Position numbers and translations under genes: made by a program
Part shown: positions 1 through 64,000 of the stretch, piece by piece
How positions within the stretch are numbered: position 1 is the stretch's first letter
How the letters are laid out: each line of letters opens with the position of its first letter
Sequence record: SRR20825006_932
Direction: 5' to 3' (one strand)
Length of the DNA: 64,000 nucleotides
Notes under the pieces: generated by a model
The model's input: only the letters and a program-made list of their open reading frames with translations
What the model was told of the DNA's origin: nothing
The model's database searches: none

Positions 1-381
1 AAATTCAACTTAAATTACACATTCAGAAAAGTTAAGATTCCAATGTTTCCAAAAATTCGGAATAATATAGATTTGGCTGTTAACGGCTCTTATAGTGAGG
101 ACAGTGATCAGAACTTTATACTTCCGAATGATCTTATAAAAGCGTTTAAAGATTACGATACTTTTGGTGACGATGTAAATCAATACGATTACGAACCTCA
201 ATCTAAAACAGGACAAAAACGTATTAGTGGCTCTCTGGTAATTGGGTATAGAATTTCAACAACCATTACATCGAACTTTGAGTACACTTATAACCGTGTG
301 ATACCAAACGGTTCTTCCACTCCTCCAAGAACGAATCAAGAAATTCGTTTCAACGTGAGAATACAAATTAGATCTAGATAG
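1..381 (+). CDS. sprA: 3' end of T9SS outer-membrane translocon SprA/Sov (partial, runs off window start)
   Basis: Frame is open from base 1 (KFNLNYTFRKVKIPMFPKIRNNIDL...). The terminal amphipathic strands 'GQKRISGSLVIGY...NFEYTYNRVIP..STPPRTNQEIRFNVRIQI' resemble the SprA C-terminus. T9SS cargo genes are present in the window. Confidence 0.65.
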   Translation, partial: KFNLNYTFRKVKIPMFPKIRNNIDLAVNGSYSEDSDQNFILPNDLIKAFKDYDTFGDDVNQYDYEPQSKTGQKRISGSLVIGYRISTTITSNFEYTYNRVIPNGSSTPPRTNQEIRFNVRIQIRSR

Positions 382-1915
382 ATTTCTTAAACTTTCGAAC
401 TAGTAAAAACCCTGAAAAAGATAGAGTGAGAGCAAGGCAGAGATAAGAAAGCCAATCCCCATATTTGGTATAGAACGTACTTGTAGTAAGTGATGGAACA
501 GTGAAAGTAAAACCTGTTCTAGTCCAGTATTCAGTTTTAGCTAAAATCTCACCTTGAGGATTAATAATACCAGAAAATCCATTATTAGCACTTCTTACCA
601 CCCACCGGTTAAACTCTATTGCTCGTAATCTTGCATACGCAAAGTGCTGATGATGACCACTCGTATTTCCCCACCAACCATCGTTTGTTATAATGGTGAT
701 AAATCCAGAGTTGTTATTTACAAACTCCCGAACCCAAGATGGATATACCGAATCATAGCACACTAATCCGCCTGTGATAAATGTATCTCCTAAAATTACT
801 GTGGGCTCCGTCCCTTTTCCGAATCCAGAAATCTTTCCCCAATTCACCCAATCAAAAACATCAACAGTGGTGAAAAAGGATAAGAATGGAAAGCGCTCTA
901 CAAAGGGCACTAAATTTGCTTTATTGTATTGGGAGACTGTTCCGTGTTCATCAATATATAAGGCAGCGTTAAAGATGTTATAAGCCTTTCCTTGTGTGGT
1001 GCCAAGGTATAAGTCTGGAGGAGTGTCGTAGAGCTGTATAATACCTGTTCCTGCAATAAAAGAAGCATTCCAAGCGCGTGCTGAGTCTGCAATTCTAGCA
1101 GTGACGCCAGATCTTTCATATATCTGACCATCAATCGCGTTTTCAGGCCAAACAATTAATCTAGTACTGGGCGTTTTTACTCTATAAGTTAGGGTAAAAA
1201 GACTATCTAGAACCTCGCCTAATCCATTCATTCCACCATAATCTTGATAAGAATCATGATTAGGTTGTATTACAGCGACTTCAGTTCCATTCTTTACAAT
1301 TTCTTGTGAGTTAATGGAAATCAAAAAAGAATAAAGAGGGAAAACAAACAACGAAGCCATCGCAAAAACTGCAGTTTTCAGTCGTTTGGTTTTTAGTGCT
1401 TGATAGGCCAAAGCACTTGTTAGTACCACCCAAAAAGTGATACCTAAATGGCCGGTTATGGATATGTATTGTATGAGTTGAATTTTATTCGCCCAAGCAT
1501 TGCCTAGCGCAAGCCACGGCCAAGATAGATCCCAATGATGGTGTAAATATTCGTATGAAACCCATGCAGCTGTTTGTAGAAGAGCGACAAGAATTGGGGA
1601 TTCATATTTCTTCGAAAAGATTCTAGCTAACACCAAAGGAATGGTCATTATCACGCTGTTAGCTAGAATTGCTGCAACTCCAGCTCCTAGACTTGCCATC
1701 AATAACCAATAAGTTGAAATAGCGTTCCAAACTACAAAGCCTACATAACTATAATAGGCTAATTGTTTGTTACTGTCTGCTTTATCAACAAGATGGAATA
1801 ACAAAAGAAAAGCTGGAAACGATAAAAACGATAAATTGACAGGAGGGAAGCTGAGGCCTAATAAAATACCTGTGGTAATAGAAATAGCCCACTTATTTTG
1901 GAGGAAGTTGCTCAT
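374..1915 (-). CDS. lnt: Apolipoprotein N-acyltransferase
   Basis: Multi-TM N-terminus with WPW..LG. Nitrilase triad motifs VWPE, YNKANLVPFVE, VCYDS, plus TNDGWWG and RSANNGFS. Confidence 0.95.
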   Translation of the reverse strand: MSNFLQNKWAISITTGILLGLSFPPVNLSFLSFPAFLLLFHLVDKADSNKQLAYYSYVGFVVWNAISTYWLLMASLGAGVAAILANSVIMTIPLVLARIFSKKYESPILVALLQTAAWVSYEYLHHHWDLSWPWLALGNAWANKIQLIQYISITGHLGITFWVVLTSALAYQALKTKRLKTAVFAMASLFVFPLYSFLISINSQEIVKNGTEVAVIQPNHDSYQDYGGMNGLGEVLDSLFTLTYRVKTPSTRLIVWPENAIDGQIYERSGVTARIADSARAWNASFIAGTGIIQLYDTPPDLYLGTTQGKAYNIFNAALYIDEHGTVSQYNKANLVPFVERFPFLSFFTTVDVFDWVNWGKISGFGKGTEPTVILGDTFITGGLVCYDSVYPSWVREFVNNNSGFITIITNDGWWGNTSGHHQHFAYARLRAIEFNRWVVRSANNGFSGIINPQGEILAKTEYWTRTGFTFTVPSLTTSTFYTKYGDWLSYLCLALTLSFSGFLLVRKFKKSI

Positions 1916-2595
1916 TCTGTATAATCTTTACCTGCCACTACAACAGCGATTTCGCCTTTTATTGAATCTCGAGCGTCAAAAGTAATATGGAGCTCTTCAA
2001 CTGTTCCTCGAACTACTTCTTCAAAGGTTTTGGTAAGCTCTCTGGCAACAGCGGCCAATCTATCCTGCCCAAAATGCTCTCCAAGTTCCCTAAGTAGTTT
2101 TAGAATACGATGCGGACTTTCATAAAAAATCATAGTGCGCTCTTCGTTAGCAAGTTCAGACAATCGTTTTTGGCGGCCTTTTTTATGAGGAAGAAAGCCT
2201 TCGAACACGTATTTATCACAAGGTAGCCCACTTGATACCAAAGCCGTTGTAGCTGCATCAGGCCCAGGAATTGCAGTAACGGTAAATCCTTCTTGCTTGG
2301 CAGCTCTAACAGCTAAAAAACCAGGGTCTGAAATACCAGGCATTCCGGCGTCACTTATTAATGCAACAGTTTGATTACCACGCAAAATATTCAGCACATG
2401 CTCAACTTTGAAATGCTCATTGTGTGAGTGAAATGAGAATTTTGGCTTATTTATATCAAAAGCTTTAAGCAACTTGCCAGATGTTCGGGTATCTTCACAA
2501 GCGATATAATCTACCGATTTAAGGACTTCAACCGCACGCGGCGAAAAGTCGCTTAGATTACCAATGGGTGTTGCAACTATGTAAAATGTGGACAA
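1912..2595 (-). CDS. rsmI: 16S rRNA (cytidine1402-2'-O)-methyltransferase
   Basis: Motifs VATPIGNL.D, ACEDTR, SDAGMPGISDPG, FEGFLP, YESPHR, RELTK.FEE. Confidence 0.96.
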   Translation of the reverse strand: MSTFYIVATPIGNLSDFSPRAVEVLKSVDYIACEDTRTSGKLLKAFDINKPKFSFHSHNEHFKVEHVLNILRGNQTVALISDAGMPGISDPGFLAVRAAKQEGFTVTAIPGPDAATTALVSSGLPCDKYVFEGFLPHKKGRQKRLSELANEERTMIFYESPHRILKLLRELGEHFGQDRLAAVARELTKTFEEVVRGTVEELHITFDARDSIKGEIAVVVAGKDYTE

Positions 2596-2750
2596 GTCAA
2601 CCTCGTTTTAAATGGATCCCAAAATTCTAAATTACTTTCCAGAAAAGAAAATACATTATAAGAATAAGAATCGTTTAATAAAGAACTAGAATATTCTTAA
2701 AATGTAGCTTCTTAATTCAACATATTACAACTTTATAGATTTCGAAAAGC

Positions 2751-3143
2751 ATGAACTTCAAACCATCCGGATTAAACCACATCACTATTAGAGTTAATAG
2801 AATTGATGCTTCTAAAGAGTTTTACGGTGAAATACTCGGTTTTGAACTTATCCGTACTATGGGGCAGAGTATGGCTGTGTACGATGTTGGCAATGGTGAT
2901 ACTCTCGTAATTGTTGAAGCGGAAACGAGTTATGATTCCACATCGAGAGATTTTAGAGTAGATCATTTTGGTTTTTATGTAGACTCAGCTAAGCAAGTGG
3001 ATGAGTTAGCTACATACTTTAGAGATAAAGAAGTAACGATTATGAGCGGCCCGGCAAACCGCAAAAAAGGGCGATTTCTTTTTGTAGCCGACCCAGACGG
3101 CAATATGATTGAGTTTTTCTATGAAGAAGGAAACTCAAAGTAG
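2751..3143 (+). CDS. VOC/glyoxalase family protein
   Basis: Motifs LNHITIRV..IDASKEFY, DHFGF, DPDGNMIE. Confidence 0.88.
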   Translation: MNFKPSGLNHITIRVNRIDASKEFYGEILGFELIRTMGQSMAVYDVGNGDTLVIVEAETSYDSTSRDFRVDHFGFYVDSAKQVDELATYFRDKEVTIMSGPANRKKGRFLFVADPDGNMIEFFYEEGNSK

Positions 3144-3250
3144 GGAAGAGATTCTTTTTTTGTTGAAACTGGTTGTTGGTAATCCAACCTCAAAATAAAA
3201 GCTCTATCCAACCACATTGGGTTTAATAGAGCCATATTTTAATGATTTAT

Positions 3251-3943
3251 TTAGCTGAAATCTAGTAATCTCGTATCTCTGACTTCAAAATAGTCTTCTT
3301 TGTCCCAATCGGTATTAATCACAATTCCACCCATCATATATAGTTTAGTTCCTACAAATGCTTCTTTAGAGAGCATAACTAAGTCCTGGATTTTACTGTG
3401 AATTTTCCTGTAAGCAACTTCAGTCGCTTCTTTAATAGGGTCATCAGCAGTTAGAATGGTATCTCTATTCGCGTAAAGTACTTGCTTAACTCGATTTTGT
3501 TGAGGGTCTGTAAGATCAACAGGAGTGAGCTCTAATGGTTCTTTTATCGAGTTAAGACCTGCAATTAACGAACCACAGCAGGTGGTGTTTTGTCTCTGTT
3601 GTTGGCGTAAAACTTCCCCAACCATTCCATTCTCAGAGACACCAATATGAGGTCCGTACAAAATGAAGGCATTTCCGCCAGAAGGTATATGGCTCGCAAA
3701 AGCTAAAACGCCTGTTTTACCAGTAAAAGGAAGCCCTGAAATGCCCCCAAAACGAAATGGGCCAGGACCAACAAACATTGGAGAAAAAACATTAAAGGTG
3801 TTTGTTACTTCATCTGAGCACAAAGAAGTGCCCCAAGTTGTTCTGTTAAGAAGAAAGCCGTTTACACTTAGGTCGGTAGCAATTCTTCCTTCAAGTTCTT
3901 TAACTGTAACAGCGTTAGGGTATTGTTCTTTTATAAAATTCAT
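3251..3943 (-). CDS. LCIB/theta-type carbonic anhydrase-like protein
   Basis: Motifs SLCSDE, GGISGLPFTGKTG, SHIP, YGPHIG, CCGSL and GGIVINT match the LCIB family, including Cys/His/Cys zinc ligands. Confidence 0.82.
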   Translation of the reverse strand: MNFIKEQYPNAVTVKELEGRIATDLSVNGFLLNRTTWGTSLCSDEVTNTFNVFSPMFVGPGPFRFGGISGLPFTGKTGVLAFASHIPSGGNAFILYGPHIGVSENGMVGEVLRQQQRQNTTCCGSLIAGLNSIKEPLELTPVDLTDPQQNRVKQVLYANRDTILTADDPIKEATEVAYRKIHSKIQDLVMLSKEAFVGTKLYMMGGIVINTDWDKEDYFEVRDTRLLDFS

Positions 3944-4271
3944 CTAAGAATTTGAGTTCAAGTATAAATTTGGGTTCAACTACGTAAGATAACTTTATGA
4001 AGCAAAGCATCAATTATTTTTTTTCTCTAATCATAAATATTTAGTTAAAATAATCAGTATATTTAAAGTTCTTATTGAAAGTGTGAGTTCACGATAAGTC
4101 TGGAAAAAAATACTTTAGTATAAATCCTTCAGGTTTATAGATCATTGCTGGCCTTTATAAATCAAGCTGTCTGCTTGCCTCTTGTCATTAGCTCACCAAT
4201 ACCTAAAATGATTCCGGGCAAGAACATCGCACAGCACACTTTTTTGAACGGGATAAAAATGTATAATATAT

Positions 4272-6134
4272 ATGCCAACGTTCAAAGAACTAGGTCTAAA
4301 AGAAGAAATTCTTGAAGCCGTAGAATTACTAGGTTTTACAGAACCTACCAAAGTACAAGAATTAGCCATTCCGACTATTCTTGCTTCACAAAGAGATTTA
4401 ATTGCTCTTGCACAAACTGGAACGGGTAAAACCGGCGCTTTTGGGCTTCCAAGTTTAAACCAAGTTGATGCTACCTCAAATACTGTTCAAGTATTAGTAC
4501 TTTCACCAACACGTGAGTTAGCAATTCAGATTGCAAAAGATTTAAAATCTTACTCCAAAAAAATTAAAGGTCTTAAGACAGTTGCCGTATATGGCGGTGC
4601 TAATATTTCGACACAAATTCGTGCACTAGAAAATGGTTGCCAAGTTGTGATTGGTACTCCTGGCCGTATGCTCGATCTTATCAAACGAAGAAAATTGAAC
4701 GTTACTAACGTTCGTACATTAGTTCTTGATGAAGCTGATGAAATGCTAAACATGGGTTTTCAAGATGACTTGGATGCTATTTTAGCTGATACTCCTAAAG
4801 AAAAGCAAACATTACTGTTCTCAGCTACTATGCCAAAAGGCATTGCAAATATTGCAAAAAAGTACATGAACAATCCCGAAGAAATTGCAGTGGGAGATCG
4901 TAATGCAGGTGCAAAAAATGTAGAGCATCATTATTACATGGTGCATGCAAGAGACCGTTTCCAAGCTCTAAAGCGTGTTACAGATATGAATCCTGATGTA
5001 TATGGGATTATTTTCTGTAGAACACGAATTGAAACGGCTGAAATTGCATCTAAGCTGAACAAAGACGGTTACAATGTAGATTTATTAAACGGTGATCTTT
5101 CTCAAGCTCAACGTGATGATGTAATGGATCGTTTTAGAAAAAAAGAATTACAACTTCTTGTGGCTACTGATGTTGCTGCTCGTGGATTGGATGTAAACGA
5201 CCTTACTCACGTAATTAATTACAACCTTCCGGATGATTTGGAAGTGTACATTCACCGTAGTGGTAGAACTGGCCGTGCTGGTAAAAGTGGTATTTCCATC
5301 TCTATCATTCACACTCGTGAAACTCGAAGAATTCGTGATTTAGAGCGCATGTCGGGTAAAGACTTTATCAAAAAAGAAGTTCCTAGTGGCCAAGAGATTT
5401 GTGGCATAAGAATGCTGGATCTTATTGATACTGTAAAAGAAACAGTGATTGATGAAGAAAATATTCAGAAATTTTTACCACAAGCTTTAGAGAAACTAGC
5501 CGATTTCGATCGTGAAACTCTTATAAAGCATTTCTTATCTGCTGAATTCAACCAATTCTTAGAGTACTACAAAGACTCTAACGACTTGAACGCAACTGGT
5601 GGAAGAGGAGACCGTGATCGTGGCGGAAGAAACGATCGTAGTGACAGAGGCGGAAGAGGTGGTGATAGACAAGACCGCGGTAGCCGTGGTGGACGAAGTG
5701 GTGGTCGTGAAGATAACGATTCTAACTTCGAACGCTATTTTATCAATGTTGGACGTAGAGATGGTTTAAATCCTGTGCGTTTGATGGGGCTTGTGAATGA
5801 GAATATGAACGGATCTAAGCCAGATTTTGGTAAAATTGATGTTCAGAATAACTTCACTTTCTTTGATGTTGAGAAAGGTTTCGAGAACGATCTTGTTAGC
5901 GGAATGAAAGGAACTAAGTTTGAAGGACGTGATGTTGCTGTTGAAGCTTCTAATCAAGACGCCAAAAATGTAGGTTCTGGTGGAAGAAATGGCGGCGGCG
6001 GAAGTAGATCTGGCGGCGGTGGCGGAAGAAGCTACGGCGGTGGCGGAAATAGAAGCGGCGGCGGTGGAGGCGGTTTCCCAAAAGGAAGACGCGAGAAACG
6101 AGAACGTAAAGGCGGCGGTGGAAGAAGAGATTAA
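4272..6134 (+). CDS. deaD: DEAD-box RNA helicase (DeaD/CsdA-like) with DbpA-type RNA-binding domain and RGG-rich tail
   Basis: Motifs AQTGTGKT, PTRELA, DEADEM, SAT, ARGLD, HRSGRTGRAG. C-terminal RYFINVGRRDG domain. Confidence 0.93.
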   Translation: MPTFKELGLKEEILEAVELLGFTEPTKVQELAIPTILASQRDLIALAQTGTGKTGAFGLPSLNQVDATSNTVQVLVLSPTRELAIQIAKDLKSYSKKIKGLKTVAVYGGANISTQIRALENGCQVVIGTPGRMLDLIKRRKLNVTNVRTLVLDEADEMLNMGFQDDLDAILADTPKEKQTLLFSATMPKGIANIAKKYMNNPEEIAVGDRNAGAKNVEHHYYMVHARDRFQALKRVTDMNPDVYGIIFCRTRIETAEIASKLNKDGYNVDLLNGDLSQAQRDDVMDRFRKKELQLLVATDVAARGLDVNDLTHVINYNLPDDLEVYIHRSGRTGRAGKSGISISIIHTRETRRIRDLERMSGKDFIKKEVPSGQEICGIRMLDLIDTVKETVIDEENIQKFLPQALEKLADFDRETLIKHFLSAEFNQFLEYYKDSNDLNATGGRGDRDRGGRNDRSDRGGRGGDRQDRGSRGGRSGGREDNDSNFERYFINVGRRDGLNPVRLMGLVNENMNGSKPDFGKIDVQNNFTFFDVEKGFENDLVSGMKGTKFEGRDVAVEASNQDAKNVGSGGRNGGGGSRSGGGGGRSYGGGGNRSGGGGGGFPKGRREKRERKGGGGRRD

Positions 6135-6186
6135 TATTCTCTTAACTACCTTCTGAGTTCTAAATTCAGCTGTTTATAATTACTTT

Positions 6187-6233
6187 AAGCTATCATTTTA
6201 TCTGATTTATTAGATAAAGTGGTAGCTTTTTTT
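6187..6233 (+). terminator. Intrinsic terminator after the helicase gene
   Basis: Hairpin aagctatcattttatct / agataaagtggtagctt followed by a T-run. Confidence 0.8.
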
Positions 6234-6346
6234 ATGAAAGTATGATGGTATCAACTTTCAATTTTGAGATAGATGAACTATTCCATCTTCGCCGAAATAC
6301 CACGACATTACCTTAATCCAAATCATAATAATTAGAAGCTAATTCT

Positions 6347-7246
6347 ATGGCGAACCCAATTGATGTGGTAATTCTCACTGAGTCGAGATATCTAAATCCT
6401 ATTAATAAAACACCATACGTAACCAATGTCTTGCTGGAAGATGAGTTAGTACAAAAAGCTCTTGAAGAAGTTGGTTTGACCGTTACTAGAAAAGATTGGG
6501 CTGATTCTAATTTCGACTGGAGTAGTACAAATGCTATACTTTTTAGAACAACATGGGACTACTTTGATCGGATTGAAGAATTTAAGCTTTGGCTTGAAAG
6601 GGTTGAGGGTAAAACAAAAGCTATTAACCCAATTTCTCAAATCCGGTGGAATATGGATAAATGGTATTTGAAGGATTTAGAGGGAAAGGGAATTCCTGTT
6701 GTAGAAACCTTGTATTTACGCCGAGTAGAGAAACGGTCGTTAGAAGAAATTCTTATATTGTCGGGTTGGGAAGATGCAATTTTGAAGCCAACTGTTGCTG
6801 GTGGAGGTAGGCATACTTATCGAATAAATCCACAAACAGCCAAAGAACTAGAATCTACCTTTTCTGAATTAATTGGCAATGAGGATTTGATGCTCCAGCC
6901 ATTCCAAACAAATATTCAACTTAAAGGAGAGGTTTCTTTAATAGTGATTGGGGGTGTATTCACGCATGCTATTCTCAAGAAAGCTAAATCGGGAGATTTC
7001 AGAGTACAAGATGACTTTGGAGGAAGTGTTCATGAATATAAAGCATCAACAGAAGAAATTATCTTTGCAGAGCGTGTTGTCGCTGTTTGCGAACCCGTGC
7101 CAAGTTACGCCCGTGTTGATGTAATGTGGAATAACGAGAACCAACTAGTGGTTTCAGAAGTAGAATTAATAGAGCCAGAACTTTGGTTTCGAGAATACCC
7201 TGAAGCGGCTATAGCCTTAGCTCATCAGATTAAAAATAGCTTGTAA
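6347..7246 (+). CDS. RimK-like ATP-grasp ligase
   Basis: Motifs RTTWDYF, WNMDKWYL, ILKPTV, DFRVQDDFGG, YARVD, EVELIEPELW. Confidence 0.85.
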   Translation: MANPIDVVILTESRYLNPINKTPYVTNVLLEDELVQKALEEVGLTVTRKDWADSNFDWSSTNAILFRTTWDYFDRIEEFKLWLERVEGKTKAINPISQIRWNMDKWYLKDLEGKGIPVVETLYLRRVEKRSLEEILILSGWEDAILKPTVAGGGRHTYRINPQTAKELESTFSELIGNEDLMLQPFQTNIQLKGEVSLIVIGGVFTHAILKKAKSGDFRVQDDFGGSVHEYKASTEEIIFAERVVAVCEPVPSYARVDVMWNNENQLVVSEVELIEPELWFREYPEAAIALAHQIKNSL

Positions 7247-7291
7247 TACACCATTGTTAGCGTATTACAAGCATCGAGATATGTCACAGTT

Positions 7292-9460
7292 CTAAAACTT
7301 TAGCTTTACACCACCATTTATAACAAAGCCATCGACTGGGGCATAAATATCACGGAATTGAGGCTCATCTATTGTACCTGTGAAAATAGTATCAAAACCT
7401 GTTTGACGTGTATCTAAGAAGTTCTCAAAGTTCAGAAATATGGAGAGGTTCTCACCGATTGTCTTTTCTGTCATTAAACCATTGATCCAATATGATTTAC
7501 CTCTGCTGCCATCACCCAATGTCTGTGGGCTGAAATAATAAGCTTCTAAACCAATCCAGAAATTCCCGTGTTTTTCGTACATCAATACATTGTTCAATCG
7601 GTTTTTTGCGACTAGAGGAAACTTAGTTGATGTTCCGTTGTAATGCTCTTGAACGTTGGCGTGTGTATAGCCAATAAACAGCTTTAAATCGTCGTAACTC
7701 CATTTCATGTTAACTTCCACACCTTTGGTGTCTACGTAGCCATTAGGCTGAATGTATTCAAATCCAGCCACGTTTGTGCTGAGTAAAAGTGGGTCATTAA
7801 TCTTGGTATAAAAAAGGAGAATGTTTGTTGATAAAGAAAGCTTATCAGAAAAAACCAATTGATAGTTTGTATCAAAATTTCCACCAATAGAACGCTCTGC
7901 TTCAAGTACGTTAGTGTCGATAGGTCGGATATTCTGAAATTGTAACCGTTCTGCATCTTCAGAAAATACAGTAGGAGATTTATAGCCTAAACCACCACCT
8001 AATCGGAACGTAAGTTTTTGATGGGGCTCGAAGAGTAATGAGAAACGAGGCAAAGCAAACATCCCATATTCGTTATGGTAATCCATTCTAAAGCCTGTTT
8101 CTAGTGTCCACTTTGGTTGCACATTCCAAATGTTCTGAGCAAATCCACCATAAACCGCATTGGAGAAACCCAGATCTTGGTTATTCCCACCTTCGGTTTG
8201 ATCGAAATTATCTGTCCATAGATTTAAACCAGTAATCCATTCTGTGTTTTCGTTAACAAGACTGATATTAGCTTCACTGAAGGATGAAGTTTGAGTGCCT
8301 GCAAACAAGTAGTTCGGAATTGCTACGGAGCGGTCATAAAAGTTCAAACTATTCTTAATAGTTAACGTTGCACTTTCACTTAGCTGATGCACAAGTTCTA
8401 CCTGACTAGATACCCGTTCAGTCTTATTTTCTTCGAAATAAGGATCGGTCACATCATCACCTTCAACATACTTGATGTTGCCTCCGAGTCGGTCTTCCGA
8501 GATTAAATTAATTCCTGCATTCAATGTTGTCTGCTCATTGAAATACACAAATACCTTGGGATTCAACGTAAAGCGTTCAAATTTTGGAATAGCGGTAAGA
8601 CCAATGTCTGCGGGGTCGTATGGGGTGCCTTTGTTATAAGAAGCGAAAACAGTGGTTCCAATCTTGTCATTACGCTTTGAATAAAACCCGCTGAGATCTA
8701 ATCCCATTGCGGAAGTTCCGTTGATCATAAAACTAAGTTCAGGAGTTTCTTCGGGAGTCTTTGTTATTAAATTAACCAAACCAGAAATGGCGCCTTCTCC
8801 ATATAAAGTGGATGACGCTCCCTTAATAACTTCCACCTGTTTTAAATCGAGAGGAGTAATTTGCATGAGGCTTAATCCATCTGAAAACCCAGAATAAAGA
8901 GGAAATCCATCACGTAGCAATTGCGTGTATTTACCATCAAGACCTTGAATCCGTATGCTAGAATTGTAGCTGGTTGCAGAAGTTTGTTGAGTTTGGATAC
9001 CCGTACTTTCGTTTAGAAGCATTCGGATGTCACCAGGTTTCATATTTCCTTTTTCGGAAAGTTCTTCGCCAGCAATAAACTCAACACGAGTTGGAATATC
9101 TTCTATAGTTCGGCTACTTCGTGTGGAGCTAATTACGAGCGCTTCCATTTCGTCGTGATGGAGCTCAAAAATTTGATTCTGCTGAGATTGAGCTAAAGGA
9201 AAAGTTCGGCTAAAAGATTGTGTTTCATGTCCCAAGTTTCTAATCTCAATTTGGTGAGTACCGTCTGGGATATTCTTTACGATACCTTTTCCATCTAAAT
9301 CGGTACTTGTCCCGATGTTCAATTCAGGAAAGAATATAGTGGCACCATATATGGGTTCATCGCTTTCATGATCAACTACGGTTGCTTCAAAAGTATTTTG
9401 AGCTAAGATGCCGTTGCTAATAAAAAGAGTCAGAAAACTAAGGATATAGAGAATTCGCAT
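7292..9460 (-). CDS. TonB-dependent receptor with N-terminal carboxypeptidase-regulatory-like domain
   Basis: Signal peptide, plug motifs IRIQGLDG and QVEVIKG.SSTLYG, barrel NFENFLD, C-terminal Phe. Confidence 0.92.
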   Translation of the reverse strand: MRILYILSFLTLFISNGILAQNTFEATVVDHESDEPIYGATIFFPELNIGTSTDLDGKGIVKNIPDGTHQIEIRNLGHETQSFSRTFPLAQSQQNQIFELHHDEMEALVISSTRSSRTIEDIPTRVEFIAGEELSEKGNMKPGDIRMLLNESTGIQTQQTSATSYNSSIRIQGLDGKYTQLLRDGFPLYSGFSDGLSLMQITPLDLKQVEVIKGASSTLYGEGAISGLVNLITKTPEETPELSFMINGTSAMGLDLSGFYSKRNDKIGTTVFASYNKGTPYDPADIGLTAIPKFERFTLNPKVFVYFNEQTTLNAGINLISEDRLGGNIKYVEGDDVTDPYFEENKTERVSSQVELVHQLSESATLTIKNSLNFYDRSVAIPNYLFAGTQTSSFSEANISLVNENTEWITGLNLWTDNFDQTEGGNNQDLGFSNAVYGGFAQNIWNVQPKWTLETGFRMDYHNEYGMFALPRFSLLFEPHQKLTFRLGGGLGYKSPTVFSEDAERLQFQNIRPIDTNVLEAERSIGGNFDTNYQLVFSDKLSLSTNILLFYTKINDPLLLSTNVAGFEYIQPNGYVDTKGVEVNMKWSYDDLKLFIGYTHANVQEHYNGTSTKFPLVAKNRLNNVLMYEKHGNFWIGLEAYYFSPQTLGDGSRGKSYWINGLMTEKTIGENLSIFLNFENFLDTRQTGFDTIFTGTIDEPQFRDIYAPVDGFVINGGVKLKF

Positions 9461-9520
9461 AATCGATTGATAGGGTTTACAAAGTGATTAAGGAGATTTT
9501 GAATTTCAGAAAAAAATCCA

Positions 9521-9556
9521 AAGAAAAAGAAAAGCCTTTTTAGACTTTTCTTTTTG
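9521..9556 (-). terminator. Probable intrinsic terminator after hisI
   Basis: Minus strand reads caaaaagaaaagtct-aaaa-ggcttttctttttcttt, a hairpin with a U-rich tail. Confidence 0.55.
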
Positions 9557-9578
9557 TAAAAACTAAATAAATAAGAAT

Positions 9579-10061
9579 TTAAAGTTTAGTTGGATTTGGA
9601 GCATCTCCATAAACTTCGAGGGGATCGAATACTTTTTCAGTTTCTTCGAACTTAAGTTTACCATCTTTTTTGAAGAAGTCTTCACCTGTTGGTACGCTTC
9701 TATAAAAACAAGAGCGGTAACCAACATGGCAACTAGCACCATTACCTTGAACTTGAACACGCAACCAAACACAGTCTTGGTCGTCGTCTATACGCATTTC
9801 TTTAACAATTTGAGTTAAACCCGAAGTTGCACCTTTATGCCAAAGAGATTCGCGGCTACGGCTATAGTAAACAGCTTCTCCTAATTCGATAGTTTTTTTG
9901 AAAGCTTCTTCATTCATGTAACCATGCATCAATAACTCACCAGAGGTGAAGTCGGTGGTTACTACAGGAATCAATCCATTTGCTTGAAATTTAGGAGCTA
10001 AGTCGTTGGCTTCTTCAACTTGCTCTACGGTAAGTCTTTCTTTGAATGTAATTTCGTTCAT
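9579..10061 (-). CDS. hisI: Phosphoribosyl-AMP cyclohydrolase (stand-alone; DDDQD variant)
   Basis: Motifs [33 protein letters not shown]. Confidence 0.93.
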
Positions 10062-10091
10062 TCTTTTTTTTAATCTGTTAATCGAAACCGA

Positions 10092-10367
10092 TTACGTGTG
10101 AGTTGTTGTGTCTTTACTGTTTTTTAGATCGAGTTTTTTGGGAACCGGATCGTAACCGTGGCTACCCCAAGGGTGACAGCGGCCAATTCTTTTTATGCCT
10201 AGCCAGAAACCTTTTAAAGGTCCCCATTCATTCACAGCTTCAATCATATACTGCGAACAAGTGGGTGCGTACCGGCAACTACTTCTTGTCCAAGGTGAAA
10301 TAGCTAATTGATAAAAGCGTACTAATCCAATAATCAATTTGCTGAATATGAATTTCAGCAGTTTCAT
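10092..10367 (-). CDS. yidD: Membrane protein insertion efficiency factor
   Basis: Motifs [32 protein letters not shown]. Confidence 0.95.
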
Positions 10368-11821
10368 TAGTCTATGCTAAAAGTTGTGCCATCTTTACCG
10401 TCCATAAGCTGTACATCAAGTTTCTTTAAATCATCTCTAACTTTATCAGAGAGGGCAAAGTTTTTGCTAGTTCTAGCTTCTTTTCTAATTTCGATAAGCA
10501 GTTCAATCAAGCCTTCTGTTAAGCCACTTTTTCCACCTTCTGCTGAAACTGGCCAAATTCCAAGAACATCTCCAATAATTGCCTTAAGAAATATTTTAAG
10601 CTCAGAAAGATTCGATGGGATATCGTTGTCAGTGATTCTCTTACGTATATACTTCAAATGCTCAAAGAGAACAGCAATGGCTTGGGCTGAATTGAAATCG
10701 TCATTCAAAGTTGCCTCAAAAGCAGTTTTGAATGCTTCTATGTCTACAACTTTACCTGAGCCAGCTTCTGCTTTCTCAATGGCTGAAATCATACTATGAA
10801 GATTCTTAAGTCCCGTTTCAGCAGCAGCTAAAGCATCTTCCGAGAAATCAGAAGTACTTCTGTAATGGCTTTGAAGTAGGAAAAAGCGAATTACTTGTGG
10901 ATTCCATGCTCTGCTAAGAAGCTTGTGACTTCCATCAAAAAATTCTTCTAAGCTGATGGCATTTCCGAGGGATTTACCCATCTTTTGTCCATCCATTGTT
11001 ACCATATTATTATGGAGCCAATATTTTACGAATTGGGAATCGTGTGCACATTCTGACTGAGCAATTTCGCACTCGTGGTGAGGAAATTGATTCTCTAAGC
11101 CCCCACCATGAATATCAAAACTTTCGCCAAGATATTTGGTACTCATTGCAGAACATTCAATATGCCAACCTGGATAACCAACACCCCAAGGTGAATCCCA
11201 TTTCATGAGATGTTCTTCTTCGGCTTTTTTCCAAAGTGCAAAATCAGCTGGGTTTTTCTTATCGGAAGCAGTTTCTACACGAGTGCCAGATTCTGCTTCA
11301 TCCAGTTTTCTACCACTTAGTTTTCCATAATCAGCATCAGACTGAACATCGAAATACACATTCCCTTTAACTTCATAAGCGTGACCTTTTTCAATCAAGG
11401 TCTTAATCATCGCAATTTGTTCGGGGATATGTCCGGTTGCACGAGGTGCGATATCTGGTCGCAAAACATTCAGAGCATCCATATCTCGAAAATAGGTATA
11501 GGTATACTTTTCCGCGATTTGCATTGGGTCAACCTGTTCAAACCTGGCTTTTTTGGCAAGTTTGTCTTCACCTTCTTCGCCATCACCTACTAAATGGCCA
11601 ACATCGGTGATGTTTTGTACATAACGAACTTTGTAGCTTAAATAACGCAGATAGCGTACTACCAAATCGAAAGAGACATAGCTTTTGGCATGGCCTAAAT
11701 GGGCATCCCCATATACTGTAGGCCCACAAACATACATTCCTACAAATGGAGGATTTAGAGGCTCAAAAAGCTCTTTTGTTCTGCTTAGTGTGTTATATAC
11801 GTGAAGTTTTTGCTCAGCCAA
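10367..11821 (-). CDS. cysS: Cysteinyl-tRNA synthetase (TTG start)
   Basis: Motifs [40 protein letters not shown]. Confidence 0.97.
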
Positions 11822-11829
11822 AACGAATC

Positions 11830-12510
11830 TTAAAGGTCTGTGTCGGTTCTAATGAAATCGATAAATTTTTGCTGCGTTGCTTGGTTCTTAAACGCTCCGC
11901 GAAATTCTGAAGTTACAGTGCTACTGCTTACATCACGAATGCCTCTTGTTGAAACACAAAGATGTTTGCTATCAATAAAAACAGCAACGTCTTCAGTTCC
12001 CATTGCCTCTGCTAAAGCATCTGCAATTTGAAGCGTTAAACGCTCTTGAACTTGAGGGCGACGTGAGTAATAATCTACGAGGCGATTGATTTTTGATAAA
12101 CCAATTACTTTCCCGGTAGAAATATAAGCCACATGTGCTCTGCCAATAAAGGGTAGAAAATGGTGCTCACAAAATGAAGTAACCTGAATATTCTTTTCAA
12201 TCACCATATCACTATAATCGTAGTGATTGTTGAAAGTTCTAGCTTCAGGTCTATTCTTTGGATCTAAGCCATTAAAAATTTCTTTAACATACATTTTTGC
12301 AACACGATATGGTGTGCCTTTGAGGCTGTCATCGGTCAAGTCCAGCCCTAAAGTGTGCATGATTTGTGCAAAATTCTCTTGAATGAGCTCGATTTTTTCA
12401 GCGTCACTTTTTTCGAAAGCATCATCGCGAAGAGGAGTTAATTCCGAGCTACCAACATGATCGTCGCCACGCTCGTCTGCAATAATTTTGTCTATATTTG
12501 AATTATCCAA
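11830..12510 (-). CDS. folE: GTP cyclohydrolase I (start probably TTG at 12510; the ORF is open to 12546)
   Basis: Motifs TPYRVAKMY, CEHHFLPF, GLSKINR, RRPQVQERLT, HLCV..RG. Confidence 0.95.
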   Translation of the reverse strand: MDNSNIDKIIADERGDDHVGSSELTPLRDDAFEKSDAEKIELIQENFAQIMHTLGLDLTDDSLKGTPYRVAKMYVKEIFNGLDPKNRPEARTFNNHYDYSDMVIEKNIQVTSFCEHHFLPFIGRAHVAYISTGKVIGLSKINRLVDYYSRRPQVQERLTLQIADALAEAMGTEDVAVFIDSKHLCVSTRGIRDVSSSTVTSEFRGAFKNQATQQKFIDFIRTDTDL

Positions 12511-12778
12511 GGTAAAAGGGGTTTTTTTGAGGAAAATTAAGCCCAACTGTCGACTTAAAACCGAACCTGAAAGTTAAGAGTTCCTAGTATCAATTAACAG
12601 TTGCTTGGTAATCAATTCTGAATTACTGATAGTTGGATTAGGAATAGTCTAAAGGGGTTACTAGTTTTCTTGAAAATATGCTACTATTGAAAGCTCTGTA
12701 TATAAAAAAGTGTACTATTTGATTAAATCGTAGTTTAGAATACAGACTCATTTCTCACAAATTTAAAACTTAGAATAG

Positions 12779-13087
12779 ATGATAAAGCACATTGTAATGT
12801 GGAAGTTAAAAGATGAAGCAGAAGGCAAAACAAAAGCTGAGAATGCTGCTGTTTTGAAAGAGCGATTAGAAGCTCTTCCTTCTAAAATTGCTGAATTAGA
12901 TACCGCCGAGCTTGGAATTAACTTTATTGAGGGTAATAATGAAGCCGTTTGTGATATTGTACTTACTACAACCTGCAAAACTAAAGAAGATTTAAAAGTG
13001 TATGCCGCTCATCCTGAACATCAGAAAGTAGTTGAGTATATTCTAAAAGTAACAAGTGAGCGTCGAGTTGTTGATTACGTAAGCTAA
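12779..13087 (+). CDS. Dabb family stress-responsive A/B barrel protein
   Basis: Motifs MIKHIVMWKLK, YAAHPEH, and a VVDY end. Confidence 0.9.
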   Translation: MIKHIVMWKLKDEAEGKTKAENAAVLKERLEALPSKIAELDTAELGINFIEGNNEAVCDIVLTTTCKTKEDLKVYAAHPEHQKVVEYILKVTSERRVVDYVS

Positions 13088-13130
13088 TTGCAGCAATTTT
13101 GGGCCAGAAACCCTCAGTAACCTAGCAACA

Positions 13131-13409
13131 ATGGATGAATTAGAACCTGTAGAATTACCTATTGATGGGATTCTAGACCTACATCAATTCAATCCAAAGG
13201 AACTAGGCGGTTTGATTCCTGATTATATTGATGCATGTTTAGAACTGGATATCGTTTCTATCCGAATTATTCATGGAAAGGGAAAAGGCGTATTACGCCG
13301 AACTGTGCACAGTTTACTGGACAAAAACAGCCGTGTATTATCGTATCGCTTAGCCGACGATAGCAGCAGCTGGGGTGCTACCTTAGTTGAGCTGAAAAAA
13401 GAGAGCTAG
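13131..13409 (+). CDS. Stand-alone Smr domain protein
   Basis: Motifs LDLH, IIHGKGKGVLR, WGAT.V.L. Confidence 0.9.
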   Translation: MDELEPVELPIDGILDLHQFNPKELGGLIPDYIDACLELDIVSIRIIHGKGKGVLRRTVHSLLDKNSRVLSYRLADDSSSWGATLVELKKES

Positions 13410-13444
13410 AAATAGAGAATTGGTAGAACAAAAAAATCAAGAAT

Positions 13445-15259
13445 TTGAAAGAATTATTAGAACGCCATAGCCAGCGTATTACAAGAAAAATTGAAATCTT
13501 AAAGGTAAAAAGTAATAGTCTTTCTAAATGGAGATTCATCGTTTTTGCTATAGCTATAGTATTTAGCATTTTTGGGATTAATAATTTGAATGACTACCTC
13601 TATGTGGTAACGTTAGCAGGTATTATTATCACCTTTCTATTTCTGGTAAACTGGCAACGTAAAGTAACAAGTGCACTAGAGAAATTTAGCTATTTAAAGA
13701 CGATTAAAGATGGGCATATCGCTCGTATCAATCTTGATTGGAATCAAATGGATACGCCGTTTATTCCCTCTATTTCCAAACATCACCCTTTTGACGACGA
13801 TTTAAACATTGTTGGCGAGTTTTCGATTCATCATTTAATAAATACCGCAATATATAAGGGTGGAGCACAGCTTTTATCCGATTGGTTGCTGAAAGAAGAA
13901 CCCGTTGCACAGCAAATACTCGCTAGGCAGGAGTTGATAAAAAGCTTGAAGCCACTACAGCTTTTTAGAGATAAATTGAGGGTTATCGCTCTGCACACAA
14001 AAACACGTAGTTCGAAAAGTGATTGGACTATGGAGCAAATGCTACAATGGCTTGCTCTTCCAAAGAAAACAGGGTTTAAGTTTCCATTAATAGCATTAAC
14101 ACTTCTAGCTATTTCAAATATTAGCTTTGGTGTATTGGCTCTTTTAGGATTAATGAGCAGTCTTCCCTTGGTTATTTCAATGCTTATCTACGTGAGTATT
14201 TACAAGCTGAACAGCCACAAAGTAACTGGTTTATTCGATGCTTCTTTTCAGATGGATAGATTGTTAGGTAGATTCAGTGCCATTCTTTTGAGTGTAGAAA
14301 AATTCACTTTTAGACAAGATAATTTACTAAACGACTTTCTAAAAGTATTCCATCAAGAAGAAGAAAAACCGTCAACGTATCTCAAAAAAGTAAAAAGTTT
14401 AGCAGGCGCGGCATCTCTTCAAAAAAATCAAATTCTTTGGCCTATAGTAAATCTCTTAATGCCTTGGGATTTTTACTACGCGATGCGATTAGAGCAACTA
14501 AAGCATGATTTAGAACCAAAACTTAAAATTTGGTTGAATAAATTTTATCAACTTGAGGCGCTTAATTCACTAGCTAACTTTGCTGAGTTAAACCCAAATT
14601 ACACCTTCCCCACATTTGAAAAAAGAGACCAAGAAAGCCTCGATGCTATAGAAGTGGGCCATCCGTTAATCTCAGTTTCAAAAAAGGTTACAAATAACTT
14701 TAGAGTGGAACGAGGTAGAGATTTGTTTTTGCTTACAGGTTCAAACATGGCTGGTAAAAGTACGTTTTTGCGAACAGTGGGTATAAATTTAGTTTTGGCT
14801 TACTCAGGAGCTCCCGTAAATGCAAAGAGCTTTAATACTGATTTCTTTAGAATATTTACGAGTATCAATGTTGTGGATTCTCTCGGAGATGGACTTTCTC
14901 ACTTTTACGCTGAAGTTAAGCGATTAAGACAACTGCTCGACGCACTTAACCAAACCCATCAACTGCCGTTATTCTTTTTTGTAGATGAAATCTATAAAGG
15001 GACGAACAACCGAGAACGTTATGCAGGTAGCGCGGCTTTTCTAAAAGAAGTAGCTGGGAAAAATGGTGCAGGCATGGTTTCTACGCACGATTTAGAATTG
15101 GCTAGTATGGAAGAAGTAATTCCTCAGTTAGGCAATTGGCATTTCTCTGAGCTTATTAAAGATGGCAAAATGAGCTTTGAGTACAAGCTAAAACCTGGCC
15201 CTTGCCCAAGTACTAATGCTCTCCAAATTATGAAGATTGAAGGCTTACCTGTAGAATAA
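13445..15259 (+). CDS. Membrane-anchored MutS-related ATPase (domain V only)
   Basis: N-terminal and central TM pairs. GHPL, TGSNMAGKSTFLR, SHFYAEVKRL, DEIYKGTN, STHDLEL. No mismatch-recognition domain is evident. Confidence 0.88.
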   Translation: MKELLERHSQRITRKIEILKVKSNSLSKWRFIVFAIAIVFSIFGINNLNDYLYVVTLAGIIITFLFLVNWQRKVTSALEKFSYLKTIKDGHIARINLDWNQMDTPFIPSISKHHPFDDDLNIVGEFSIHHLINTAIYKGGAQLLSDWLLKEEPVAQQILARQELIKSLKPLQLFRDKLRVIALHTKTRSSKSDWTMEQMLQWLALPKKTGFKFPLIALTLLAISNISFGVLALLGLMSSLPLVISMLIYVSIYKLNSHKVTGLFDASFQMDRLLGRFSAILLSVEKFTFRQDNLLNDFLKVFHQEEEKPSTYLKKVKSLAGAASLQKNQILWPIVNLLMPWDFYYAMRLEQLKHDLEPKLKIWLNKFYQLEALNSLANFAELNPNYTFPTFEKRDQESLDAIEVGHPLISVSKKVTNNFRVERGRDLFLLTGSNMAGKSTFLRTVGINLVLAYSGAPVNAKSFNTDFFRIFTSINVVDSLGDGLSHFYAEVKRLRQLLDALNQTHQLPLFFFVDEIYKGTNNRERYAGSAAFLKEVAGKNGAGMVSTHDLELASMEEVIPQLGNWHFSELIKDGKMSFEYKLKPGPCPSTNALQIMKIEGLPVE

Positions 15260-15500
15260 CCTAGGTTTGAGGTTTTCTGCAAAACATCTCGGGTCATCCT
15301 ATGCTTGGGAAAGAATGTGAGATGGTAGATATTTCACTAATAAGGTTTTGCTTGAAGAGGATAGTTTACTTTGCCTTTCTTCTCGTTCTGTAGCTCAGTT
15401 GCGGGATGCCATCTGGCAACTCCAGCTTCCAATGCCTTTGTTCATAGCCAAGTAGATTGATCAAAGCCTACAAAGATGCTGAAATAAGTTCAGCGAGATC
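15260..15500. repeat. Degenerate REP/palindromic element remnants in intergenic DNA
   Basis: 'ctcgttctgtagctcagttgcgggatgcc..ctccagcttcc' (about 15382-15430) and 'agatgctgaaataagttcagc' (15474-15494, imperfect inverted repeat gctgaa/ttcagc) resemble REP-like families from memory. Confidence 0.35.
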
Positions 15501-15632
15501 GAGTTAGTTTTCAGATTTAAACCCATCAACGAATTAGCTGATTTCGATAGGAATAATTATACCCGCCTTTAGATCATTAAAACGTCGATTTATTCCTCTT
15601 AAATCTAATTTCTAAAAATCGCTGATCTTTTT

Positions 15633-15662
15633 TGTAACCTTTTCAAAACTCATCAGTGTAAT
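15633..15662 (+). promoter_or_regulatory. Candidate autoregulated ECF promoter (TGTAAC...TGTAAT)
   Basis: An AAC-containing -35-like hexamer lies about 60 nt upstream of the ECF gene. A second TGTAAC lies at 21669, upstream of the second DUF5916 gene. Confidence 0.35.
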
Positions 15663-15695
15663 AGCCGATAACTTTAACCGGGGAAATTATAATCG

Positions 15696-16259
15696 GTGGA
15701 TTCTACATCAGATAAAGCTTTAATGATGAAGGTAAAAGAAGGAGACCTAGATAAGCTAGGGCTTTTGTTCGAGCGATATAATCGTGCGCTTTATAATTTC
15801 TTTTACAGGATGACAACCGAATCTCAGTTAAGCGAAGATCTTGTTCAGTCGGTATTCGAGCGAATGCTCAAATATCGAAATACATATGCAGGCGAAGGAG
15901 CATTCACCACGTGGATGTTTAGTATTGCTAGAAATACCCATATCGATCATTATCGGCAAAATAAACGTCACTCTCATAATGACGTTTTTGACGATGACCG
16001 AATTGGTGAGCTCCCGCCTGAATATGGTGTAATAGACGAGCAAGTGCGGAAAAAGAACATTCTAGAGTTAGCATTATCTAAACTCGCACCAGAAAAAAAA
16101 GAAGTAGTGTTATTAAGTCGTTACGAAGGGCTTAACTATCAAGAGATTGCAGAGATACAAGGCGCAACTGAAAGTGCTATAAAAGTAAGGATGTTTAGGG
16201 CAATGAAAGAATTAAAAGACATAGTTGTCACATTATGTGAGGACCAAAATGATGAATAA
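15696..16259 (+). CDS. ECF RNA polymerase sigma factor
   Basis: Region 2 (SEDLVQSVF, FTTWMFSIARN) and region 4 (EGLNYQEIAEI...AIKVRMFRA). Confidence 0.95.
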   Translation: MDSTSDKALMMKVKEGDLDKLGLLFERYNRALYNFFYRMTTESQLSEDLVQSVFERMLKYRNTYAGEGAFTTWMFSIARNTHIDHYRQNKRHSHNDVFDDDRIGELPPEYGVIDEQVRKKNILELALSKLAPEKKEVVLLSRYEGLNYQEIAEIQGATESAIKVRMFRAMKELKDIVVTLCEDQNDE

Positions 16260-17034
16260 AAAATACGAAGAATTATTAGCGGATTACTTAACAGGTAGTT
16301 TAACTCCGGAACAAAAACTGGAATTAGAACATCTATTAGCCAGTGGAGAAATCGATGCTCTAGAGTTTAGAGCCATTGAAGAGCTCAACGAAACCCTCAG
16401 TAGTATGCCTAAAGTAGAGCCGTCTCATTCTTTGAATGAACGTTTCTATACCTTCTTAGAAACAGAAAAAAACCTCGTTAAACCTAAATCACCTAGTTTG
16501 GTTATTTGGTTGAAAGAGTTCTTTGCCACAATTACGGTTCCTCAACTAGCTTATACATTTGTTGTACTGATTGTGGGTATGTTTGTTGGGAATGGTTTTA
16601 GCAGTAGTGAGGAAAGGCTAGACCTACTTACTTCAGAACTTCAAAATGTTCGTGAAATGATGATGGTATCTATGCTTGAAGGAGCCTCAGCCACAGATCG
16701 ATTAAGAGCCGTAAATATAAGTGCTGAATTACCTATGGCAGATGATAGGGCTGTAAATGCGTTGCTCTTTACACTTAATAATGACGAAAGTGTGAATGTG
16801 AGAGTGCAATCGGTTGAGGCCTTAGTTCGCTGGGGTGATAACGCCTCCGTACGTGAAGGACTGGTTAAGTCTATTATGAACCAAGACTCAGATGTAGTGA
16901 TTGTAGCGCTAGCTGATGCAATGGTAGAACTAGAACTGAATGCTTCAAAAGGGCAGTTTGAACAGCTCTTAAAAAATCGGGAAATGGATATTAGTGTAAA
17001 ACAAAAACTACAAAACAGTATTGCTGTATTGTAA
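16249..17034 (+). CDS. Anti-sigma factor with TM helix and periplasmic HEAT repeats
   Basis: Overlaps the sigma stop. N-terminal LLADYL.G.L.PE anti-sigma helix, one TM, HEAT-like LNNDESVNVRVQSVEAL. Confidence 0.8.
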   Translation: MMNKKYEELLADYLTGSLTPEQKLELEHLLASGEIDALEFRAIEELNETLSSMPKVEPSHSLNERFYTFLETEKNLVKPKSPSLVIWLKEFFATITVPQLAYTFVVLIVGMFVGNGFSSSEERLDLLTSELQNVREMMMVSMLEGASATDRLRAVNISAELPMADDRAVNALLFTLNNDESVNVRVQSVEALVRWGDNASVREGLVKSIMNQDSDVVIVALADAMVELELNASKGQFEQLLKNREMDISVKQKLQNSIAVL

Positions 17035-17046
17035 AAAGGAGATTCA

Positions 17047-17922
17047 ATGAAAAAAGGAATAATATTAGTTTTGGGGTTGTTGTGGACGCTATCAATTTCT
17101 GCTCAAAACCAGAAAATTCACGAAAAGATATCGATGACTATTGCAGCAAAAGATTTTAAGGCTGCATCAACATTCAATATCAAAAATATAAACGGTGATG
17201 TTAAAGTAATCGGCTATGATGGCGATGAAATCCAAATTATTGGCTCTAAAACCATCAAGAAGAAAAGAGGAACTCTTACCAAAAAAGAAGCTGATACCTA
17301 CGAATTAAGAAAAGAGTTATATGAGGGTGTACTTTATGTTTACGTTTATACGCCTGGTGCACGAGTTGAGTTTAAAGATGGAAGGATGAGTTACTCAACA
17401 AATAGAAATGACGATGACGAATATGATGAGACTCAATTCGATTTTTACATTGAAGTTAAAGTACCAAAAAAGATGATTCTAAGAGCCTCGACAATAAATG
17501 GAGGTTTGGTTGAAGTGGAGAACATGCATAACGGAGTTTTTGCCAATAACATAAATGGCGGTGTGAGCTTGAAAGAAGTAAGTGGAAAGACGATGGCCAA
17601 CACAGTAAATGGAAATATTAAAGTATGGTTTAGCAAAAGCCCAAAAGTAGATACCAAGTTTAACACCGTTAATGGAGACATAGAGATATATTCTCCAAAA
17701 GATTTATCAATTCGTGTAACCTTTGAAAGTTTACACGGTGAACTATATACAGATTTTGAGCAGGTAAAACGATTACCAAACCGATTGGACAAGGAACAGG
17801 ATGGTAGCGGATCCCGATACAAAATTAACAGCAAATCACCCATTCAAATAGGGAAGGGTGGTTCAGAAATGGAATTCAAGCTGGTAAACGGAAACGTGTA
17901 CATCAGAGTCAAAAAATCTTAA
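17047..17922 (+). CDS. DUF4097-type secreted beta-strand repeat protein
   Basis: Signal peptide and repeated T(V/I)NG(D/N)I motifs. Confidence 0.8.
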   Translation: MKKGIILVLGLLWTLSISAQNQKIHEKISMTIAAKDFKAASTFNIKNINGDVKVIGYDGDEIQIIGSKTIKKKRGTLTKKEADTYELRKELYEGVLYVYVYTPGARVEFKDGRMSYSTNRNDDDEYDETQFDFYIEVKVPKKMILRASTINGGLVEVENMHNGVFANNINGGVSLKEVSGKTMANTVNGNIKVWFSKSPKVDTKFNTVNGDIEIYSPKDLSIRVTFESLHGELYTDFEQVKRLPNRLDKEQDGSGSRYKINSKSPIQIGKGGSEMEFKLVNGNVYIRVKKS

Positions 17923-17936
17923 TAATAGAAGTAGAC

Positions 17937-18749
17937 ATGAAAAACGTAAAATTATTTCAAATCACCTTATTCAGCTTTGTACTTGCAATACTATTAACAA
18001 ATGGAATTAAAGCTCAGAGCACTCAAACAATACCTCTTTCGAAACCAAATCAACCTGGTAAACTCATCATTCAGTCTGTATTTGCGGATGAAATTATCAT
18101 TCGTGCATATGACGGAAAAGAAGTTCTAGTAAGGTACGATGGAGATGATGAAGACAATGAATACAATAGCAAAAGAGGTGGATTACGTCGTATTTCCACA
18201 AGTGGAGTAGGGCTGGAAATCACAGAAGACAATAACGAAGTGTGTATTAAAACTTCACCAAACTCACACGATTTGGAATTGGAAGTTCTCGTTCCAAGAA
18301 AATTCTCTCTTAAACTTAGCGTAACTCATGGTGATGTTGAAGTTTACGGAATTGACGGTGAACACGATATTAGTACCGTAAATGGAGACGTAGAAATGCA
18401 GAATATTTCTGGATCTGTAGTAGCTAACAGCGTGAATGGTGATATGGAAATAAGCTTCGAGAAAGTTTCAGCTGGAGTACCAATGTCGTTTACCGGTGTT
18501 AATGGAGATATAGACATTGCATTCCCCGAAAACGTTAAAATGTATGCCAAGATGAAAACGGAATGGGGTGATGTATTAACAGATTTTGATATGGATTTAG
18601 ACCGTTCTTCAAGTTCAGAAGTCTCAAAAGGAGATGGTAAATACAAAGTAGTTGTAAATAAATGGGTCTACGGGAAGGTTAATGGCGGAACCACAGAGTT
18701 CCTGTTCAAAACATTGCATGGAGATATATCCATTCGTAAAAACAAGTAA
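17937..18749 (+). CDS. DUF4097-type secreted beta-strand repeat protein
   Basis: Signal peptide and TVNGDV, SVNGDM, GVNGDI, TLHGDI repeats. Confidence 0.8.
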   Translation: MKNVKLFQITLFSFVLAILLTNGIKAQSTQTIPLSKPNQPGKLIIQSVFADEIIIRAYDGKEVLVRYDGDDEDNEYNSKRGGLRRISTSGVGLEITEDNNEVCIKTSPNSHDLELEVLVPRKFSLKLSVTHGDVEVYGIDGEHDISTVNGDVEMQNISGSVVANSVNGDMEISFEKVSAGVPMSFTGVNGDIDIAFPENVKMYAKMKTEWGDVLTDFDMDLDRSSSSEVSKGDGKYKVVVNKWVYGKVNGGTTEFLFKTLHGDISIRKNK

Positions 18750-18863
18750 ACGCTAGAAACGCTTTACTTTTAAACTCGTCTTAGAACTAAAAAATAATAA
18801 TTCTGTTAATATTACTCTCAGAGTAGTTTGCAGGGGTCGGTTAGGAACATTAAAAATAATATC

Positions 18864-21620
18864 ATGGGAAAAGTATATTCTATAATTATCATGTTATGTT
18901 TGTGCGTTAATGTAAAAGCACAAGGCAGTATTCAGCAAAATAAAATCAATACGACTCTTACTGACTATAGGTTTGGAAATGTTGATGAACCAACGATGAA
19001 TGCTGTTAGAATTCCAAATGGCAACATGATAAAAATGGATGGTTTTCTGGATGATGCTGTTTGGCAAAATGCCCCTATAGCCACTGGTTTTACTCAACGG
19101 TCACCCATTGATGGTGGCTTGCCTACCCAAAGAACTGAAGCAAGAATAATCTATACCGATACTGAAATTTATGTAGGAATAATGGCTTATGATTCAGCCC
19201 CTGATTCTGCAATTGCTTCCTTATTTAGACGAGATGGAGATCAATCTAGCGACTGGGTGTATGTAAGCTTTGACAGCTATGATGATAAGAGAACTGCATT
19301 CACCTTTGCCGTTAACCCAAGAAGTGTTCAAAAAGATTTGCTTTATTTTGATGATACCGACGAAGATGTGCTTTGGGATGCAGTTTGGGATGCTGAAGCA
19401 AAATTATTAGATAATGGTTGGTCTGTTGAAATAAGAATTCCACTTTCTCAACTTAGATTTAGCTCTAGAAATGATAATCATACTTGGGGAGTCAACTTCC
19501 AGAGAAGAATTGCTAGGAATAACGAGACAAATTTTTGGTCACCAACGTTATCTACAGAATCTGGGTTGGTATCAAAATTTGGACGCTTAGAAGGAATTAA
19601 AGACCTAAAAGAGCCCAGAAGGTTGGAAATAACACCCTATGCATCAACACGGCTTACACGGGCACCTAAACAAGTTGGCAATCCATATTATGAGGAAAGT
19701 GCATTTGCAGGGAATATTGGTGGGGATATTAAATACGGATTAACTTCTGACCTTACCCTAACAGCCACCATTAATCCAGATTTTGGCCAGGTTGAAGCAG
19801 ATCCTTCAACAATAAATTTATCGCAATTTGAAACCTATTTTTCTGAACGCAGACCTTTTTTCTTAGAAGGAAACGATATTTTCAGATTTGGCAGTACAAA
19901 AACTTATAATAATTTTGGGAATCCAGAGACATTCTATTCACGAAGAATTGGTCGCTCTCCACAAGGAGCGCTTGATAGAGCAAATACATTTTCTAACGGT
20001 TCTTACTTTAATGCTGATAGTGCTCAGGGTCAATCTCAATACGTAGATAGTCCAAATCAAACCAGTATTTTAGGAGCTGCAAAAATTAGTGGTAAGCTAA
20101 AATCTGGAACTTCTGTTGGGGTGTTATATGCAAGAACTTCTGAGGAAACGGCTCCGTTTACAGTTGGGCAAAAAAGTATTGGCGATGTTGAAGGTGAATT
20201 TACTGTTGAGCCAAAAAGTAATTACTTAATTACTAGACTAAAGCAAGATTTAAATAACGGAAACACAATCTTTGGCGGATTTTTTAGTGGGATGAATCGG
20301 GATATTGAAGGAACGTATTTCGAAGAATACCTTCATAATTCGGCACTTATTGCTGGTGTTGATTTCGAACATAGCTGGAATGATAAGGACTATACTGTTA
20401 GCGGAACATTCTCTACAACTAATGTAAGTGGAACATCGGAAGCGATTTCTAGGACTCAGGAGGCTCCCCAAAGATACTATGGAAGAGTAGATTCAGATTA
20501 TCTTTCAGTTGATCCGAATAAGAGAAGCTTAGCTGGATTAGGAACAGAACTGAGTATCAGAAAAGGTGGTGGAGAGCATTGGGTATGGTCAACAACATAT
20601 AGTGATGTAAGTCCTGGTTACGAAACCAACGATATTGGATTCGAACAACGTGCTGATTACAGAGGGGTTTCCACAAGTGTAACATACATGGAAGCTTCAC
20701 CAAAGAAATTACAATACTATGAAGTTTGGAGTAATCAGTTGTTTGCATGGAATTACGATGGAGATAGAATTAATAACAACTATAATGTTGGGGGATATTG
20801 GAGATTTCAAAATCTTTGGTCATTTAATATGAATATTAATGGATCATTTGCTCGTGTAAGCGACCGATTGACAAGAGGTGGCCCAGTAATGAAGTATAAT
20901 GATGATATAAATTTCAATTTTAACATAAATAGTAACTCTGCGAAGAGAGTGTCAGGTGGGTTAGGGGCATTTCGTAGAGTTGATATTGGGAATGAGTATG
21001 ATCGATATTACTGGGTTAATGTTAATTATCGGCCAACAACATATATCCAAATAAGTTTAGAGCCACAGATTGGTTTTGAGAAAGATGAAGATCAATATAT
21101 CAAAACAGTAGAAGACCCTTTGGCTACTCAAACTTTTGGAAATCGATATGTTTTCTCTGATATAGAATCAGTTAATCTTTCTGCTAGCTTGCGTTTAAAT
21201 TGGACGTTTACCCCTAAAATGAGTCTTCAAACGTATGTTCGTCCCTATTTAGCTAGCGGAAAATTTTCTAATTTTAAAGAGTTTCAAGAGCCTGGATCTT
21301 TCGTGTTTCGAGAATATGGGAAAGATGGAAGTAGCATAAGTTATGATGGCACTGAATATACCGTTGATCCAGATGGTGGAAATGCTAACAATTCATTCAC
21401 TATCAATAGACAAGACTTCAACTATCGTTCTCTTCAAGGCAATGCTGTATTTAGATGGGAGTATCGTCCCGGATCTACTGTTTTCTTTGTGTGGCAGCAG
21501 CAACGATCAGGCTCAAATAGACATGGAGATTTTGATTTTGGCAGAGATATAATAAGTATTTTCGACTCACAACCAACCAATGTATTTCTTGTAAAATTGA
21601 GCTATTGGATAGGTTCATAA
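18864..21620 (+). CDS. DUF5916 outer-membrane protein with CBM9-like N-terminal domain
   Basis: Motifs DGFLDDAVW, WSVEIRIPLSQLRF, TINPDFGQVEADP, ERRPFFLEG, FYSRRIG, RWEYRPGS. Likely ATG at 18864. Confidence 0.85.
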   Translation: MGKVYSIIIMLCLCVNVKAQGSIQQNKINTTLTDYRFGNVDEPTMNAVRIPNGNMIKMDGFLDDAVWQNAPIATGFTQRSPIDGGLPTQRTEARIIYTDTEIYVGIMAYDSAPDSAIASLFRRDGDQSSDWVYVSFDSYDDKRTAFTFAVNPRSVQKDLLYFDDTDEDVLWDAVWDAEAKLLDNGWSVEIRIPLSQLRFSSRNDNHTWGVNFQRRIARNNETNFWSPTLSTESGLVSKFGRLEGIKDLKEPRRLEITPYASTRLTRAPKQVGNPYYEESAFAGNIGGDIKYGLTSDLTLTATINPDFGQVEADPSTINLSQFETYFSERRPFFLEGNDIFRFGSTKTYNNFGNPETFYSRRIGRSPQGALDRANTFSNGSYFNADSAQGQSQYVDSPNQTSILGAAKISGKLKSGTSVGVLYARTSEETAPFTVGQKSIGDVEGEFTVEPKSNYLITRLKQDLNNGNTIFGGFFSGMNRDIEGTYFEEYLHNSALIAGVDFEHSWNDKDYTVSGTFSTTNVSGTSEAISRTQEAPQRYYGRVDSDYLSVDPNKRSLAGLGTELSIRKGGGEHWVWSTTYSDVSPGYETNDIGFEQRADYRGVSTSVTYMEASPKKLQYYEVWSNQLFAWNYDGDRINNNYNVGGYWRFQNLWSFNMNINGSFARVSDRLTRGGPVMKYNDDINFNFNINSNSAKRVSGGLGAFRRVDIGNEYDRYYWVNVNYRPTTYIQISLEPQIGFEKDEDQYIKTVEDPLATQTFGNRYVFSDIESVNLSASLRLNWTFTPKMSLQTYVRPYLASGKFSNFKEFQEPGSFVFREYGKDGSSISYDGTEYTVDPDGGNANNSFTINRQDFNYRSLQGNAVFRWEYRPGSTVFFVWQQQRSGSNRHGDFDFGRDIISIFDSQPTNVFLVKLSYWIGS

Positions 21621-21752
21621 TTTGTATAAGTAATTAAATATTAGTAAGAAGTCCATTTATTATATGGATGTAACAGTTTAGAGTTTAAATCCTCTTCTTT
21701 CATACAGAATTAGTACACTGTGTAAGTGTGACACATATGAAGATAGGATTGA

Positions 21753-24374
21753 ATGAAGCAACACATAAATATTGTATTGGTAGTTTTTTGCCAATCACTT
21801 TTTATAATTAGCAATGCGAAATCACAAACAATACCTCTTAATGTTGAAAAACCAGTAATTAATGCATTTAGTTTAGGTTCTGAAAAGCAAATTATTTTAG
21901 ATGGCAATATCTCTGAGCAAGCATGGCTAGAAATCCCTTTTTCAACAAAATTTGTTCAAACCCAACCTAATGATGGCAGCCTATCGACCGAGAAAACGCA
22001 GGTGCGAATTGCCTATGATAGCCAATATCTGTATGTAGCAATTGAAGCATTTGATAGTGCACCTGACTCAGTAGCGTCATCCTTATTTAGGCGAGATGGG
22101 AGTGGATATAGCGATTGGGTATACGTTAGTATTGATAGTTATAACGACAATAGGACAGCGTTCACTTTTGCGGTGAACCCCGAAGGCGTTCAAAAAGACA
22201 TTCTTTATTATAATGACGAAGAAGAAGACCTCCAATGGGATGCCGTTTGGGATGTAGCTACAACCAAACATTTTAAAGGATGGAGCGCTGAATTTAGAAT
22301 TCCATTCTCGCAATTAAGATTTAATGCTTCTAATAGCCAGCAAAATTGGGGAGTAAATTTTAAGAGATATATCGCCAGAAAAGAGGAAACTTCAAACTGG
22401 GCACATGTCCCAAGAGAAGAATTTGGCAAGGTATCTTGGTTTGGTGAAATTCAAGGAATTGAAAATCTAGGTCGTCCACTTCGGCTAGAAGTTTTGCCAT
22501 ACATTTCTATTAGTGATACAAGAGAGCCTGAGCCTGAAATTTTAGTAAACGGGAATAAAGATGTATTTTACAATGCAGATGAAGTAGAATTTAAAATTGG
22601 TGGTGATATCAAATATGGAATCACATCTGACTTCACTCTTACCGCTACCATTAACCCAGACTTTGGGCAAGTTGAAGCTGATCCTTCCACAATTAATCTT
22701 ACGCAATTTGAAACCTTTTTTACTGAAAGAAGACCTTTTTTCTTAGAAGGAAGTGAGATTTTTTCTTTTGGTGGTTCAAATTCATCAAATACTTACAGTA
22801 CCCATCAAACTTTTTATAGCCGAAGAATCGGTCGATCGCCCTTTGGAACAGCAGATTTAGCTGGTGTTTCATCTGAGTTTGAGGACCGACCAACACAGAC
22901 AACGATTGCTGGTGCGACTAAAATAAGTGGTAAAACTAATAATGGTTTATCATTAGGTATCTTAGATACATACACACTCCAAGAAAATGCAGTTTATGTA
23001 GATGGTATAGATAATGGAATGAGAAGAAATTATGAAATTGAACCTTCTACAAATTATTTAGTTGCTCGCGTGAAACAAGATTTACGTGATGGAGATGCTC
23101 AAATTGGAGGTTTTGCTTCAGCCGTAAACAGAATGTTTAGTGACAATTATCTAGAAAATTATCTCCATGATTCTGCTTATCAATTAGGAATGGATGGTCA
23201 GTATAATTGGGCTAACCGAAGTTGGGGTGCGAGTGGATCAGTAGCTATAAGTAGTGTAAATGGAACTGAAAATGCTATATTGAATACCCAACAGTCTTAT
23301 GTAAGATACTATGACAGAGTAGATTCTGACTATTTAAAAGTAGACTCTAGTACAACTAATCTCACTGGATATTCGGCTGAATTTAGCATTGGTAAATATG
23401 CTGGTTCAGGACTACGATATTCCATCACTTATTCTGAAACAAGTCCAAGCTATGAAATAAATGACATAGGTTATCAAGGAAGAGCAGATTACAGAGCACC
23501 TCATTATTATGTTGATTACCTAAAGTTAGACTCAGAGTATTTCCGTTACTACTTACTCTGGGTATACGGGGGATATGCATGGAACTTTGATGGTGATATG
23601 GTGATGAATTTTCATGGAGGTGGCGGTTTTTTTCAATTCAACAACCTTTGGACAATGACTCTAACTGGAGGTTTAACGGGTACATTCTACAATGATAGAA
23701 TAACTTGGGGAGGCCCAATAATGCGCAGACCTAAGGATTGGAACTCCAGCATAGATATAAGCACCAATGCTACTAAAGACTTTTATATTTCATTTGGAGG
23801 CTCTTATCGAAAAGATGCATCTGGAGAGTTTACCAAAAGAATAACAACCGCTTTTAATTACAGGCCAACGCCAAATATTCAGTTACAACTTTCTCCCACA
23901 TATAGCATAGAAAATAATACAGACCAATTTATCGGGTTTTTTGATGTTAATAATTTAAATAAGAACGAGTATGTTTTTTCAAGTACAAGTATTGAGCAGT
24001 TTAATTTCACAATGCGCTTAGATTGGACATTCTCCCCAAGACTTAGTTTACAAACTTATGTTAGACCACTAATTTCGTCAATAGATTTTTCAGATTTTAA
24101 ATCCTTTTCTGAGCGTAAAACGTATAATTTTAAACCGACTACACAGCAATTCCCTGACACTTATGACTTCGAACGCCACTCGATACAAGGCAATGCAGTA
24201 CTAAGATGGGAGTATCGTCCTGGCTCAACTTTTTATATAGTTTGGCAACAACAACGAGAGCAGAGTTTAGCATCGCAAAGTAATTTCAGTCCATATTTTA
24301 ATACTATAGATATATTAAAAGAAAGTCCAACTAACATCTTCCTAATAAAGTTTAGTTATTGGATTGGTAACTAA
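21753..24374 (+). CDS. DUF5916 outer-membrane protein, tandem paralog
   Basis: Same motifs as the upstream gene (TINPDFGQVEADPSTINL, ERRPFFLEG, RWEYRPGST). Confidence 0.85.
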   Translation: MKQHINIVLVVFCQSLFIISNAKSQTIPLNVEKPVINAFSLGSEKQIILDGNISEQAWLEIPFSTKFVQTQPNDGSLSTEKTQVRIAYDSQYLYVAIEAFDSAPDSVASSLFRRDGSGYSDWVYVSIDSYNDNRTAFTFAVNPEGVQKDILYYNDEEEDLQWDAVWDVATTKHFKGWSAEFRIPFSQLRFNASNSQQNWGVNFKRYIARKEETSNWAHVPREEFGKVSWFGEIQGIENLGRPLRLEVLPYISISDTREPEPEILVNGNKDVFYNADEVEFKIGGDIKYGITSDFTLTATINPDFGQVEADPSTINLTQFETFFTERRPFFLEGSEIFSFGGSNSSNTYSTHQTFYSRRIGRSPFGTADLAGVSSEFEDRPTQTTIAGATKISGKTNNGLSLGILDTYTLQENAVYVDGIDNGMRRNYEIEPSTNYLVARVKQDLRDGDAQIGGFASAVNRMFSDNYLENYLHDSAYQLGMDGQYNWANRSWGASGSVAISSVNGTENAILNTQQSYVRYYDRVDSDYLKVDSSTTNLTGYSAEFSIGKYAGSGLRYSITYSETSPSYEINDIGYQGRADYRAPHYYVDYLKLDSEYFRYYLLWVYGGYAWNFDGDMVMNFHGGGGFFQFNNLWTMTLTGGLTGTFYNDRITWGGPIMRRPKDWNSSIDISTNATKDFYISFGGSYRKDASGEFTKRITTAFNYRPTPNIQLQLSPTYSIENNTDQFIGFFDVNNLNKNEYVFSSTSIEQFNFTMRLDWTFSPRLSLQTYVRPLISSIDFSDFKSFSERKTYNFKPTTQQFPDTYDFERHSIQGNAVLRWEYRPGSTFYIVWQQQREQSLASQSNFSPYFNTIDILKESPTNIFLIKFSYWIGN

Positions 24375-24583
24375 ACTTTATGAATATGGTTCTTTGTTGA
24401 AGCGATGTGTAATAGTTGATAAAAAGGGCAATAATTAATCGCACTTGTTAACAGTAATACGGATGAAATTATGATTAGAGCAATACCAAAATTGCCATAT
24501 ATAATTCCATTTACGTATAGTATAATTAACAAAATAGCTACTACGGAGCGAATAATTCGGTCTAAAAATCCCATGTTATTCAT
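24371..24583 (-). CDS. DUF2892 (YgaP-like) small membrane protein
   Basis: NMG..DRIIR, two TM helices, CPFY motif. Confidence 0.85.
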   Translation of the reverse strand: MNNMGFLDRIIRSVVAILLIILYVNGIIYGNFGIALIIISSVLLLTSAINYCPFYQLLHIASTKNHIHKV

Positions 24584-24729
24584 CTCAACTCCTGTGTTTG
24601 TTAAGTTAAAGTAATACGGTATTTTCCATTTAATTAATTGCCATATAAAAACATGACAATAGATTTATTGGTTATTAGTTAATGAATAGCTTTTTTTTGA
24701 AGAAATTGTGAATTTTTAAAAGAATTAAA

Positions 24730-25437
24730 ATGAATACTCAAGTACAGCATTTAACGAGCGATGAAGTAAAGTCTATACAGGCTAGCTTTATTAACAAAGT
24801 ATATATGTGGATGTGTGGAGCCTTGTTGATAACGGGCTTTGTAGCGCTCAGAACTATAAGTTCTGAATCCTTAATGAATACATTATTTGGCGGCACTAGC
24901 ATGATGCCTTTTTATGTACTCATATTTGCCGAACTTGGATTAGTTTGGTGGCTTTCTGCAAGTATAAATAAAATGTCTTCTGGGCTTGCAACAGCTCTTT
25001 TTATACTTTACTCAGCATTAAATGGACTTACCCTAGCTGTTGTATTTTTACTTTATACAAAGGCTTCAATTGCCTCTACATTCTTTGTTACAGCAGGAAC
25101 ATTTGGAGTGATGAGCGCATATGGTTATTTCACAAAAAAGGACCTTACTTCTTGGGGTAATCTTCTTTTTATGGCGTTGATAGGTTTCATCATCGCTAGT
25201 ATTGTAAATATATTTCTACAAAGCTCATTCTTTTACTGGTTGATTACTTATGCTGGGATTCTAATTTTTGTTGGGCTAACAGCTTATGATACTCAGAAGA
25301 TTAAAAAAATGAGTTTAGGGCTCGATGCCAATTCGGAGGAGGGAAAGAAGGGTGCAATAATGGGCGCGTTGATGTTATACCTAGACTTTATAAACCTATT
25401 CCTATTGTTACTAAGGGTACTAGGTAACAGAAGATAA
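24730..25437 (+). CDS. Bax inhibitor-1/YccA family membrane protein
   Basis: Motifs KVYMWM, YSALNGLTL, GLTAYDTQKIK, LYLDFINLFL. Confidence 0.93.
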   Translation: MNTQVQHLTSDEVKSIQASFINKVYMWMCGALLITGFVALRTISSESLMNTLFGGTSMMPFYVLIFAELGLVWWLSASINKMSSGLATALFILYSALNGLTLAVVFLLYTKASIASTFFVTAGTFGVMSAYGYFTKKDLTSWGNLLFMALIGFIIASIVNIFLQSSFFYWLITYAGILIFVGLTAYDTQKIKKMSLGLDANSEEGKKGAIMGALMLYLDFINLFLLLLRVLGNRR

Positions 25438-25443
25438 TTAGTT

Positions 25444-25473
25444 AAAAAAAGCCCTCATTTCAGGGCTTTTTTT
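25444..25473. terminator. Bidirectional intrinsic terminator
   Basis: aaaaaaagccct-catttc-agggcttttttt lies between convergent genes. Confidence 0.85.
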
Positions 25474-25479
25474 ATGGCT

Positions 25480-27789
25480 TTAAAATTTGTCTAAAGTTAA
25501 TACTTTAGACAAATGGTTTTGAGAATTTCCACCCACCATAATTTCAAATTCTCCCGGTTCAATTCTTAATACTCCATCAGGGCCGTAGAAAGAAAGAACC
25601 TCTTTTGAGATTTCAAACTGAATGGTTTTACTTTCCCCAGCCATAAGACTAATTTTCTTGAAGCCTTTGAGCTCTTTTACTGGGCGGATAATACTCGCAA
25701 ACTTATCATGAAGATATAGCTGCACAACTTCGTTACCCCCAACGCTTCCAGTATTAGTAACCTGAACAGATACCATAACGGTATCATCCGTAGCCATTAC
25801 TGAAGAACTAAGGTTCAATCCAGAATATTCAAAAGTGGTGTAACTCAGCCCATGGCCAAAATAAAACTGAGGTGTTTTTTCGGAATCGGTGTAATGAGAC
25901 CAAAATACCATATCTGGATTATCAGTATATGCATCTGGGCGTCCAGTTCTGTCGTGATTATAGAATATTGGAATCTGCCCAACATTTCGAGGAATTGAAA
26001 CAGGCAACTTCCCTGAGGGATTGTAATCACCAAAAATAACATCGGCTATAGCGTTTCCTGCTTCAGAACCTAGGTGCCAAGTTTCCAAAATTGCTGGACT
26101 ATTTTCGTATAACCAAGGTTCTGCAATAGGGCGGCCATTCATAAGAACAACCACAACATTATCATTTGTGGCTCTAATTTTCTTTAGAAGTTGAAGTTGA
26201 GCTCCTTTAAGGTTGATACTAGTTTGACTTCTTCCTTCCCCACTTTGAAAAGCTTCTTCACCAACAGCAACCACCACAACATCAGAAGTACGGGCAAGGT
26301 TTAGAGCTTTTTCAAAACCATCTTTATTATCCACTTTGGAGAAATCCAGTTCATTTATAAAAGCTCGTTCATTTGTTGCTAGGGTATAACCTTGTGCAAA
26401 CTTAACGGTCGTGTTATTTCCTACAGCGGTTTTAATGCCTTCAAGTAGAGAAACTGCCGAATTGGCTTGTGCTTGGGCTCTCCAGCTTCCAAGTGGGGTG
26501 TCTTTGTCGTTTGCAAGAGCTCCAATTACGGCAATGGATTTTACAGATTTCGAAATTGGTAAAACCTTGCCATCATTTTTAAGAAGTACGATAGACTTTT
26601 TTGCTATATCTCTGGCAATTTGTCTATTCGATTCTGTGTAAGTGTTTTTCTTTTCTCGAAGAGCGTTAGAATAACGATACGGATCATCGAAAAGGCCAAG
26701 TAAAAACTTAATGCGCAAAATTCTTCTAACAGCCTCATTAATATACTTCTCATCAACTTCTCCTGAGTTAACTAAATCAACAAGATGCTGTTCGTATGCA
26801 TTTGACTCCATATCCATGTCGGTGCCTGCTAGAATAGCTTTTTTTGCAGCTTCCTCTAAATCTTTTGCAAAGCCATGAGTAACCATCTCACTTATGTTTG
26901 CCCAGTCTGATATTATAAGCCCGTCAAATCCCCATTCCTCTTTCAAAATGTCTCTTTGTAATTGAGTATGTGCTGTGGCAGGTATTCCGTTAATATCGTT
27001 AAATGAGTTCATGACAGAAGCCACACCAGCATCAACACTAGCTTTGAAAGGAGGCAAAACCATGTTGTAAAGTGTGGTGTTACTTAATTCGGTTGTATTG
27101 TAATCTAAGCCACCTCGAATAAAACCATAACCGGCAAAATGCTTGGCTGTTGCTGCTACCGTTGTTAAATCAGATAGATTGTCTCCTTGAAAACCTTTAA
27201 CTCGTGCTACCGAAATTTTGGAGACAAGAAAAGGATCTTCACCAGCGCCTTCCATAATTCTTCCCCAACGAGGGTCGCGTGTAACATCCATCATAGGGGC
27301 AAATGCCCAATGGATACCAGCCGATGAAGCCTCCATTGCTGCAACTCGGGTTGCTTTCTCTATTGCTTCTAAATCCCAGCTAGCAGCATCTCCCAATGGA
27401 ATTGGAAACATCGTTTTGTAACCATGAATGACATCGTAACCGAAAATGAGAGGAATCCCCAAACGAGATTTTTCAACAGCAATTTTTTGTGCTTCTAAAG
27501 TAGCCTCTGCGCCAATAATATTAAGCATTGAACCTACTTTACCAGAAGCGATGGCTTCGTATCTTTCTTCAAAGTAATCACCTTCAGGGAGTGGACCTGT
27601 TACATCCCAATTTCCATTATACTGGGTCATTTGGCCTACTTTTTCATCTAAGGTCATTTTAGATAATAAGCTATCTATCTTTTTTTCAATCTCTGGTTTT
27701 ATCAATGTTGAGGATGTGTCCACGTTGTTTTGCATTGTACATGAAGTTAAAGTCAATGTAGCAAGTAAAATAGCTGTCAATCTCTTCAT
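25480..27789 (-). CDS. bglX: GH3 beta-glucosidase lipoprotein
   Basis: Lipobox LTSC. Motifs DVIHG, RDPRWGR, KHFAGYG, ISDW (nucleophile), PSGKLP. C-terminal Fn3-like EVVQLY..RPVKELKGF. Confidence 0.93.
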   Translation of the reverse strand: MKRLTAILLATLTLTSCTMQNNVDTSSTLIKPEIEKKIDSLLSKMTLDEKVGQMTQYNGNWDVTGPLPEGDYFEERYEAIASGKVGSMLNIIGAEATLEAQKIAVEKSRLGIPLIFGYDVIHGYKTMFPIPLGDAASWDLEAIEKATRVAAMEASSAGIHWAFAPMMDVTRDPRWGRIMEGAGEDPFLVSKISVARVKGFQGDNLSDLTTVAATAKHFAGYGFIRGGLDYNTTELSNTTLYNMVLPPFKASVDAGVASVMNSFNDINGIPATAHTQLQRDILKEEWGFDGLIISDWANISEMVTHGFAKDLEEAAKKAILAGTDMDMESNAYEQHLVDLVNSGEVDEKYINEAVRRILRIKFLLGLFDDPYRYSNALREKKNTYTESNRQIARDIAKKSIVLLKNDGKVLPISKSVKSIAVIGALANDKDTPLGSWRAQAQANSAVSLLEGIKTAVGNNTTVKFAQGYTLATNERAFINELDFSKVDNKDGFEKALNLARTSDVVVVAVGEEAFQSGEGRSQTSINLKGAQLQLLKKIRATNDNVVVVLMNGRPIAEPWLYENSPAILETWHLGSEAGNAIADVIFGDYNPSGKLPVSIPRNVGQIPIFYNHDRTGRPDAYTDNPDMVFWSHYTDSEKTPQFYFGHGLSYTTFEYSGLNLSSSVMATDDTVMVSVQVTNTGSVGGNEVVQLYLHDKFASIIRPVKELKGFKKISLMAGESKTIQFEISKEVLSFYGPDGVLRIEPGEFEIMVGGNSQNHLSKVLTLDKF

Positions 27790-27831
27790 GTGGATAAAAT
27801 TATATTCGGTTTAGAAAATCTGTAAGGATAA

Positions 27832-29250
27832 CTAGTTAGCTATTTTTTTAAAAAATTGTTGAAGATCTTTTTTGGAATAGCTTTTGCCGTTATGAATTAC
27901 CGCTTCAATAGTAGTGGTGTTTTTAATATCCTCTAAAGGATTGGCATTAAGAATTAGTAAATCACCTTTCTTATCAATTTCAATAGTACCAATGGAGTCT
28001 TGAACACCAAAGAAGGTGGCTCCATTAATAATTGAACTTTGCAGAACCTCTATAGGGGTGAGACCTGACTCTACAAACTTTTCTAATTCTTTGTGCAATG
28101 AACTCCCAGCATATATATAAGAATTGAAAGCTCCATTGTCGGAGCCTGTAAGTAACATCACCTTAGCATCAAACATGGGTTTTATCATGCTTTTGAACTT
28201 GTGATGAAGTTCTGCTTCAAATCTTTTTGAAGCTTCGGTTCTTTTTAATGCAGTATTTAGTCTTCTGGCATAAGTTTTTTGGATCTCCTCACCAATGTAA
28301 TTCAGTTCAATATCATTGCTATGATCAACTTCATGTAAAAAGCTCAATACTTCATCAATATAAATGGTAGGAGTCACCGCTACCTTTTTGAGTGCCATTT
28401 TTTGAAATAGTTTGGTAGCTTTTTCCTCATCATAACTATCAAGCAGTTCGCGAACAGCTCCCCAAAAACTGAGCTTTCCATTTCGAACCAAATCAGTTAT
28501 TTCTTGCTCTTTACCAGAAGCTCCCTTAAGTACATAATAAAGGTGCTCTATACCGTCTAGGCCTGCATCAAGGGCGTCATCTAGCATAACACTCATTGGG
28601 AGGTGTCCTGTCGTCTTAAGCCCTCTAGCTTCCGCTTGGCGAAGTATTTCTAGGTATATCTCTTCGCTTAGAGTGCTGTCATATATTTTTATGAATTCGA
28701 CACCTAAAGCTACTAAAGAATCTAAAGCATGTGTAACATCCTCTTTAGATTGAAGCTCTAAAGATCCCGGCCAAGTAGAATTTTTGCCATCTAGTTTTGG
28801 CCCGCTTGTAAAAATTGTAGGACCAACTAGTGTATTCTCGGAAATTTCTTGTTTCCATTGTAAGATTTGTGGGGTGATATCTCCCCCAGCTTCTCGAACT
28901 GTTGTTACTCCATTAGTAATGTATAGAGGAAGGAGGTTCTTGTTTTCATCAGCGAGAGCACTTCCTCCACGTAAATGAACATGCATGTCCCATAAACCAG
29001 GAATAACATACATTCCTGTAGCTTCAATTTCTGTATGTGCTGCATAGGCAATGGCTCCGCTAGGGAAAATATTCGTAATCCTGCCATTTTCAATCAAAAT
29101 GGATTGTTGAGGGATAGTTGTTCCTGATTCTATATCGATGATACTTACATCTTTTATGAGAATGGCATCAGGAGTAAGTTTTACAAGCTTACAGCCACCA
29201 AATATTAAAAAAAGTAGGAGAGAACTATATCGTAAGAAGTTGGTGATCAT
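27832..29250 (-). CDS. Amidohydrolase family protein (probable lipoprotein)
   Basis: Motifs PGLWDMHVH, GVTTVRE, IEHL, GSD, NPLEDI. Confidence 0.88.
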   Translation of the reverse strand: MITNFLRYSSLLLFLIFGGCKLVKLTPDAILIKDVSIIDIESGTTIPQQSILIENGRITNIFPSGAIAYAAHTEIEATGMYVIPGLWDMHVHLRGGSALADENKNLLPLYITNGVTTVREAGGDITPQILQWKQEISENTLVGPTIFTSGPKLDGKNSTWPGSLELQSKEDVTHALDSLVALGVEFIKIYDSTLSEEIYLEILRQAEARGLKTTGHLPMSVMLDDALDAGLDGIEHLYYVLKGASGKEQEITDLVRNGKLSFWGAVRELLDSYDEEKATKLFQKMALKKVAVTPTIYIDEVLSFLHEVDHSNDIELNYIGEEIQKTYARRLNTALKRTEASKRFEAELHHKFKSMIKPMFDAKVMLLTGSDNGAFNSYIYAGSSLHKELEKFVESGLTPIEVLQSSIINGATFFGVQDSIGTIEIDKKGDLLILNANPLEDIKNTTTIEAVIHNGKSYSKKDLQQFFKKIAN

Positions 29251-29498
29251 TTTATTCTGAATTTCTTTGATGAATTACATAATGCTAAAAGCATAACATA
29301 TAAAAAGCCAATGAGCTAATTTACCAATCACTACATAAATAAAATCGTTTATTTGTAGAAATCATAGGAATGATATGTTGGTTATAGATGAATCATATAG
29401 ATACATTTTATGCAAAAAAGTGCTCGGTTATTAATATCTTTGTGGCTTGGTTTTTGCAGAACATATTTTCGATAATTTAGAAACTCTTTAATAATCTT

Positions 29499-29897
29499 AT
29501 GAGCAATAACAATTCATCAAAACTTGGTTTCTGGGATCGAATTGGAATTGGATTGTCTGGAGTTTGTGCAATACATTGCCTCTTAGTACCTATTGTAATA
29601 GCATTAATCCCATTATGGCCAGCTTTCGAAAATTTTCATGAATATACACACCTCATCTTTTTTATTGCTATAGCTCCAACAGTTTACCTCTCCTTAAAAC
29701 GCCAGCATAATTCTAAAAGAGTAACTGTTTACTTACTGTCAGGTGTTTTTGTCATTTTCATAGCTTGGCTGTTCAACCACAATTTAGGAGAGTATGGTGA
29801 GGCAGGCGTAACTTTTATTGGAAGTTCGTTATTAATAAGAGGACATTGGCTAAACTATAAAACTAAAATGTGCAAACTTCCCCAAGACAATAATTAG
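29499..29897 (+). CDS. MerC domain membrane protein
   Basis: DRIGIGLSGVCAIHCL, four TM helices, terminal GHWLN. Confidence 0.85.
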   Translation: MSNNNSSKLGFWDRIGIGLSGVCAIHCLLVPIVIALIPLWPAFENFHEYTHLIFFIAIAPTVYLSLKRQHNSKRVTVYLLSGVFVIFIAWLFNHNLGEYGEAGVTFIGSSLLIRGHWLNYKTKMCKLPQDNN

Positions 29898-29973
29898 TAT
29901 AATATAATGCTTATGGGTTGTTGAGGGGTGTCTTATTTGATATCTTAATTGTAGGTCAACATAAGTCTCTTCC

Positions 29974-30816
29974 GTGTCGCTAAAATCTCTACTATACCCA
30001 CTTGGTCTAGTTATTCTATTTGCTACAAATTGTGATTTGTCGCCTTTAGAAAATACTGAACTATATCCTGCGAGTATTTCCATAATAGAAATGGAGAAAC
30101 TCGTTGAAATGAATAATGAGTATCATGCACAGAATGGAGGGAAGATGTGTTCAACTCTTAATGAATATGGGTTAACTGGTTTTAGCAGAGTCCTTTTTGT
30201 TGACGATATAAATCCATGTTTAAATAGAGAAGAGGTTAAAGTTGAAGTTCATTACTCTGAAGAACTTTTGAATCTTGCTAAAGAAGCTTTATTGCAAAAC
30301 CAGCGATTTACAAATGTGGTGGATAAAGAAAAACTAGTTTTGAAAGAGACCTTACCACTTAATGGCTGTACAATTTGTGAAGGACCAAATATAAATAGTG
30401 TACCATTACAATGGCGGTTTAGTTTTGAAAATCAAGTTAAAGACGGAATAGAAGTTTTTGACACAGAAATATCCGTTTATATTGATGCGAATGGCGTAAA
30501 CAGAATATGGGGGAATTGGTTTCCGATACATAGGCCCGATTTTATTGAGGTGGGATACGTTTATGCCCAAGAAATATTTCTTGGGAAATCAATCACCTAT
30601 CAAGATTCTGATGGAGTCTTAATTCAACATAAGATAATTAAAAACAACTTTGGTAAAACTCCATATTTAAAATACGTAGCTATCAAAGAAGAGGGGAAAA
30701 TGTCATTTCATAAGTGTTGGATTGTTGAACTTACGATTGATTCTACAGAGGCGGTTAAGTGGAAAGGGATGGTAGACGTAGAATCCGGTAAAATTCTAAA
30801 AATAGAAGCTATTTAA
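29974..30816 (+). CDS. Hypothetical exported protein (possible lipoprotein)
   Basis: 280-aa ORF with hydrophobic N-terminus ending FATNC. PepSY-like C-terminal 'VDVESGKIL'. Confidence 0.6.
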   Translation: MSLKSLLYPLGLVILFATNCDLSPLENTELYPASISIIEMEKLVEMNNEYHAQNGGKMCSTLNEYGLTGFSRVLFVDDINPCLNREEVKVEVHYSEELLNLAKEALLQNQRFTNVVDKEKLVLKETLPLNGCTICEGPNINSVPLQWRFSFENQVKDGIEVFDTEISVYIDANGVNRIWGNWFPIHRPDFIEVGYVYAQEIFLGKSITYQDSDGVLIQHKIIKNNFGKTPYLKYVAIKEEGKMSFHKCWIVELTIDSTEAVKWKGMVDVESGKILKIEAI

Positions 30817-30924
30817 GGTTTAATATTGGTAACATTTAGCCGATAACTAACTCATTTAGTAAAATAATAAACAAATTTAATTGATGACTCTATAGCTTTA
30901 CGCTAAGAGATCTTAAGTGAAAGC

Positions 30925-31281
30925 ATGAAAAATATACTTATCGTTGAAGATGATATGATTATTTCCCTAGTTGTTGAGAACATGGTAAGGGAACTAGGGC
31001 ATCAAGTTATAGGAAAGGCTGTTTCAGGTGAAGAAGCAATTGAGTTAGCTTTAGAAAAAAAGCCAGACTTGATACTTATGGACATACGCTTGAAGGGAGA
31101 AATGGACGGTATAGAAGCTGTTGAGCGTATAAAAAAAGAGATGATAGTTTCAGTCATTTACCTAACTGGAAACTCTGATAAATTAAATTACGACCGAGCA
31201 AAGAATACGAATTTTACAGACCTAATAGTAAAGCCTTTTACTATTAATGACCTCAGCAACTCGTTAAAACTTGTTGTCTAA
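30925..31281 (+). CDS. Single-domain response regulator
   Basis: Motifs ILIVEDD, DLILMDI, DGIE, YLTG, KPF. Confidence 0.93.
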   Translation: MKNILIVEDDMIISLVVENMVRELGHQVIGKAVSGEEAIELALEKKPDLILMDIRLKGEMDGIEAVERIKKEMIVSVIYLTGNSDKLNYDRAKNTNFTDLIVKPFTINDLSNSLKLVV

Positions 31282-31340
31282 ATTCTGTATCTTTTTTCCG
31301 AAATCTTCGTAATCATTGTTGATTTTAAAAAGGGAAAGCT

Positions 31341-32033
31341 ATGAGTACACAATTTAGAAAGTTAAAAAATGATTTAAAAGATATTGAAAAGGACTCTATA
31401 AATGAGTTTAGTGGTGCTGTTGACTCTGGGGGAGAGTCAAACTCAAAGCTCTCTAACTATATTCTATTATTTGCATTTATTGCTACGCTAGCTGTATACA
31501 CGGGCTCCCAATTTAGTTTTTCAAATTGGAATATATTTGCGCCTTTCTCAGAAACGTTTAGCGCCATTAATGAGCCAAGTGAAGATCTTCTAAACCGAAT
31601 GGGTGCTTGGATGACAGAAATGGGTTATGGTGAGCTTTCTCATGAAGAGCTCAAAGAACTAAGAAGCGAAGGGGTAACTGCTACCTACACAAATGGGATT
31701 AGAGAAGTTGGTTATTCCGAAGTTACTTTAGATCAGTTAGTAGAACTTCAACGAGCTGATGTAAGTGATACTTATGCGAGAATGATGAAGGAGTTGGGCT
31801 ACGAACTAACTATTGATGAACTCATCCAAACTCGTAATAATGGCTTAACAGCAGCTTTTACTAGTCAAATGTTAGACTTAGGGTATACAAAGGAAGAACT
31901 TACCAAAGAAAATCTAATGAGATTAACAACTCTTGGAGTTACAAGTAATTTGGCTGAGCGTTTAATTGAGAGAAGAGGTGAAAGACCTACTATTGAAGAA
32001 TTAGTTCGATATCGTATAAGTAACCAAAATTAA
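31341..32033 (+). CDS. Single-TM protein with about four tandem ~30-aa helical repeats
   Basis: TM YILLFAFIATLAVY followed by repeats of GY-x-L(T/S)-x-(E/D)EL..LR..GV(T/S)..Y. Confidence 0.7.
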   Translation: MSTQFRKLKNDLKDIEKDSINEFSGAVDSGGESNSKLSNYILLFAFIATLAVYTGSQFSFSNWNIFAPFSETFSAINEPSEDLLNRMGAWMTEMGYGELSHEELKELRSEGVTATYTNGIREVGYSEVTLDQLVELQRADVSDTYARMMKELGYELTIDELIQTRNNGLTAAFTSQMLDLGYTKEELTKENLMRLTTLGVTSNLAERLIERRGERPTIEELVRYRISNQN

Positions 32034-32104
32034 GCTACTATTAAGTTCTGGAACTGTATTGAGGAAAGTTGGTACATATATTAAATATGAATCAATTACA
32101 TTTT

Positions 32105-32671
32105 ATGAAAACCTCAAAAATTTTATTAACTACACTTATAGTATTGTGCATGTCAGGATATGCATACGCACAAAATCCTGTTAAAGGTAAGTCTGGCTTT
32201 GGCCCTAGAATTGGTTATTACAAAGCTCCCGATGCAGATGATGGAACCATGTTTATTGGTCTTCAAACACGGTCTAGAGGAGAGATTTTCGGCTTTGAGC
32301 TAGCAGCAGAGTACAGAGGAGAACAAGATTATACTGTTGGTGGTGGAAAAGTTACAGTAAGTCAAATTCCCGTGACAGGTTCGCTAATGATATTTGTTCC
32401 AATAGCTCCTAACTTTCAACCCTATGGTTTAGCTGGTCTTGGTGCTTATTATACCATCTACGATTATGATGGTGGTTTTGTAAGCCCTGGAGATGACTCG
32501 GAAGTTAATTTGGGATATCATTTAGGGTTTGGACTAGACATGCCTTTAAGTAGTTCTGCAGCATTGAATGTAGATTATAGGTATTTATTCTTAGACGGAA
32601 ATGAGGACAGAATAAGTGAAAAAGAATTTAGCGGAAATGTTATTTCAGCGGGTCTTACTTTTTACTTTTAA
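32105..32671 (+). CDS. Small outer-membrane beta-barrel protein
   Basis: Signal peptide AYA|Q, PYGLAGLG.Y, C-terminal AGLTFYF. Confidence 0.85.
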   Translation: MKTSKILLTTLIVLCMSGYAYAQNPVKGKSGFGPRIGYYKAPDADDGTMFIGLQTRSRGEIFGFELAAEYRGEQDYTVGGGKVTVSQIPVTGSLMIFVPIAPNFQPYGLAGLGAYYTIYDYDGGFVSPGDDSEVNLGYHLGFGLDMPLSSSAALNVDYRYLFLDGNEDRISEKEFSGNVISAGLTFYF

Positions 32672-32692
32672 GCTTAATAAATAACTTCTTAG

Positions 32693-32726
32693 AACCTGCC
32701 TTAATAGTATTAAGGCAGGTTTTTTT
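32693..32726 (+). terminator. Intrinsic terminator
   Basis: aacctgccttaata-g-tattaaggcaggtt followed by a T-run. Confidence 0.85.
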
Positions 32727-32885
32727 ATGTTCGCTATTCTAAAATATAGATATGCTTAGAAAAGGGCTTCCAGTAAATTATGTGAATTTTAGGCTAAGAT
32801 TTTTCATCCTATCTATTAAATACTCTATTTTGTGCACTATCAGCTATTGCTGAATAACCAAGTGTAAAGCTAAAGAAAGCAAACC

Positions 32886-33809
32886 ATGCCAGAGATTATA
32901 CTACCTGAAGTTGAACTGAATATTTATTCTCCAAAAAATCCTACTGAAGCTACAATAGTTGAGAACTATGTATGTAGCGCTGAAAGTAGCCCAAATATTG
33001 TTCGTCACATTACCTTCGACATTTCTGGAACTGAGTTGGAAGGCAAGGTTCGTGTTGGACAATCTATTGGAATATTGGCACCTGGCGAAAATGAAAAAGG
33101 TAAACCACATAAGTTGAGATTATACTCAGTTTCTTCGCCGTCAAAGGGTGAAGGCGGTAAACAAAATTTGGTTTCTACAACCGTTAAAAGAGCTATTGAC
33201 GAAGTTGATGGTGTACTATATACAGGTATTTGTTCGAACTACTTAGCAAACCTAAAGCCTGGTGACAAAGTTAAAGTTACAGGCCCAAGTGGTAAAAGGT
33301 ATTTATTACCTGAAAACGCAGGAGATTTTAACTATGTATTTTTTGCTACGGGAACAGGTATTGCTCCATTCAGAGGAATGATTATCGAGCTTTTTGAAGC
33401 TGGATTACAAGGTAATGTAGCTCTCGTTTTCGGATGCCCGTATAGAACAGACTTGCTTTATCCTAAGTACTTTAAAGAGATGGCTGAGAACCATGATAAC
33501 TTTGACTACATCACCTGTGTGTCTAGGGAAGAAAGACGTACGAACGGTAGTAAAAAATATGTTCAAAGCGCAATAGAAGATCATAAAGATGTTTTAGGGC
33601 CTATTTTAGAAAAAGAGAATACGCTTATTTACCTTTGTGGGATGAAGGGCATGGAAACGGGAATCTACCATAACCTAGCCCTTCAAGGCTATACTGATTA
33701 TTTGGTTCTTAGTGGGTCACTTCCTGAAACAGATCCTAACGACTGGAACTGGGAAGACATGAAAAAAGGTATAAAGCCTTCTGTAAGAACTTTTGAAGAA
33801 GTGTATTAA
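32886..33809 (+). CDS. Ferredoxin--NADP+ reductase, plant/plastidic-type
   Basis: Motifs GQSIGI, PHKLRLYSVSS, GICSNYL, TGPSG, ATGTGIAPFRG, YLCGMKGM, and a C-terminal EVY. Confidence 0.88.
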   Translation: MPEIILPEVELNIYSPKNPTEATIVENYVCSAESSPNIVRHITFDISGTELEGKVRVGQSIGILAPGENEKGKPHKLRLYSVSSPSKGEGGKQNLVSTTVKRAIDEVDGVLYTGICSNYLANLKPGDKVKVTGPSGKRYLLPENAGDFNYVFFATGTGIAPFRGMIIELFEAGLQGNVALVFGCPYRTDLLYPKYFKEMAENHDNFDYITCVSREERRTNGSKKYVQSAIEDHKDVLGPILEKENTLIYLCGMKGMETGIYHNLALQGYTDYLVLSGSLPETDPNDWNWEDMKKGIKPSVRTFEEVY

Positions 33810-34378
33810 TAATCATGAAGTTTAGTTACTCCTCCTGATACAATAAACCTCATAAAATCAGTAGAATCGGTTTTAATATGTTTAACATGATGGGCTTCTA
33901 CTATATACAAATTACCTGAGAAATTGTAAGAATGTGGGCAGTAAACGGCGATATTGCCATCAAGTCCTAAAGATTTAAGTGAGTCCTGAGTGATAAAGCC
34001 TAAACGTTTTACGCCAGGGACTCCAAAATCAACTAATACAGGTGTCGTAAATTTTTTTTTCTCGCCAACAAAAGCTTCAGTTAGGTCTTTTAACGAGGAA
34101 TAAATAATACTTACAAGTGGCGTTCTACTCAGAAGTTTCTCAAACCAGTGGACTATTGGTTTAGTAAATGCTCTTGAGAAAATGAATCCTGTGAGTGCAA
34201 TAGCAATAAAACCTGTAATAATCCCTAGGCCAGGAATGCTAAAATTAAACCAACTAAAGAAAAGATAGTTTAACGATTCATTCATCCAACCTATTGTAAT
34301 TCCAATAAGATAAAAGGTGGCACCAAGAGGAAATGCTATCAGCATTCCTCTAAAAAAGTAATTCAAAATCGTTTTCAT
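33806..34378 (-). CDS. DUF502 membrane protein
   Basis: Motifs YFFRG, PGLG, PLVSIIYSSLKDL, GFIT, SYNFSG, FIVSGG. Confidence 0.88.
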   Translation of the reverse strand: MKTILNYFFRGMLIAFPLGATFYLIGITIGWMNESLNYLFFSWFNFSIPGLGIITGFIAIALTGFIFSRAFTKPIVHWFEKLLSRTPLVSIIYSSLKDLTEAFVGEKKKFTTPVLVDFGVPGVKRLGFITQDSLKSLGLDGNIAVYCPHSYNFSGNLYIVEAHHVKHIKTDSTDFMRFIVSGGVTKLHDY

Positions 34379-34504
34379 AGCATCATAATTAGTTGTTTGA
34401 ACTCTCAGAAATAAGAACGTAAAAGTTACGCATTGCTTTCATGAGTTAGAGAAAGAAATTTTCTATCTTTACAGCCTTAAATTTTAATCTGATAATATTT
34501 CTAG

Positions 34505-37186
34505 ATGTCCACAAAAACTTCTTCCCAAATTAGAAAAGAGTTTTTAGAATTTTTCTCTGAAAAGAGCCATGCCATTATAGATAGTGCGCCTGTAGTACCC
34601 AAAGATGATCCCACATTGCTTTTTACTAATGCAGGGATGAACCAATTTAAGCCAATTTTTCTGGGTGAGGAAAAGACTTTGTCTCATAATGGGAAAGAAT
34701 GGAGTAGAGCAGCAGACACACAAAAGTGTATCAGAGTAAGTGGAAAGCACAACGATTTAGAAGAAGTAGGGCACGATACTTATCACCATACACTTTTTGA
34801 GATGCTTGGAAACTGGTCGTTTGGCGACTATTTCAAGAAAGAAGCAATTGCGTGGGCTTGGGAGCTACTAGTTGAGAAATGGGAGATAGATCCTGATAAA
34901 TTATACATAACTGTATTTGGCGGTGATGAAGAAGACGGCTTATCTGTTGATGAAGAAGCAATAGAGTTATGGAAAAGCGAAACTTCAATCAAACATAGTC
35001 ATATTCTCAAGTTTGGAAAGAAAGATAACTTCTGGGAAATGGGTGATACTGGCCCATGTGGACCATGCTCTGAGATACACGTTGATTTAAGAAGTGACGA
35101 AGAAAGAAAGAAATTAGATGGAGCTGAGTTAGTTAATCAAGATGATCCACGAGTGATGGAAATCTGGAACCTTGTATTTATTCAGTTCAATAGAAAAGCA
35201 AGTGGAGAGCTAGTAACGCTTCCGTCTCAGCATGTTGACACAGGAATGGGTTTTGAGAGAATCTGTGCTGTTATTCAAGGAAAGACATCCAACTACGACT
35301 CAGATGTTTTTACGCCATTGCTAACAGAAATTGCAAAACTAGCAGGACTAACTTACGGCGAGGATGAGAAGAATGACATCGCCATGCGTGTAATTGCAGA
35401 TCATATTAGAGCTGTAGCGTTCTCAATTGCAGATGGTGCTTCGCCAGGAAATGATGGTCGCGGTTACGTTATTCGTAGAATTTTACGAAGAGCAATTAGA
35501 TATGGCTGGGATACTTTAGGATTGAAAGAACCCTTCTTCTACAAATTGGTGCATGTACTATCTGATCAGTTTAAAGATGTGTTCTCTGAAATGGAGGCTC
35601 AAAAAGAATACGTTATAAACGTAATTAAATCGGAAGAGCAGAGCTTTCTAAAAACCTTAGGGCAAGGAATAGATTTATTCAACAAGATTTCTAAAGGGAA
35701 GAAAGTAATAGCTGGCGATGATGCTTTTAAACTTCATGATACTTATGGATTTCCAATCGATTTAACCCAGCTAATGGCTCGCGAGCAAGGCCTTGAAGTG
35801 GATGAAGATCGCTTTAATGAATTGATGAAAGAGCAAAAAGAAAGAGCTCGTGCTGCTGGTAAATTCGCAGTTGATCATAGCCAAGTTGATGCTTGGGTGT
35901 TAGTTAATGGTGAATCTGCTACAGAAATTAAACCTGAGTTTGTTGGTTATGATGACGCTGAAATAGAAACCGTGATAAAGAGTTATAGAGTAGAAGGTGA
36001 TCGTGTAGCATTACAACTTGCTGAAACTCCATTTTACGCGCAAAGTGGCGGTCAAGTAGCCGATACCGGTACACTAGCGAATGACGATGTGATTATTCGT
36101 ATCAATGATGTTCAGAAGGTGAATGGTGAATTTATTCATTATGCAGACTCAATTCCCGATGATTTAACCGGTGTTTGGACAGCCTCAATAGATTTAGAGC
36201 GACGTTTAGAAATCCAAAAACATCACTCAGCTACTCACTTGGCACATGCTGTTTTGAGAGATGTGTTAGGCGAGCATGTAGCACAGAAAGGTTCACTAGT
36301 AGATGAGCATCATTTGAGATTCGATTTCTCTCATTTTGAAGCCGTTACAAGAGATCAATTAGACGAAATTGAACAGAAAGTAAACCAGAAAATTCAAGAG
36401 AATATTCCACTTTTTGAAGAGCGGAACGTACCCATTGATGAAGCTCGCCAAAAAGGTGCGATGATGCTTTTTGGTGAGAAATATGGCGATTTGGTTCGTA
36501 TTATAACTTTCGACGAAGATTTTTCAGTAGAACTTTGTGGTGGAACTCATGTTGGGGCAACTGGCGAAATTGGTTACTTCCGATTTACTCAAGAAACCTC
36601 AGTAGCCTCAGGTGTTAGAAGAATTGAAGCAGTTTGTGGTAAGGCAGCAGATAGCCAACTAAGAGCTGAGAATCAGTTGATTAGAAGTATAAAAGAGGTT
36701 ATTGGGCAGAGCAAGAATATCCCAAAAGATATTCAGAAGTTGTTAGATGATAAAAAAGAGCTAGAGAAAGAATTAGCGAAGATAAACCTTCAGAATACCG
36801 GCGCTAAACTTGATGAATTAATTTCGAATGCCAAAGAGGTTAAAGATGGTATTCAATTAGTAAATGGTGAAATCGCTGGTGCAGACATGAACGTGCTAAA
36901 ACAATTGGGCTATGATGCTTTGCAAAAGATTGCAAATAATAGTGTGATTGTACTTGGTTCTAAAGATGAGGAAGAAGGTAAAGTGTATGTTATGGTTGCT
37001 GTAACTGATGATCTTATTAAATCAAAAAATCTTAAAGCTGGCGCTCTTGTTGGCCAAATTGGTAGATTAGTAGGCGGCGGAGGCGGTGGACAAGCAAACC
37101 TTGCCACTGCTGGAGGGAGAAATCCTGAGAAATTAACAAGCGCTTTAGAAAAAGTGAATGAAATATTAAAAGAACACATTAACTAA
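34505..37186 (+). CDS. alaS: Alanyl-tRNA synthetase
   Basis: Motifs LLFTNAGMNQFK, FEMLGNWSFGDYFK, DTGMGFER, HSATH, ELCGGTH, GGGGG. Confidence 0.98.
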   Translation: MSTKTSSQIRKEFLEFFSEKSHAIIDSAPVVPKDDPTLLFTNAGMNQFKPIFLGEEKTLSHNGKEWSRAADTQKCIRVSGKHNDLEEVGHDTYHHTLFEMLGNWSFGDYFKKEAIAWAWELLVEKWEIDPDKLYITVFGGDEEDGLSVDEEAIELWKSETSIKHSHILKFGKKDNFWEMGDTGPCGPCSEIHVDLRSDEERKKLDGAELVNQDDPRVMEIWNLVFIQFNRKASGELVTLPSQHVDTGMGFERICAVIQGKTSNYDSDVFTPLLTEIAKLAGLTYGEDEKNDIAMRVIADHIRAVAFSIADGASPGNDGRGYVIRRILRRAIRYGWDTLGLKEPFFYKLVHVLSDQFKDVFSEMEAQKEYVINVIKSEEQSFLKTLGQGIDLFNKISKGKKVIAGDDAFKLHDTYGFPIDLTQLMAREQGLEVDEDRFNELMKEQKERARAAGKFAVDHSQVDAWVLVNGESATEIKPEFVGYDDAEIETVIKSYRVEGDRVALQLAETPFYAQSGGQVADTGTLANDDVIIRINDVQKVNGEFIHYADSIPDDLTGVWTASIDLERRLEIQKHHSATHLAHAVLRDVLGEHVAQKGSLVDEHHLRFDFSHFEAVTRDQLDEIEQKVNQKIQENIPLFEERNVPIDEARQKGAMMLFGEKYGDLVRIITFDEDFSVELCGGTHVGATGEIGYFRFTQETSVASGVRRIEAVCGKAADSQLRAENQLIRSIKEVIGQSKNIPKDIQKLLDDKKELEKELAKINLQNTGAKLDELISNAKEVKDGIQLVNGEIAGADMNVLKQLGYDALQKIANNSVIVLGSKDEEEGKVYVMVAVTDDLIKSKNLKAGALVGQIGRLVGGGGGGQANLATAGGRNPEKLTSALEKVNEILKEHIN

Positions 37187-37272
37187 GTGTTCGGATATTA
37201 GACGAAAATTTCCTAAAAATTGGATATATTCCAACCCCTTTTGGAGGGACCAAGGATTCAATTAAAAGAACT

Positions 37273-38373
37273 ATGGCAAAAAAGATAAAAGACGACATTC
37301 AATTTGCACCAAAAGGTATCGGAGACGTTAGCGACGGCGCAGTTCAAAAAGGGGTAGATTTACCACCTGCAACAAAAAAGAAGCACAAAGCATTGGGCCT
37401 TTCGGTAGATAGCTTAAAGGCTATGTACGAGCAAATGTATTTGCAACGCCGCTTTGAAGAGCGCGCAATGCAACAGTACCAGAAAGGAAAATTTGGTGGT
37501 TTCTTGCACGTTTATATTGGGCAAGAAGCTATCTCTACAGGAACTGTTTTTGCTTTAAATGACAAGGATGATATTATCACAGGTTACCGTGATCATGGTT
37601 GGGGACTTTGTCGCGGAATTACACCAGCTGAAGGAATGGCTGAGTTATTTGGTAAAGGCACTGGTTCATCGCGTGGTAAAGGTGGTTCTATGCACTTTGC
37701 AAAAGCTGAAAATCATTATTGGGGCGGCTACGGTATTGTTGGTGGTCATATTCCAATTGCTGGTGGTCTAGCTTTTGCTAATAAGTATCAGCAGAACAAT
37801 CGTATTTCTACCTGTTTTTTTGGTGATGGTGCTGTTGATCAGGGTGCACTACACGAGACATTCAATATGGCTCAGCTATGGAATTTACCTGCAATTTTTG
37901 TAGTTGAAAACAATGGCTATTCAATGGGTACTGCTGCAAAAAGACATACTGTTGCAGAAATTGTTGACCGTGCTAAAGGTTACGGCATGAAGAGTGCAGT
38001 AATCAATGGGATGGATGTTTTCTCAGTGTATGAGAAAATGAAAGAAATTGCAGATGACGTTCGTGAAAATTCTACTCCTTATTTTGTAGAGATTAGAACC
38101 TATCGTTACAGAGGTCATTCTATGTCTGATCCTCAAAAGTATAGAACGAAAGCGGAGCTGGAAGAATATCAAGGGTACGATCCTATTGAAAGGTTGAAAA
38201 CCTACATTCTTGATAATAAATTAGCAAAACAAGACGACCTAACGGAAATCGAAGAAAAGGTAGAACAAGAAATTCTTGACGCAATTGATTTTGCAGATAA
38301 TTCAGAGTTCCCTAAAGAGGAAGAACTCTATGAAGATATGTTCGAAGAAGACAACCCTTACTTCCACGTTTAA
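37273..38373 (+). CDS. pdhA: Pyruvate dehydrogenase E1 alpha
   Basis: Motifs GQEA, YRDH, GKGGSMH, GDGA..QG, TYRYRGHSMSDP. Confidence 0.96.
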   Translation: MAKKIKDDIQFAPKGIGDVSDGAVQKGVDLPPATKKKHKALGLSVDSLKAMYEQMYLQRRFEERAMQQYQKGKFGGFLHVYIGQEAISTGTVFALNDKDDIITGYRDHGWGLCRGITPAEGMAELFGKGTGSSRGKGGSMHFAKAENHYWGGYGIVGGHIPIAGGLAFANKYQQNNRISTCFFGDGAVDQGALHETFNMAQLWNLPAIFVVENNGYSMGTAAKRHTVAEIVDRAKGYGMKSAVINGMDVFSVYEKMKEIADDVRENSTPYFVEIRTYRYRGHSMSDPQKYRTKAELEEYQGYDPIERLKTYILDNKLAKQDDLTEIEEKVEQEILDAIDFADNSEFPKEEELYEDMFEEDNPYFHV

Positions 38374-38393
38374 AAAATTACACGAGTATTAAG

Positions 38394-39377
38394 ATGGCTG
38401 AATTACAATTTAGAGAAGCAATAAAGCACGCAATTGACGAAGAAATGGAACGTGACGAACGTGTCTTCGTAATGGGTGAAGAAGTATCAGAGTATAATGG
38501 TGCTTACAAAGTAACGGAAGGCTTATTAGATAAGTATGGTTATAAGAGAGTAATCGATACACCCATTTCTGAGCTTGGTTTTGCTGGTATTGGTGTTGGT
38601 GCCGCAATGAATGGTTTGCGACCGATTATTGAGTTTATGACTTTTAACTTTGCAGTGTTAGCTGCTGATCAAATCATTAACCACGCTACCAAAGTGAAAT
38701 ATATGACTGGTGGCCAAATCAGTTGTCCAATCGTATTTAGAGGACCAAATGCATCAGCAGGTCAGCTTGGCGCAACACATTCTGTTGCATACGATTCTAT
38801 GTACGCTCACTTCCCTGGTTTAAAAGTAATCTATGTGTCTGAGCCTGGCGATGCAAAAGGGTTAATGAAATCTGCAATTCGTGATGATAATCCCGTTCTT
38901 TTTATGGAATCGGAACAGATGTATGGATTGAAAGGCGAGGTTTCTGATGAGGATGATTATATCATTCCTATCGGAAAAGGAAAAATTAAGCGTGAAGGAA
39001 GCGATGTTACTATCGTAGCGCACGGTAAAATGTATCATGTTGCTGTTCAAGCTGCTGCCCAGTTAGCAAAAGACGGTATCGAATGTGAAATTATTGATCC
39101 ACGTACAGTGAAACCATTAGATGTACCTTTGATTATCGAATCAATTAAAAAGACAAATCGTTGTGTGATCGTAGATGAAGCGCATCCATTTGCAGGCTTT
39201 GCAGCTGAAATTGGATTCTTGATTCAAAGAGAAGCATTTGACTATTTAGATGCTCCTGTACAGCGTGTTACATTACCAGATGTTAATGCACCTTTCGCAA
39301 AAAACCTTTTTGATATTTGGTATCCTAGTCCTAAACAGGTTATTGATGCTGTTAAACAGGTTACTTACAGAAACTAA
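38394..39377 (+). CDS. pdhB: Pyruvate dehydrogenase E1 beta
   Basis: Motifs GEEV..YNGAYKVT, DTPISE.GF, EFMTFNF, FRGPN, FDYLDAP. Confidence 0.96.
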   Translation: MAELQFREAIKHAIDEEMERDERVFVMGEEVSEYNGAYKVTEGLLDKYGYKRVIDTPISELGFAGIGVGAAMNGLRPIIEFMTFNFAVLAADQIINHATKVKYMTGGQISCPIVFRGPNASAGQLGATHSVAYDSMYAHFPGLKVIYVSEPGDAKGLMKSAIRDDNPVLFMESEQMYGLKGEVSDEDDYIIPIGKGKIKREGSDVTIVAHGKMYHVAVQAAAQLAKDGIECEIIDPRTVKPLDVPLIIESIKKTNRCVIVDEAHPFAGFAAEIGFLIQREAFDYLDAPVQRVTLPDVNAPFAKNLFDIWYPSPKQVIDAVKQVTYRN

Positions 39378-39404
39378 ATTAAACTCACTTAATCGAAGAA
39401 GAAC

Positions 39405-40655
39405 ATGGCCATAAAGATTGAAATGCCGAAACTTAGCGACACCATGGAAGAAGGTGTGATTGCTAAATGGAATGTAAAAGAAGGCGACAAGATTGAAGCT
39501 GGAGATATTATCGCAGAAGTTGAAACTGATAAAGCAACTATGGATGTAGAAGCTTTTGATTCAGGCACACTTCTTAAAATAATTCCAGGTGAAGGGGATG
39601 CTGTTCCTTTAGGTGGATTAATTGCTGTTATTGGTGAAGAAGGCGAAGATATTAGCGCTCTGTTAGAAAGTGGAGACTCTCCATCTGATAAAAAAGCCGC
39701 TCCAGCTAGTTCTGATAAAGCAGAGACAGAAGCAGTTTCAGAAGTAAAAGAAGAAGCGAGTAGCACTACTTCTTCAGATTCTGGAAGAGTAAAAGCATCT
39801 CCATTAGCAAAGAAAATTGCTGAAGATAAAGGAATCGATCTTGCAGAAGTTGCTGGTTCTGGTCCTGATGGCCGTATTGTTAAAAAAGATGTTGAAGACT
39901 TTAAAAGTGCACCTAAAGTTGCGGCAGCAGCTCCAGCTCCAGCTAAAGCAACTGTAAGAACAAGCTTCAAGAGTTTAGAAAGTCGAGAAGTTAAAGTTTC
40001 TCAGATGCGAAAAGTTATTGCTCGTCGCCTTTCAGAGAGTAAATTCTCTAACCCTCATTTTTACGAAACTGTTGACGTAGACATGAAGTCTGCAATTGCA
40101 GCACGTTCTTCAATGAATGCGGCTAACGACGTAAAAATCAGTTTCAATGATATTGTTGTTAAAGCCTGTGCTGTCGCTCTAACGCGTCATCAGGCTATAA
40201 ACAGTTCATGGCACGATGATGTGATTGTTGAGCATGCTGACGTAAATATAGCCGTAGCTGTAGCAATTGATGAAGGATTGATGACTCCAGTTATTAATCA
40301 TGTGGATCAGAAAGGCTTTTTACAGATTTCATCTGAAACTCGCGAACTCGCGGGCTTAGCAAGAGATCGTAAACTTGCTCCAGAGCAAATGGAAGGAAGT
40401 ACTTTCACTATCTCTAATCTTGGTATGTTTGGTATCGAAGAGTTTACTGCAATCATCAACCCACCAAATGCATGTATTTTAGCAGTAGGAGCAATTCGTG
40501 ACGTTCCTGTAGTTGAGAATGGTGCCGTTGTTCCTGGTAAGCGTATGAAAATTACGCTTTCAAGTGATCACCGTATTGTTGATGGTGCAAAAGCAGCTAA
40601 GTTCTTGAACGAAGTTAGAACTCTTCTAGAGAATCCAATTTCGATGCTACTCTAG
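39405..40655 (+). CDS. pdhC: Pyruvate dehydrogenase E2 dihydrolipoamide acetyltransferase
   Basis: Lipoyl ETDKA, E3-binding ASPLAKK..GSGPDGRI, catalytic DHRIVDG. Confidence 0.96.
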   Translation: MAIKIEMPKLSDTMEEGVIAKWNVKEGDKIEAGDIIAEVETDKATMDVEAFDSGTLLKIIPGEGDAVPLGGLIAVIGEEGEDISALLESGDSPSDKKAAPASSDKAETEAVSEVKEEASSTTSSDSGRVKASPLAKKIAEDKGIDLAEVAGSGPDGRIVKKDVEDFKSAPKVAAAAPAPAKATVRTSFKSLESREVKVSQMRKVIARRLSESKFSNPHFYETVDVDMKSAIAARSSMNAANDVKISFNDIVVKACAVALTRHQAINSSWHDDVIVEHADVNIAVAVAIDEGLMTPVINHVDQKGFLQISSETRELAGLARDRKLAPEQMEGSTFTISNLGMFGIEEFTAIINPPNACILAVGAIRDVPVVENGAVVPGKRMKITLSSDHRIVDGAKAAKFLNEVRTLLENPISMLL

Positions 40656-40689
40656 AATAACACGCAATTTAGATTTACGCTATTTAGCG

Positions 40690-40723
40690 AAAAAGCTCCT
40701 TATTTGATAAGGAGCTTTTTTTT
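40690..40723. terminator. Bidirectional intrinsic terminator between pdhC and motB
   Basis: aaaaagctccttat-ttg-ataaggagctttttttt. Confidence 0.88.
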
Positions 40724-40772
40724 GTTTGTGTAATAATAGCTAAGAAGAGAGTTTACTTGAATCTAAAACGGG

Positions 40773-42350
40773 CTAGTTATACTCAAGTAAATAGATGATG
40801 GGAAGTAAATTGAGTTCACTAGCTTTTATTTGTTCAAAGAGTTCGAGAGATCTAGACCAGCTTGAATTTTTTGAAGTGAGCAGGTAGTATTTTCCTTCTA
40901 TAGGTTCAGAAACAGTTGATTCGATATCCAAGTTGGAAAGAATATTTTGAGAGCTCTCAAGAGCTTCACTTTGGCTGGAGAAAGAACCCATTTGTAGTTG
41001 TATTGTAAAGTTGTATTCAGTTTGAGGTTCCTGTACATATCTGATAAAAATATTGGACGAGATACTTTTAGCGTTGAATGCATTGAGCTTGTCAAAAGTA
41101 GCTTTTAAGCTTGAACTAGGAACTGTCAGTACAGTAAACGCATTTGACGAAAACTGATTAATCTCTGTATTTATTTGGTGCTCGTTTAAAAGGCGGCTAA
41201 CATAATTTTCAGCATTCAGTTTTGTTTGGAAATAACCAAGCTGAATTTGATATCTAAGAGGAGAGGGGACAATCTGAGCTTTATTGTAGCATTGATTAAT
41301 GATACCTGTAGTTGCTAGAGTAGGAACCTGGGAGCCAATTTCTTTTTGAACTCTTAATACTTCAGAAAGTGAATTTTTAGCTTTGGTACGTACAGAGAAA
41401 AGATTCGTGTTATAAAAAATCTCCATTTCAAAGTTAGTTTTTTCTTCAACTTCTTCTGCAATCTTCAAACTGTTAAAGAAAGACTCGAATCCACCAATTT
41501 GTACTGAGTAGCTACAAGATTTTATCGATTTACTAGGTGGAGGAGTCACAGCAGGAGGTGGGACAGGAGCTACATCAACTATATCGGGTTGAGTAATAGG
41601 TTTTATTTCTGGTTCAGAAATAGCTTGAACTGGTTTCACTTCTGCTACGTCTCTTTCAAGTGTGTAATATAATCTTAGAACAATCCGTCTATTCATTTCT
41701 TTAGAAACAGGAAGATTATTACCTAACGAATCTAGCAAAATCATAGGTCTAGAGTCGGCATAGCCAGAAGCCTTAAGCCTTGAAGCTGGGATGCCTAGCC
41801 CATTAAAATATCTTACTACGTTAGAAGCTCTAGCTGTAGAAAGTTCCCAATTTGAAGGATAAATTGCGGATGAAATTGGGCTACTATCAGTATGACCTTC
41901 AATATCTATATTGAAGTCATCGTACTTATTTTCTTTTATAGCGAGTAATACCTTACTTAGTTGACTTAGCCCCTTAGGTTTAAGCTTAGCACTTCCTGAG
42001 CTATAAAAATCATCACTTTTAAAACGAATTCTCAAGTCATTAAGATCACGAGAAATACCAATTGAACCATTATCAATATCAGCTTGTAAAAGCTCTTCTA
42101 ATTCGGTCTTAATATCCTCGATAGGAGTAGTAATGTATTCTGTTTCCACTACTGAGGAATCATAAAGATTAGATACAGAAAGATCTTTACTATCTTTAAG
42201 CTGAGAAAATGAGAGCAGAATGATAAGAAACCCTAAAACAATGGTAATAATGTCGAGGTAACTTACCTGCCAACTATCATCATCTTCCTCTTCAAACGGT
42301 AGTTGAGGAAACAGTGAATTTCTCTTGTTATTTGGTGTTCTATCGCTCAA
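40773..42350 (-). CDS. motB: MotB/PomB-like stator subunit with OmpA domain, Pro-rich linker and about three SPOR-like repeats
   Basis: TM WQVSYLDIITIVLGFLIILLSFS with the conserved Asp (D33). OmpA domain IEGHTD, SNWELSTARASNV, GYADSRP, NRRI. C-terminal YSVQIGGF, YQIQLGYF and QLQMGSF. Confidence 0.9.
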   Translation of the reverse strand: MSDRTPNNKRNSLFPQLPFEEEDDDSWQVSYLDIITIVLGFLIILLSFSQLKDSKDLSVSNLYDSSVVETEYITTPIEDIKTELEELLQADIDNGSIGISRDLNDLRIRFKSDDFYSSGSAKLKPKGLSQLSKVLLAIKENKYDDFNIDIEGHTDSSPISSAIYPSNWELSTARASNVVRYFNGLGIPASRLKASGYADSRPMILLDSLGNNLPVSKEMNRRIVLRLYYTLERDVAEVKPVQAISEPEIKPITQPDIVDVAPVPPPAVTPPPSKSIKSCSYSVQIGGFESFFNSLKIAEEVEEKTNFEMEIFYNTNLFSVRTKAKNSLSEVLRVQKEIGSQVPTLATTGIINQCYNKAQIVPSPLRYQIQLGYFQTKLNAENYVSRLLNEHQINTEINQFSSNAFTVLTVPSSSLKATFDKLNAFNAKSISSNIFIRYVQEPQTEYNFTIQLQMGSFSSQSEALESSQNILSNLDIESTVSEPIEGKYYLLTSKNSSWSRSLELFEQIKASELNLLPIIYLLEYN

Positions 42351-42377
42351 AATAGGCTCTTATATAGATATTATAGT

Positions 42378-43175
42378 CTAGATTTTATTTTTGCCACGGC
42401 GCATGTGTGCCTGAAGTTTATCATAAATCTGTAGCGATGTTTTTTGTTCTTGAATTAGGATGATGCCCTCAAGAATAAGTTTTTCTCTAAAATATTGAAG
42501 GGAAGCACTATTATTCATTTTTTTCGCCATAGGTGTGAAAATGAAATTACCAATGATGATGCCATAAAGGGTAGTCATTAATGCGGTAGCTAACCCAGAC
42601 AGTAATGCATCCATCTCGTTAAAACTCGAAAGAATTACGATAAGTCCAAAAAGAGTTCCAAGCATACCAAATACAGGAGAGGTTTTGCCCATGCTAGTTA
42701 TTATCTGATTGGTATTAAGTTGACGAGAATAAGTTTCTTCGATGTAGATTTCGCCTAAATCTCTAAGTTCTTCCGTAGTGTAGTTGGTATCTAGTATAGA
42801 GAACAAGTAACCCTCAAATTGGTCATTAAACTCTTCACTTAGGTCAGAAATAGCTCGTACTCTATCTTTCTTAATTCTTTTTTGCCAGTACAGAATGTTG
42901 TCAATGTCATGGCCAATCAATTCATCATCAATCTTACTGTGAGAAAATAACCTTAAACTTTCTCGGAAAGCGACAAGTACGCTTCTAAAAGGATAGCTGA
43001 TAAAAACACTGGCAGCGATGCCTCCAAAAACAATTGCGAGGCTAGGTAAATTTAAAAATTCATACTTGCTTGGAACGATATCATACTGAGTGAATCCAGT
43101 TACAAGTAAGGTACCCCAAACAAGTATTGAAATCGAAAAGATAAAGCTAAAGATATTAAGTATAGATGTGCGCAT
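42378..43175 (-). CDS. motA: MotA/PomA-like stator subunit
   Basis: Motifs FLNLPSLAIVFGG, SPVFGMLGTLFGLI, ALMTTLYG, FTPMAKK, KLILEGII.IQ. Confidence 0.92.
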   Translation of the reverse strand: MRTSILNIFSFIFSISILVWGTLLVTGFTQYDIVPSKYEFLNLPSLAIVFGGIAASVFISYPFRSVLVAFRESLRLFSHSKIDDELIGHDIDNILYWQKRIKKDRVRAISDLSEEFNDQFEGYLFSILDTNYTTEELRDLGEIYIEETYSRQLNTNQIITSMGKTSPVFGMLGTLFGLIVILSSFNEMDALLSGLATALMTTLYGIIIGNFIFTPMAKKMNNSASLQYFREKLILEGIILIQEQKTSLQIYDKLQAHMRRGKNKI

Positions 43176-43184
43176 TGTATACTA

Positions 43185-43703
43185 CTATTTAAAATTTCGT
43201 TCAAGTTTATCGTTAATCAATCCTTGGTTCTGCAACTCTTTAATAATTACAGAAGAATTTGGGATAGGAATGTTCTTGTCCATTTCAAGTGCTCTCTTCC
43301 AATTTTGAGTAAACAAATCTATTGAGCCCAAGCCAAGATAAATACTTCCTTTTAATGCTATAATATCAGGAGTTTCTTTTATAGCAATAGCCTTATTGAT
43401 TAAATAAAGAGCGTCTTCGTATTCGGCATTATAAAACTGTTGTTGTGCTAGTATATAGTATGTTGTAATTCCGTTTGCTTTACCAAGGTATTGTTTCTCT
43501 AAATCTTTCTTATAATCTTCGGTTAGTTTGATTCTGGCAGGATCCTTATCAGGTGAAATCACTTTTATAGACGCAGTGCTGTCTTCAACTACAGGTACGG
43601 CCTCTGTTAGGTTCTCAATGTTTTTTGAACTCCCACAACCTAAAACTAGAGCATAGATTAATACGCCTAGAAGTAAGCTTTTAAAAAATGATATGTTATT
43701 TAT
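43185..43703 (-). CDS. TPR lipoprotein (frame extends upstream of the listed ORF; putative non-canonical ATA start)
   Basis: The in-frame upstream extension reads (I/M)NNISFFKSLLLGVLIYALVLG-C-GSSK (lipobox Cys at 43635-43637). TPR helices YILAQQQFYNAEYEDAL...ALKGSIY. Confidence 0.7.
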   Translation of the reverse strand: MNNISFFKSLLLGVLIYALVLGCGSSKNIENLTEAVPVVEDSTASIKVISPDKDPARIKLTEDYKKDLEKQYLGKANGITTYYILAQQQFYNAEYEDALYLINKAIAIKETPDIIALKGSIYLGLGSIDLFTQNWKRALEMDKNIPIPNSSVIIKELQNQGLINDKLERNFK

Positions 43704-43728
43704 TGAGACGATAAGTTACGACCTGAAT

Positions 43729-45609
43729 TTATTTTAAAGTATATGATTGTTTTTTCACTTCATTTCTAATTGAATTCATCATCAGTACTTTCGCCTGTTC
43801 AATATTCTGTTCATCATCCAATTCAGCTTGATCAAGTTCAATTCTTATTAAGCGCTGTTCTCGTCTTGGTCTTACAGATAACACTTTATTAATAATTGCA
43901 TCATCTAGTCCTACAAGAGCTCTTAAAAGTATTTCAGTACTTAACTGGTTTACTGCCGCATTCACAATTTTTTCATCGAGCTCAGGAATTTGATCTAAAG
44001 TAATGAATTGTTCTTTGATAATGTTACCAACTGGAGATCCTGTATCTATGAGCTGCTGAATATATCTTTGTTGATCTTTTAAAGGAATCCGTTCTAAAAC
44101 AGGTAAGATATTCTCTGCACCAAGACGTTCTTCTTTTTCAGATTCTAATAAATCCATAGCTTTATCGAAAAGCTTAGAAGAGGTTTCTGTGTGCTGCTTA
44201 TACGATAAAGTATGGATGGTCGCCATATTTATCATAATATGAGTAGCTCGGTCACTATCAAATTTATCAAGAAGATCTGCTGCTTTGTTACCTGGTAAGT
44301 AATCTAGAACTAAAGCAGCCGTCTGAGTGTCTTCATTTTTCATCAATTTAATTATTTGATCATCTGAAATATGACTTAAGAACTTAAAAAGCCCAAGTTT
44401 AGCATGTTTGTGATCAGTTTGTGTATCGGAACCACTCGGCCTTAATACAGAGTCAAAATCTTTAAGTATTTGCTGTTTCTTATCTACTGATAATTCGGGC
44501 AATGTATCTAAAGCTTCAGAAATGGCTATATAATTAGCCGGTTGCATTTCTTTCTTTAATGATCTGACGAGCTGCTTATCTATAGAGGCAATTACTTCGG
44601 CTGCTTTACGAATTCCTTGCTCGTTATCTGTATCAATCCAAAATTCAAAAAGTAGAGATATCTCTTGTGGTGAATTGAAAAACTGCGAGATTAGTTCATC
44701 GATATCCACAGAGGGATCGTCATCTGTAGATGGTGAGCGACGCTGAGCCAAGTGTTGGATATTAGACTGAGGTATAGGGGAATCAAAGCTCATTTCGTTT
44801 CTAAAGCTTTCTCTAGAGTCTTTAGGTGCTTTTTTACCTTTAGTCATAAACTTCCAAAGCACAATAAATAGAATAAGCAGAAGAATTATGATACCAGCCA
44901 CTATTAATACAAGCTTGTATTCACTTATTACTGACAGTAAGGTTGGGGGTGTTGCGCTTACTGAAGGTTCTTCCACGGGTTCTTCGATGACAATAGGAGT
45001 AGGCTTTTCTCTACTAAAATCAGGAATAGATACTCTGGAGATATTAATTCTATCGCCACGTGTAGGATTTGTTTTTATAGCAAAACCAGCTATTAGCTTC
45101 ATAAACTCTATCTCAGGAGCACTAAAAGAAGAGTCAGCGTAGATGTTGATATTTAAGTTAGTGAGCTGTAGAGTCCTAAAAACATTTTGATTAACAATAG
45201 TTTCAGGCGTTTTATCCTCGGTCTGTCTTTCTCGTAGGTTTCCTTCAGGTAAGAAAGGAAGTCCAGGCATGATAATATTTTTTGGACGATCTCTATTTAT
45301 TTTACTTTCTGAGGTAGCGTAGGTCTCGTTAACCATTTCTGCTTTTACGCTCACATCAACAAAAAACATTTTTTTGTCAAAATAGTTGGAGAGAATTTGA
45401 ATTAATTGGGAGTCATAGTTTTGTTCAAGATTAGCAATCTTTAAATCAATAGACTCTGCGGTGCTAACACCCGAAGTAACTTGAGCATTAATTGCGCTAA
45501 TTGCGGAGATCGAAACGATTAGGAAGCATATACAAACAAATATGCGAAGCCCAAAAGAGGCTTTTAAGGAACCAGTAATATTGTTTACTCTTAGTTGATC
45601 TGAATACAT
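43729..45609 (-). CDS. Natural FliF(RBM3/S-ring)-TM-FliG fusion rotor protein
   Basis: aa ~55-198 match FliF RBM3 (LEQ...QILSNYF...VDVSV, PG, EIEFMKLIAGFAIKTNPTRGDRINI). TM at aa 233-252. FliF-C helix FNSPQEISLLFEFWI. FliG-N GIRKAAEVI, FliG-M LFKFL...NEDTQTAALVLDYL, FliG-C FITLDQI..LDEKIV...LLRALVG...RPRREQRLIRIEL. Confidence 0.85.
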   Translation of the reverse strand: MYSDQLRVNNITGSLKASFGLRIFVCICFLIVSISAISAINAQVTSGVSTAESIDLKIANLEQNYDSQLIQILSNYFDKKMFFVDVSVKAEMVNETYATSESKINRDRPKNIIMPGLPFLPEGNLRERQTEDKTPETIVNQNVFRTLQLTNLNINIYADSSFSAPEIEFMKLIAGFAIKTNPTRGDRINISRVSIPDFSREKPTPIVIEEPVEEPSVSATPPTLLSVISEYKLVLIVAGIIILLLILFIVLWKFMTKGKKAPKDSRESFRNEMSFDSPIPQSNIQHLAQRRSPSTDDDPSVDIDELISQFFNSPQEISLLFEFWIDTDNEQGIRKAAEVIASIDKQLVRSLKKEMQPANYIAISEALDTLPELSVDKKQQILKDFDSVLRPSGSDTQTDHKHAKLGLFKFLSHISDDQIIKLMKNEDTQTAALVLDYLPGNKAADLLDKFDSDRATHIMINMATIHTLSYKQHTETSSKLFDKAMDLLESEKEERLGAENILPVLERIPLKDQQRYIQQLIDTGSPVGNIIKEQFITLDQIPELDEKIVNAAVNQLSTEILLRALVGLDDAIINKVLSVRPRREQRLIRIELDQAELDDEQNIEQAKVLMMNSIRNEVKKQSYTLK

Positions 45610-45612
45610 ACC

Positions 45613-48597
45613 CTAATCCATGAACTCTGTTTTAATTAATTGATCAAGAACTTCTACATCAGGAATAAAAATATCAGGGTTAAAACGGATTGCTTTATCC
45701 CAGCTCTGTTGAGCCTCAATTTTATTTCCTTTTAAGTAATATAAACTACCTTTAAGCGCGTACCCTTGTGCTGTTTCAAATAGTTTTAGAGATTCGTTAA
45801 CATACTTAAAAGCGCCTTCAATATCTCTTTGATAAAATTCATTTTGAGCCAAAATAATTAAGCGCAACGTCTCATTTACTTTATTAGATAAAGTCTTCTC
45901 ATATTCGAGAATTTCCGTGCTTTGTTTAATCTCGGTAATGATTTCTTTGGCATTTGCAGGTGGAATATCAGGAGGAGTGTAATCTTCGGGTCGTAGCAAG
46001 AACTCTAAACCCTCCACAAAATCGCCTTCGGGAATAGCTTTAATTTCGAACTCTAATGAACTTGGTTCTGCAGTAGATTTTAGGATACCAAGTTGAGCTT
46101 GTTCAATGGATAGGCTGTATTTTCCTGGTGGAATCTCATAGGCATAGAAACTACCATCGCCGAATGTTCTAAGTTCTGTGGTGTATTCACTATTGATTTT
46201 TTTCAAAGTGAGTTTTAACCCGCCCACGCCTTGTTTAGTGCTGTTTTCAAGTACCTTATGCACAGATCCTTCAATAACTCCAGACATGTAAAAAGGAATT
46301 TCAATTTTTTTGAAGCGGTTAGGATCTGTAATAACACCAAACTTATCGAAATCCGGCACCAGCATTGGATTGTTTATAGCACCTTTATTCAACTCCATGT
46401 TATAGAAGTAATAAGGTTGCATTTGGGAGAAGTAAACTACTCCGTTTTTCGCTGTACTAGAAGCACCTGAACGATTTATACGCAGTGCATTTTCATTTAT
46501 TGGGTCGTCACCCTCATCAAATTTGCTGTTATTATTGTTGTCAACAAACAGTTTTATGGCCGCGCCAGCTCTTCCAACTTGATCCCGGCTTGTAAAGAGG
46601 AAATTGTTGTAATTAGTATCATAGCCAATAGATCCTCGAATATTCTGAGCAAAAGAGCTGACACCTCTAACTTGGCTAAAGGTTGAACTGGATCTAACTT
46701 TATTAAAATCGATGATTAGGTTGAAACGAATAGTATTGAATTGATTTTTAAAATTTCTACCATATGAAAGTTGAAAACGGCCTTGTTTTAAAATATTTCT
46801 AGAGATTAAAAGATCAACTGATTCTACTTCTGAAATCGCAGGCATATATCTAAAACTGGTACGAATAAAAAAGCCACGTAAGAATTTCGGAATATTAGCA
46901 TTTTGTGTAAAATTGTAAGTCATTGATGCTTCAGCGGAGCTAGTAGTAGATGGATTTAAAGGATCAAAAGCTCCAGTAGAACGATCGCTATACCCAAGTC
47001 TTACATTTAGTTTCCCAAGGTTAGTGCTTGCATCTATGCGATAAGAAGTAGAGTTGCCATTTGCTCTGATTCTAGTATATGAAGAAAGGCGAAGATTAAA
47101 AGGGGTGCTTCTAATTAGAAAAGGGTAGAAAAGGCTACCAATGATACGCTTATCGTCACCAGAAGTATTATAAATGTTCTGCGTCTTAGTGTAGTTAGTA
47201 TAGTCTAAGTTAAAGCTCGTTGAATTTGGATATATTACATTCAAAGCTCCTCTATAATAACTATTGGAAACACCTTCTAAAGTAAAAATATACTTTGATA
47301 AAATACGAGAAGATAAAGTGCTGGTTAGCGTGGGTTTATTATTATTAATTCCATCATAGTACTCTACACCTGATTTAAGTGTTAACCATTCAGTGAGTCC
47401 TAATGCACCTGAACCATGTGCAATATAATTTCGCTCAGTGCTTCCCAAAATGGGATTGTCGAGCTGGCCAATATTGAAATTATAATTAAAAACACCTTTT
47501 GGCTGAAAGTTAAATGGAATTTGTATTCGATTAGAACGCTCAATAATCTGACCTGTAGGGCCATATATCTTGATGTCAAACTGGGAGGTTCCGTAAGAAA
47601 TAGGCGCTAAAAAACGATAATCTCCAAGTTCATTTGCCTGCTGGTAATCAATTAATAAATTGTTTAAATAAAGTTCGACTTCAGATTGAGGAAGTGTTGA
47701 ACCATGAACTTCATATTCATCAAAACTAAATCTAGGCTCTATAGGAGAATTAGAGATACGAATACCAGTATATGGATTTTGAATAATACCATCACTTCTA
47801 GTCTGCCCAAGTGTTAGTCGCGTAAGTATAGTGCTTTCTCTAAATAGATAGCGCCATCTAAGGCCATTTGTATTAATAGTGGAAAAATTGTCGTTGGAAC
47901 TTCCATAAATAGTCCCTTGTAAATCTCCGCCAGCTAATTGCAACCCAACATTAGAACTGAAGTTGTATAAATTTTGAGTTGAGTTTACTGTACTAGAGAG
48001 GTTATAGTCAATAAAGCCACCATCAATAAGTGGTTTTACACGGTCATATTTTAAGTCGTAATTCTCAGTTTTATTACGGTTTCTATTAGCACGGTTTCTT
48101 TTTTGGTCACGAAGTATCTTTTGTACTATTGGAATTTCAATACTAGACTCTAAATTGAGCGTAAGATTGCTGAAATCTATTGTAAATCTTAATTGGAATA
48201 GTTTTTCAAATAGAGCGGCCGTAATATAAAAATCTAAATCTGTAAGGAGATAATCCTTAGTAGTAAGTGCTATTATTTTATCTCCAATGCGAGCTACATT
48301 GGTCTGAAAATCAAGACTGTACGGTGTTTGTTTACTAGCATATTTACCACTAACGGTAAGCTCGGAAATGGTATTATCAAATTGTAACTGTGAAAAAAGC
48401 TCGTTTATAGGAAGATAAAACTTATCATCTTTGTAGTAAGCGATTACTACGGTATTTATAACCCCGCGATGCCTAAAGTCTAAATATACCTCGGAGGCTT
48501 CTTCTGTAGAGTTTTGAGCATAAACTTGTGGAGTTAAGCATATACATGCCAGAAATAAACTTAATGATGAGAGGTAATGAAACCAACGTGTGTTCAC
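45613..48597 (-). CDS. Usher-like outer-membrane protein with C-terminal Ig-like domains and TPR module
   Basis: Signal peptide and N-terminal FYLPINELF domain. Barrel with FIDYNL, YTGIRISN, plug VELYLNN..G.YRF..PISYG...IKIYGPTGQ. Then FVDNNNNSKFDEGD, GDGSFY..IPPGKY, and a terminal TPR pair. Confidence 0.78.
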   Translation of the reverse strand: MNTRWFHYLSSLSLFLACICLTPQVYAQNSTEEASEVYLDFRHRGVINTVVIAYYKDDKFYLPINELFSQLQFDNTISELTVSGKYASKQTPYSLDFQTNVARIGDKIIALTTKDYLLTDLDFYITAALFEKLFQLRFTIDFSNLTLNLESSIEIPIVQKILRDQKRNRANRNRNKTENYDLKYDRVKPLIDGGFIDYNLSSTVNSTQNLYNFSSNVGLQLAGGDLQGTIYGSSNDNFSTINTNGLRWRYLFRESTILTRLTLGQTRSDGIIQNPYTGIRISNSPIEPRFSFDEYEVHGSTLPQSEVELYLNNLLIDYQQANELGDYRFLAPISYGTSQFDIKIYGPTGQIIERSNRIQIPFNFQPKGVFNYNFNIGQLDNPILGSTERNYIAHGSGALGLTEWLTLKSGVEYYDGINNNKPTLTSTLSSRILSKYIFTLEGVSNSYYRGALNVIYPNSTSFNLDYTNYTKTQNIYNTSGDDKRIIGSLFYPFLIRSTPFNLRLSSYTRIRANGNSTSYRIDASTNLGKLNVRLGYSDRSTGAFDPLNPSTTSSAEASMTYNFTQNANIPKFLRGFFIRTSFRYMPAISEVESVDLLISRNILKQGRFQLSYGRNFKNQFNTIRFNLIIDFNKVRSSSTFSQVRGVSSFAQNIRGSIGYDTNYNNFLFTSRDQVGRAGAAIKLFVDNNNNSKFDEGDDPINENALRINRSGASSTAKNGVVYFSQMQPYYFYNMELNKGAINNPMLVPDFDKFGVITDPNRFKKIEIPFYMSGVIEGSVHKVLENSTKQGVGGLKLTLKKINSEYTTELRTFGDGSFYAYEIPPGKYSLSIEQAQLGILKSTAEPSSLEFEIKAIPEGDFVEGLEFLLRPEDYTPPDIPPANAKEIITEIKQSTEILEYEKTLSNKVNETLRLIILAQNEFYQRDIEGAFKYVNESLKLFETAQGYALKGSLYYLKGNKIEAQQSWDKAIRFNPDIFIPDVEVLDQLIKTEFMD

Positions 48598-49430
48598 CTT
48601 ATAGCGTAGGGTATGGTTTTGGTGACGGTTTTCATCTGAACGATATCACTAGAAGAAACATCACCACGTTGACTTTCAAATTGAACTTTGATTTTATACT
48701 CACCTTTTGGAAGGTCATTGAGATCTAAGAATTGTCTGTTAGTCCCATCAAAATAAATACTTGTAGAAACAAACGCTTGTTTTACTTCTTGATTGTTACT
48801 GTCAATCAAAGTTGTACTGATAGAGCCTAGAAAAGGAGAGTTTCCTGTTCTTCTATAATCGGTTAATACCGTTAATCTATTATCCTCTCCAAGGTTTGTG
48901 CGAATCTCTTGCACTTCAATACCCGTGGTTGTTTTACCTACTTTGTAAAAAAGGCCAGTAACTTGCTCTATTTTGATAGAAACTCTAGCAGAAACATCAT
49001 TACCTGCATTGCCCACTTCAACCTGTTGGGTTTCTGGGTTAGAAGATGTTTTTATACGAGACCAATAGGTTCCTTCTTTAAGCTCTCTTGTACTTCCTGT
49101 AATTCTAAGGCGTACAATTTGGCGCTGATTAGGCGCTAATACGAAGTTCTGTGGGAATGCACGTACATTTTGAGTGATAGAGCGTGCAGCAGTCATTAAG
49201 CTATCGCCTATAATGTTAGTTCTATTACCTTCTTTATCGGTGGTACTGTACCCAAAGAAAAATTCAATGGCTATTTCTTGAGGTTCATTAGAGCCATTAA
49301 TTACCATATACGTTCCAAACTTTGAATTATCTGAAATAAATATATTGGTTGGTGCAATGGTAACTTGAGCAATGATCCCTGTAGAGCTTAGGGAAAAGAG
49401 TAAAACTAATAAAAGTGTAAGCCTGTTCAT
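48594..49430 (-). CDS. Periplasmic fimbrial chaperone-like protein (PapD/EcpB-like)
   Basis: Signal peptide, then VTIAPTNIFI, FPQNFVLAPNQRQIVRL, EGTYWSRI, RRTGNS. Overlaps the usher start (GTGA). Confidence 0.8.
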   Translation of the reverse strand: MNRLTLLLVLLFSLSSTGIIAQVTIAPTNIFISDNSKFGTYMVINGSNEPQEIAIEFFFGYSTTDKEGNRTNIIGDSLMTAARSITQNVRAFPQNFVLAPNQRQIVRLRITGSTRELKEGTYWSRIKTSSNPETQQVEVGNAGNDVSARVSIKIEQVTGLFYKVGKTTTGIEVQEIRTNLGEDNRLTVLTDYRRTGNSPFLGSISTTLIDSNNQEVKQAFVSTSIYFDGTNRQFLDLNDLPKGEYKIKVQFESQRGDVSSSDIVQMKTVTKTIPYAIR

Positions 49431-49505
49431 CTGTAATTTGATTTGTTTAGATCTTAGAAAGAAATGTAAGTAAATAAGGCTTAATATTATATTTATTAAT
49501 ACTTC

Positions 49506-49535
49506 AAAAAAAAAGTCCCATTTTAGAAATGGGAC
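49506..49535 (-). terminator. Intrinsic terminator between the major pilin and chaperone genes
   Basis: Minus strand reads gtcccattt-cta-aaatgggac followed by nine T. Confidence 0.85.
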
Positions 49536-49561
49536 CTTTAATAAAAGCTGTTTGAAAAAGC

Positions 49562-50086
49562 TTATTGGTAAGTTACAGTAACTGTAATAGGAGTACCATT
49601 AGTAGTAGTTGAGAAACTACCAGCAATAGATGATGCAAGAGTACCACCAAAGTCTAAAGTAGCATCACCAGAACCGTCTAAGTTAATTGTAGCTCCAGAA
49701 GCAAATAGACCAGCACCACCGTCTAATTCAGCACTGTAAGCTGAAGTAGTAAAGGCTACTGGAGTAGAAGTAGGATCAGTATCAAGTGTAGCACCAGTAT
49801 AGTCAACAGTAACAGCTGCACTAGCTGCACCAGCGATAGTAACTTGACCGTAAGTGGTAGTAACACCAACGTTTACGTTAGCAGTTACGTCAGAAGCACC
49901 CGCTTTAAGCGTAGAAGCTAATCAAGCCTGAATAGTACCAAGACTTATGTCACCAGCGTTAGCAACAGTTAAAGCAGTAACTACTTCAGCACTAACAGCA
50001 ACGTTTGCTGTTTCTTGAGCGAATGTGTTAACAGATAATGCAGCTACAAGAGCTAAAGCAGAAAGTATTAATTTGTATGATTTCAT
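49562..50086 (-). pseudogene. Putative major pilin (DUF4402/spore-coat-U-like, 174 codons) interrupted by an in-frame TGA at codon 55
   Basis: ATG at 50086. MKSYKLILSALALVAALSVNTFA|QETANVAVSAEVV...SLGTIQA-TGA(49922-49924)-LASTLKAGASD...LDFGGTL...GSFS...ITVTVTYQ-TAA(49562). The frame is the same throughout, with a penultimate Tyr. Confidence 0.82.
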
Positions 50087-50198
50087 AATGAATATTGGTT
50101 GGTTTAGAATTTCTGAAAACAAGATATTTAAGTAAGGCGGTCTTAAAAAGTTAGATTCTCTTAATTAAAATATTTTAAGAAATGGGGAGTTTTGGGGT

Positions 50199-50726
50199 TC
50201 AATCATATTCTATAAATAAAACTACTTGCCCTGAATAGATGCCATTTGCAATATTACCGACATCGATAGTGCCAAACATGTAAAGAAATAACGCTTGCCA
50301 AACATCAGTTTTTAAATTACTTGAAGATGGTTTGTGAACAGGGAAATACCCAGTGTTATTCTCTAGAGTTGTAGCTAATTTTTGGTTATCAACTCCTGAA
50401 TTGTTAAAAGCTGCATTCAAAGTAATGGGTATTCTATCAGTAGAATTAGAGCTTTCATTAATTAAAAAGTCGGGAGAATTTAATGTTATATAAATATTCT
50501 GCGTGTGATAAGCACGAATACTATATACACCAGAGTTGATAGCGCCTAAGGGAATGTTGTGAAGACCAGAATTAGCAACTAAAGTTCCAAAATTTAGATT
50601 TTGTTCTACTGTTACGCTTAACTCAGGTTCTATATTAATATTTAGATTAATGAACTGTGCGGAAGTACTAGTGTTTACCACAAGAAAGAAAAGTGCTAGG
50701 AAAATAGAACGTTTTGCGCTAGTCAT
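50199..50726 (-). CDS. Minor pilin-like subunit (chaperone-usher type)
   Basis: Likely ATG at 50726 (MTSAKRSIFL). Signal peptide, LNFGTL, ends GIYSGQVVLFIEYD. Confidence 0.7.
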   Translation of the reverse strand: MTSAKRSIFLALFFLVVNTSTSAQFINLNINIEPELSVTVEQNLNFGTLVANSGLHNIPLGAINSGVYSIRAYHTQNIYITLNSPDFLINESSNSTDRIPITLNAAFNNSGVDNQKLATTLENNTGYFPVHKPSSSNLKTDVWQALFLYMFGTIDVGNIANGIYSGQVVLFIEYD

Positions 50727-51360
50727 AACTAATAGTAATTGTGATATCCGCTGTATAAGTACCAGCATCTATCATGCCTATATTTAAAGAACCGTATATA
50801 TATAGGTATGCAGTTTCATTATAAAGAGCCGGGTTATAACCCTGATAGACAGGAGTAGGAGGAGGCCCTGGCGGGTTTGTTCCTCTGTAAAGTACAGGAA
50901 ATTGTGCACTAGCTATATTAGCAGCAACAGTCATTTGTGTTGCTTGATTCGTATCGTTAGCGCCTCTATTTGCATATGAGCCCTCTAGGGTAAATGGAAT
51001 GCGACAAGAAGGATCGCTAAGACAAGCTAAGTTTCCATCTAATAGAAGGTAGTCATCGGCAGTAATATCTACGAGTACATCGAGATATTTTACACCTTCA
51101 ATACTTAAGACTTTTGCATCAAGTATGGTTTTTGATTTCAAACCTTCATTTTGAAACACCATTCCAAATTCTAAATCCTCAGAGGGAAATAAGTCGGTTA
51201 ATGTTACCGCATAAAGGCTACTGTAGTCGCCAAAGTTAATTTCTTGTGCATTGACCTTGTTGCTATTCATAAAGACAAATAGCAACAGTACCCAACTCCC
51301 TTTAAAAAATAAAGGGCTTCGATTCTTAATAAATTGGGTATGTTTTGGGAAAGAAATCAT
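50719..51360 (-). CDS. Minor pilin-like subunit (chaperone-usher type)
   Basis: Signal peptide VNA|Q, LEFGMV, ends GTYTADITITISYD. Confidence 0.68.
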   Translation of the reverse strand: MISFPKHTQFIKNRSPLFFKGSWVLLLFVFMNSNKVNAQEINFGDYSSLYAVTLTDLFPSEDLEFGMVFQNEGLKSKTILDAKVLSIEGVKYLDVLVDITADDYLLLDGNLACLSDPSCRIPFTLEGSYANRGANDTNQATQMTVAANIASAQFPVLYRGTNPPGPPPTPVYQGYNPALYNETAYLYIYGSLNIGMIDAGTYTADITITISYD

Positions 51361-51857
51361 ATATAATCGATTTCTATAGTGAAATCCCCTTGGTAATTAC
51401 CTGGTTGTGCATTTTCGAGATTTAATCTACCCCCAATCCAAAAATAATATCTTCCATCAAGATTAAATTCAATATTTCTATTGTTTTGTTTCAATAATTC
51501 AGAAGTCGGTTGGTTTTCTTCGGTATTGGCTGATATTTCATATGAAAACGTAATACCACCCTTACCTTCAGAGTGAGTAAGCTGTTGCTCAAGTAAGTAG
51601 GTTATGCGAAAAGAAGCTCCAGGAGTTCCTAAAGCAATCATATAACCAGCATTAATATCATTTATCGGATTGATATAAAGTTCTTTTTGCCCAGGCTGCA
51701 AGTCACCAAATCTTAGGCTGTTTACAGTAATGAGCTCGATAGATTGTATAACCTGTGCGCTTACATTGATAGATGCAGTGATAGATTTATTCTCTTGGGA
51801 AAATGCTGTTACATAGCAAGCAAAGGTGAAAAATAATAGGAAATGGAATCTTCTCAT
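51357..51857 (-). CDS. Minor pilin-like subunit (DUF4402-like)
   Basis: Signal peptide AFS|Q, ITASINVSAQVIQ, LRFGDLQPG, FWIGGRL...GNYQGDFTIEIDYI. Confidence 0.75.
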   Translation of the reverse strand: MRRFHFLLFFTFACYVTAFSQENKSITASINVSAQVIQSIELITVNSLRFGDLQPGQKELYINPINDINAGYMIALGTPGASFRITYLLEQQLTHSEGKGGITFSYEISANTEENQPTSELLKQNNRNIEFNLDGRYYFWIGGRLNLENAQPGNYQGDFTIEIDYI

Positions 51858-51967
51858 AGCAAAACTTAAGTTACTACAAGTTTACTAAAATCAAGCTAGA
51901 TAGCGAGTTAATCTTTTTTAATTATTATACGCGAAGTTAGATTGAAGGATGAGGGCAAACAAGTGTC

Positions 51968-52357
51968 TTAATTTGGGAATGAATCAAAATAATAAGGTGG
52001 GTCAATGATTTCTTTTCCTTTTAAATCTAATGTTCTAGGTAGAAACTCGTTCCGATCTTTATTAACCAATGACTTTATTACATAGTTATAGGTCAAAATC
52101 TGGCCATTGTATCTACTAGGAAATTCGAGGGTAACAGAGTAAACACTGTCAATAGGAGTTTCGTCGGTCATTTGGAAGTTAGTAGTTCTGGTAAATGGGC
52201 GGAGATCACCTTTTACTTCCAAAAACTCTTGCCCAGGTATGAATGTACTGTCTAAGAGCATGGGCTTGAGATTTATATTAAAGGTAATCTTGGTTTGAGC
52301 GGAAGTAGCAGCTGAGAGTGCTATAAAACTGATGAATAGAAGAAATATCTGTTTCAT
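51968..52357 (-). CDS. Small secreted CBM20-like/Ig-fold protein
   Basis: Signal peptide, then ITFNINL...F.PG...VKGD...MTD....DSVYSVTLEF...YNYVI. Confidence 0.55.
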   Translation of the reverse strand: MKQIFLLFISFIALSAATSAQTKITFNINLKPMLLDSTFIPGQEFLEVKGDLRPFTRTTNFQMTDETPIDSVYSVTLEFPSRYNGQILTYNYVIKSLVNKDRNEFLPRTLDLKGKEIIDPPYYFDSFPN

Positions 52358-52386
52358 TAAATGCTGTATTAACTTGTTTAAAGTAA

Positions 52387-53664
52387 TTAATTAGATGGAC
52401 GCTGTATTACTTTGTCTTTCCAGTGAAGGATAGAGAAAACACGTTCACGTGGGAAAGATGGTGGCACATTGTATCTTAATCGTTCGTCATATTGATAATT
52501 TTTTGAGTAGCCAGAAGAAACACCATAACTATTAAAAGTACCAACGGGCCCACGAGCGTCTTGGATCATTCCACCTAAAAGGTTAATGGTACCTCTAGAG
52601 CCACCACTTGTGTAATCTTCAACATAAAAGGAAGAGTTTAGTGCCATTAGAGAAGCTTGTATGGTTAAATCTCTGCTCCCTGAAAACGAATGTGCGTATC
52701 TGTCTACTCGGATATCGTCTTCTGCAACTAAACCTAGAAAGTCAGTGGAGTTAGGGTTGGTAATGGGATTGTCATTATATTGAACGTCACCTACTATTTC
52801 TATATCCCGTTCAGAGTGAATAGTTAGGTTGCCACTTACAGTACCATAGACATCTATTTCGTCGGTCGAAGAAATAATTCCATTGGTAGCCGACATGTCA
52901 TAATTCTGAGGAGTTAACCAGCCAGACCATCTACTGTACTTGGCTATATCAACCGTACCGTTACTTTTTGGAATAACTAATATTGGCTCAGTAAAAGTAA
53001 TTCCGTTAGATCTTGCTAAAGCCTTAAGCTCAGAAACTTGTTGAGACACATCAAAACTTTTATGTGGTGCATTAAAATTAGAACCGCCATTAAATTGAGG
53101 GTTATTGGAATAGGAGCTATGACCAATCCAACTACTAGGGCTAGTTACTAAACCATTAAAAATTGGATTTCCTGCAATCCGAAAAACACCGTTTGTATGT
53201 ACAGGACCACTTAATTCATCATTAGTAGTAAAGTAGATATTGGAGGGTTGATTATCAGTGAAATAAGAATATTTAGAAAACGAATCTCTTGACATCAAAA
53301 CTTCGGTACTTACTGTATAGCCTTCGAAAGAAGCTGTGCTATATAATACTACAGTATATTGATCCCAATTACCAACAGTAACAGAATCATCGAGGTTTAC
53401 AATTGTATTTTGGTCGTAAGTGGTGAGTGTACCCGAGCCTTGCTGGATTGAAGGTGTATTTATTGTTCCTGTCCAATCGTTATCATCTAGCAACCTCTGA
53501 ATAGCTTCATCAACAAGCGATATAGATATATTTCGAGCTTGTTGCTCATAGAAATAATCAATTGTTTTGTTAGGTAACGCGCTAATCCTATTGGATATGC
53601 TTAGTCGTGTCATGCCAACAATTATCACTAATCCACTTACTATAAAAATTAATCCGCGTCCCAT
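52387..53664 (-). CDS. PilX-like protein with C-terminal DUF4900-like beta-helical domain
   Basis: N-terminal hydrophobic helix plus EQQARNISIS. Then FSKYSYFTD, GPVHTNG, LGLVA, GGMIQ..RG.VG, GYSKNYQYDERL...PPSFP. Confidence 0.7.
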   Translation of the reverse strand: MGRGLIFIVSGLVIIVGMTRLSISNRISALPNKTIDYFYEQQARNISISLVDEAIQRLLDDNDWTGTINTPSIQQGSGTLTTYDQNTIVNLDDSVTVGNWDQYTVVLYSTASFEGYTVSTEVLMSRDSFSKYSYFTDNQPSNIYFTTNDELSGPVHTNGVFRIAGNPIFNGLVTSPSSWIGHSSYSNNPQFNGGSNFNAPHKSFDVSQQVSELKALARSNGITFTEPILVIPKSNGTVDIAKYSRWSGWLTPQNYDMSATNGIISSTDEIDVYGTVSGNLTIHSERDIEIVGDVQYNDNPITNPNSTDFLGLVAEDDIRVDRYAHSFSGSRDLTIQASLMALNSSFYVEDYTSGGSRGTINLLGGMIQDARGPVGTFNSYGVSSGYSKNYQYDERLRYNVPPSFPRERVFSILHWKDKVIQRPSN

Positions 53665-53672
53665 ATTAACTC

Positions 53673-54272
53673 CTAGTAATAATTCTTGTTTAAGTTAGTT
53701 GGAAAGAAAGACCGTTTCCAAACCGTGCGATAATAATTAGGAGCCGTATTTACATTCCCATTTTGAAAGTAGGGCTCGGGGCTCTCCATAATTATTTCGA
53801 TCTCAATTTCTTTTACATTGTTAGAGTTACTTGTTGCAGTTCCAACTGCATTTAGGTAGCGGATGCTGAAATAGCTAACAGGGAACTTAGTTATTCCATC
53901 ATCTGTATTAGAGCTAGTTGGTCCTTCTCTAACTAAGTAATAATCGTTGGGGTTCTGAGAGCTTGAAACAGGGCTTGATGGTTTTTCCCAAGACCAAGTT
54001 ACTCTGGTAGCATCTAAAGCATCATTATCAAAAATATCACCCCAAAAAACTATTTCATCATCATCTAAAGTAGATATTACAGTGTTAGTATATTGGTAAC
54101 CAATTCTACTTATATCATGGGAAATTATATCAACTAAGCTTTCCAATTTTTCATTAGTGATGGTAGAAAGTGTTGTTTCTTGAGTATGATTCTGAATCTG
54201 GGCATTAAAGAAAAGGATGCTTAATAATAGCAGCCCACCAACAAGAAAACTTGTAACAATACCAATGTTCAT
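53673..54272 (-). CDS. PilW-like minor pseudopilin
   Basis: N-terminal hydrophobic helix, IISHDISRIGY, terminal FPTNL. Confidence 0.6.
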   Translation of the reverse strand: MNIGIVTSFLVGGLLLLSILFFNAQIQNHTQETTLSTITNEKLESLVDIISHDISRIGYQYTNTVISTLDDDEIVFWGDIFDNDALDATRVTWSWEKPSSPVSSSQNPNDYYLVREGPTSSNTDDGITKFPVSYFSIRYLNAVGTATSNSNNVKEIEIEIIMESPEPYFQNGNVNTAPNYYRTVWKRSFFPTNLNKNYY

Positions 54273-54273
54273 A

Positions 54274-54690
54274 TCACTGCTCGAACGATTTTACAAATTC
54301 TAGATTGATAGGAGTTGTTTTAACGGAAGATTCTTTAACACTAATGGTAATTAGATACTTTTTTAAATTATTAGAAGATGAAATTAAAACGGATTCACCA
54401 TCTATTGTATACTCAGTTGAATACTGGCTGGTTGAGCCATAAGAGATCGTTCTATTTACAGGGAAATTTCTAAAGTAGTAGGAAGAGCTGCTGGAGCGAA
54501 ATTCATTTTCATTAGTAATCCATCTCATTTCGTCTATAATAGCTTGACCAGTAGAGATAGCACGGTATTCTAGCTCAGCGTTAACAATAATTTCGTTATT
54601 ACCCTGAAACGAGCGAACGGTTGTTGAAGAGAGCATCGCAAATGCAACCATTGCTCCCATTAAAAGTATTACATCAGAAAAATCATTCAT
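54274..54690 (-). CDS. PilV-like minor pseudopilin
   Basis: N-terminal hydrophobic helix, AISTGQAIIDEM, KKYLITISV. Confidence 0.55.
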   Translation of the reverse strand: MNDFSDVILLMGAMVAFAMLSSTTVRSFQGNNEIIVNAELEYRAISTGQAIIDEMRWITNENEFRSSSSSYYFRNFPVNRTISYGSTSQYSTEYTIDGESVLISSSNNLKKYLITISVKESSVKTTPINLEFVKSFEQ

Positions 54691-54802
54691 AATGAACTAT
54701 ATAAGTTTAACTCTTTTAAGAAGAGTCATCTGGATTGAATACATTACAGTTATATATAATTTAGCATAAAAAACTAGATGCGCAATTAAATACTCATTGG
54801 AG

Positions 54803-57800
54803 TTATTTAATAAGAGTTAATTTTTTAACAAAAATTCCTTCATTCGTAGTTAAGCGATAGAAGTAAACACCCGTAGAAAGGTTATTCGCACTTAGTGTAT
54901 ACTGATAGTTTCCTGCAGTGAGTGTGCTGTTTATAAGGGTATTGATTCTTCTTCCTAAAACATCAAAAATTTCGAGTTTAACAGGACTTGTTTCACTAAT
55001 ACCGTATTCAATGACAGTAACTGGATTAAACGGATTAGGATAATTCTGATTTAAATAAACCCGATTAGGAATGCTGGTTTCAATCTCAGGTGTTGAGACT
55101 TGAAGAGAGAAACGAGTAGATTGTGAAGAACTCTTTTGAGTTACACTCATTTTACCTTTTTGAGAATTAGAAGAAATTTTGCCCTTAGTTCCAAAAAAGA
55201 AGGTGTAACTCCTGTCTGATATTAGGTCAATAATTTCTCCTGTTTCATTATCTAAAAGTGATACAAGCCAATCTTCGGGAATTCCTTTTTCTCCTGAAAG
55301 TCGGATTGTAAATTCTCCAGAATATGGTAATCCATTTTTAAAGGCACTTAAACTAAGTGGGATTTTGATTCTATTCGTTAAAGTAACTGGTAAGCTGTTT
55401 ATGGCAAGTTGGGTTCCGTCATCTAATATAGAATAAAATTCTAATTGGGATTCAGAGAAAGGAACGAGCCTATAGCCATCGTAATGATCAATTTCATTTG
55501 AGCCATCTTCACTAAACATAAAGCTTGTACGCTTGCTCAAACCGTCTGTAACAGCTTCTAACTCTATTACAGGAGTGGTGAAGCTAGATTCTTTTTTAAC
55601 AAAGTTTCCGCCGGTAGTTTTTACAGCCTTTTTTACTATTAGAGAAGGACTAATTGCGTTGGCTTTAGTCCAAAATCCTTGAAATGGTGATATTAAACCG
55701 CTTCCGAGTGTTCCAGTTGTTCCGTTCCAGGTTAAATACTCTCCATTACCGGCGTTTGCGGAGGGATCCCAAACATAGATTGTAGATTCAATGTTGGTTT
55801 TAGTCCAGTTTGCAGCGTCATCCCAGTCAATGGTTGCACCAAATGGATTTCCCACCAAATTCCAACCGGAGTCGGCTGCGGTGGTATAGGTTACCCCAAA
55901 ATCAACTTGCGTACCATTACCGTCAAACTCTTGGCCCGTTACATCGATAGTATCAGGAAGCGGATTGTTGTAAAGAGGATCGGCGACAATATCACCAAAA
56001 AAGTAAACAAAAATACCTTGGCCTTGGGTTAGATTTTGAGCAGAGCTAGTTGGCGCTCTAAATCTCTGATTATCAGTTCCAGGATAGCTCTCAAGGTAAG
56101 TAAGTACATTTGGTTGAAGTGTATCTCCAGGATTAGAGCCTGTATTGTAAAAAGCTCCAGAAAATCCTTGAGTTAACAAGCCATCAATAAAATCTCCATA
56201 GGTAGAAGAAACAGGAGATGAGAGTATACGCCAGCCTTTTACACCGCTTACCTTTCTTTTAAAACGAAGATTACCAGAACCATAAGTTTGAGTGTTGGCA
56301 ATTAAGTTTACACCTGAAGGGATTAACAATTCCCCATCAGTAAGGGCAAGAGTGCCTGAAACTGTAAAGTTTTCGGTTACAAAGACTGTTCCTGGGTTAT
56401 CAATTTCTACATGAACATAGGAGCTTGGACTTATTATAGTTTGATCCGATGAACCGTCAAAAACAACTGTACCTAGAGACACGTCAGCTACATTAATATT
56501 TCCACCAATAGTTAAAGAATCGTTATTAGTTCCTAGAATGCTAGCGTCTCCATTAATATCGCCAGTTACAATAAAATTGCTACTTCCAGAAACGGTAATT
56601 TGGGCTTTAGATTCTAAAGTAAGGCTAGCAATCTGAGTATTAGTAACATCCACAACTGGGTACTCATTTCCAACGGATGGATCTGTTGGGATAAGAACCA
56701 CTGAGGATACTCCAGGTACTGAAGGAACGTTCCAGTTATCAGAATCATCCCAGTCTGAAGCTACTGCTGCAGAGCCTAATTGACTTATCCAGATATGTGA
56801 GAACGCAGCAAACTCAACAGTAGCGTTATCTGTAATTGGATTACTATTTAAAGTTCCTGTAATTGTTGATACTCCGACACTAACAGACGAAGTGAGTGTA
56901 GCAGAATAGGTGCTATTTCCATTATCAGTAACCGAGCCAAGCGTACCAGAAGTGGCTGAAAGCGATACCGTTTCACCACCAACGCTCAAATTATTTCCGT
57001 AAATGTCTTTTAGCTGTACCGTAATTGTTGAAGTACTTGCCCCATCATTCAGAATTACAGCAGGCGAGGAAGATATGGTTGAAGTTGTTTCATCAGCGGC
57101 ACCCGCAGCAACAGTAAATGTATTACTTGTTCCTGTCTCAGAACCTGCGGAATTTGTTGCTGTAATAGTACAATTACCAATACTTGTGATACTAACATTA
57201 TGTGGATTCAAAATACCTGAAACAAAGCTAGCAGTGGTTCCTTGTCCAGAACCCATTGTACATGTGGAAGTAATAAGAACAGTTCCTGTAAAAGTTGTTA
57301 CGGTTGTACCTGTTCCATCAATGGCTGAAATTACAGTATTGAAGGTTTGTCCGGCTGTCTTGGCACTTATATTTCCATAAGGAGCTCGTTCAATTTTGAA
57401 TCCTGCCAATACACCCGCATTAATTACAGTGAATGAGTTACTTGTTTCTGAGTCTAAACCTGAGCCTGATGTTGTTAATGTATAGGTACCAATGTCATCA
57501 AAAACGAGGTCATTGAAATCAGCAATTCCTAATGAATTTGTATTTACAGTAGTTGTACCTGAAAGTGCACCAGGACCTGAAGCCTTTGCAATACTTATAC
57601 TTGTGCCACTTGTCTCAATAGAATTACCAAACTGATCTACTAATTGAGCTCGCACTGAGGGGGTAATGGTACTATCAACATTAGTTATGGATGGCTGTTG
57701 AACGAATGTCAAACTATCTGCAGCACCAGCAATCATAGTCAGGGTTCCATAATTGGTGCCACCACCTTGACCTGTTGAGCCTGTATTAGTAATATTTTTG

Positions 57801-60800
57801 GTATTAGGAAGAACTCCAGTTGTTGGGCGAATTTGCAAGCCCGTAAATTCAATTTGGCCTGGGTTGGCTGAAGACTCTGTATTGATGGTGTAAGTTACTT
57901 CATCACTATCAATGCTTGTAAAAGTTGCGGCTAAAGTTGTGGATCCACCATAAGCTGGGGAAATAGTTGTTCCTGGGCTAGCGCCAGTATTCCATTCATA
58001 TCCAACTGGAGCTTTTAAAATAATTGTTGCACTTCCACCTAATTCACCAGAAAAACCTTCTTGAATAAACGGACCAGTAAGAGAGGTATAAGTTGTGCTA
58101 GCATCGTCAGCAGAAATTGATTCTCCACCTGTGGCAGGTGTAATTTTACGAATGGCGCTGCTGTATTTAACTGCGAGATAATCCTCTACTTTCTGACGCT
58201 CGTCTTCGTTTAAATTTCTTGCATAAAGTATAACCTCGGCAATCTGACCGTCCCAACTCTTATTTCCTTCATCTTTACCACCCTTTCCAACAATAGCAGT
58301 AGTAGCAGTGGATATTGTACCTGAAGGAGGAGACCCTGCAGAACTAGGATTATTTAATATCCCATCTACATAAATATCATAGGCCTCATTTGATTCCCAA
58401 TGTAAACTAGTTATTTGCGCATTGGTAGTTTGTATGTCCGAGAAGCTTTCTAGCTGGTTAGCTGCGCTATTAGCTAAAATTCCAGTTTTAATAACATTGG
58501 TGAAAGAGCCTCCACCATTAGCACCCGACTCATCATATCTAATAGTAAAAATCTCGTCACCACCATTAGGAGTGTTCGCATTCCACAAACCACGATCGGT
58601 ATTTGTCACATCAGACTTATATACCATCAGTAAAGTGAACTCAGTCATACCGTTTAGGTAATTGGTTTCTGCGTCAGAGTCTGAAAAGTAGTCACCATTT
58701 CCTACAAATTCGATTGAAGGTTGATCTCCTAATGAGGCTGAGGTGGCATTTAATTTAGGGCGGTCAACTGAACCACTAACTCCTGTAAAATCGTTGCTGT
58801 TGCCACTCTGATCTTCCCATGTTACCACTTCAGTTCCACTTGTAACTACGCCTACATCAGCTCGGAGCCAAACGGTTAAACCTGAAATAGCTTCAACAGC
58901 GTTTACTTCAATGGATATTTTAGAGGAGTCACTTTTGAGGTCACCATCGCTAGCTATAAAGGCAATTTCCCTAGCTGGGCCGGTGGGAATGGCTCCAAAA
59001 TTCCGATATCTAACAGATCGCATTGCGGTTTGATAATCAGAGAAAGAGGATGTACCAACGAGTTTCAATCTACCTGTGGCTAAACTGTAAGTTCCTGTAA
59101 TTCCAAATAATGTGGTATAAAAAAGTGAATCTTCTGTAGGAGTATAGTTTCCATTAATTACGACAATAGCGCTATCAATCATTGTGTCGTCGGGATCAGA
59201 AACTTCGATAGTGCTTGTAAGCTGTAGATCAATACCCGAATAGACAGGAGTTCCAGTTCCAATATTAGTTAGGATAGGAGGGGAATTAACAGCTGTTAGA
59301 TCTAAATCTCGAGTTTCTGTATTACTGTTATTATCGCCATCGTTAACCGTAAAAGAAAAAGTTCTAGTAACTTCTACGGGATCTGAACTAGTGTTTTCGT
59401 AAGTAATGTTGGTTAATGCCGTTTCATAAGTAGAAATTGTAGCGCTTCCTATAAGTGTTAAAACTCCAGTTAAAGCGTTCCATGAACTAGTAATGCCACC
59501 AGCATCCGAAAAATCAAGGATATCTTCACCATTAAAATAATTATTTGTAATGGCGATAGTTGCCGACTCCATATTGGTATCGTCAATATCAGTTATAACT
59601 ACAGGGAAGGAGGGAGAAACTGGGCCGGTGCCTTCTGTATAGCTCAATACAGCACCAGATATACCAGAAAGTGTTGGGGTTGAGTTAACAGCAATAACGT
59701 TAACATCTCTTGTCACGATGTTACTAACGTCGTCCCAATCGTCTACAGTAAAGCTTACAGTACGCAAAAGAGTACTAGGATTTACCGTATTCAAATTTTG
59801 ATAAGTTACCGATCTAAGCGCGGTTTGATATTGAGAAAGTGTGGCATTTCCTGTTAAAGTGAGAAGGCCTGACGTTGAATTCCAACTTCCTGTAATTCCT
59901 CCAGCATCCACAAAAGCTAGTTGATCTTCGGAGGTTAGAAAATTTGTGGTGATTTCTACTTTAGCACTGTCAAGAAGTGTGTTGTCGGGATCTGAAATTG
60001 CAATTGAAGAAGTAATGGCTAAAGGGGAGTCTCCTTCAGTAAAGTCTAAATTTGTCCCTTCAATAGAGGCTAGAACAGGGGCAATATTACACCACTTTTC
60101 GCATAAATAGTTATATAAGCTACCGAATTTACTATCACTTAATGCTGAATTCCAAGAAATGAGTTCTGCTATATAGCCGTCAAAATTATTTGTATTAGCG
60201 GGATTATTTGAAAAAGTGACGGGATCAACGGTTCCATCTTCTTCACCAATAGTGGCATCTCCTCCATGGCTGCCCATCGATAATGCTCGGCCAGCACTTT
60301 CTGTAATTGTACCATCATTTAAGTTTGCTCTCCAAGTTTCGGCAGTAGCATCTAGACTTGCAAGAACAATATAAGAGGTGTTAACATCCACGCTTCCTAG
60401 ATTAATGGACTGGTCATCTCCATCTACCCAAGAAGCATCATTGCTCCAAGCAAAAGCATAGAGAGTTCCATCTTTAATAGATATTTGAAATCCCTTACTT
60501 CCACCACCTTGTTCATAAATAACTTGCAAACCAGAGAGAATCTCGCCCGTCCTGAAAACCACAGCAAATGATTTTTCAGTAAAAGTACTTGTGTTTAGAA
60601 TGTTATTATCATTAATCTGGAAGTTGTCGCCAGCATTGCCCGAGTTGTAATCAAATAAAAGTGCTCCACGTTCTCCAAAATAATTTGAGTTAAACTTTGG
60701 CTCATCACCAGCACCAGCAGAGTTAGTAATAGTTGCTGAACTCCCACCTGCGTTAAGGGAGCGGTCTCCCCAAGAGCTTACATCAGCATTGTCGGCAGGT

Positions 60801-62326
60801 TGGTCGTTTGTTAGTAAATCACCGTCAATGTCTTGAGCATCAAAATGAAAAACGGTATTTGCAATATCGGTAGAAGGATCGGATATAATTTCAGTGATGA
60901 TAATATCTCTAGTAGCAGCAGTACTAGTGTAAAATGGCCCTGTTACGGTAAATGAAACTGTTCGGGTGTCTAAATTTGGGGATGCTCCATCACTATGTTG
61001 ATAGGTAACATTTCGGAGTGCAGTTTGGTAATCTGCTACACTTGCTCTTCCTGTAAGTGTTAGTGTGCCTGTACCAGAACTCCATGAACCTGTAATTAAG
61101 CCAGTATCCACAAAGTCTAAATCATCTTCACTGCTATCGTAGTTATTAGAGATTTGGATGGTTGCACTTTCTAAAGAATCTGCGAAAGGGGTGCTTACTG
61201 AGATTGTTGAGCTTACAAAAATCATGGAGCCACCAGCAACAACAGAGTTTGCCGCGCCTTCAATACCAGATATTACGGGAGGGTCGGGGGTTTCGGAATA
61301 AAAAGTTCCTGGAGAAAATTGGTTGTTGTACTCTGTTGAAATCCAGTCTGCGGAACGTGCTATATCAGAAACACGCATTTCATCGACAAAGCCAGTGAGG
61401 GCGTAAGAATCGGTTGAAATAGTGAGTGGACTATTGTTTGTTGAAAAGGCAGTGGTTGTTCCGTCTGATCCCGCAGCACTTCCGTTAATATAAATTGTTC
61501 TACCAGAACCAGACTTGGTAAAAACTACATATGCATTAGTTCCTGAAGTTATAGACCCTGAACTTGTAACAGTGGACCCGTCTGTTGCGAATCTCATAGT
61601 TCCATCGCTACGAATCCATGTTGAGTATGCTTCAGTATAGGTGCCTTTTGTTATTAAATCGGGAGTATCTCCAAAATTAGTGTTATTAACCCAAACAGAA
61701 ATGGTGATATCTCCAGTAATATCGAGAGTTGGGTCATCGGCTATGGAAATGAAATCGTCCTGGTTATTTATAAATGCACGTGCATTCCCAATAACACCAG
61801 TTGTGCTGGTAGTTCCATTATCGGTACCATTGTTAGCATTAGAAGTGGCGTCGTCCATGTCATCTAAATGCATCACAACTTGGTAATCGTTATCCCATGT
61901 AGAAGAAACAGATTGGTCGGTAGTTTGTCCTGAATTTCTAAAATATATATAAAAGTCTGTATCTAACGTGGCGTTTAGAGATGGAAATCGTACCCAAACC
62001 AGAATTTGACCAGTAGTTGCATTATAGGATTCTAGCTCATGATCTAACTGGGTGTTTCCATCGTCGGATGTAAATGCAATATCATAGCCGTTTGCGTTTA
62101 GAACTTTTCCTCCATTTGCAACGGTAGCTAAATCGCTATCAGTAAGGCTAAAAAGTATAGGGAAGTTGGTAAGGGGGGAGGCTCCAGATACTTGAGTATT
62201 GTCAACAGTTAATAGCTTTCTAAATTCATATCCAGAAAGTTGGGCGAACACTATTTCTGCAGACAGCAAAAATAAAATAATAAGTATCGTTTTTTTATAA
62301 AAAATATTGTCCAGATTCAAGCGCAA
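54803..62326 (-). CDS. 2507-aa T9SS-secreted adhesin-like protein (DUF2341, LamG-like domains, four cadherin-like repeats, invasin Big_1, T9SS CTD)
   Basis: DUF2341 GYDIAFTSDDG..LDHELESY. LamG-like GFVDEMRVS, DGYIAEL, DGQIAEV. Four 'Y(Q/E)TA(L/M)' repeats. Big_1 NDGASTSTITVQLKD. CTD LNQNYPNPFNP...GVYFYRL...KKLTLIK. Confidence 0.88.
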   Translation of the reverse strand: MRLNLDNIFYKKTILIILFLLSAEIVFAQLSGYEFRKLLTVDNTQVSGASPLTNFPILFSLTDSDLATVANGGKVLNANGYDIAFTSDDGNTQLDHELESYNATTGQILVWVRFPSLNATLDTDFYIYFRNSGQTTDQSVSSTWDNDYQVVMHLDDMDDATSNANNGTDNGTTSTTGVIGNARAFINNQDDFISIADDPTLDITGDITISVWVNNTNFGDTPDLITKGTYTEAYSTWIRSDGTMRFATDGSTVTSSGSITSGTNAYVVFTKSGSGRTIYINGSAAGSDGTTTAFSTNNSPLTISTDSYALTGFVDEMRVSDIARSADWISTEYNNQFSPGTFYSETPDPPVISGIEGAANSVVAGGSMIFVSSTISVSTPFADSLESATIQISNNYDSSEDDLDFVDTGLITGSWSSGTGTLTLTGRASVADYQTALRNVTYQHSDGASPNLDTRTVSFTVTGPFYTSTAATRDIIITEIISDPSTDIANTVFHFDAQDIDGDLLTNDQPADNADVSSWGDRSLNAGGSSATITNSAGAGDEPKFNSNYFGERGALLFDYNSGNAGDNFQINDNNILNTSTFTEKSFAVVFRTGEILSGLQVIYEQGGGSKGFQISIKDGTLYAFAWSNDASWVDGDDQSINLGSVDVNTSYIVLASLDATAETWRANLNDGTITESAGRALSMGSHGGDATIGEEDGTVDPVTFSNNPANTNNFDGYIAELISWNSALSDSKFGSLYNYLCEKWCNIAPVLASIEGTNLDFTEGDSPLAITSSIAISDPDNTLLDSAKVEITTNFLTSEDQLAFVDAGGITGSWNSTSGLLTLTGNATLSQYQTALRSVTYQNLNTVNPSTLLRTVSFTVDDWDDVSNIVTRDVNVIAVNSTPTLSGISGAVLSYTEGTGPVSPSFPVVITDIDDTNMESATIAITNNYFNGEDILDFSDAGGITSSWNALTGVLTLIGSATISTYETALTNITYENTSSDPVEVTRTFSFTVNDGDNNSNTETRDLDLTAVNSPPILTNIGTGTPVYSGIDLQLTSTIEVSDPDDTMIDSAIVVINGNYTPTEDSLFYTTLFGITGTYSLATGRLKLVGTSSFSDYQTAMRSVRYRNFGAIPTGPAREIAFIASDGDLKSDSSKISIEVNAVEAISGLTVWLRADVGVVTSGTEVVTWEDQSGNSNDFTGVSGSVDRPKLNATSASLGDQPSIEFVGNGDYFSDSDAETNYLNGMTEFTLLMVYKSDVTNTDRGLWNANTPNGGDEIFTIRYDESGANGGGSFTNVIKTGILANSAANQLESFSDIQTTNAQITSLHWESNEAYDIYVDGILNNPSSAGSPPSGTISTATTAIVGKGGKDEGNKSWDGQIAEVILYARNLNEDERQKVEDYLAVKYSSAIRKITPATGGESISADDASTTYTSLTGPFIQEGFSGELGGSATIILKAPVGYEWNTGASPGTTISPAYGGSTTLAATFTSIDSDEVTYTINTESSANPGQIEFTGLQIRPTTGVLPNTKNITNTGSTGQGGGTNYGTLTMIAGAADSLTFVQQPSITNVDSTITPSVRAQLVDQFGNSIETSGTSISIAKASGPGALSGTTTVNTNSLGIADFNDLVFDDIGTYTLTTSGSGLDSETSNSFTVINAGVLAGFKIERAPYGNISAKTAGQTFNTVISAIDGTGTTVTTFTGTVLITSTCTMGSGQGTTASFVSGILNPHNVSITSIGNCTITATNSAGSETGTSNTFTVAAGAADETTSTISSSPAVILNDGASTSTITVQLKDIYGNNLSVGGETVSLSATSGTLGSVTDNGNSTYSATLTSSVSVGVSTITGTLNSNPITDNATVEFAAFSHIWISQLGSAAVASDWDDSDNWNVPSVPGVSSVVLIPTDPSVGNEYPVVDVTNTQIASLTLESKAQITVSGSSNFIVTGDINGDASILGTNNDSLTIGGNINVADVSLGTVVFDGSSDQTIISPSSYVHVEIDNPGTVFVTENFTVSGTLALTDGELLIPSGVNLIANTQTYGSGNLRFKRKVSGVKGWRILSSPVSSTYGDFIDGLLTQGFSGAFYNTGSNPGDTLQPNVLTYLESYPGTDNQRFRAPTSSAQNLTQGQGIFVYFFGDIVADPLYNNPLPDTIDVTGQEFDGNGTQVDFGVTYTTAADSGWNLVGNPFGATIDWDDAANWTKTNIESTIYVWDPSANAGNGEYLTWNGTTGTLGSGLISPFQGFWTKANAISPSLIVKKAVKTTGGNFVKKESSFTTPVIELEAVTDGLSKRTSFMFSEDGSNEIDHYDGYRLVPFSESQLEFYSILDDGTQLAINSLPVTLTNRIKIPLSLSAFKNGLPYSGEFTIRLSGEKGIPEDWLVSLLDNETGEIIDLISDRSYTFFFGTKGKISSNSQKGKMSVTQKSSSQSTRFSLQVSTPEIETSIPNRVYLNQNYPNPFNPVTVIEYGISETSPVKLEIFDVLGRRINTLINSTLTAGNYQYTLSANNLSTGVYFYRLTTNEGIFVKKLTLIK

Positions 62327-62420
62327 TAAGTATATCGAGTTAACTATTCTAATATAGAAAACGTAACCAGATATTACTTTAAATTAAGTAATTCTAATTG
62401 GTAGACCCCTTAACACGTTA

Positions 62421-64000
62421 TTACTTAATAAGTGTCATTTTTTTCACAAATACATTCTTAGGTGTAACTAGCCTGTAGAAATATACCCCACTAGATAATT
62501 TGGTGGCGTTCCACTCAACAGTATGTATACCAGCTGGTAATTCTGTATTTACTAGAGTAGTTACTTCTCTACCAATTACATCGTATATGATGAGGGTTAC
62601 ATTCGATCTGAGTGGGAGGGAGAACTGTAAATTAGTACTTGGATTAAAAGGGTTTGGGAAATTTTGAGACAAAGAGAATGCTTTAGGTAGACCTAAAGCA
62701 TCGTCACCAGGAGAAATTCTTAAAAAGAATTCAGCTTCAAGATTAAGTGCCTTATTTTTTTCCGTAATACTAGACTTATTTGGAGAGTTGGCTTGAACAC
62801 TTTTCTTACTCCTCGAATTAACTGAAAAAGAATAGGTCTCAGATTGGTTTAAATTGGTGATTTCCTTTTTATTTCTATCTAGCAGTTGAAGAGACCAGCT
62901 ATCGGGAACCTCTTTTAATCCTTCCCAAGTTAGAGTAAAATCGCTGTTGAGCTGTTTTCCATCTTTAAAACCATTTACGTAAATAGGTATATCAATTGGG
63001 ACTCCAAAATCTCTAGGCAAGTTATTAATTGTTAACTGTGTGCCATCATCAAGAAGTGAGAACAGCTCTAAGTAAGTATCGGTATCGAAAGGTAAGAGCC
63101 TATATGCGTCTAAATCATCCGCTCCAGAGCTGCCTTCCTCAGTAAAGGAAAAATGAGTGGATTTTTCTAAGGAATCTGATTTTAAAGTTAGCTCAATGGT
63201 TGGAGTACCTCTATTTGATTTATAGAATGTTCCGCCAATAGTTTTAGAGGTTTTATTAACTTTAAGAGCTGGAGCACCTGCACCGTTAGCTTTAACCCAG
63301 AAGCCTTGAAAAGGGGCAATGATTCCGTCAGCTAATGAGCCAGTGAGTCCATTCCAAGTTAAATAGTCGTTGGTGGACGGGTCCCAAACATAAATGGAGT
63401 TATTCATATTGGTTTTTGTCCAATTCCCGTCATCCCAATCTATTGTTGCTGTAAACGGGTTCCCCACTAAGTTCCAACCGCTATCTGCGGCAACAGTATA
63501 TGTAATCGGGAAAGTGAATGTAGTACCATTGCCGTCATTTTCGGCACCTTGAATTTGTAGAGTATCAGGAAGCGCATCATTATATCGCGAGTCTGAGGCT
63601 TGGCTACCAAAAAAGTAAACAAATAAACCTCTACCAGGTGTTAAAGATGTAGCTGCACTTATAGGTGCTCGCCATCTTTGGTTATCGGTTCCAGTATATG
63701 TTTCGTCGTAATAGAGAACATTTGGTTGTACAGTATCGCCTGGATTACTGCCAGTGCTATAATAAGCACCAGAGTATCCTTGTGTAATGGCACCGTCCAA
63801 GAAATCATCGTAATCTGAATCAATAGGGGGAGAGATGAGTCTCCATCCAGTAGTTCCGCTAATTTCACGGCGTGCAATTAAGTCGGTAGTATTGCCTTGT
63901 TTAATATTGCTTACAAAACTAGTGCCTGATTCCAGTGTTAATATACCGTTGACTATAAAAAGGGTGTCGGTAACAACTAAATCACTGTTAATTTTAACAC
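62421..64000 (-). CDS. T9SS-secreted protein, C-terminal part (runs off window end), paralogous to the C-terminus of the 2507-aa protein
   Basis: Frame is open to the window end (VKINSDLVVTDTL...GTTGWRLISPP). Shares SNPGDT.QPNVL, DSGWNLVGNPF, APFQGFW. CTD SQNFPNPFNP...GVYFYRL...KKMTLIK. Confidence 0.9.
   Translation of the reverse strand, partial: VKINSDLVVTDTLFIVNGILTLESGTSFVSNIKQGNTTDLIARREISGTTGWRLISPPIDSDYDDFLDGAITQGYSGAYYSTGSNPGDTVQPNVLYYDETYTGTDNQRWRAPISAATSLTPGRGLFVYFFGSQASDSRYNDALPDTLQIQGAENDGNGTTFTFPITYTVAADSGWNLVGNPFTATIDWDDGNWTKTNMNNSIYVWDPSTNDYLTWNGLTGSLADGIIAPFQGFWVKANGAGAPALKVNKTSKTIGGTFYKSNRGTPTIELTLKSDSLEKSTHFSFTEEGSSGADDLDAYRLLPFDTDTYLELFSLLDDGTQLTINNLPRDFGVPIDIPIYVNGFKDGKQLNSDFTLTWEGLKEVPDSWSLQLLDRNKKEITNLNQSETYSFSVNSRSKKSVQANSPNKSSITEKNKALNLEAEFFLRISPGDDALGLPKAFSLSQNFPNPFNPSTNLQFSLPLRSNVTLIIYDVIGREVTTLVNTELPAGIHTVEWNATKLSSGVYFYRLVTPKNVFVKKMTLIK

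Follow-up and report, generated by a model that had tools for sequence, protein, structure and literature searches.

A flagellar-type motor module encoded within a chaperone-usher pilus locus of a marine Balneola bacterium

Introduction

To our knowledge, none of the chaperone-usher systems described so far requires an energy source or possesses an inner-membrane partner. A locus in sequence record SRR20825006_932, in which genes for such a pilus share a strand and close spacing with genes for a flagellar-type motor, raises the question of whether a motor of this kind can act on a pilus usher. A sequence-only reading of the 64,000 nucleotides analysed here (the window) had proposed that MotA, MotB and a FliF-FliG fusion rotate, retract or energise an usher-built filament in a bacterium that has no flagellum. 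In the literature that we searched, no description of a motor within an usher operon was found.

In this paper we describe the genes, predicted folds and key residues of the locus, and their distribution among related genomes. Flagellar genes were sought in the nearest available genome, G001, which is 99% complete, has 77% of the window's words in common and was used as a stand-in.

Results

Organization of the locus

From 51857 to 40773 on the minus strand, four pilin genes are followed by genes for a chaperone, an usher, a FliF-FliG fusion, a TPR lipoprotein, MotA and MotB (Table 1), and the order, strand and spacing given in the sequence-only reading were reproduced. The chaperone and usher genes overlap by 4 nt, the usher stop lies 3 nt from the start of the fusion gene, and gaps of 9 nt and 27 nt separate the TPR gene from motA and motA from motB. 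In 25/25 loci, drawn from 8 genera, the ten genes stand in the same order and are all open (one locus is cut off behind the TPR gene by the end of its contig), so that the proposed synteny of usher, fusion and motAB is conserved. The hairpin expected 3' of motB is present, where motB and the E2 acyltransferase gene converge, but it is not the only one, a second being found after the major pilin gene. Four upstream genes (immediately 5' in 14-17 of 25 motor loci and in 7/9 motor-less loci) possibly belong to the system; three of their products have a hydrophobic N-terminal helix, and the 425-aa protein matches DUF4900 (E 9.8e-9).

Table 1. Features of the locus and the evidence for each
Feature	Position	Strand	Evidence or description
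Four upstream genes (129, 425, 199, 138 aa)	51968-54690	-	accompany the pilus operon
Pilin-like subunit, 166 aa, signal peptide	51357-51857	-	Pfam DUF4402 E 9e-8, above cut-off
Pilin-like subunit, 213 aa	50719-51360	-	ORF and orthologues; no Pfam family
Pilin-like subunit, 189 aa, ORF start perhaps internal	50199-50768	-	DUF4402 E 0.0022, below cut-off
Major pilin gene, DUF4402 type	49564-50086	-	read-through in the same frame across a TGA
Terminator-like hairpin	49511-49539	-	13-bp stem and T run, 3' of major pilin gene; consensus match only
PapD-like periplasmic chaperone (probable), 278 aa	48594-49430	-	position between pilins and usher; weak PapD_N match
Usher core, residues 1-882	45952-48597	-	N-terminal domain, beta-barrel with plug-like insert, two C-terminal beta domains (predicted)
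Usher TPR tail, residues ~883-994	45613-45951	-	model helices 883-987; TPR_2 E 3.1e-5
FliF(RBM3 + beta-collar)-TM-FliG fusion, 626 aa	43729-45609	-	Pfam, PDB profile, Foldseek, VIA
TPR lipoprotein, ~160 aa	43185-43673	-	lipobox LGC; weak TPR Pfam matches
MotA-type stator A subunit, 265 aa	42378-43175	-	MotA_ExbB E 2.2e-17
MotB-type stator B subunit, 525 aa	40773-42350	-	OmpA E 1.3e-14, MotB_plug, SPOR
Terminator-like hairpin, palindromic	40689-40721	.	15-bp stem, A and T runs flanking; consensus match only

Pilins and chaperone

Each of the three minor pilin-like genes has orthologues in 25/25 loci, and the 213-aa protein cross-matches the HMMs of the adjacent pilin families. The major pilin had been read correctly as a pilin gene, but an in-frame TGA at 49924-49922 breaks its reading frame in the present assembly. 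This stop is private to the assembly: relatives have a Gly codon at the position, 4/4 public runs read GGA, and the gene is intact (176 aa) in G001 and in a relative, L006. Of the genes in the cluster, the major pilin gene is the hypervariable one, with 78% identity to G001 against 98-100% for the flanking genes; it is detectable in 20/25 loci, and DUF4402 is matched by 7/20 of its orthologues (best E 1.2e-12).

The 278-aa protein is probably a PapD-like chaperone, as judged from gene position and from a PapD_N match that is weak here (E 0.011) and is obtained in 5/27 family members (best E 6.7e-4). An Atlas feature match places it in a cluster automatically named PapD chaperone (score 0.98), which is a lead only. 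By sequence, no solved relative of a DUF4402 pilin or of the chaperone was found among PDB entries. The identities of the chaperone and pilins rest on sequence and gene order, a point that we count against the explanation preferred below.

Usher and its tails

The 994-aa protein has the FimD/PapC usher fold, as had been proposed. Its AlphaFold model (pLDDT 82.2) was matched by Foldseek to FimD (3rfz_E, E 1.1e-30 over 910 columns) and PapC (7lhg_C, E 1.8e-24), and by VIA at Z 22.7 over 620 residues, with 173-866 corresponding to FimD 123-833; porins reached at most 13.5. The TPR tail that follows the core resembles the motor's own lipoprotein (BLASTP, 33% identity over 109 aa, E 5e-13) and is its paralogue. 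Matches to the usher run into this tail in 51/51 fusion-bearing genomes, and the tail is absent from 9/9 motor-less loci, in all of which the match to the TPR-tailed usher stops at ~880-897. In these motor-less ushers the C-terminal ~260 aa match the tail of MotB (MotB HMM positions ~281-551, E 1e-16 to 1e-44), and Pfam finds a SPOR tail on the long ushers. The SPOR domain changes host, being carried by the usher in motor-less loci and by MotB in motor loci. Because the TPR tail occurs only with the motor, is related to the lipoprotein and gives way to a SPOR domain that sits on either usher or MotB, motor and usher are tied together by more than the proximity of their genes.

Rotor and stator

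The fusion protein has transmembrane segments at 18-39 and 232-255, a periplasmic part at 48-196 and FliG at 331-622, where FliG_N, FliG_M and FliG_C all score above the Pfam cut-off. A PDB profile match to FliG (1lkv, E 2.1e-19), Foldseek matches to FliG (E 1e-7) and to FliF RBM3/collar (E 3.5e-5 to 5.5e-4), and VIA alignments of 48-196 with Salmonella FliF 228-438 (Z 13.2-14.1) and of 331-622 with FliG 5-320 (Z 15.9) agree with this layout. The proposed fusion is upheld for FliG, which is complete and in the same chain, but the FliF part consists of RBM3 and the beta-collar only, without RBM1 and RBM2. The loop at the tip of the collar hairpin has a PGLPF motif that is invariant in 43/43 sequences, with P and G conserved in all module types, and this conservation would fit a docking peptide.

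MotA and MotB score as flagellar stators rather than as Tol/Exb proteins: the NCBIfam matches of MotA are MotP (E 9.5e-34) and MotA (E 1.9e-28), against 0.014 for TolQ and 0.055 for ExbB, and that of MotB is MotD (E 4.6e-37). MotB contains, in order, a plug, a transmembrane segment with Asp33, an OmpA-like domain, a Pro-rich linker and a SPOR-type tail (~270-525), and OmpA, MotB_plug and SPOR all match in 24/24 orthologues. PMC12505986 gives MotB D32, MotA P173, P222 and R90, and FliG R281 and D289 as stator-rotor contact residues. The equivalents of D32 (Asp33 here), P173 and P222 are present in 25/25 sequences, that of R90 is R or K in 25/25, and those of R281 and D289 (R583 and E591) are invariant in 26/26. 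Against the preferred explanation, MotA E98 is mostly replaced by Ser and only 2/5 of the classical torque-helix charges are kept in the fusion.

The TPR lipoprotein has a lipobox (LGC), but no ATG, GTG or TTG precedes this in the window, which reads TTA where L006 has TTG. Its orthologue was found in 25/25 loci (tblastn), and a homologue adjoins motA-motB in every motor-module type seen.

Absence of a flagellum

In G001 no match was obtained to any of seven flagellar families (FHIPEP, Flagellin_N, YscJ_FliF, FliMN_C, Flg_bb_rod, FliP and FliM), and the single FliG_C match is the fusion gene itself. FlhA is missing from 23/23 genomes of the genus, is present in other genera of the family, and was not found in 35/51 genomes that carry the fusion; flagellated carriers possess a separate FliG of ~350 aa in addition. 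The host, a marine Balneola bacterium, is on this gene content without a flagellum, and the claim that the motor genes do not serve a complete flagellar system encoded elsewhere agrees with the lack of export, rod, switch and filament genes in G001.

Distribution

Among 216 genomes of Balneolaceae, the usher was found in 148 and the fusion in 51. As most ushers (97/148 usher-bearing genomes) occur without a fusion orthologue, the motor is dispensable for the pilus family and is an optional cassette in the pilus locus. On the usher tree, ushers with and without the motor are intermixed, and the state has changed at least 6 times. The fusion-TPR-MotA-MotB module also occurs with no usher nearby, in two Balneolaceae paralogue loci (L009 and L016), in 4 loci of another Bacteroidota family, and in 22 loci of MAGs labelled Ignavibacteriae, Bacteroidota or Chitinophagaceae; in the paralogue loci and the 4 loci of the other family, an unassigned secreted protein of ~360-385 aa always accompanies the module. 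The sequence-only reading had named a FliF-FliG fusion with motAB in non-flagellated Chlorobi as a possible precedent. In a sister family, a third module type (L010) likewise places the fusion beside an usher that bears TPRs. The optional cassette, the TPR/SPOR tail switch and the usher-less modules of other Bacteroidota are additions to the sequence-only reading.

Discussion

We give about an even chance to the explanation that the locus specifies a chaperone-usher pilus built of DUF4402 subunits together with a minimal flagellar-type motor that acts on the usher pore or on the fibre. The motor would be an optional 'power pack' spliced into the outer-membrane usher of the pilus, in which a single protein, joining the ring-forming end of FliF (RBM3 and beta-collar) to a whole FliG, would form an inner-membrane ring. 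MotA/MotB units, held to the cell wall by the OmpA-like and SPOR domains of MotB, would turn this ring as ion flow through MotAB (MotB Asp33) pushes the FliG torque helix (Arg583, Glu591). Two TPR adaptors in contact with ring or stator, the lipoprotein and its paralogue at the usher C-terminus, may carry the movement over the periplasm to the usher, and the motor would thereby do mechanical work on the pore or the enclosed fibre as rotation, torsion, gating or retraction, pilus assembly itself being independent of the motor. No rod or other known shaft for force across the periplasm was seen, which counts against this explanation, as do the missing RBM1 and RBM2 of FliF and the many ushers that occur without the motor.

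It is unlikely, in our estimate, that the module is a static or slowly remodelling envelope scaffold, which would fix the usher to a wall site in place of the usher's SPOR anchor, with ion flow at most regulating assembly and no rotation of the pilus. The wall-binding SPOR domain, on the usher where there is no motor and on MotB where there is one, suggests that the cassette takes over an anchoring role, and the pilus family works without a motor in most genomes. A scaffold, however, has no need of the invariant MotB channel Asp, MotA prolines and torque-helix Arg/Glu, and motA, at 56-98% identity, is more strongly conserved than any other gene in the cluster, as expected of a working ion channel.

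Unlikely, too, is an independent envelope motor with an output of its own, such as a moving TPR lipoprotein or a surface adhesin, that is co-regulated in the pilus operon without a mechanical link. The usher-less modules imply that the primary partner of the motor may be something other than the usher, and large T9SS-tailed surface proteins lie near two loci. Yet an independent motor leaves unaccounted for the usher's TPR paralogue, found exactly and only with the motor (51/51 against 0/9), an insertion that keeps the reading frames on both sides, an association that persisted or recurred through the state changes of the usher tree, and the renewed pairing in L010.

Stator recruitment in flagella depends on load, and a mechanosensor, in which load on the pilus would pass to ring and stators and be read in the cytoplasm through FliG for surface sensing, without powering the pilus, can be imagined but is quite improbable. 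FliG lies in the cytoplasm, and of its FliM-binding EHPQR motif the E is kept in 26/26 while H, P and R are lost; a cytoplasmic partner, if any, would be other than the usual switch complex. On the other side, no cyclase, kinase or che gene was seen within the conserved ten-gene block, and it is torque-generating features that are conserved. That the module is the decaying remnant of a lost flagellum, as the lack of FlhA in this genus alongside its presence in other genera might suggest, is hardly credible, given that the cluster genes are all open in the examined loci, the key residues are invariant, the fusion architecture spans at least 107 clusters at 50% identity, and the fusion also occurs alongside full sets of flagellar genes, which include a FliG of their own.

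The preferred explanation, a motor acting on the usher, combines features of several known systems. The RBM3/beta-collar fold, the three-domain FliG and MotA/MotB, with the plug, channel Asp, OmpA-like wall anchor, FliG contact residues and basic residue at MotA R90, are those of the flagellar rotor and stator (FliF, FliG, MotA5B2). Unlike the flagellar core, FliF and FliG form one polypeptide that lacks RBM1 and RBM2, the EHPQR motif is degenerate, MotB has an extra SPOR tail, the module lies inside a pilus operon, and an export gate, rod, hook, filament and FliM/FliN are all missing from G001. Salmonella FliF-FliG fusion mutants are reportedly motile. According to PMC11481574, engineered Salmonella/Vibrio fusions, likewise end-to-end in one chain, still form the S-ring, and our fusion model is matched in both of its halves by PDB 8z4d_1 ('Flagellar M-ring protein, Flagellar motor switch protein FliG'). 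Those proteins are laboratory constructs with full-length FliF in a flagellum, whereas the fusion described here is natural and occurs without RBM1/RBM2 and without a flagellum.

With FimD/PapC pili the locus shares the usher barrel, plug-like insert and C-terminal domains, the order subunits, chaperone, usher, a terminator-like hairpin 3' of the gene for the major subunit, and covariation of this subunit with the chaperone and the N-terminal domain of the usher; it differs in its DUF4402 subunits, weakly PapD-like chaperone and usher TPR or SPOR extension. The closest chaperone-usher class is presumably the 'archaic' sigma/Csu class. As in the 5:2 motors GldLM/T9SS (the T9SS is described as rotary in 10.1101/2024.09.23.614571), ExbBD-TonB and TolQRA, an inner-membrane ion motor of the MotAB superfamily would serve an outer-membrane machine. 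Each of those motors, however, spans the periplasm with a subunit of its own (GldM, TonB, TolA) and lacks a FliG/FliF rotor, and unlike ExbBD/TolQR the stator here scores as the flagellar MotA/MotP type (E 1e-28 to 1e-34) and would have a FliG ring to act on. A periplasmic TPR/Sel1-kind repeat protein is encoded with, and needed by, the stator in the MotX/MotY T-ring of Vibrio, a possible analogue of the TPR lipoprotein.

Taken as a whole, the sequence-only reading is partly supported, and rotation, retraction or energising of the pilus by the motor is what we infer from it. The locus points to an ion-driven machine, hitherto undescribed, that acts on a pilus-secreting pore; if the two are coupled, a flagellar-type motor would power or act on a pilus usher.

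Results

Gene content of the locus

The gene calls agree with the sequence-only reading of 51857-40773, which had described a minus-strand row of pilin, chaperone, usher, FliF-FliG fusion, TPR lipoprotein, motA and motB genes, in gene content, order and spacing (see table). Two details proved otherwise: the major pilin gene is broken by a stop codon, and the TPR lipoprotein has no ATG, GTG or TTG ahead of its lipobox. Two of the pilins match DUF4402 in Pfam, and a sequence-profile search of the PDB found no solved-structure relative of the 166-aa pilin. Three of the four genes directly upstream of the pilus operon start with a pilin-like hydrophobic helix. All four adjoin this operon in loci that have the motor and also in seven of nine motor-less ones, that is, pilus operons without fusion, TPR, motA and motB genes; they may belong to the pilus system. 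In several relatives a counterpart of the 2507-aa surface protein directly adjoins the pilin genes.

Features of the locus and its flanks, with the copies of protein X in the loci compared (positions in the window, or in the locus named)
Feature	Position	Strand	Remarks
Pilin-like genes, 166, 213 and 189 aa	from 51857	minus	first in row; gene calls
Major pilin gene, fourth pilin	50086-49564	minus	gene calls
In-frame TGA in major pilin gene	49924-49922	minus	
Block divergent from nearest genome	50000-48000		
278-aa gene		minus	upstream of 994-aa gene, 4-nt overlap with it
994-aa gene, then 626-aa gene		minus	3-nt gap between them
Signal peptide and lipobox of TPR lipoprotein	43560-43690	minus	upstream of first ATG, GTG, TTG
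TPR gene, motA, motB	ends 40773	minus	9-nt gap before motA, 27-nt gap before motB
Terminator-like palindromic hairpin	40689-40721		15-bp
Four genes, 129, 425 (DUF4900), 199 and 138 aa	51968-54690	minus	directly upstream of pilus operon
2507-aa surface protein	54803-62326	minus	DUF2341, Laminin_G_3, Invasin_D3, T9SS C-terminal sorting domain
Protein X	L009:11060-12139		
Protein X	L016:7142-8299		
Protein X	L012:5935-7086		
Protein X	L014:245-1351		
Protein X	L011:13565-14650		

Identity of the usher and chaperone

The 994-aa protein had no usher-like family match by sequence in Pfam or NCBIfam, and a sequence-profile search of the PDB returned nothing for the barrel, the sole match being to the TPR tail. 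In its AlphaFold model, built from 43 homologues (pLDDT 82.2), a beta domain at the N-terminus is followed by a large barrel with a plug-like insert, a pair of C-terminal beta domains and a tail of helices. The top Foldseek matches of this model were FimD (3rfz_E, E 1.1e-30 over 910 columns) and PapC (7lhg_C, E 1.8e-24). Structural alignment placed residues 173-866 on FimD 123-833 with Z 22.7 (620 residues aligned, rmsd 11.3), and pore-only chains aligned with Z 18 and an rmsd of about 4, while ordinary porins scored at most 13.5. By its predicted fold, through which alone it was identified, the protein is an usher, as had been suggested. Its TPR tail and the TPR lipoprotein are paralogues (33% identity over 109 aa, E 5e-13).

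The 278-aa protein is probably a PapD-like chaperone, a weaker assignment than those of the usher, fusion and stator. Its PapD_N match is weak (E 0.011 in the window; 5 of 27 family members match, the best with E 6.7e-4) and a sequence-profile search of the PDB gave no match, but an Atlas match, taken as a lead, points to a PapD-like protein too, and the gene is placed where a chaperone is expected.

The FliF-FliG fusion

In the 626-aa protein FliG_N, FliG_M and FliG_C were above cut-off in Pfam within residues 332-620; all three FliG domains are present, as is the charged torque helix. The model of the protein (pLDDT 73) has transmembrane helices at 18-39 and 232-255, and the periplasmic part of about 190 aa between them includes a domain of alpha-beta-beta-alpha-beta topology, which has a long hairpin. 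Foldseek matched the model to full-length FliG (E 1e-7) and, in FliF of Salmonella and Vibrio, to the RBM3/collar 'S-ring' portion (E 3.5e-5 to 5.5e-4). In structural alignments residues 331-622 correspond to FliG 5-320 (Z 15.9) and residues 48-196 to FliF 228-438 (Z 13.2-14.1, next unrelated folds at most 9.3), the best core fit of the FliF part being 7cg7_A with rmsd 1.9 over 99 residues. FliF is represented by this RBM3/collar match at 48-196 solely, and YscJ_FliF of Pfam had no match in the protein. Given these matches, the 626-aa protein is a natural joining of the distal half of FliF to the whole of FliG, without RBM1 and RBM2. In FliF the export gate is held by these two domains. PGLPF, a motif invariant in 43/43 sequences whose P and G persist in every module type, lies in the tip loop of the collar hairpin. 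This loop, though disordered in the model, is a candidate docking site.

A profile of the FliF-like N-terminal third found 468 cluster representatives at E <= 0.001 among 1.84 billion proteins. Among the best 150 of these, 107 are at least 550 aa long and all 107 match the FliG part too, which argues that natural FliF-FliG fusions are a sizeable unnamed family. About 40 of the same best 150 are short proteins (250-390 aa, e.g. P0245, P0253 and P0271) without a FliG part, in which the match often starts at residue 60-130, and they are possibly fragments, or else RBM3-like ring proteins that stand alone. Many of the genomes with the fusion, as well as a sister family, have a second, paralogous fusion (23-28% identity).

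The stator and its conserved residues

The 265-aa protein matches MotA_ExbB and, more specifically, MotP (E 9.5e-34) and MotA (E 1.9e-28) in Pfam and NCBIfam; an energiser of the TolQ/ExbB type was rejected, since TolQ and ExbB reached E 0.014 and E 0.055. MotB_plug, OmpA and SPOR are matched by the 525-aa protein, and the pair thus has the channel Asp, plug and peptidoglycan-binding domain of a MotA/MotB stator. Zorya defence systems pair a long-tailed ZorA of 500-700 aa with ZorB and with either ZorC/D or ZorE. This reading was also rejected: MotA here is 265 aa and is matched by ZorA models in the channel region only (E 7e-5, 20 bits), MotB scores 58 bits with ZorB vs 128 bits with flagellar MotD, and the three other cluster proteins tested had no PADLOC match.

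Residues were compared with E. coli MotA, MotB and FliG from NC_000913, whose letters matched the residue numbering used, and were counted over the window and 24-25 orthologues. The equivalent of MotB D32 (D33) and those of MotA P173 and P222 are present in 25/25, and the R90 position is R or K in all 25. The equivalents of FliG R281 and D289 (R583 and E591) are found in 26/26; K264, D288 and R297 are not kept, and the MotA E98 position is mostly Ser. The contact pairs are named as R90/D288-D289 and E98/R281 in PMC12505986, and by this account each pair has one invariant member in these proteins. Of the FliM-binding EHPQR motif, which is degenerate, the Glu alone is retained, in keeping with the lack of FliM. 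Within the cluster conservation is highest for MotA (56-98% identity), the fusion having 36-90%.

Sequence variation and start codons

The in-frame TGA in the major pilin gene stands where relatives have a Gly codon, GGA or GGT, and 4/4 public runs, including the best-matching one, read GGA; the contig of the latter differs from the window at no other position beside this one. The TGA is thus a nonsense change confined to this sequence, or else an error of assembly, and recoding as selenocysteine or by read-through was rejected on the same evidence. For the TPR lipoprotein (lipobox LGC) the TTG that serves as start in a related locus, L006, is TTA in the window and in G001, the nearest genome compared. 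Unless translation begins at a non-canonical codon (ATA, ATC or ATT), the protein lacks its signal peptide.

Across the cluster the window is about 100% identical to G001 in 200-nt bins, except at 50000-48000, where identity falls to 75-94%. Encoded in this block are the mature major pilin, the chaperone and the usher's first ~200 residues, and a second allele of it is present in one metagenome run. In chaperone-usher systems the major pilin, the chaperone and the N-terminal part of the usher contact each other. Because it is these mutually contacting parts that diverge, the block looks like an exchangeable specificity cassette made up of pilin, chaperone and usher N-domain.

Flagellar genes and the distribution of the motor

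Flagellar genes were sought in G001, a genome of 99% completeness that has 77% of the window's words in common with it and is about 100% identical across the cluster. There were no matches to FHIPEP, Flagellin_N, YscJ_FliF, FliMN_C, Flg_bb_rod, FliP or FliM (zero by accession for PF00771, PF00813, PF00460, PF00669, PF02154 and PF01052), so that this genome yielded no type III export gate (FlhA, FliP), rod or hook, flagellin or FliM/FliN. Its one FliG_C match is the cluster gene, and two of its three MotA_ExbB genes lie elsewhere. A flagellar remnant was rejected as an explanation, as the cluster genes are open in the loci compared and their key residues invariant.

Among 216 genomes of the family Balneolaceae, full-length fusion orthologues (E <= 1e-110) occur in 51, from 9 genera, and FlhA in 76, none of which is among the 23 genomes of this genus. 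Of the 51 carriers of the fusion, 35 are without FlhA, and the remaining 16 have FlhA and a separate FliG of about 350 aa. The expected linkage of usher, fusion and motAB was borne out, the genes from the first pilin to motB having the same order and strand in 25/25 loci (8 genera), one of which is cut off by the end of its contig behind the TPR gene; all 25 have the operon order subunits, chaperone, usher, and the hypervariable major pilin is detectable in 20. A single-protein search for related loci returned three close Balneola MAGs. In G018, another genome of the genus, the usher match has an internal TAA and the fusion is a fragment (residues 24-202 in a 298-aa frame); this copy is possibly decaying.

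The motor as an optional cassette in the usher

The usher family is far more widespread than the fusion, being found in 148/216 genomes, and its C-terminal end varies with the presence of the motor. In 51/51 fusion-bearing genomes the usher match extends into the TPR tail (query end at least 967), and in non-fusion genomes it stops at ~870-920 in frames of 1140-1570 aa. The nine loci examined from such genomes have no fusion, TPR, motA or motB gene, and the last ~260 residues of each usher match the tail at the C-terminus of the motor-linked MotB (HMM ~281-551 of 552; E 1e-16 to 1e-44). This MotB tail has a SPOR match in 24/24 orthologues, and Pfam finds SPOR in the long ushers also. In seven of the nine the pilin-chaperone-usher operon is complete and its upstream genes are the same; L070 and L068, the latter truncated by its contig, show part of it only. 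Seven also share downstream ORFs of the same sizes (~420, 327 and 366 aa, then often ~890 aa), L064 and L065 having other flanks. From these nine loci and the tail matches, a cassette of usher TPR tail, fusion, TPR lipoprotein, MotA and MotB 1-~270 sits exactly between the usher core and the SPOR tail. The SPOR tail is on the usher when the motor is absent and on MotB when the motor is present. The main new result is that the motor is an optional cassette inserted into the usher.

The two states are interleaved in a quick IQ-TREE tree of the usher core (25 TPR-type, 9 SPOR-type and 1 outgroup), in which gains and losses are not told apart. Parsimony gives 9 changes, at least 6 of them forced by starred branches, a count no better than that of shuffled labels (mean 8.1), and three starred sister pairs are opposite in state. 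Within sister pairs whose usher cores are 59-74% identical, the SPOR tails of usher and MotB are 21-28% identical, which leaves a recent cassette swap through homologous flanks unsupported on the 3' side and argues that the exchanges were not simple recent swaps.

Other contexts of the motor module

In L010, a locus of the sister family, the paralogous fusion follows a 1533-aa TPR-bearing usher and is accompanied by two chaperones. An usher is missing from the Balneolaceae paralogue loci L009 and L016 and from four loci in another family of Bacteroidota, which are arranged X-TPR-motA-motB-fusion; 22 further loci are of this last type, in MAGs labelled Ignavibacteriae, Bacteroidota or Chitinophagaceae. 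From these contexts, fusion, TPR protein, MotA and MotB are a constant core whose outer partner varies. Protein X is a conserved secreted protein of ~360-385 aa that is found with every usher-less module and is missing where an usher is present. It had no Pfam match at E <= 0.01 (chance-level matches at E <= 10, e.g. OMP_b-brl_2 with E 0.021) and no PDB relative by sequence search. Atlas feature matches, used as leads, are to LpoB/CsgG-type and OMP beta-barrel clusters (0.95-0.97), and the C-terminal residue is F or L in four of five copies, the fifth ending in N. Protein X is a candidate for an alternative outer-membrane partner of the motor. Another giant T9SS-tailed protein is encoded ahead of the usher-less module in L012.

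Discussion

The sequences show the parts, their conservation and a distribution of domains that ties the usher to the motor. Mechanically, the fusion would most likely assemble into a ring like the MS-ring, underneath which FliG makes a ring of its own. MotAB units fixed to the wall by their OmpA-like and SPOR domains would turn this ring, and the TPR lipoprotein and the usher TPR tail would dock to ring or stator and pass the movement to the pore. The output may be gating, or the fibre may be rotated, twisted or retracted. We give even chances to such a mechanical coupling of motor to pilus; the other half is shared by static anchoring, a load sensor, and an independent machine that hitch-hikes on the pilus operon. 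A complex prediction for the usher TPR tail with the periplasmic parts of fusion and MotB, in which the alignments were unused, scored 0.01 (mark 0.34) and gives no verdict. The public sequencing runs listed with the locus include no RNA run. Because most relatives build the same pilus without a motor, the motor must add something rather than enable assembly.

A wider proposal, which we consider doubtful, is that FliF/FliG ring, MotAB and TPR adaptor together make up a portable rotary power pack for fibre-secretion pores of the outer membrane. Spliced into a chaperone-usher pore, as in Balneolales, it would let a flagellar-type motor spin, twist or reel a pilus; in other Bacteroidota it would serve protein X, a different outer-membrane partner. 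The module could have arisen from the flagellar motor by simplification, or be related to a pre-flagellar core of that motor.

Energy-independent assembly at the outer membrane has its textbook example in chaperone-usher pili, and to our knowledge no FliG/FliF rotor is known outside a flagellum, paper searches having given no exception. Literature searches on FliG, MotAB, usher, Balneola, Bacteroidota and Chlorobi/Ignavibacteria topics gave no account of this system, and there was no paper on DUF4402. Under 'FliF-FliG fusion', only engineered Salmonella and Vibrio constructs came up; those were made in the laboratory, whereas the fusion here is natural.

As sister strains have the same operon with and without the cassette, the effect of the motor on the pilus is directly testable. 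The module would offer a natural minimal rotor, of one protein and with no switch and no export gate, useful for the study of torque generation and of the evolution of the flagellar motor. A conserved FliF-FliG ring with its own stators in non-flagellated bacteria, wired to an usher by domain exchange, would break both the rule for rotors and that for chaperone-usher pili. If the power-pack proposal is true, flagellar motor parts have given rise to two kinds of rotary surface appendage, the second without flagellar shaft or filament.
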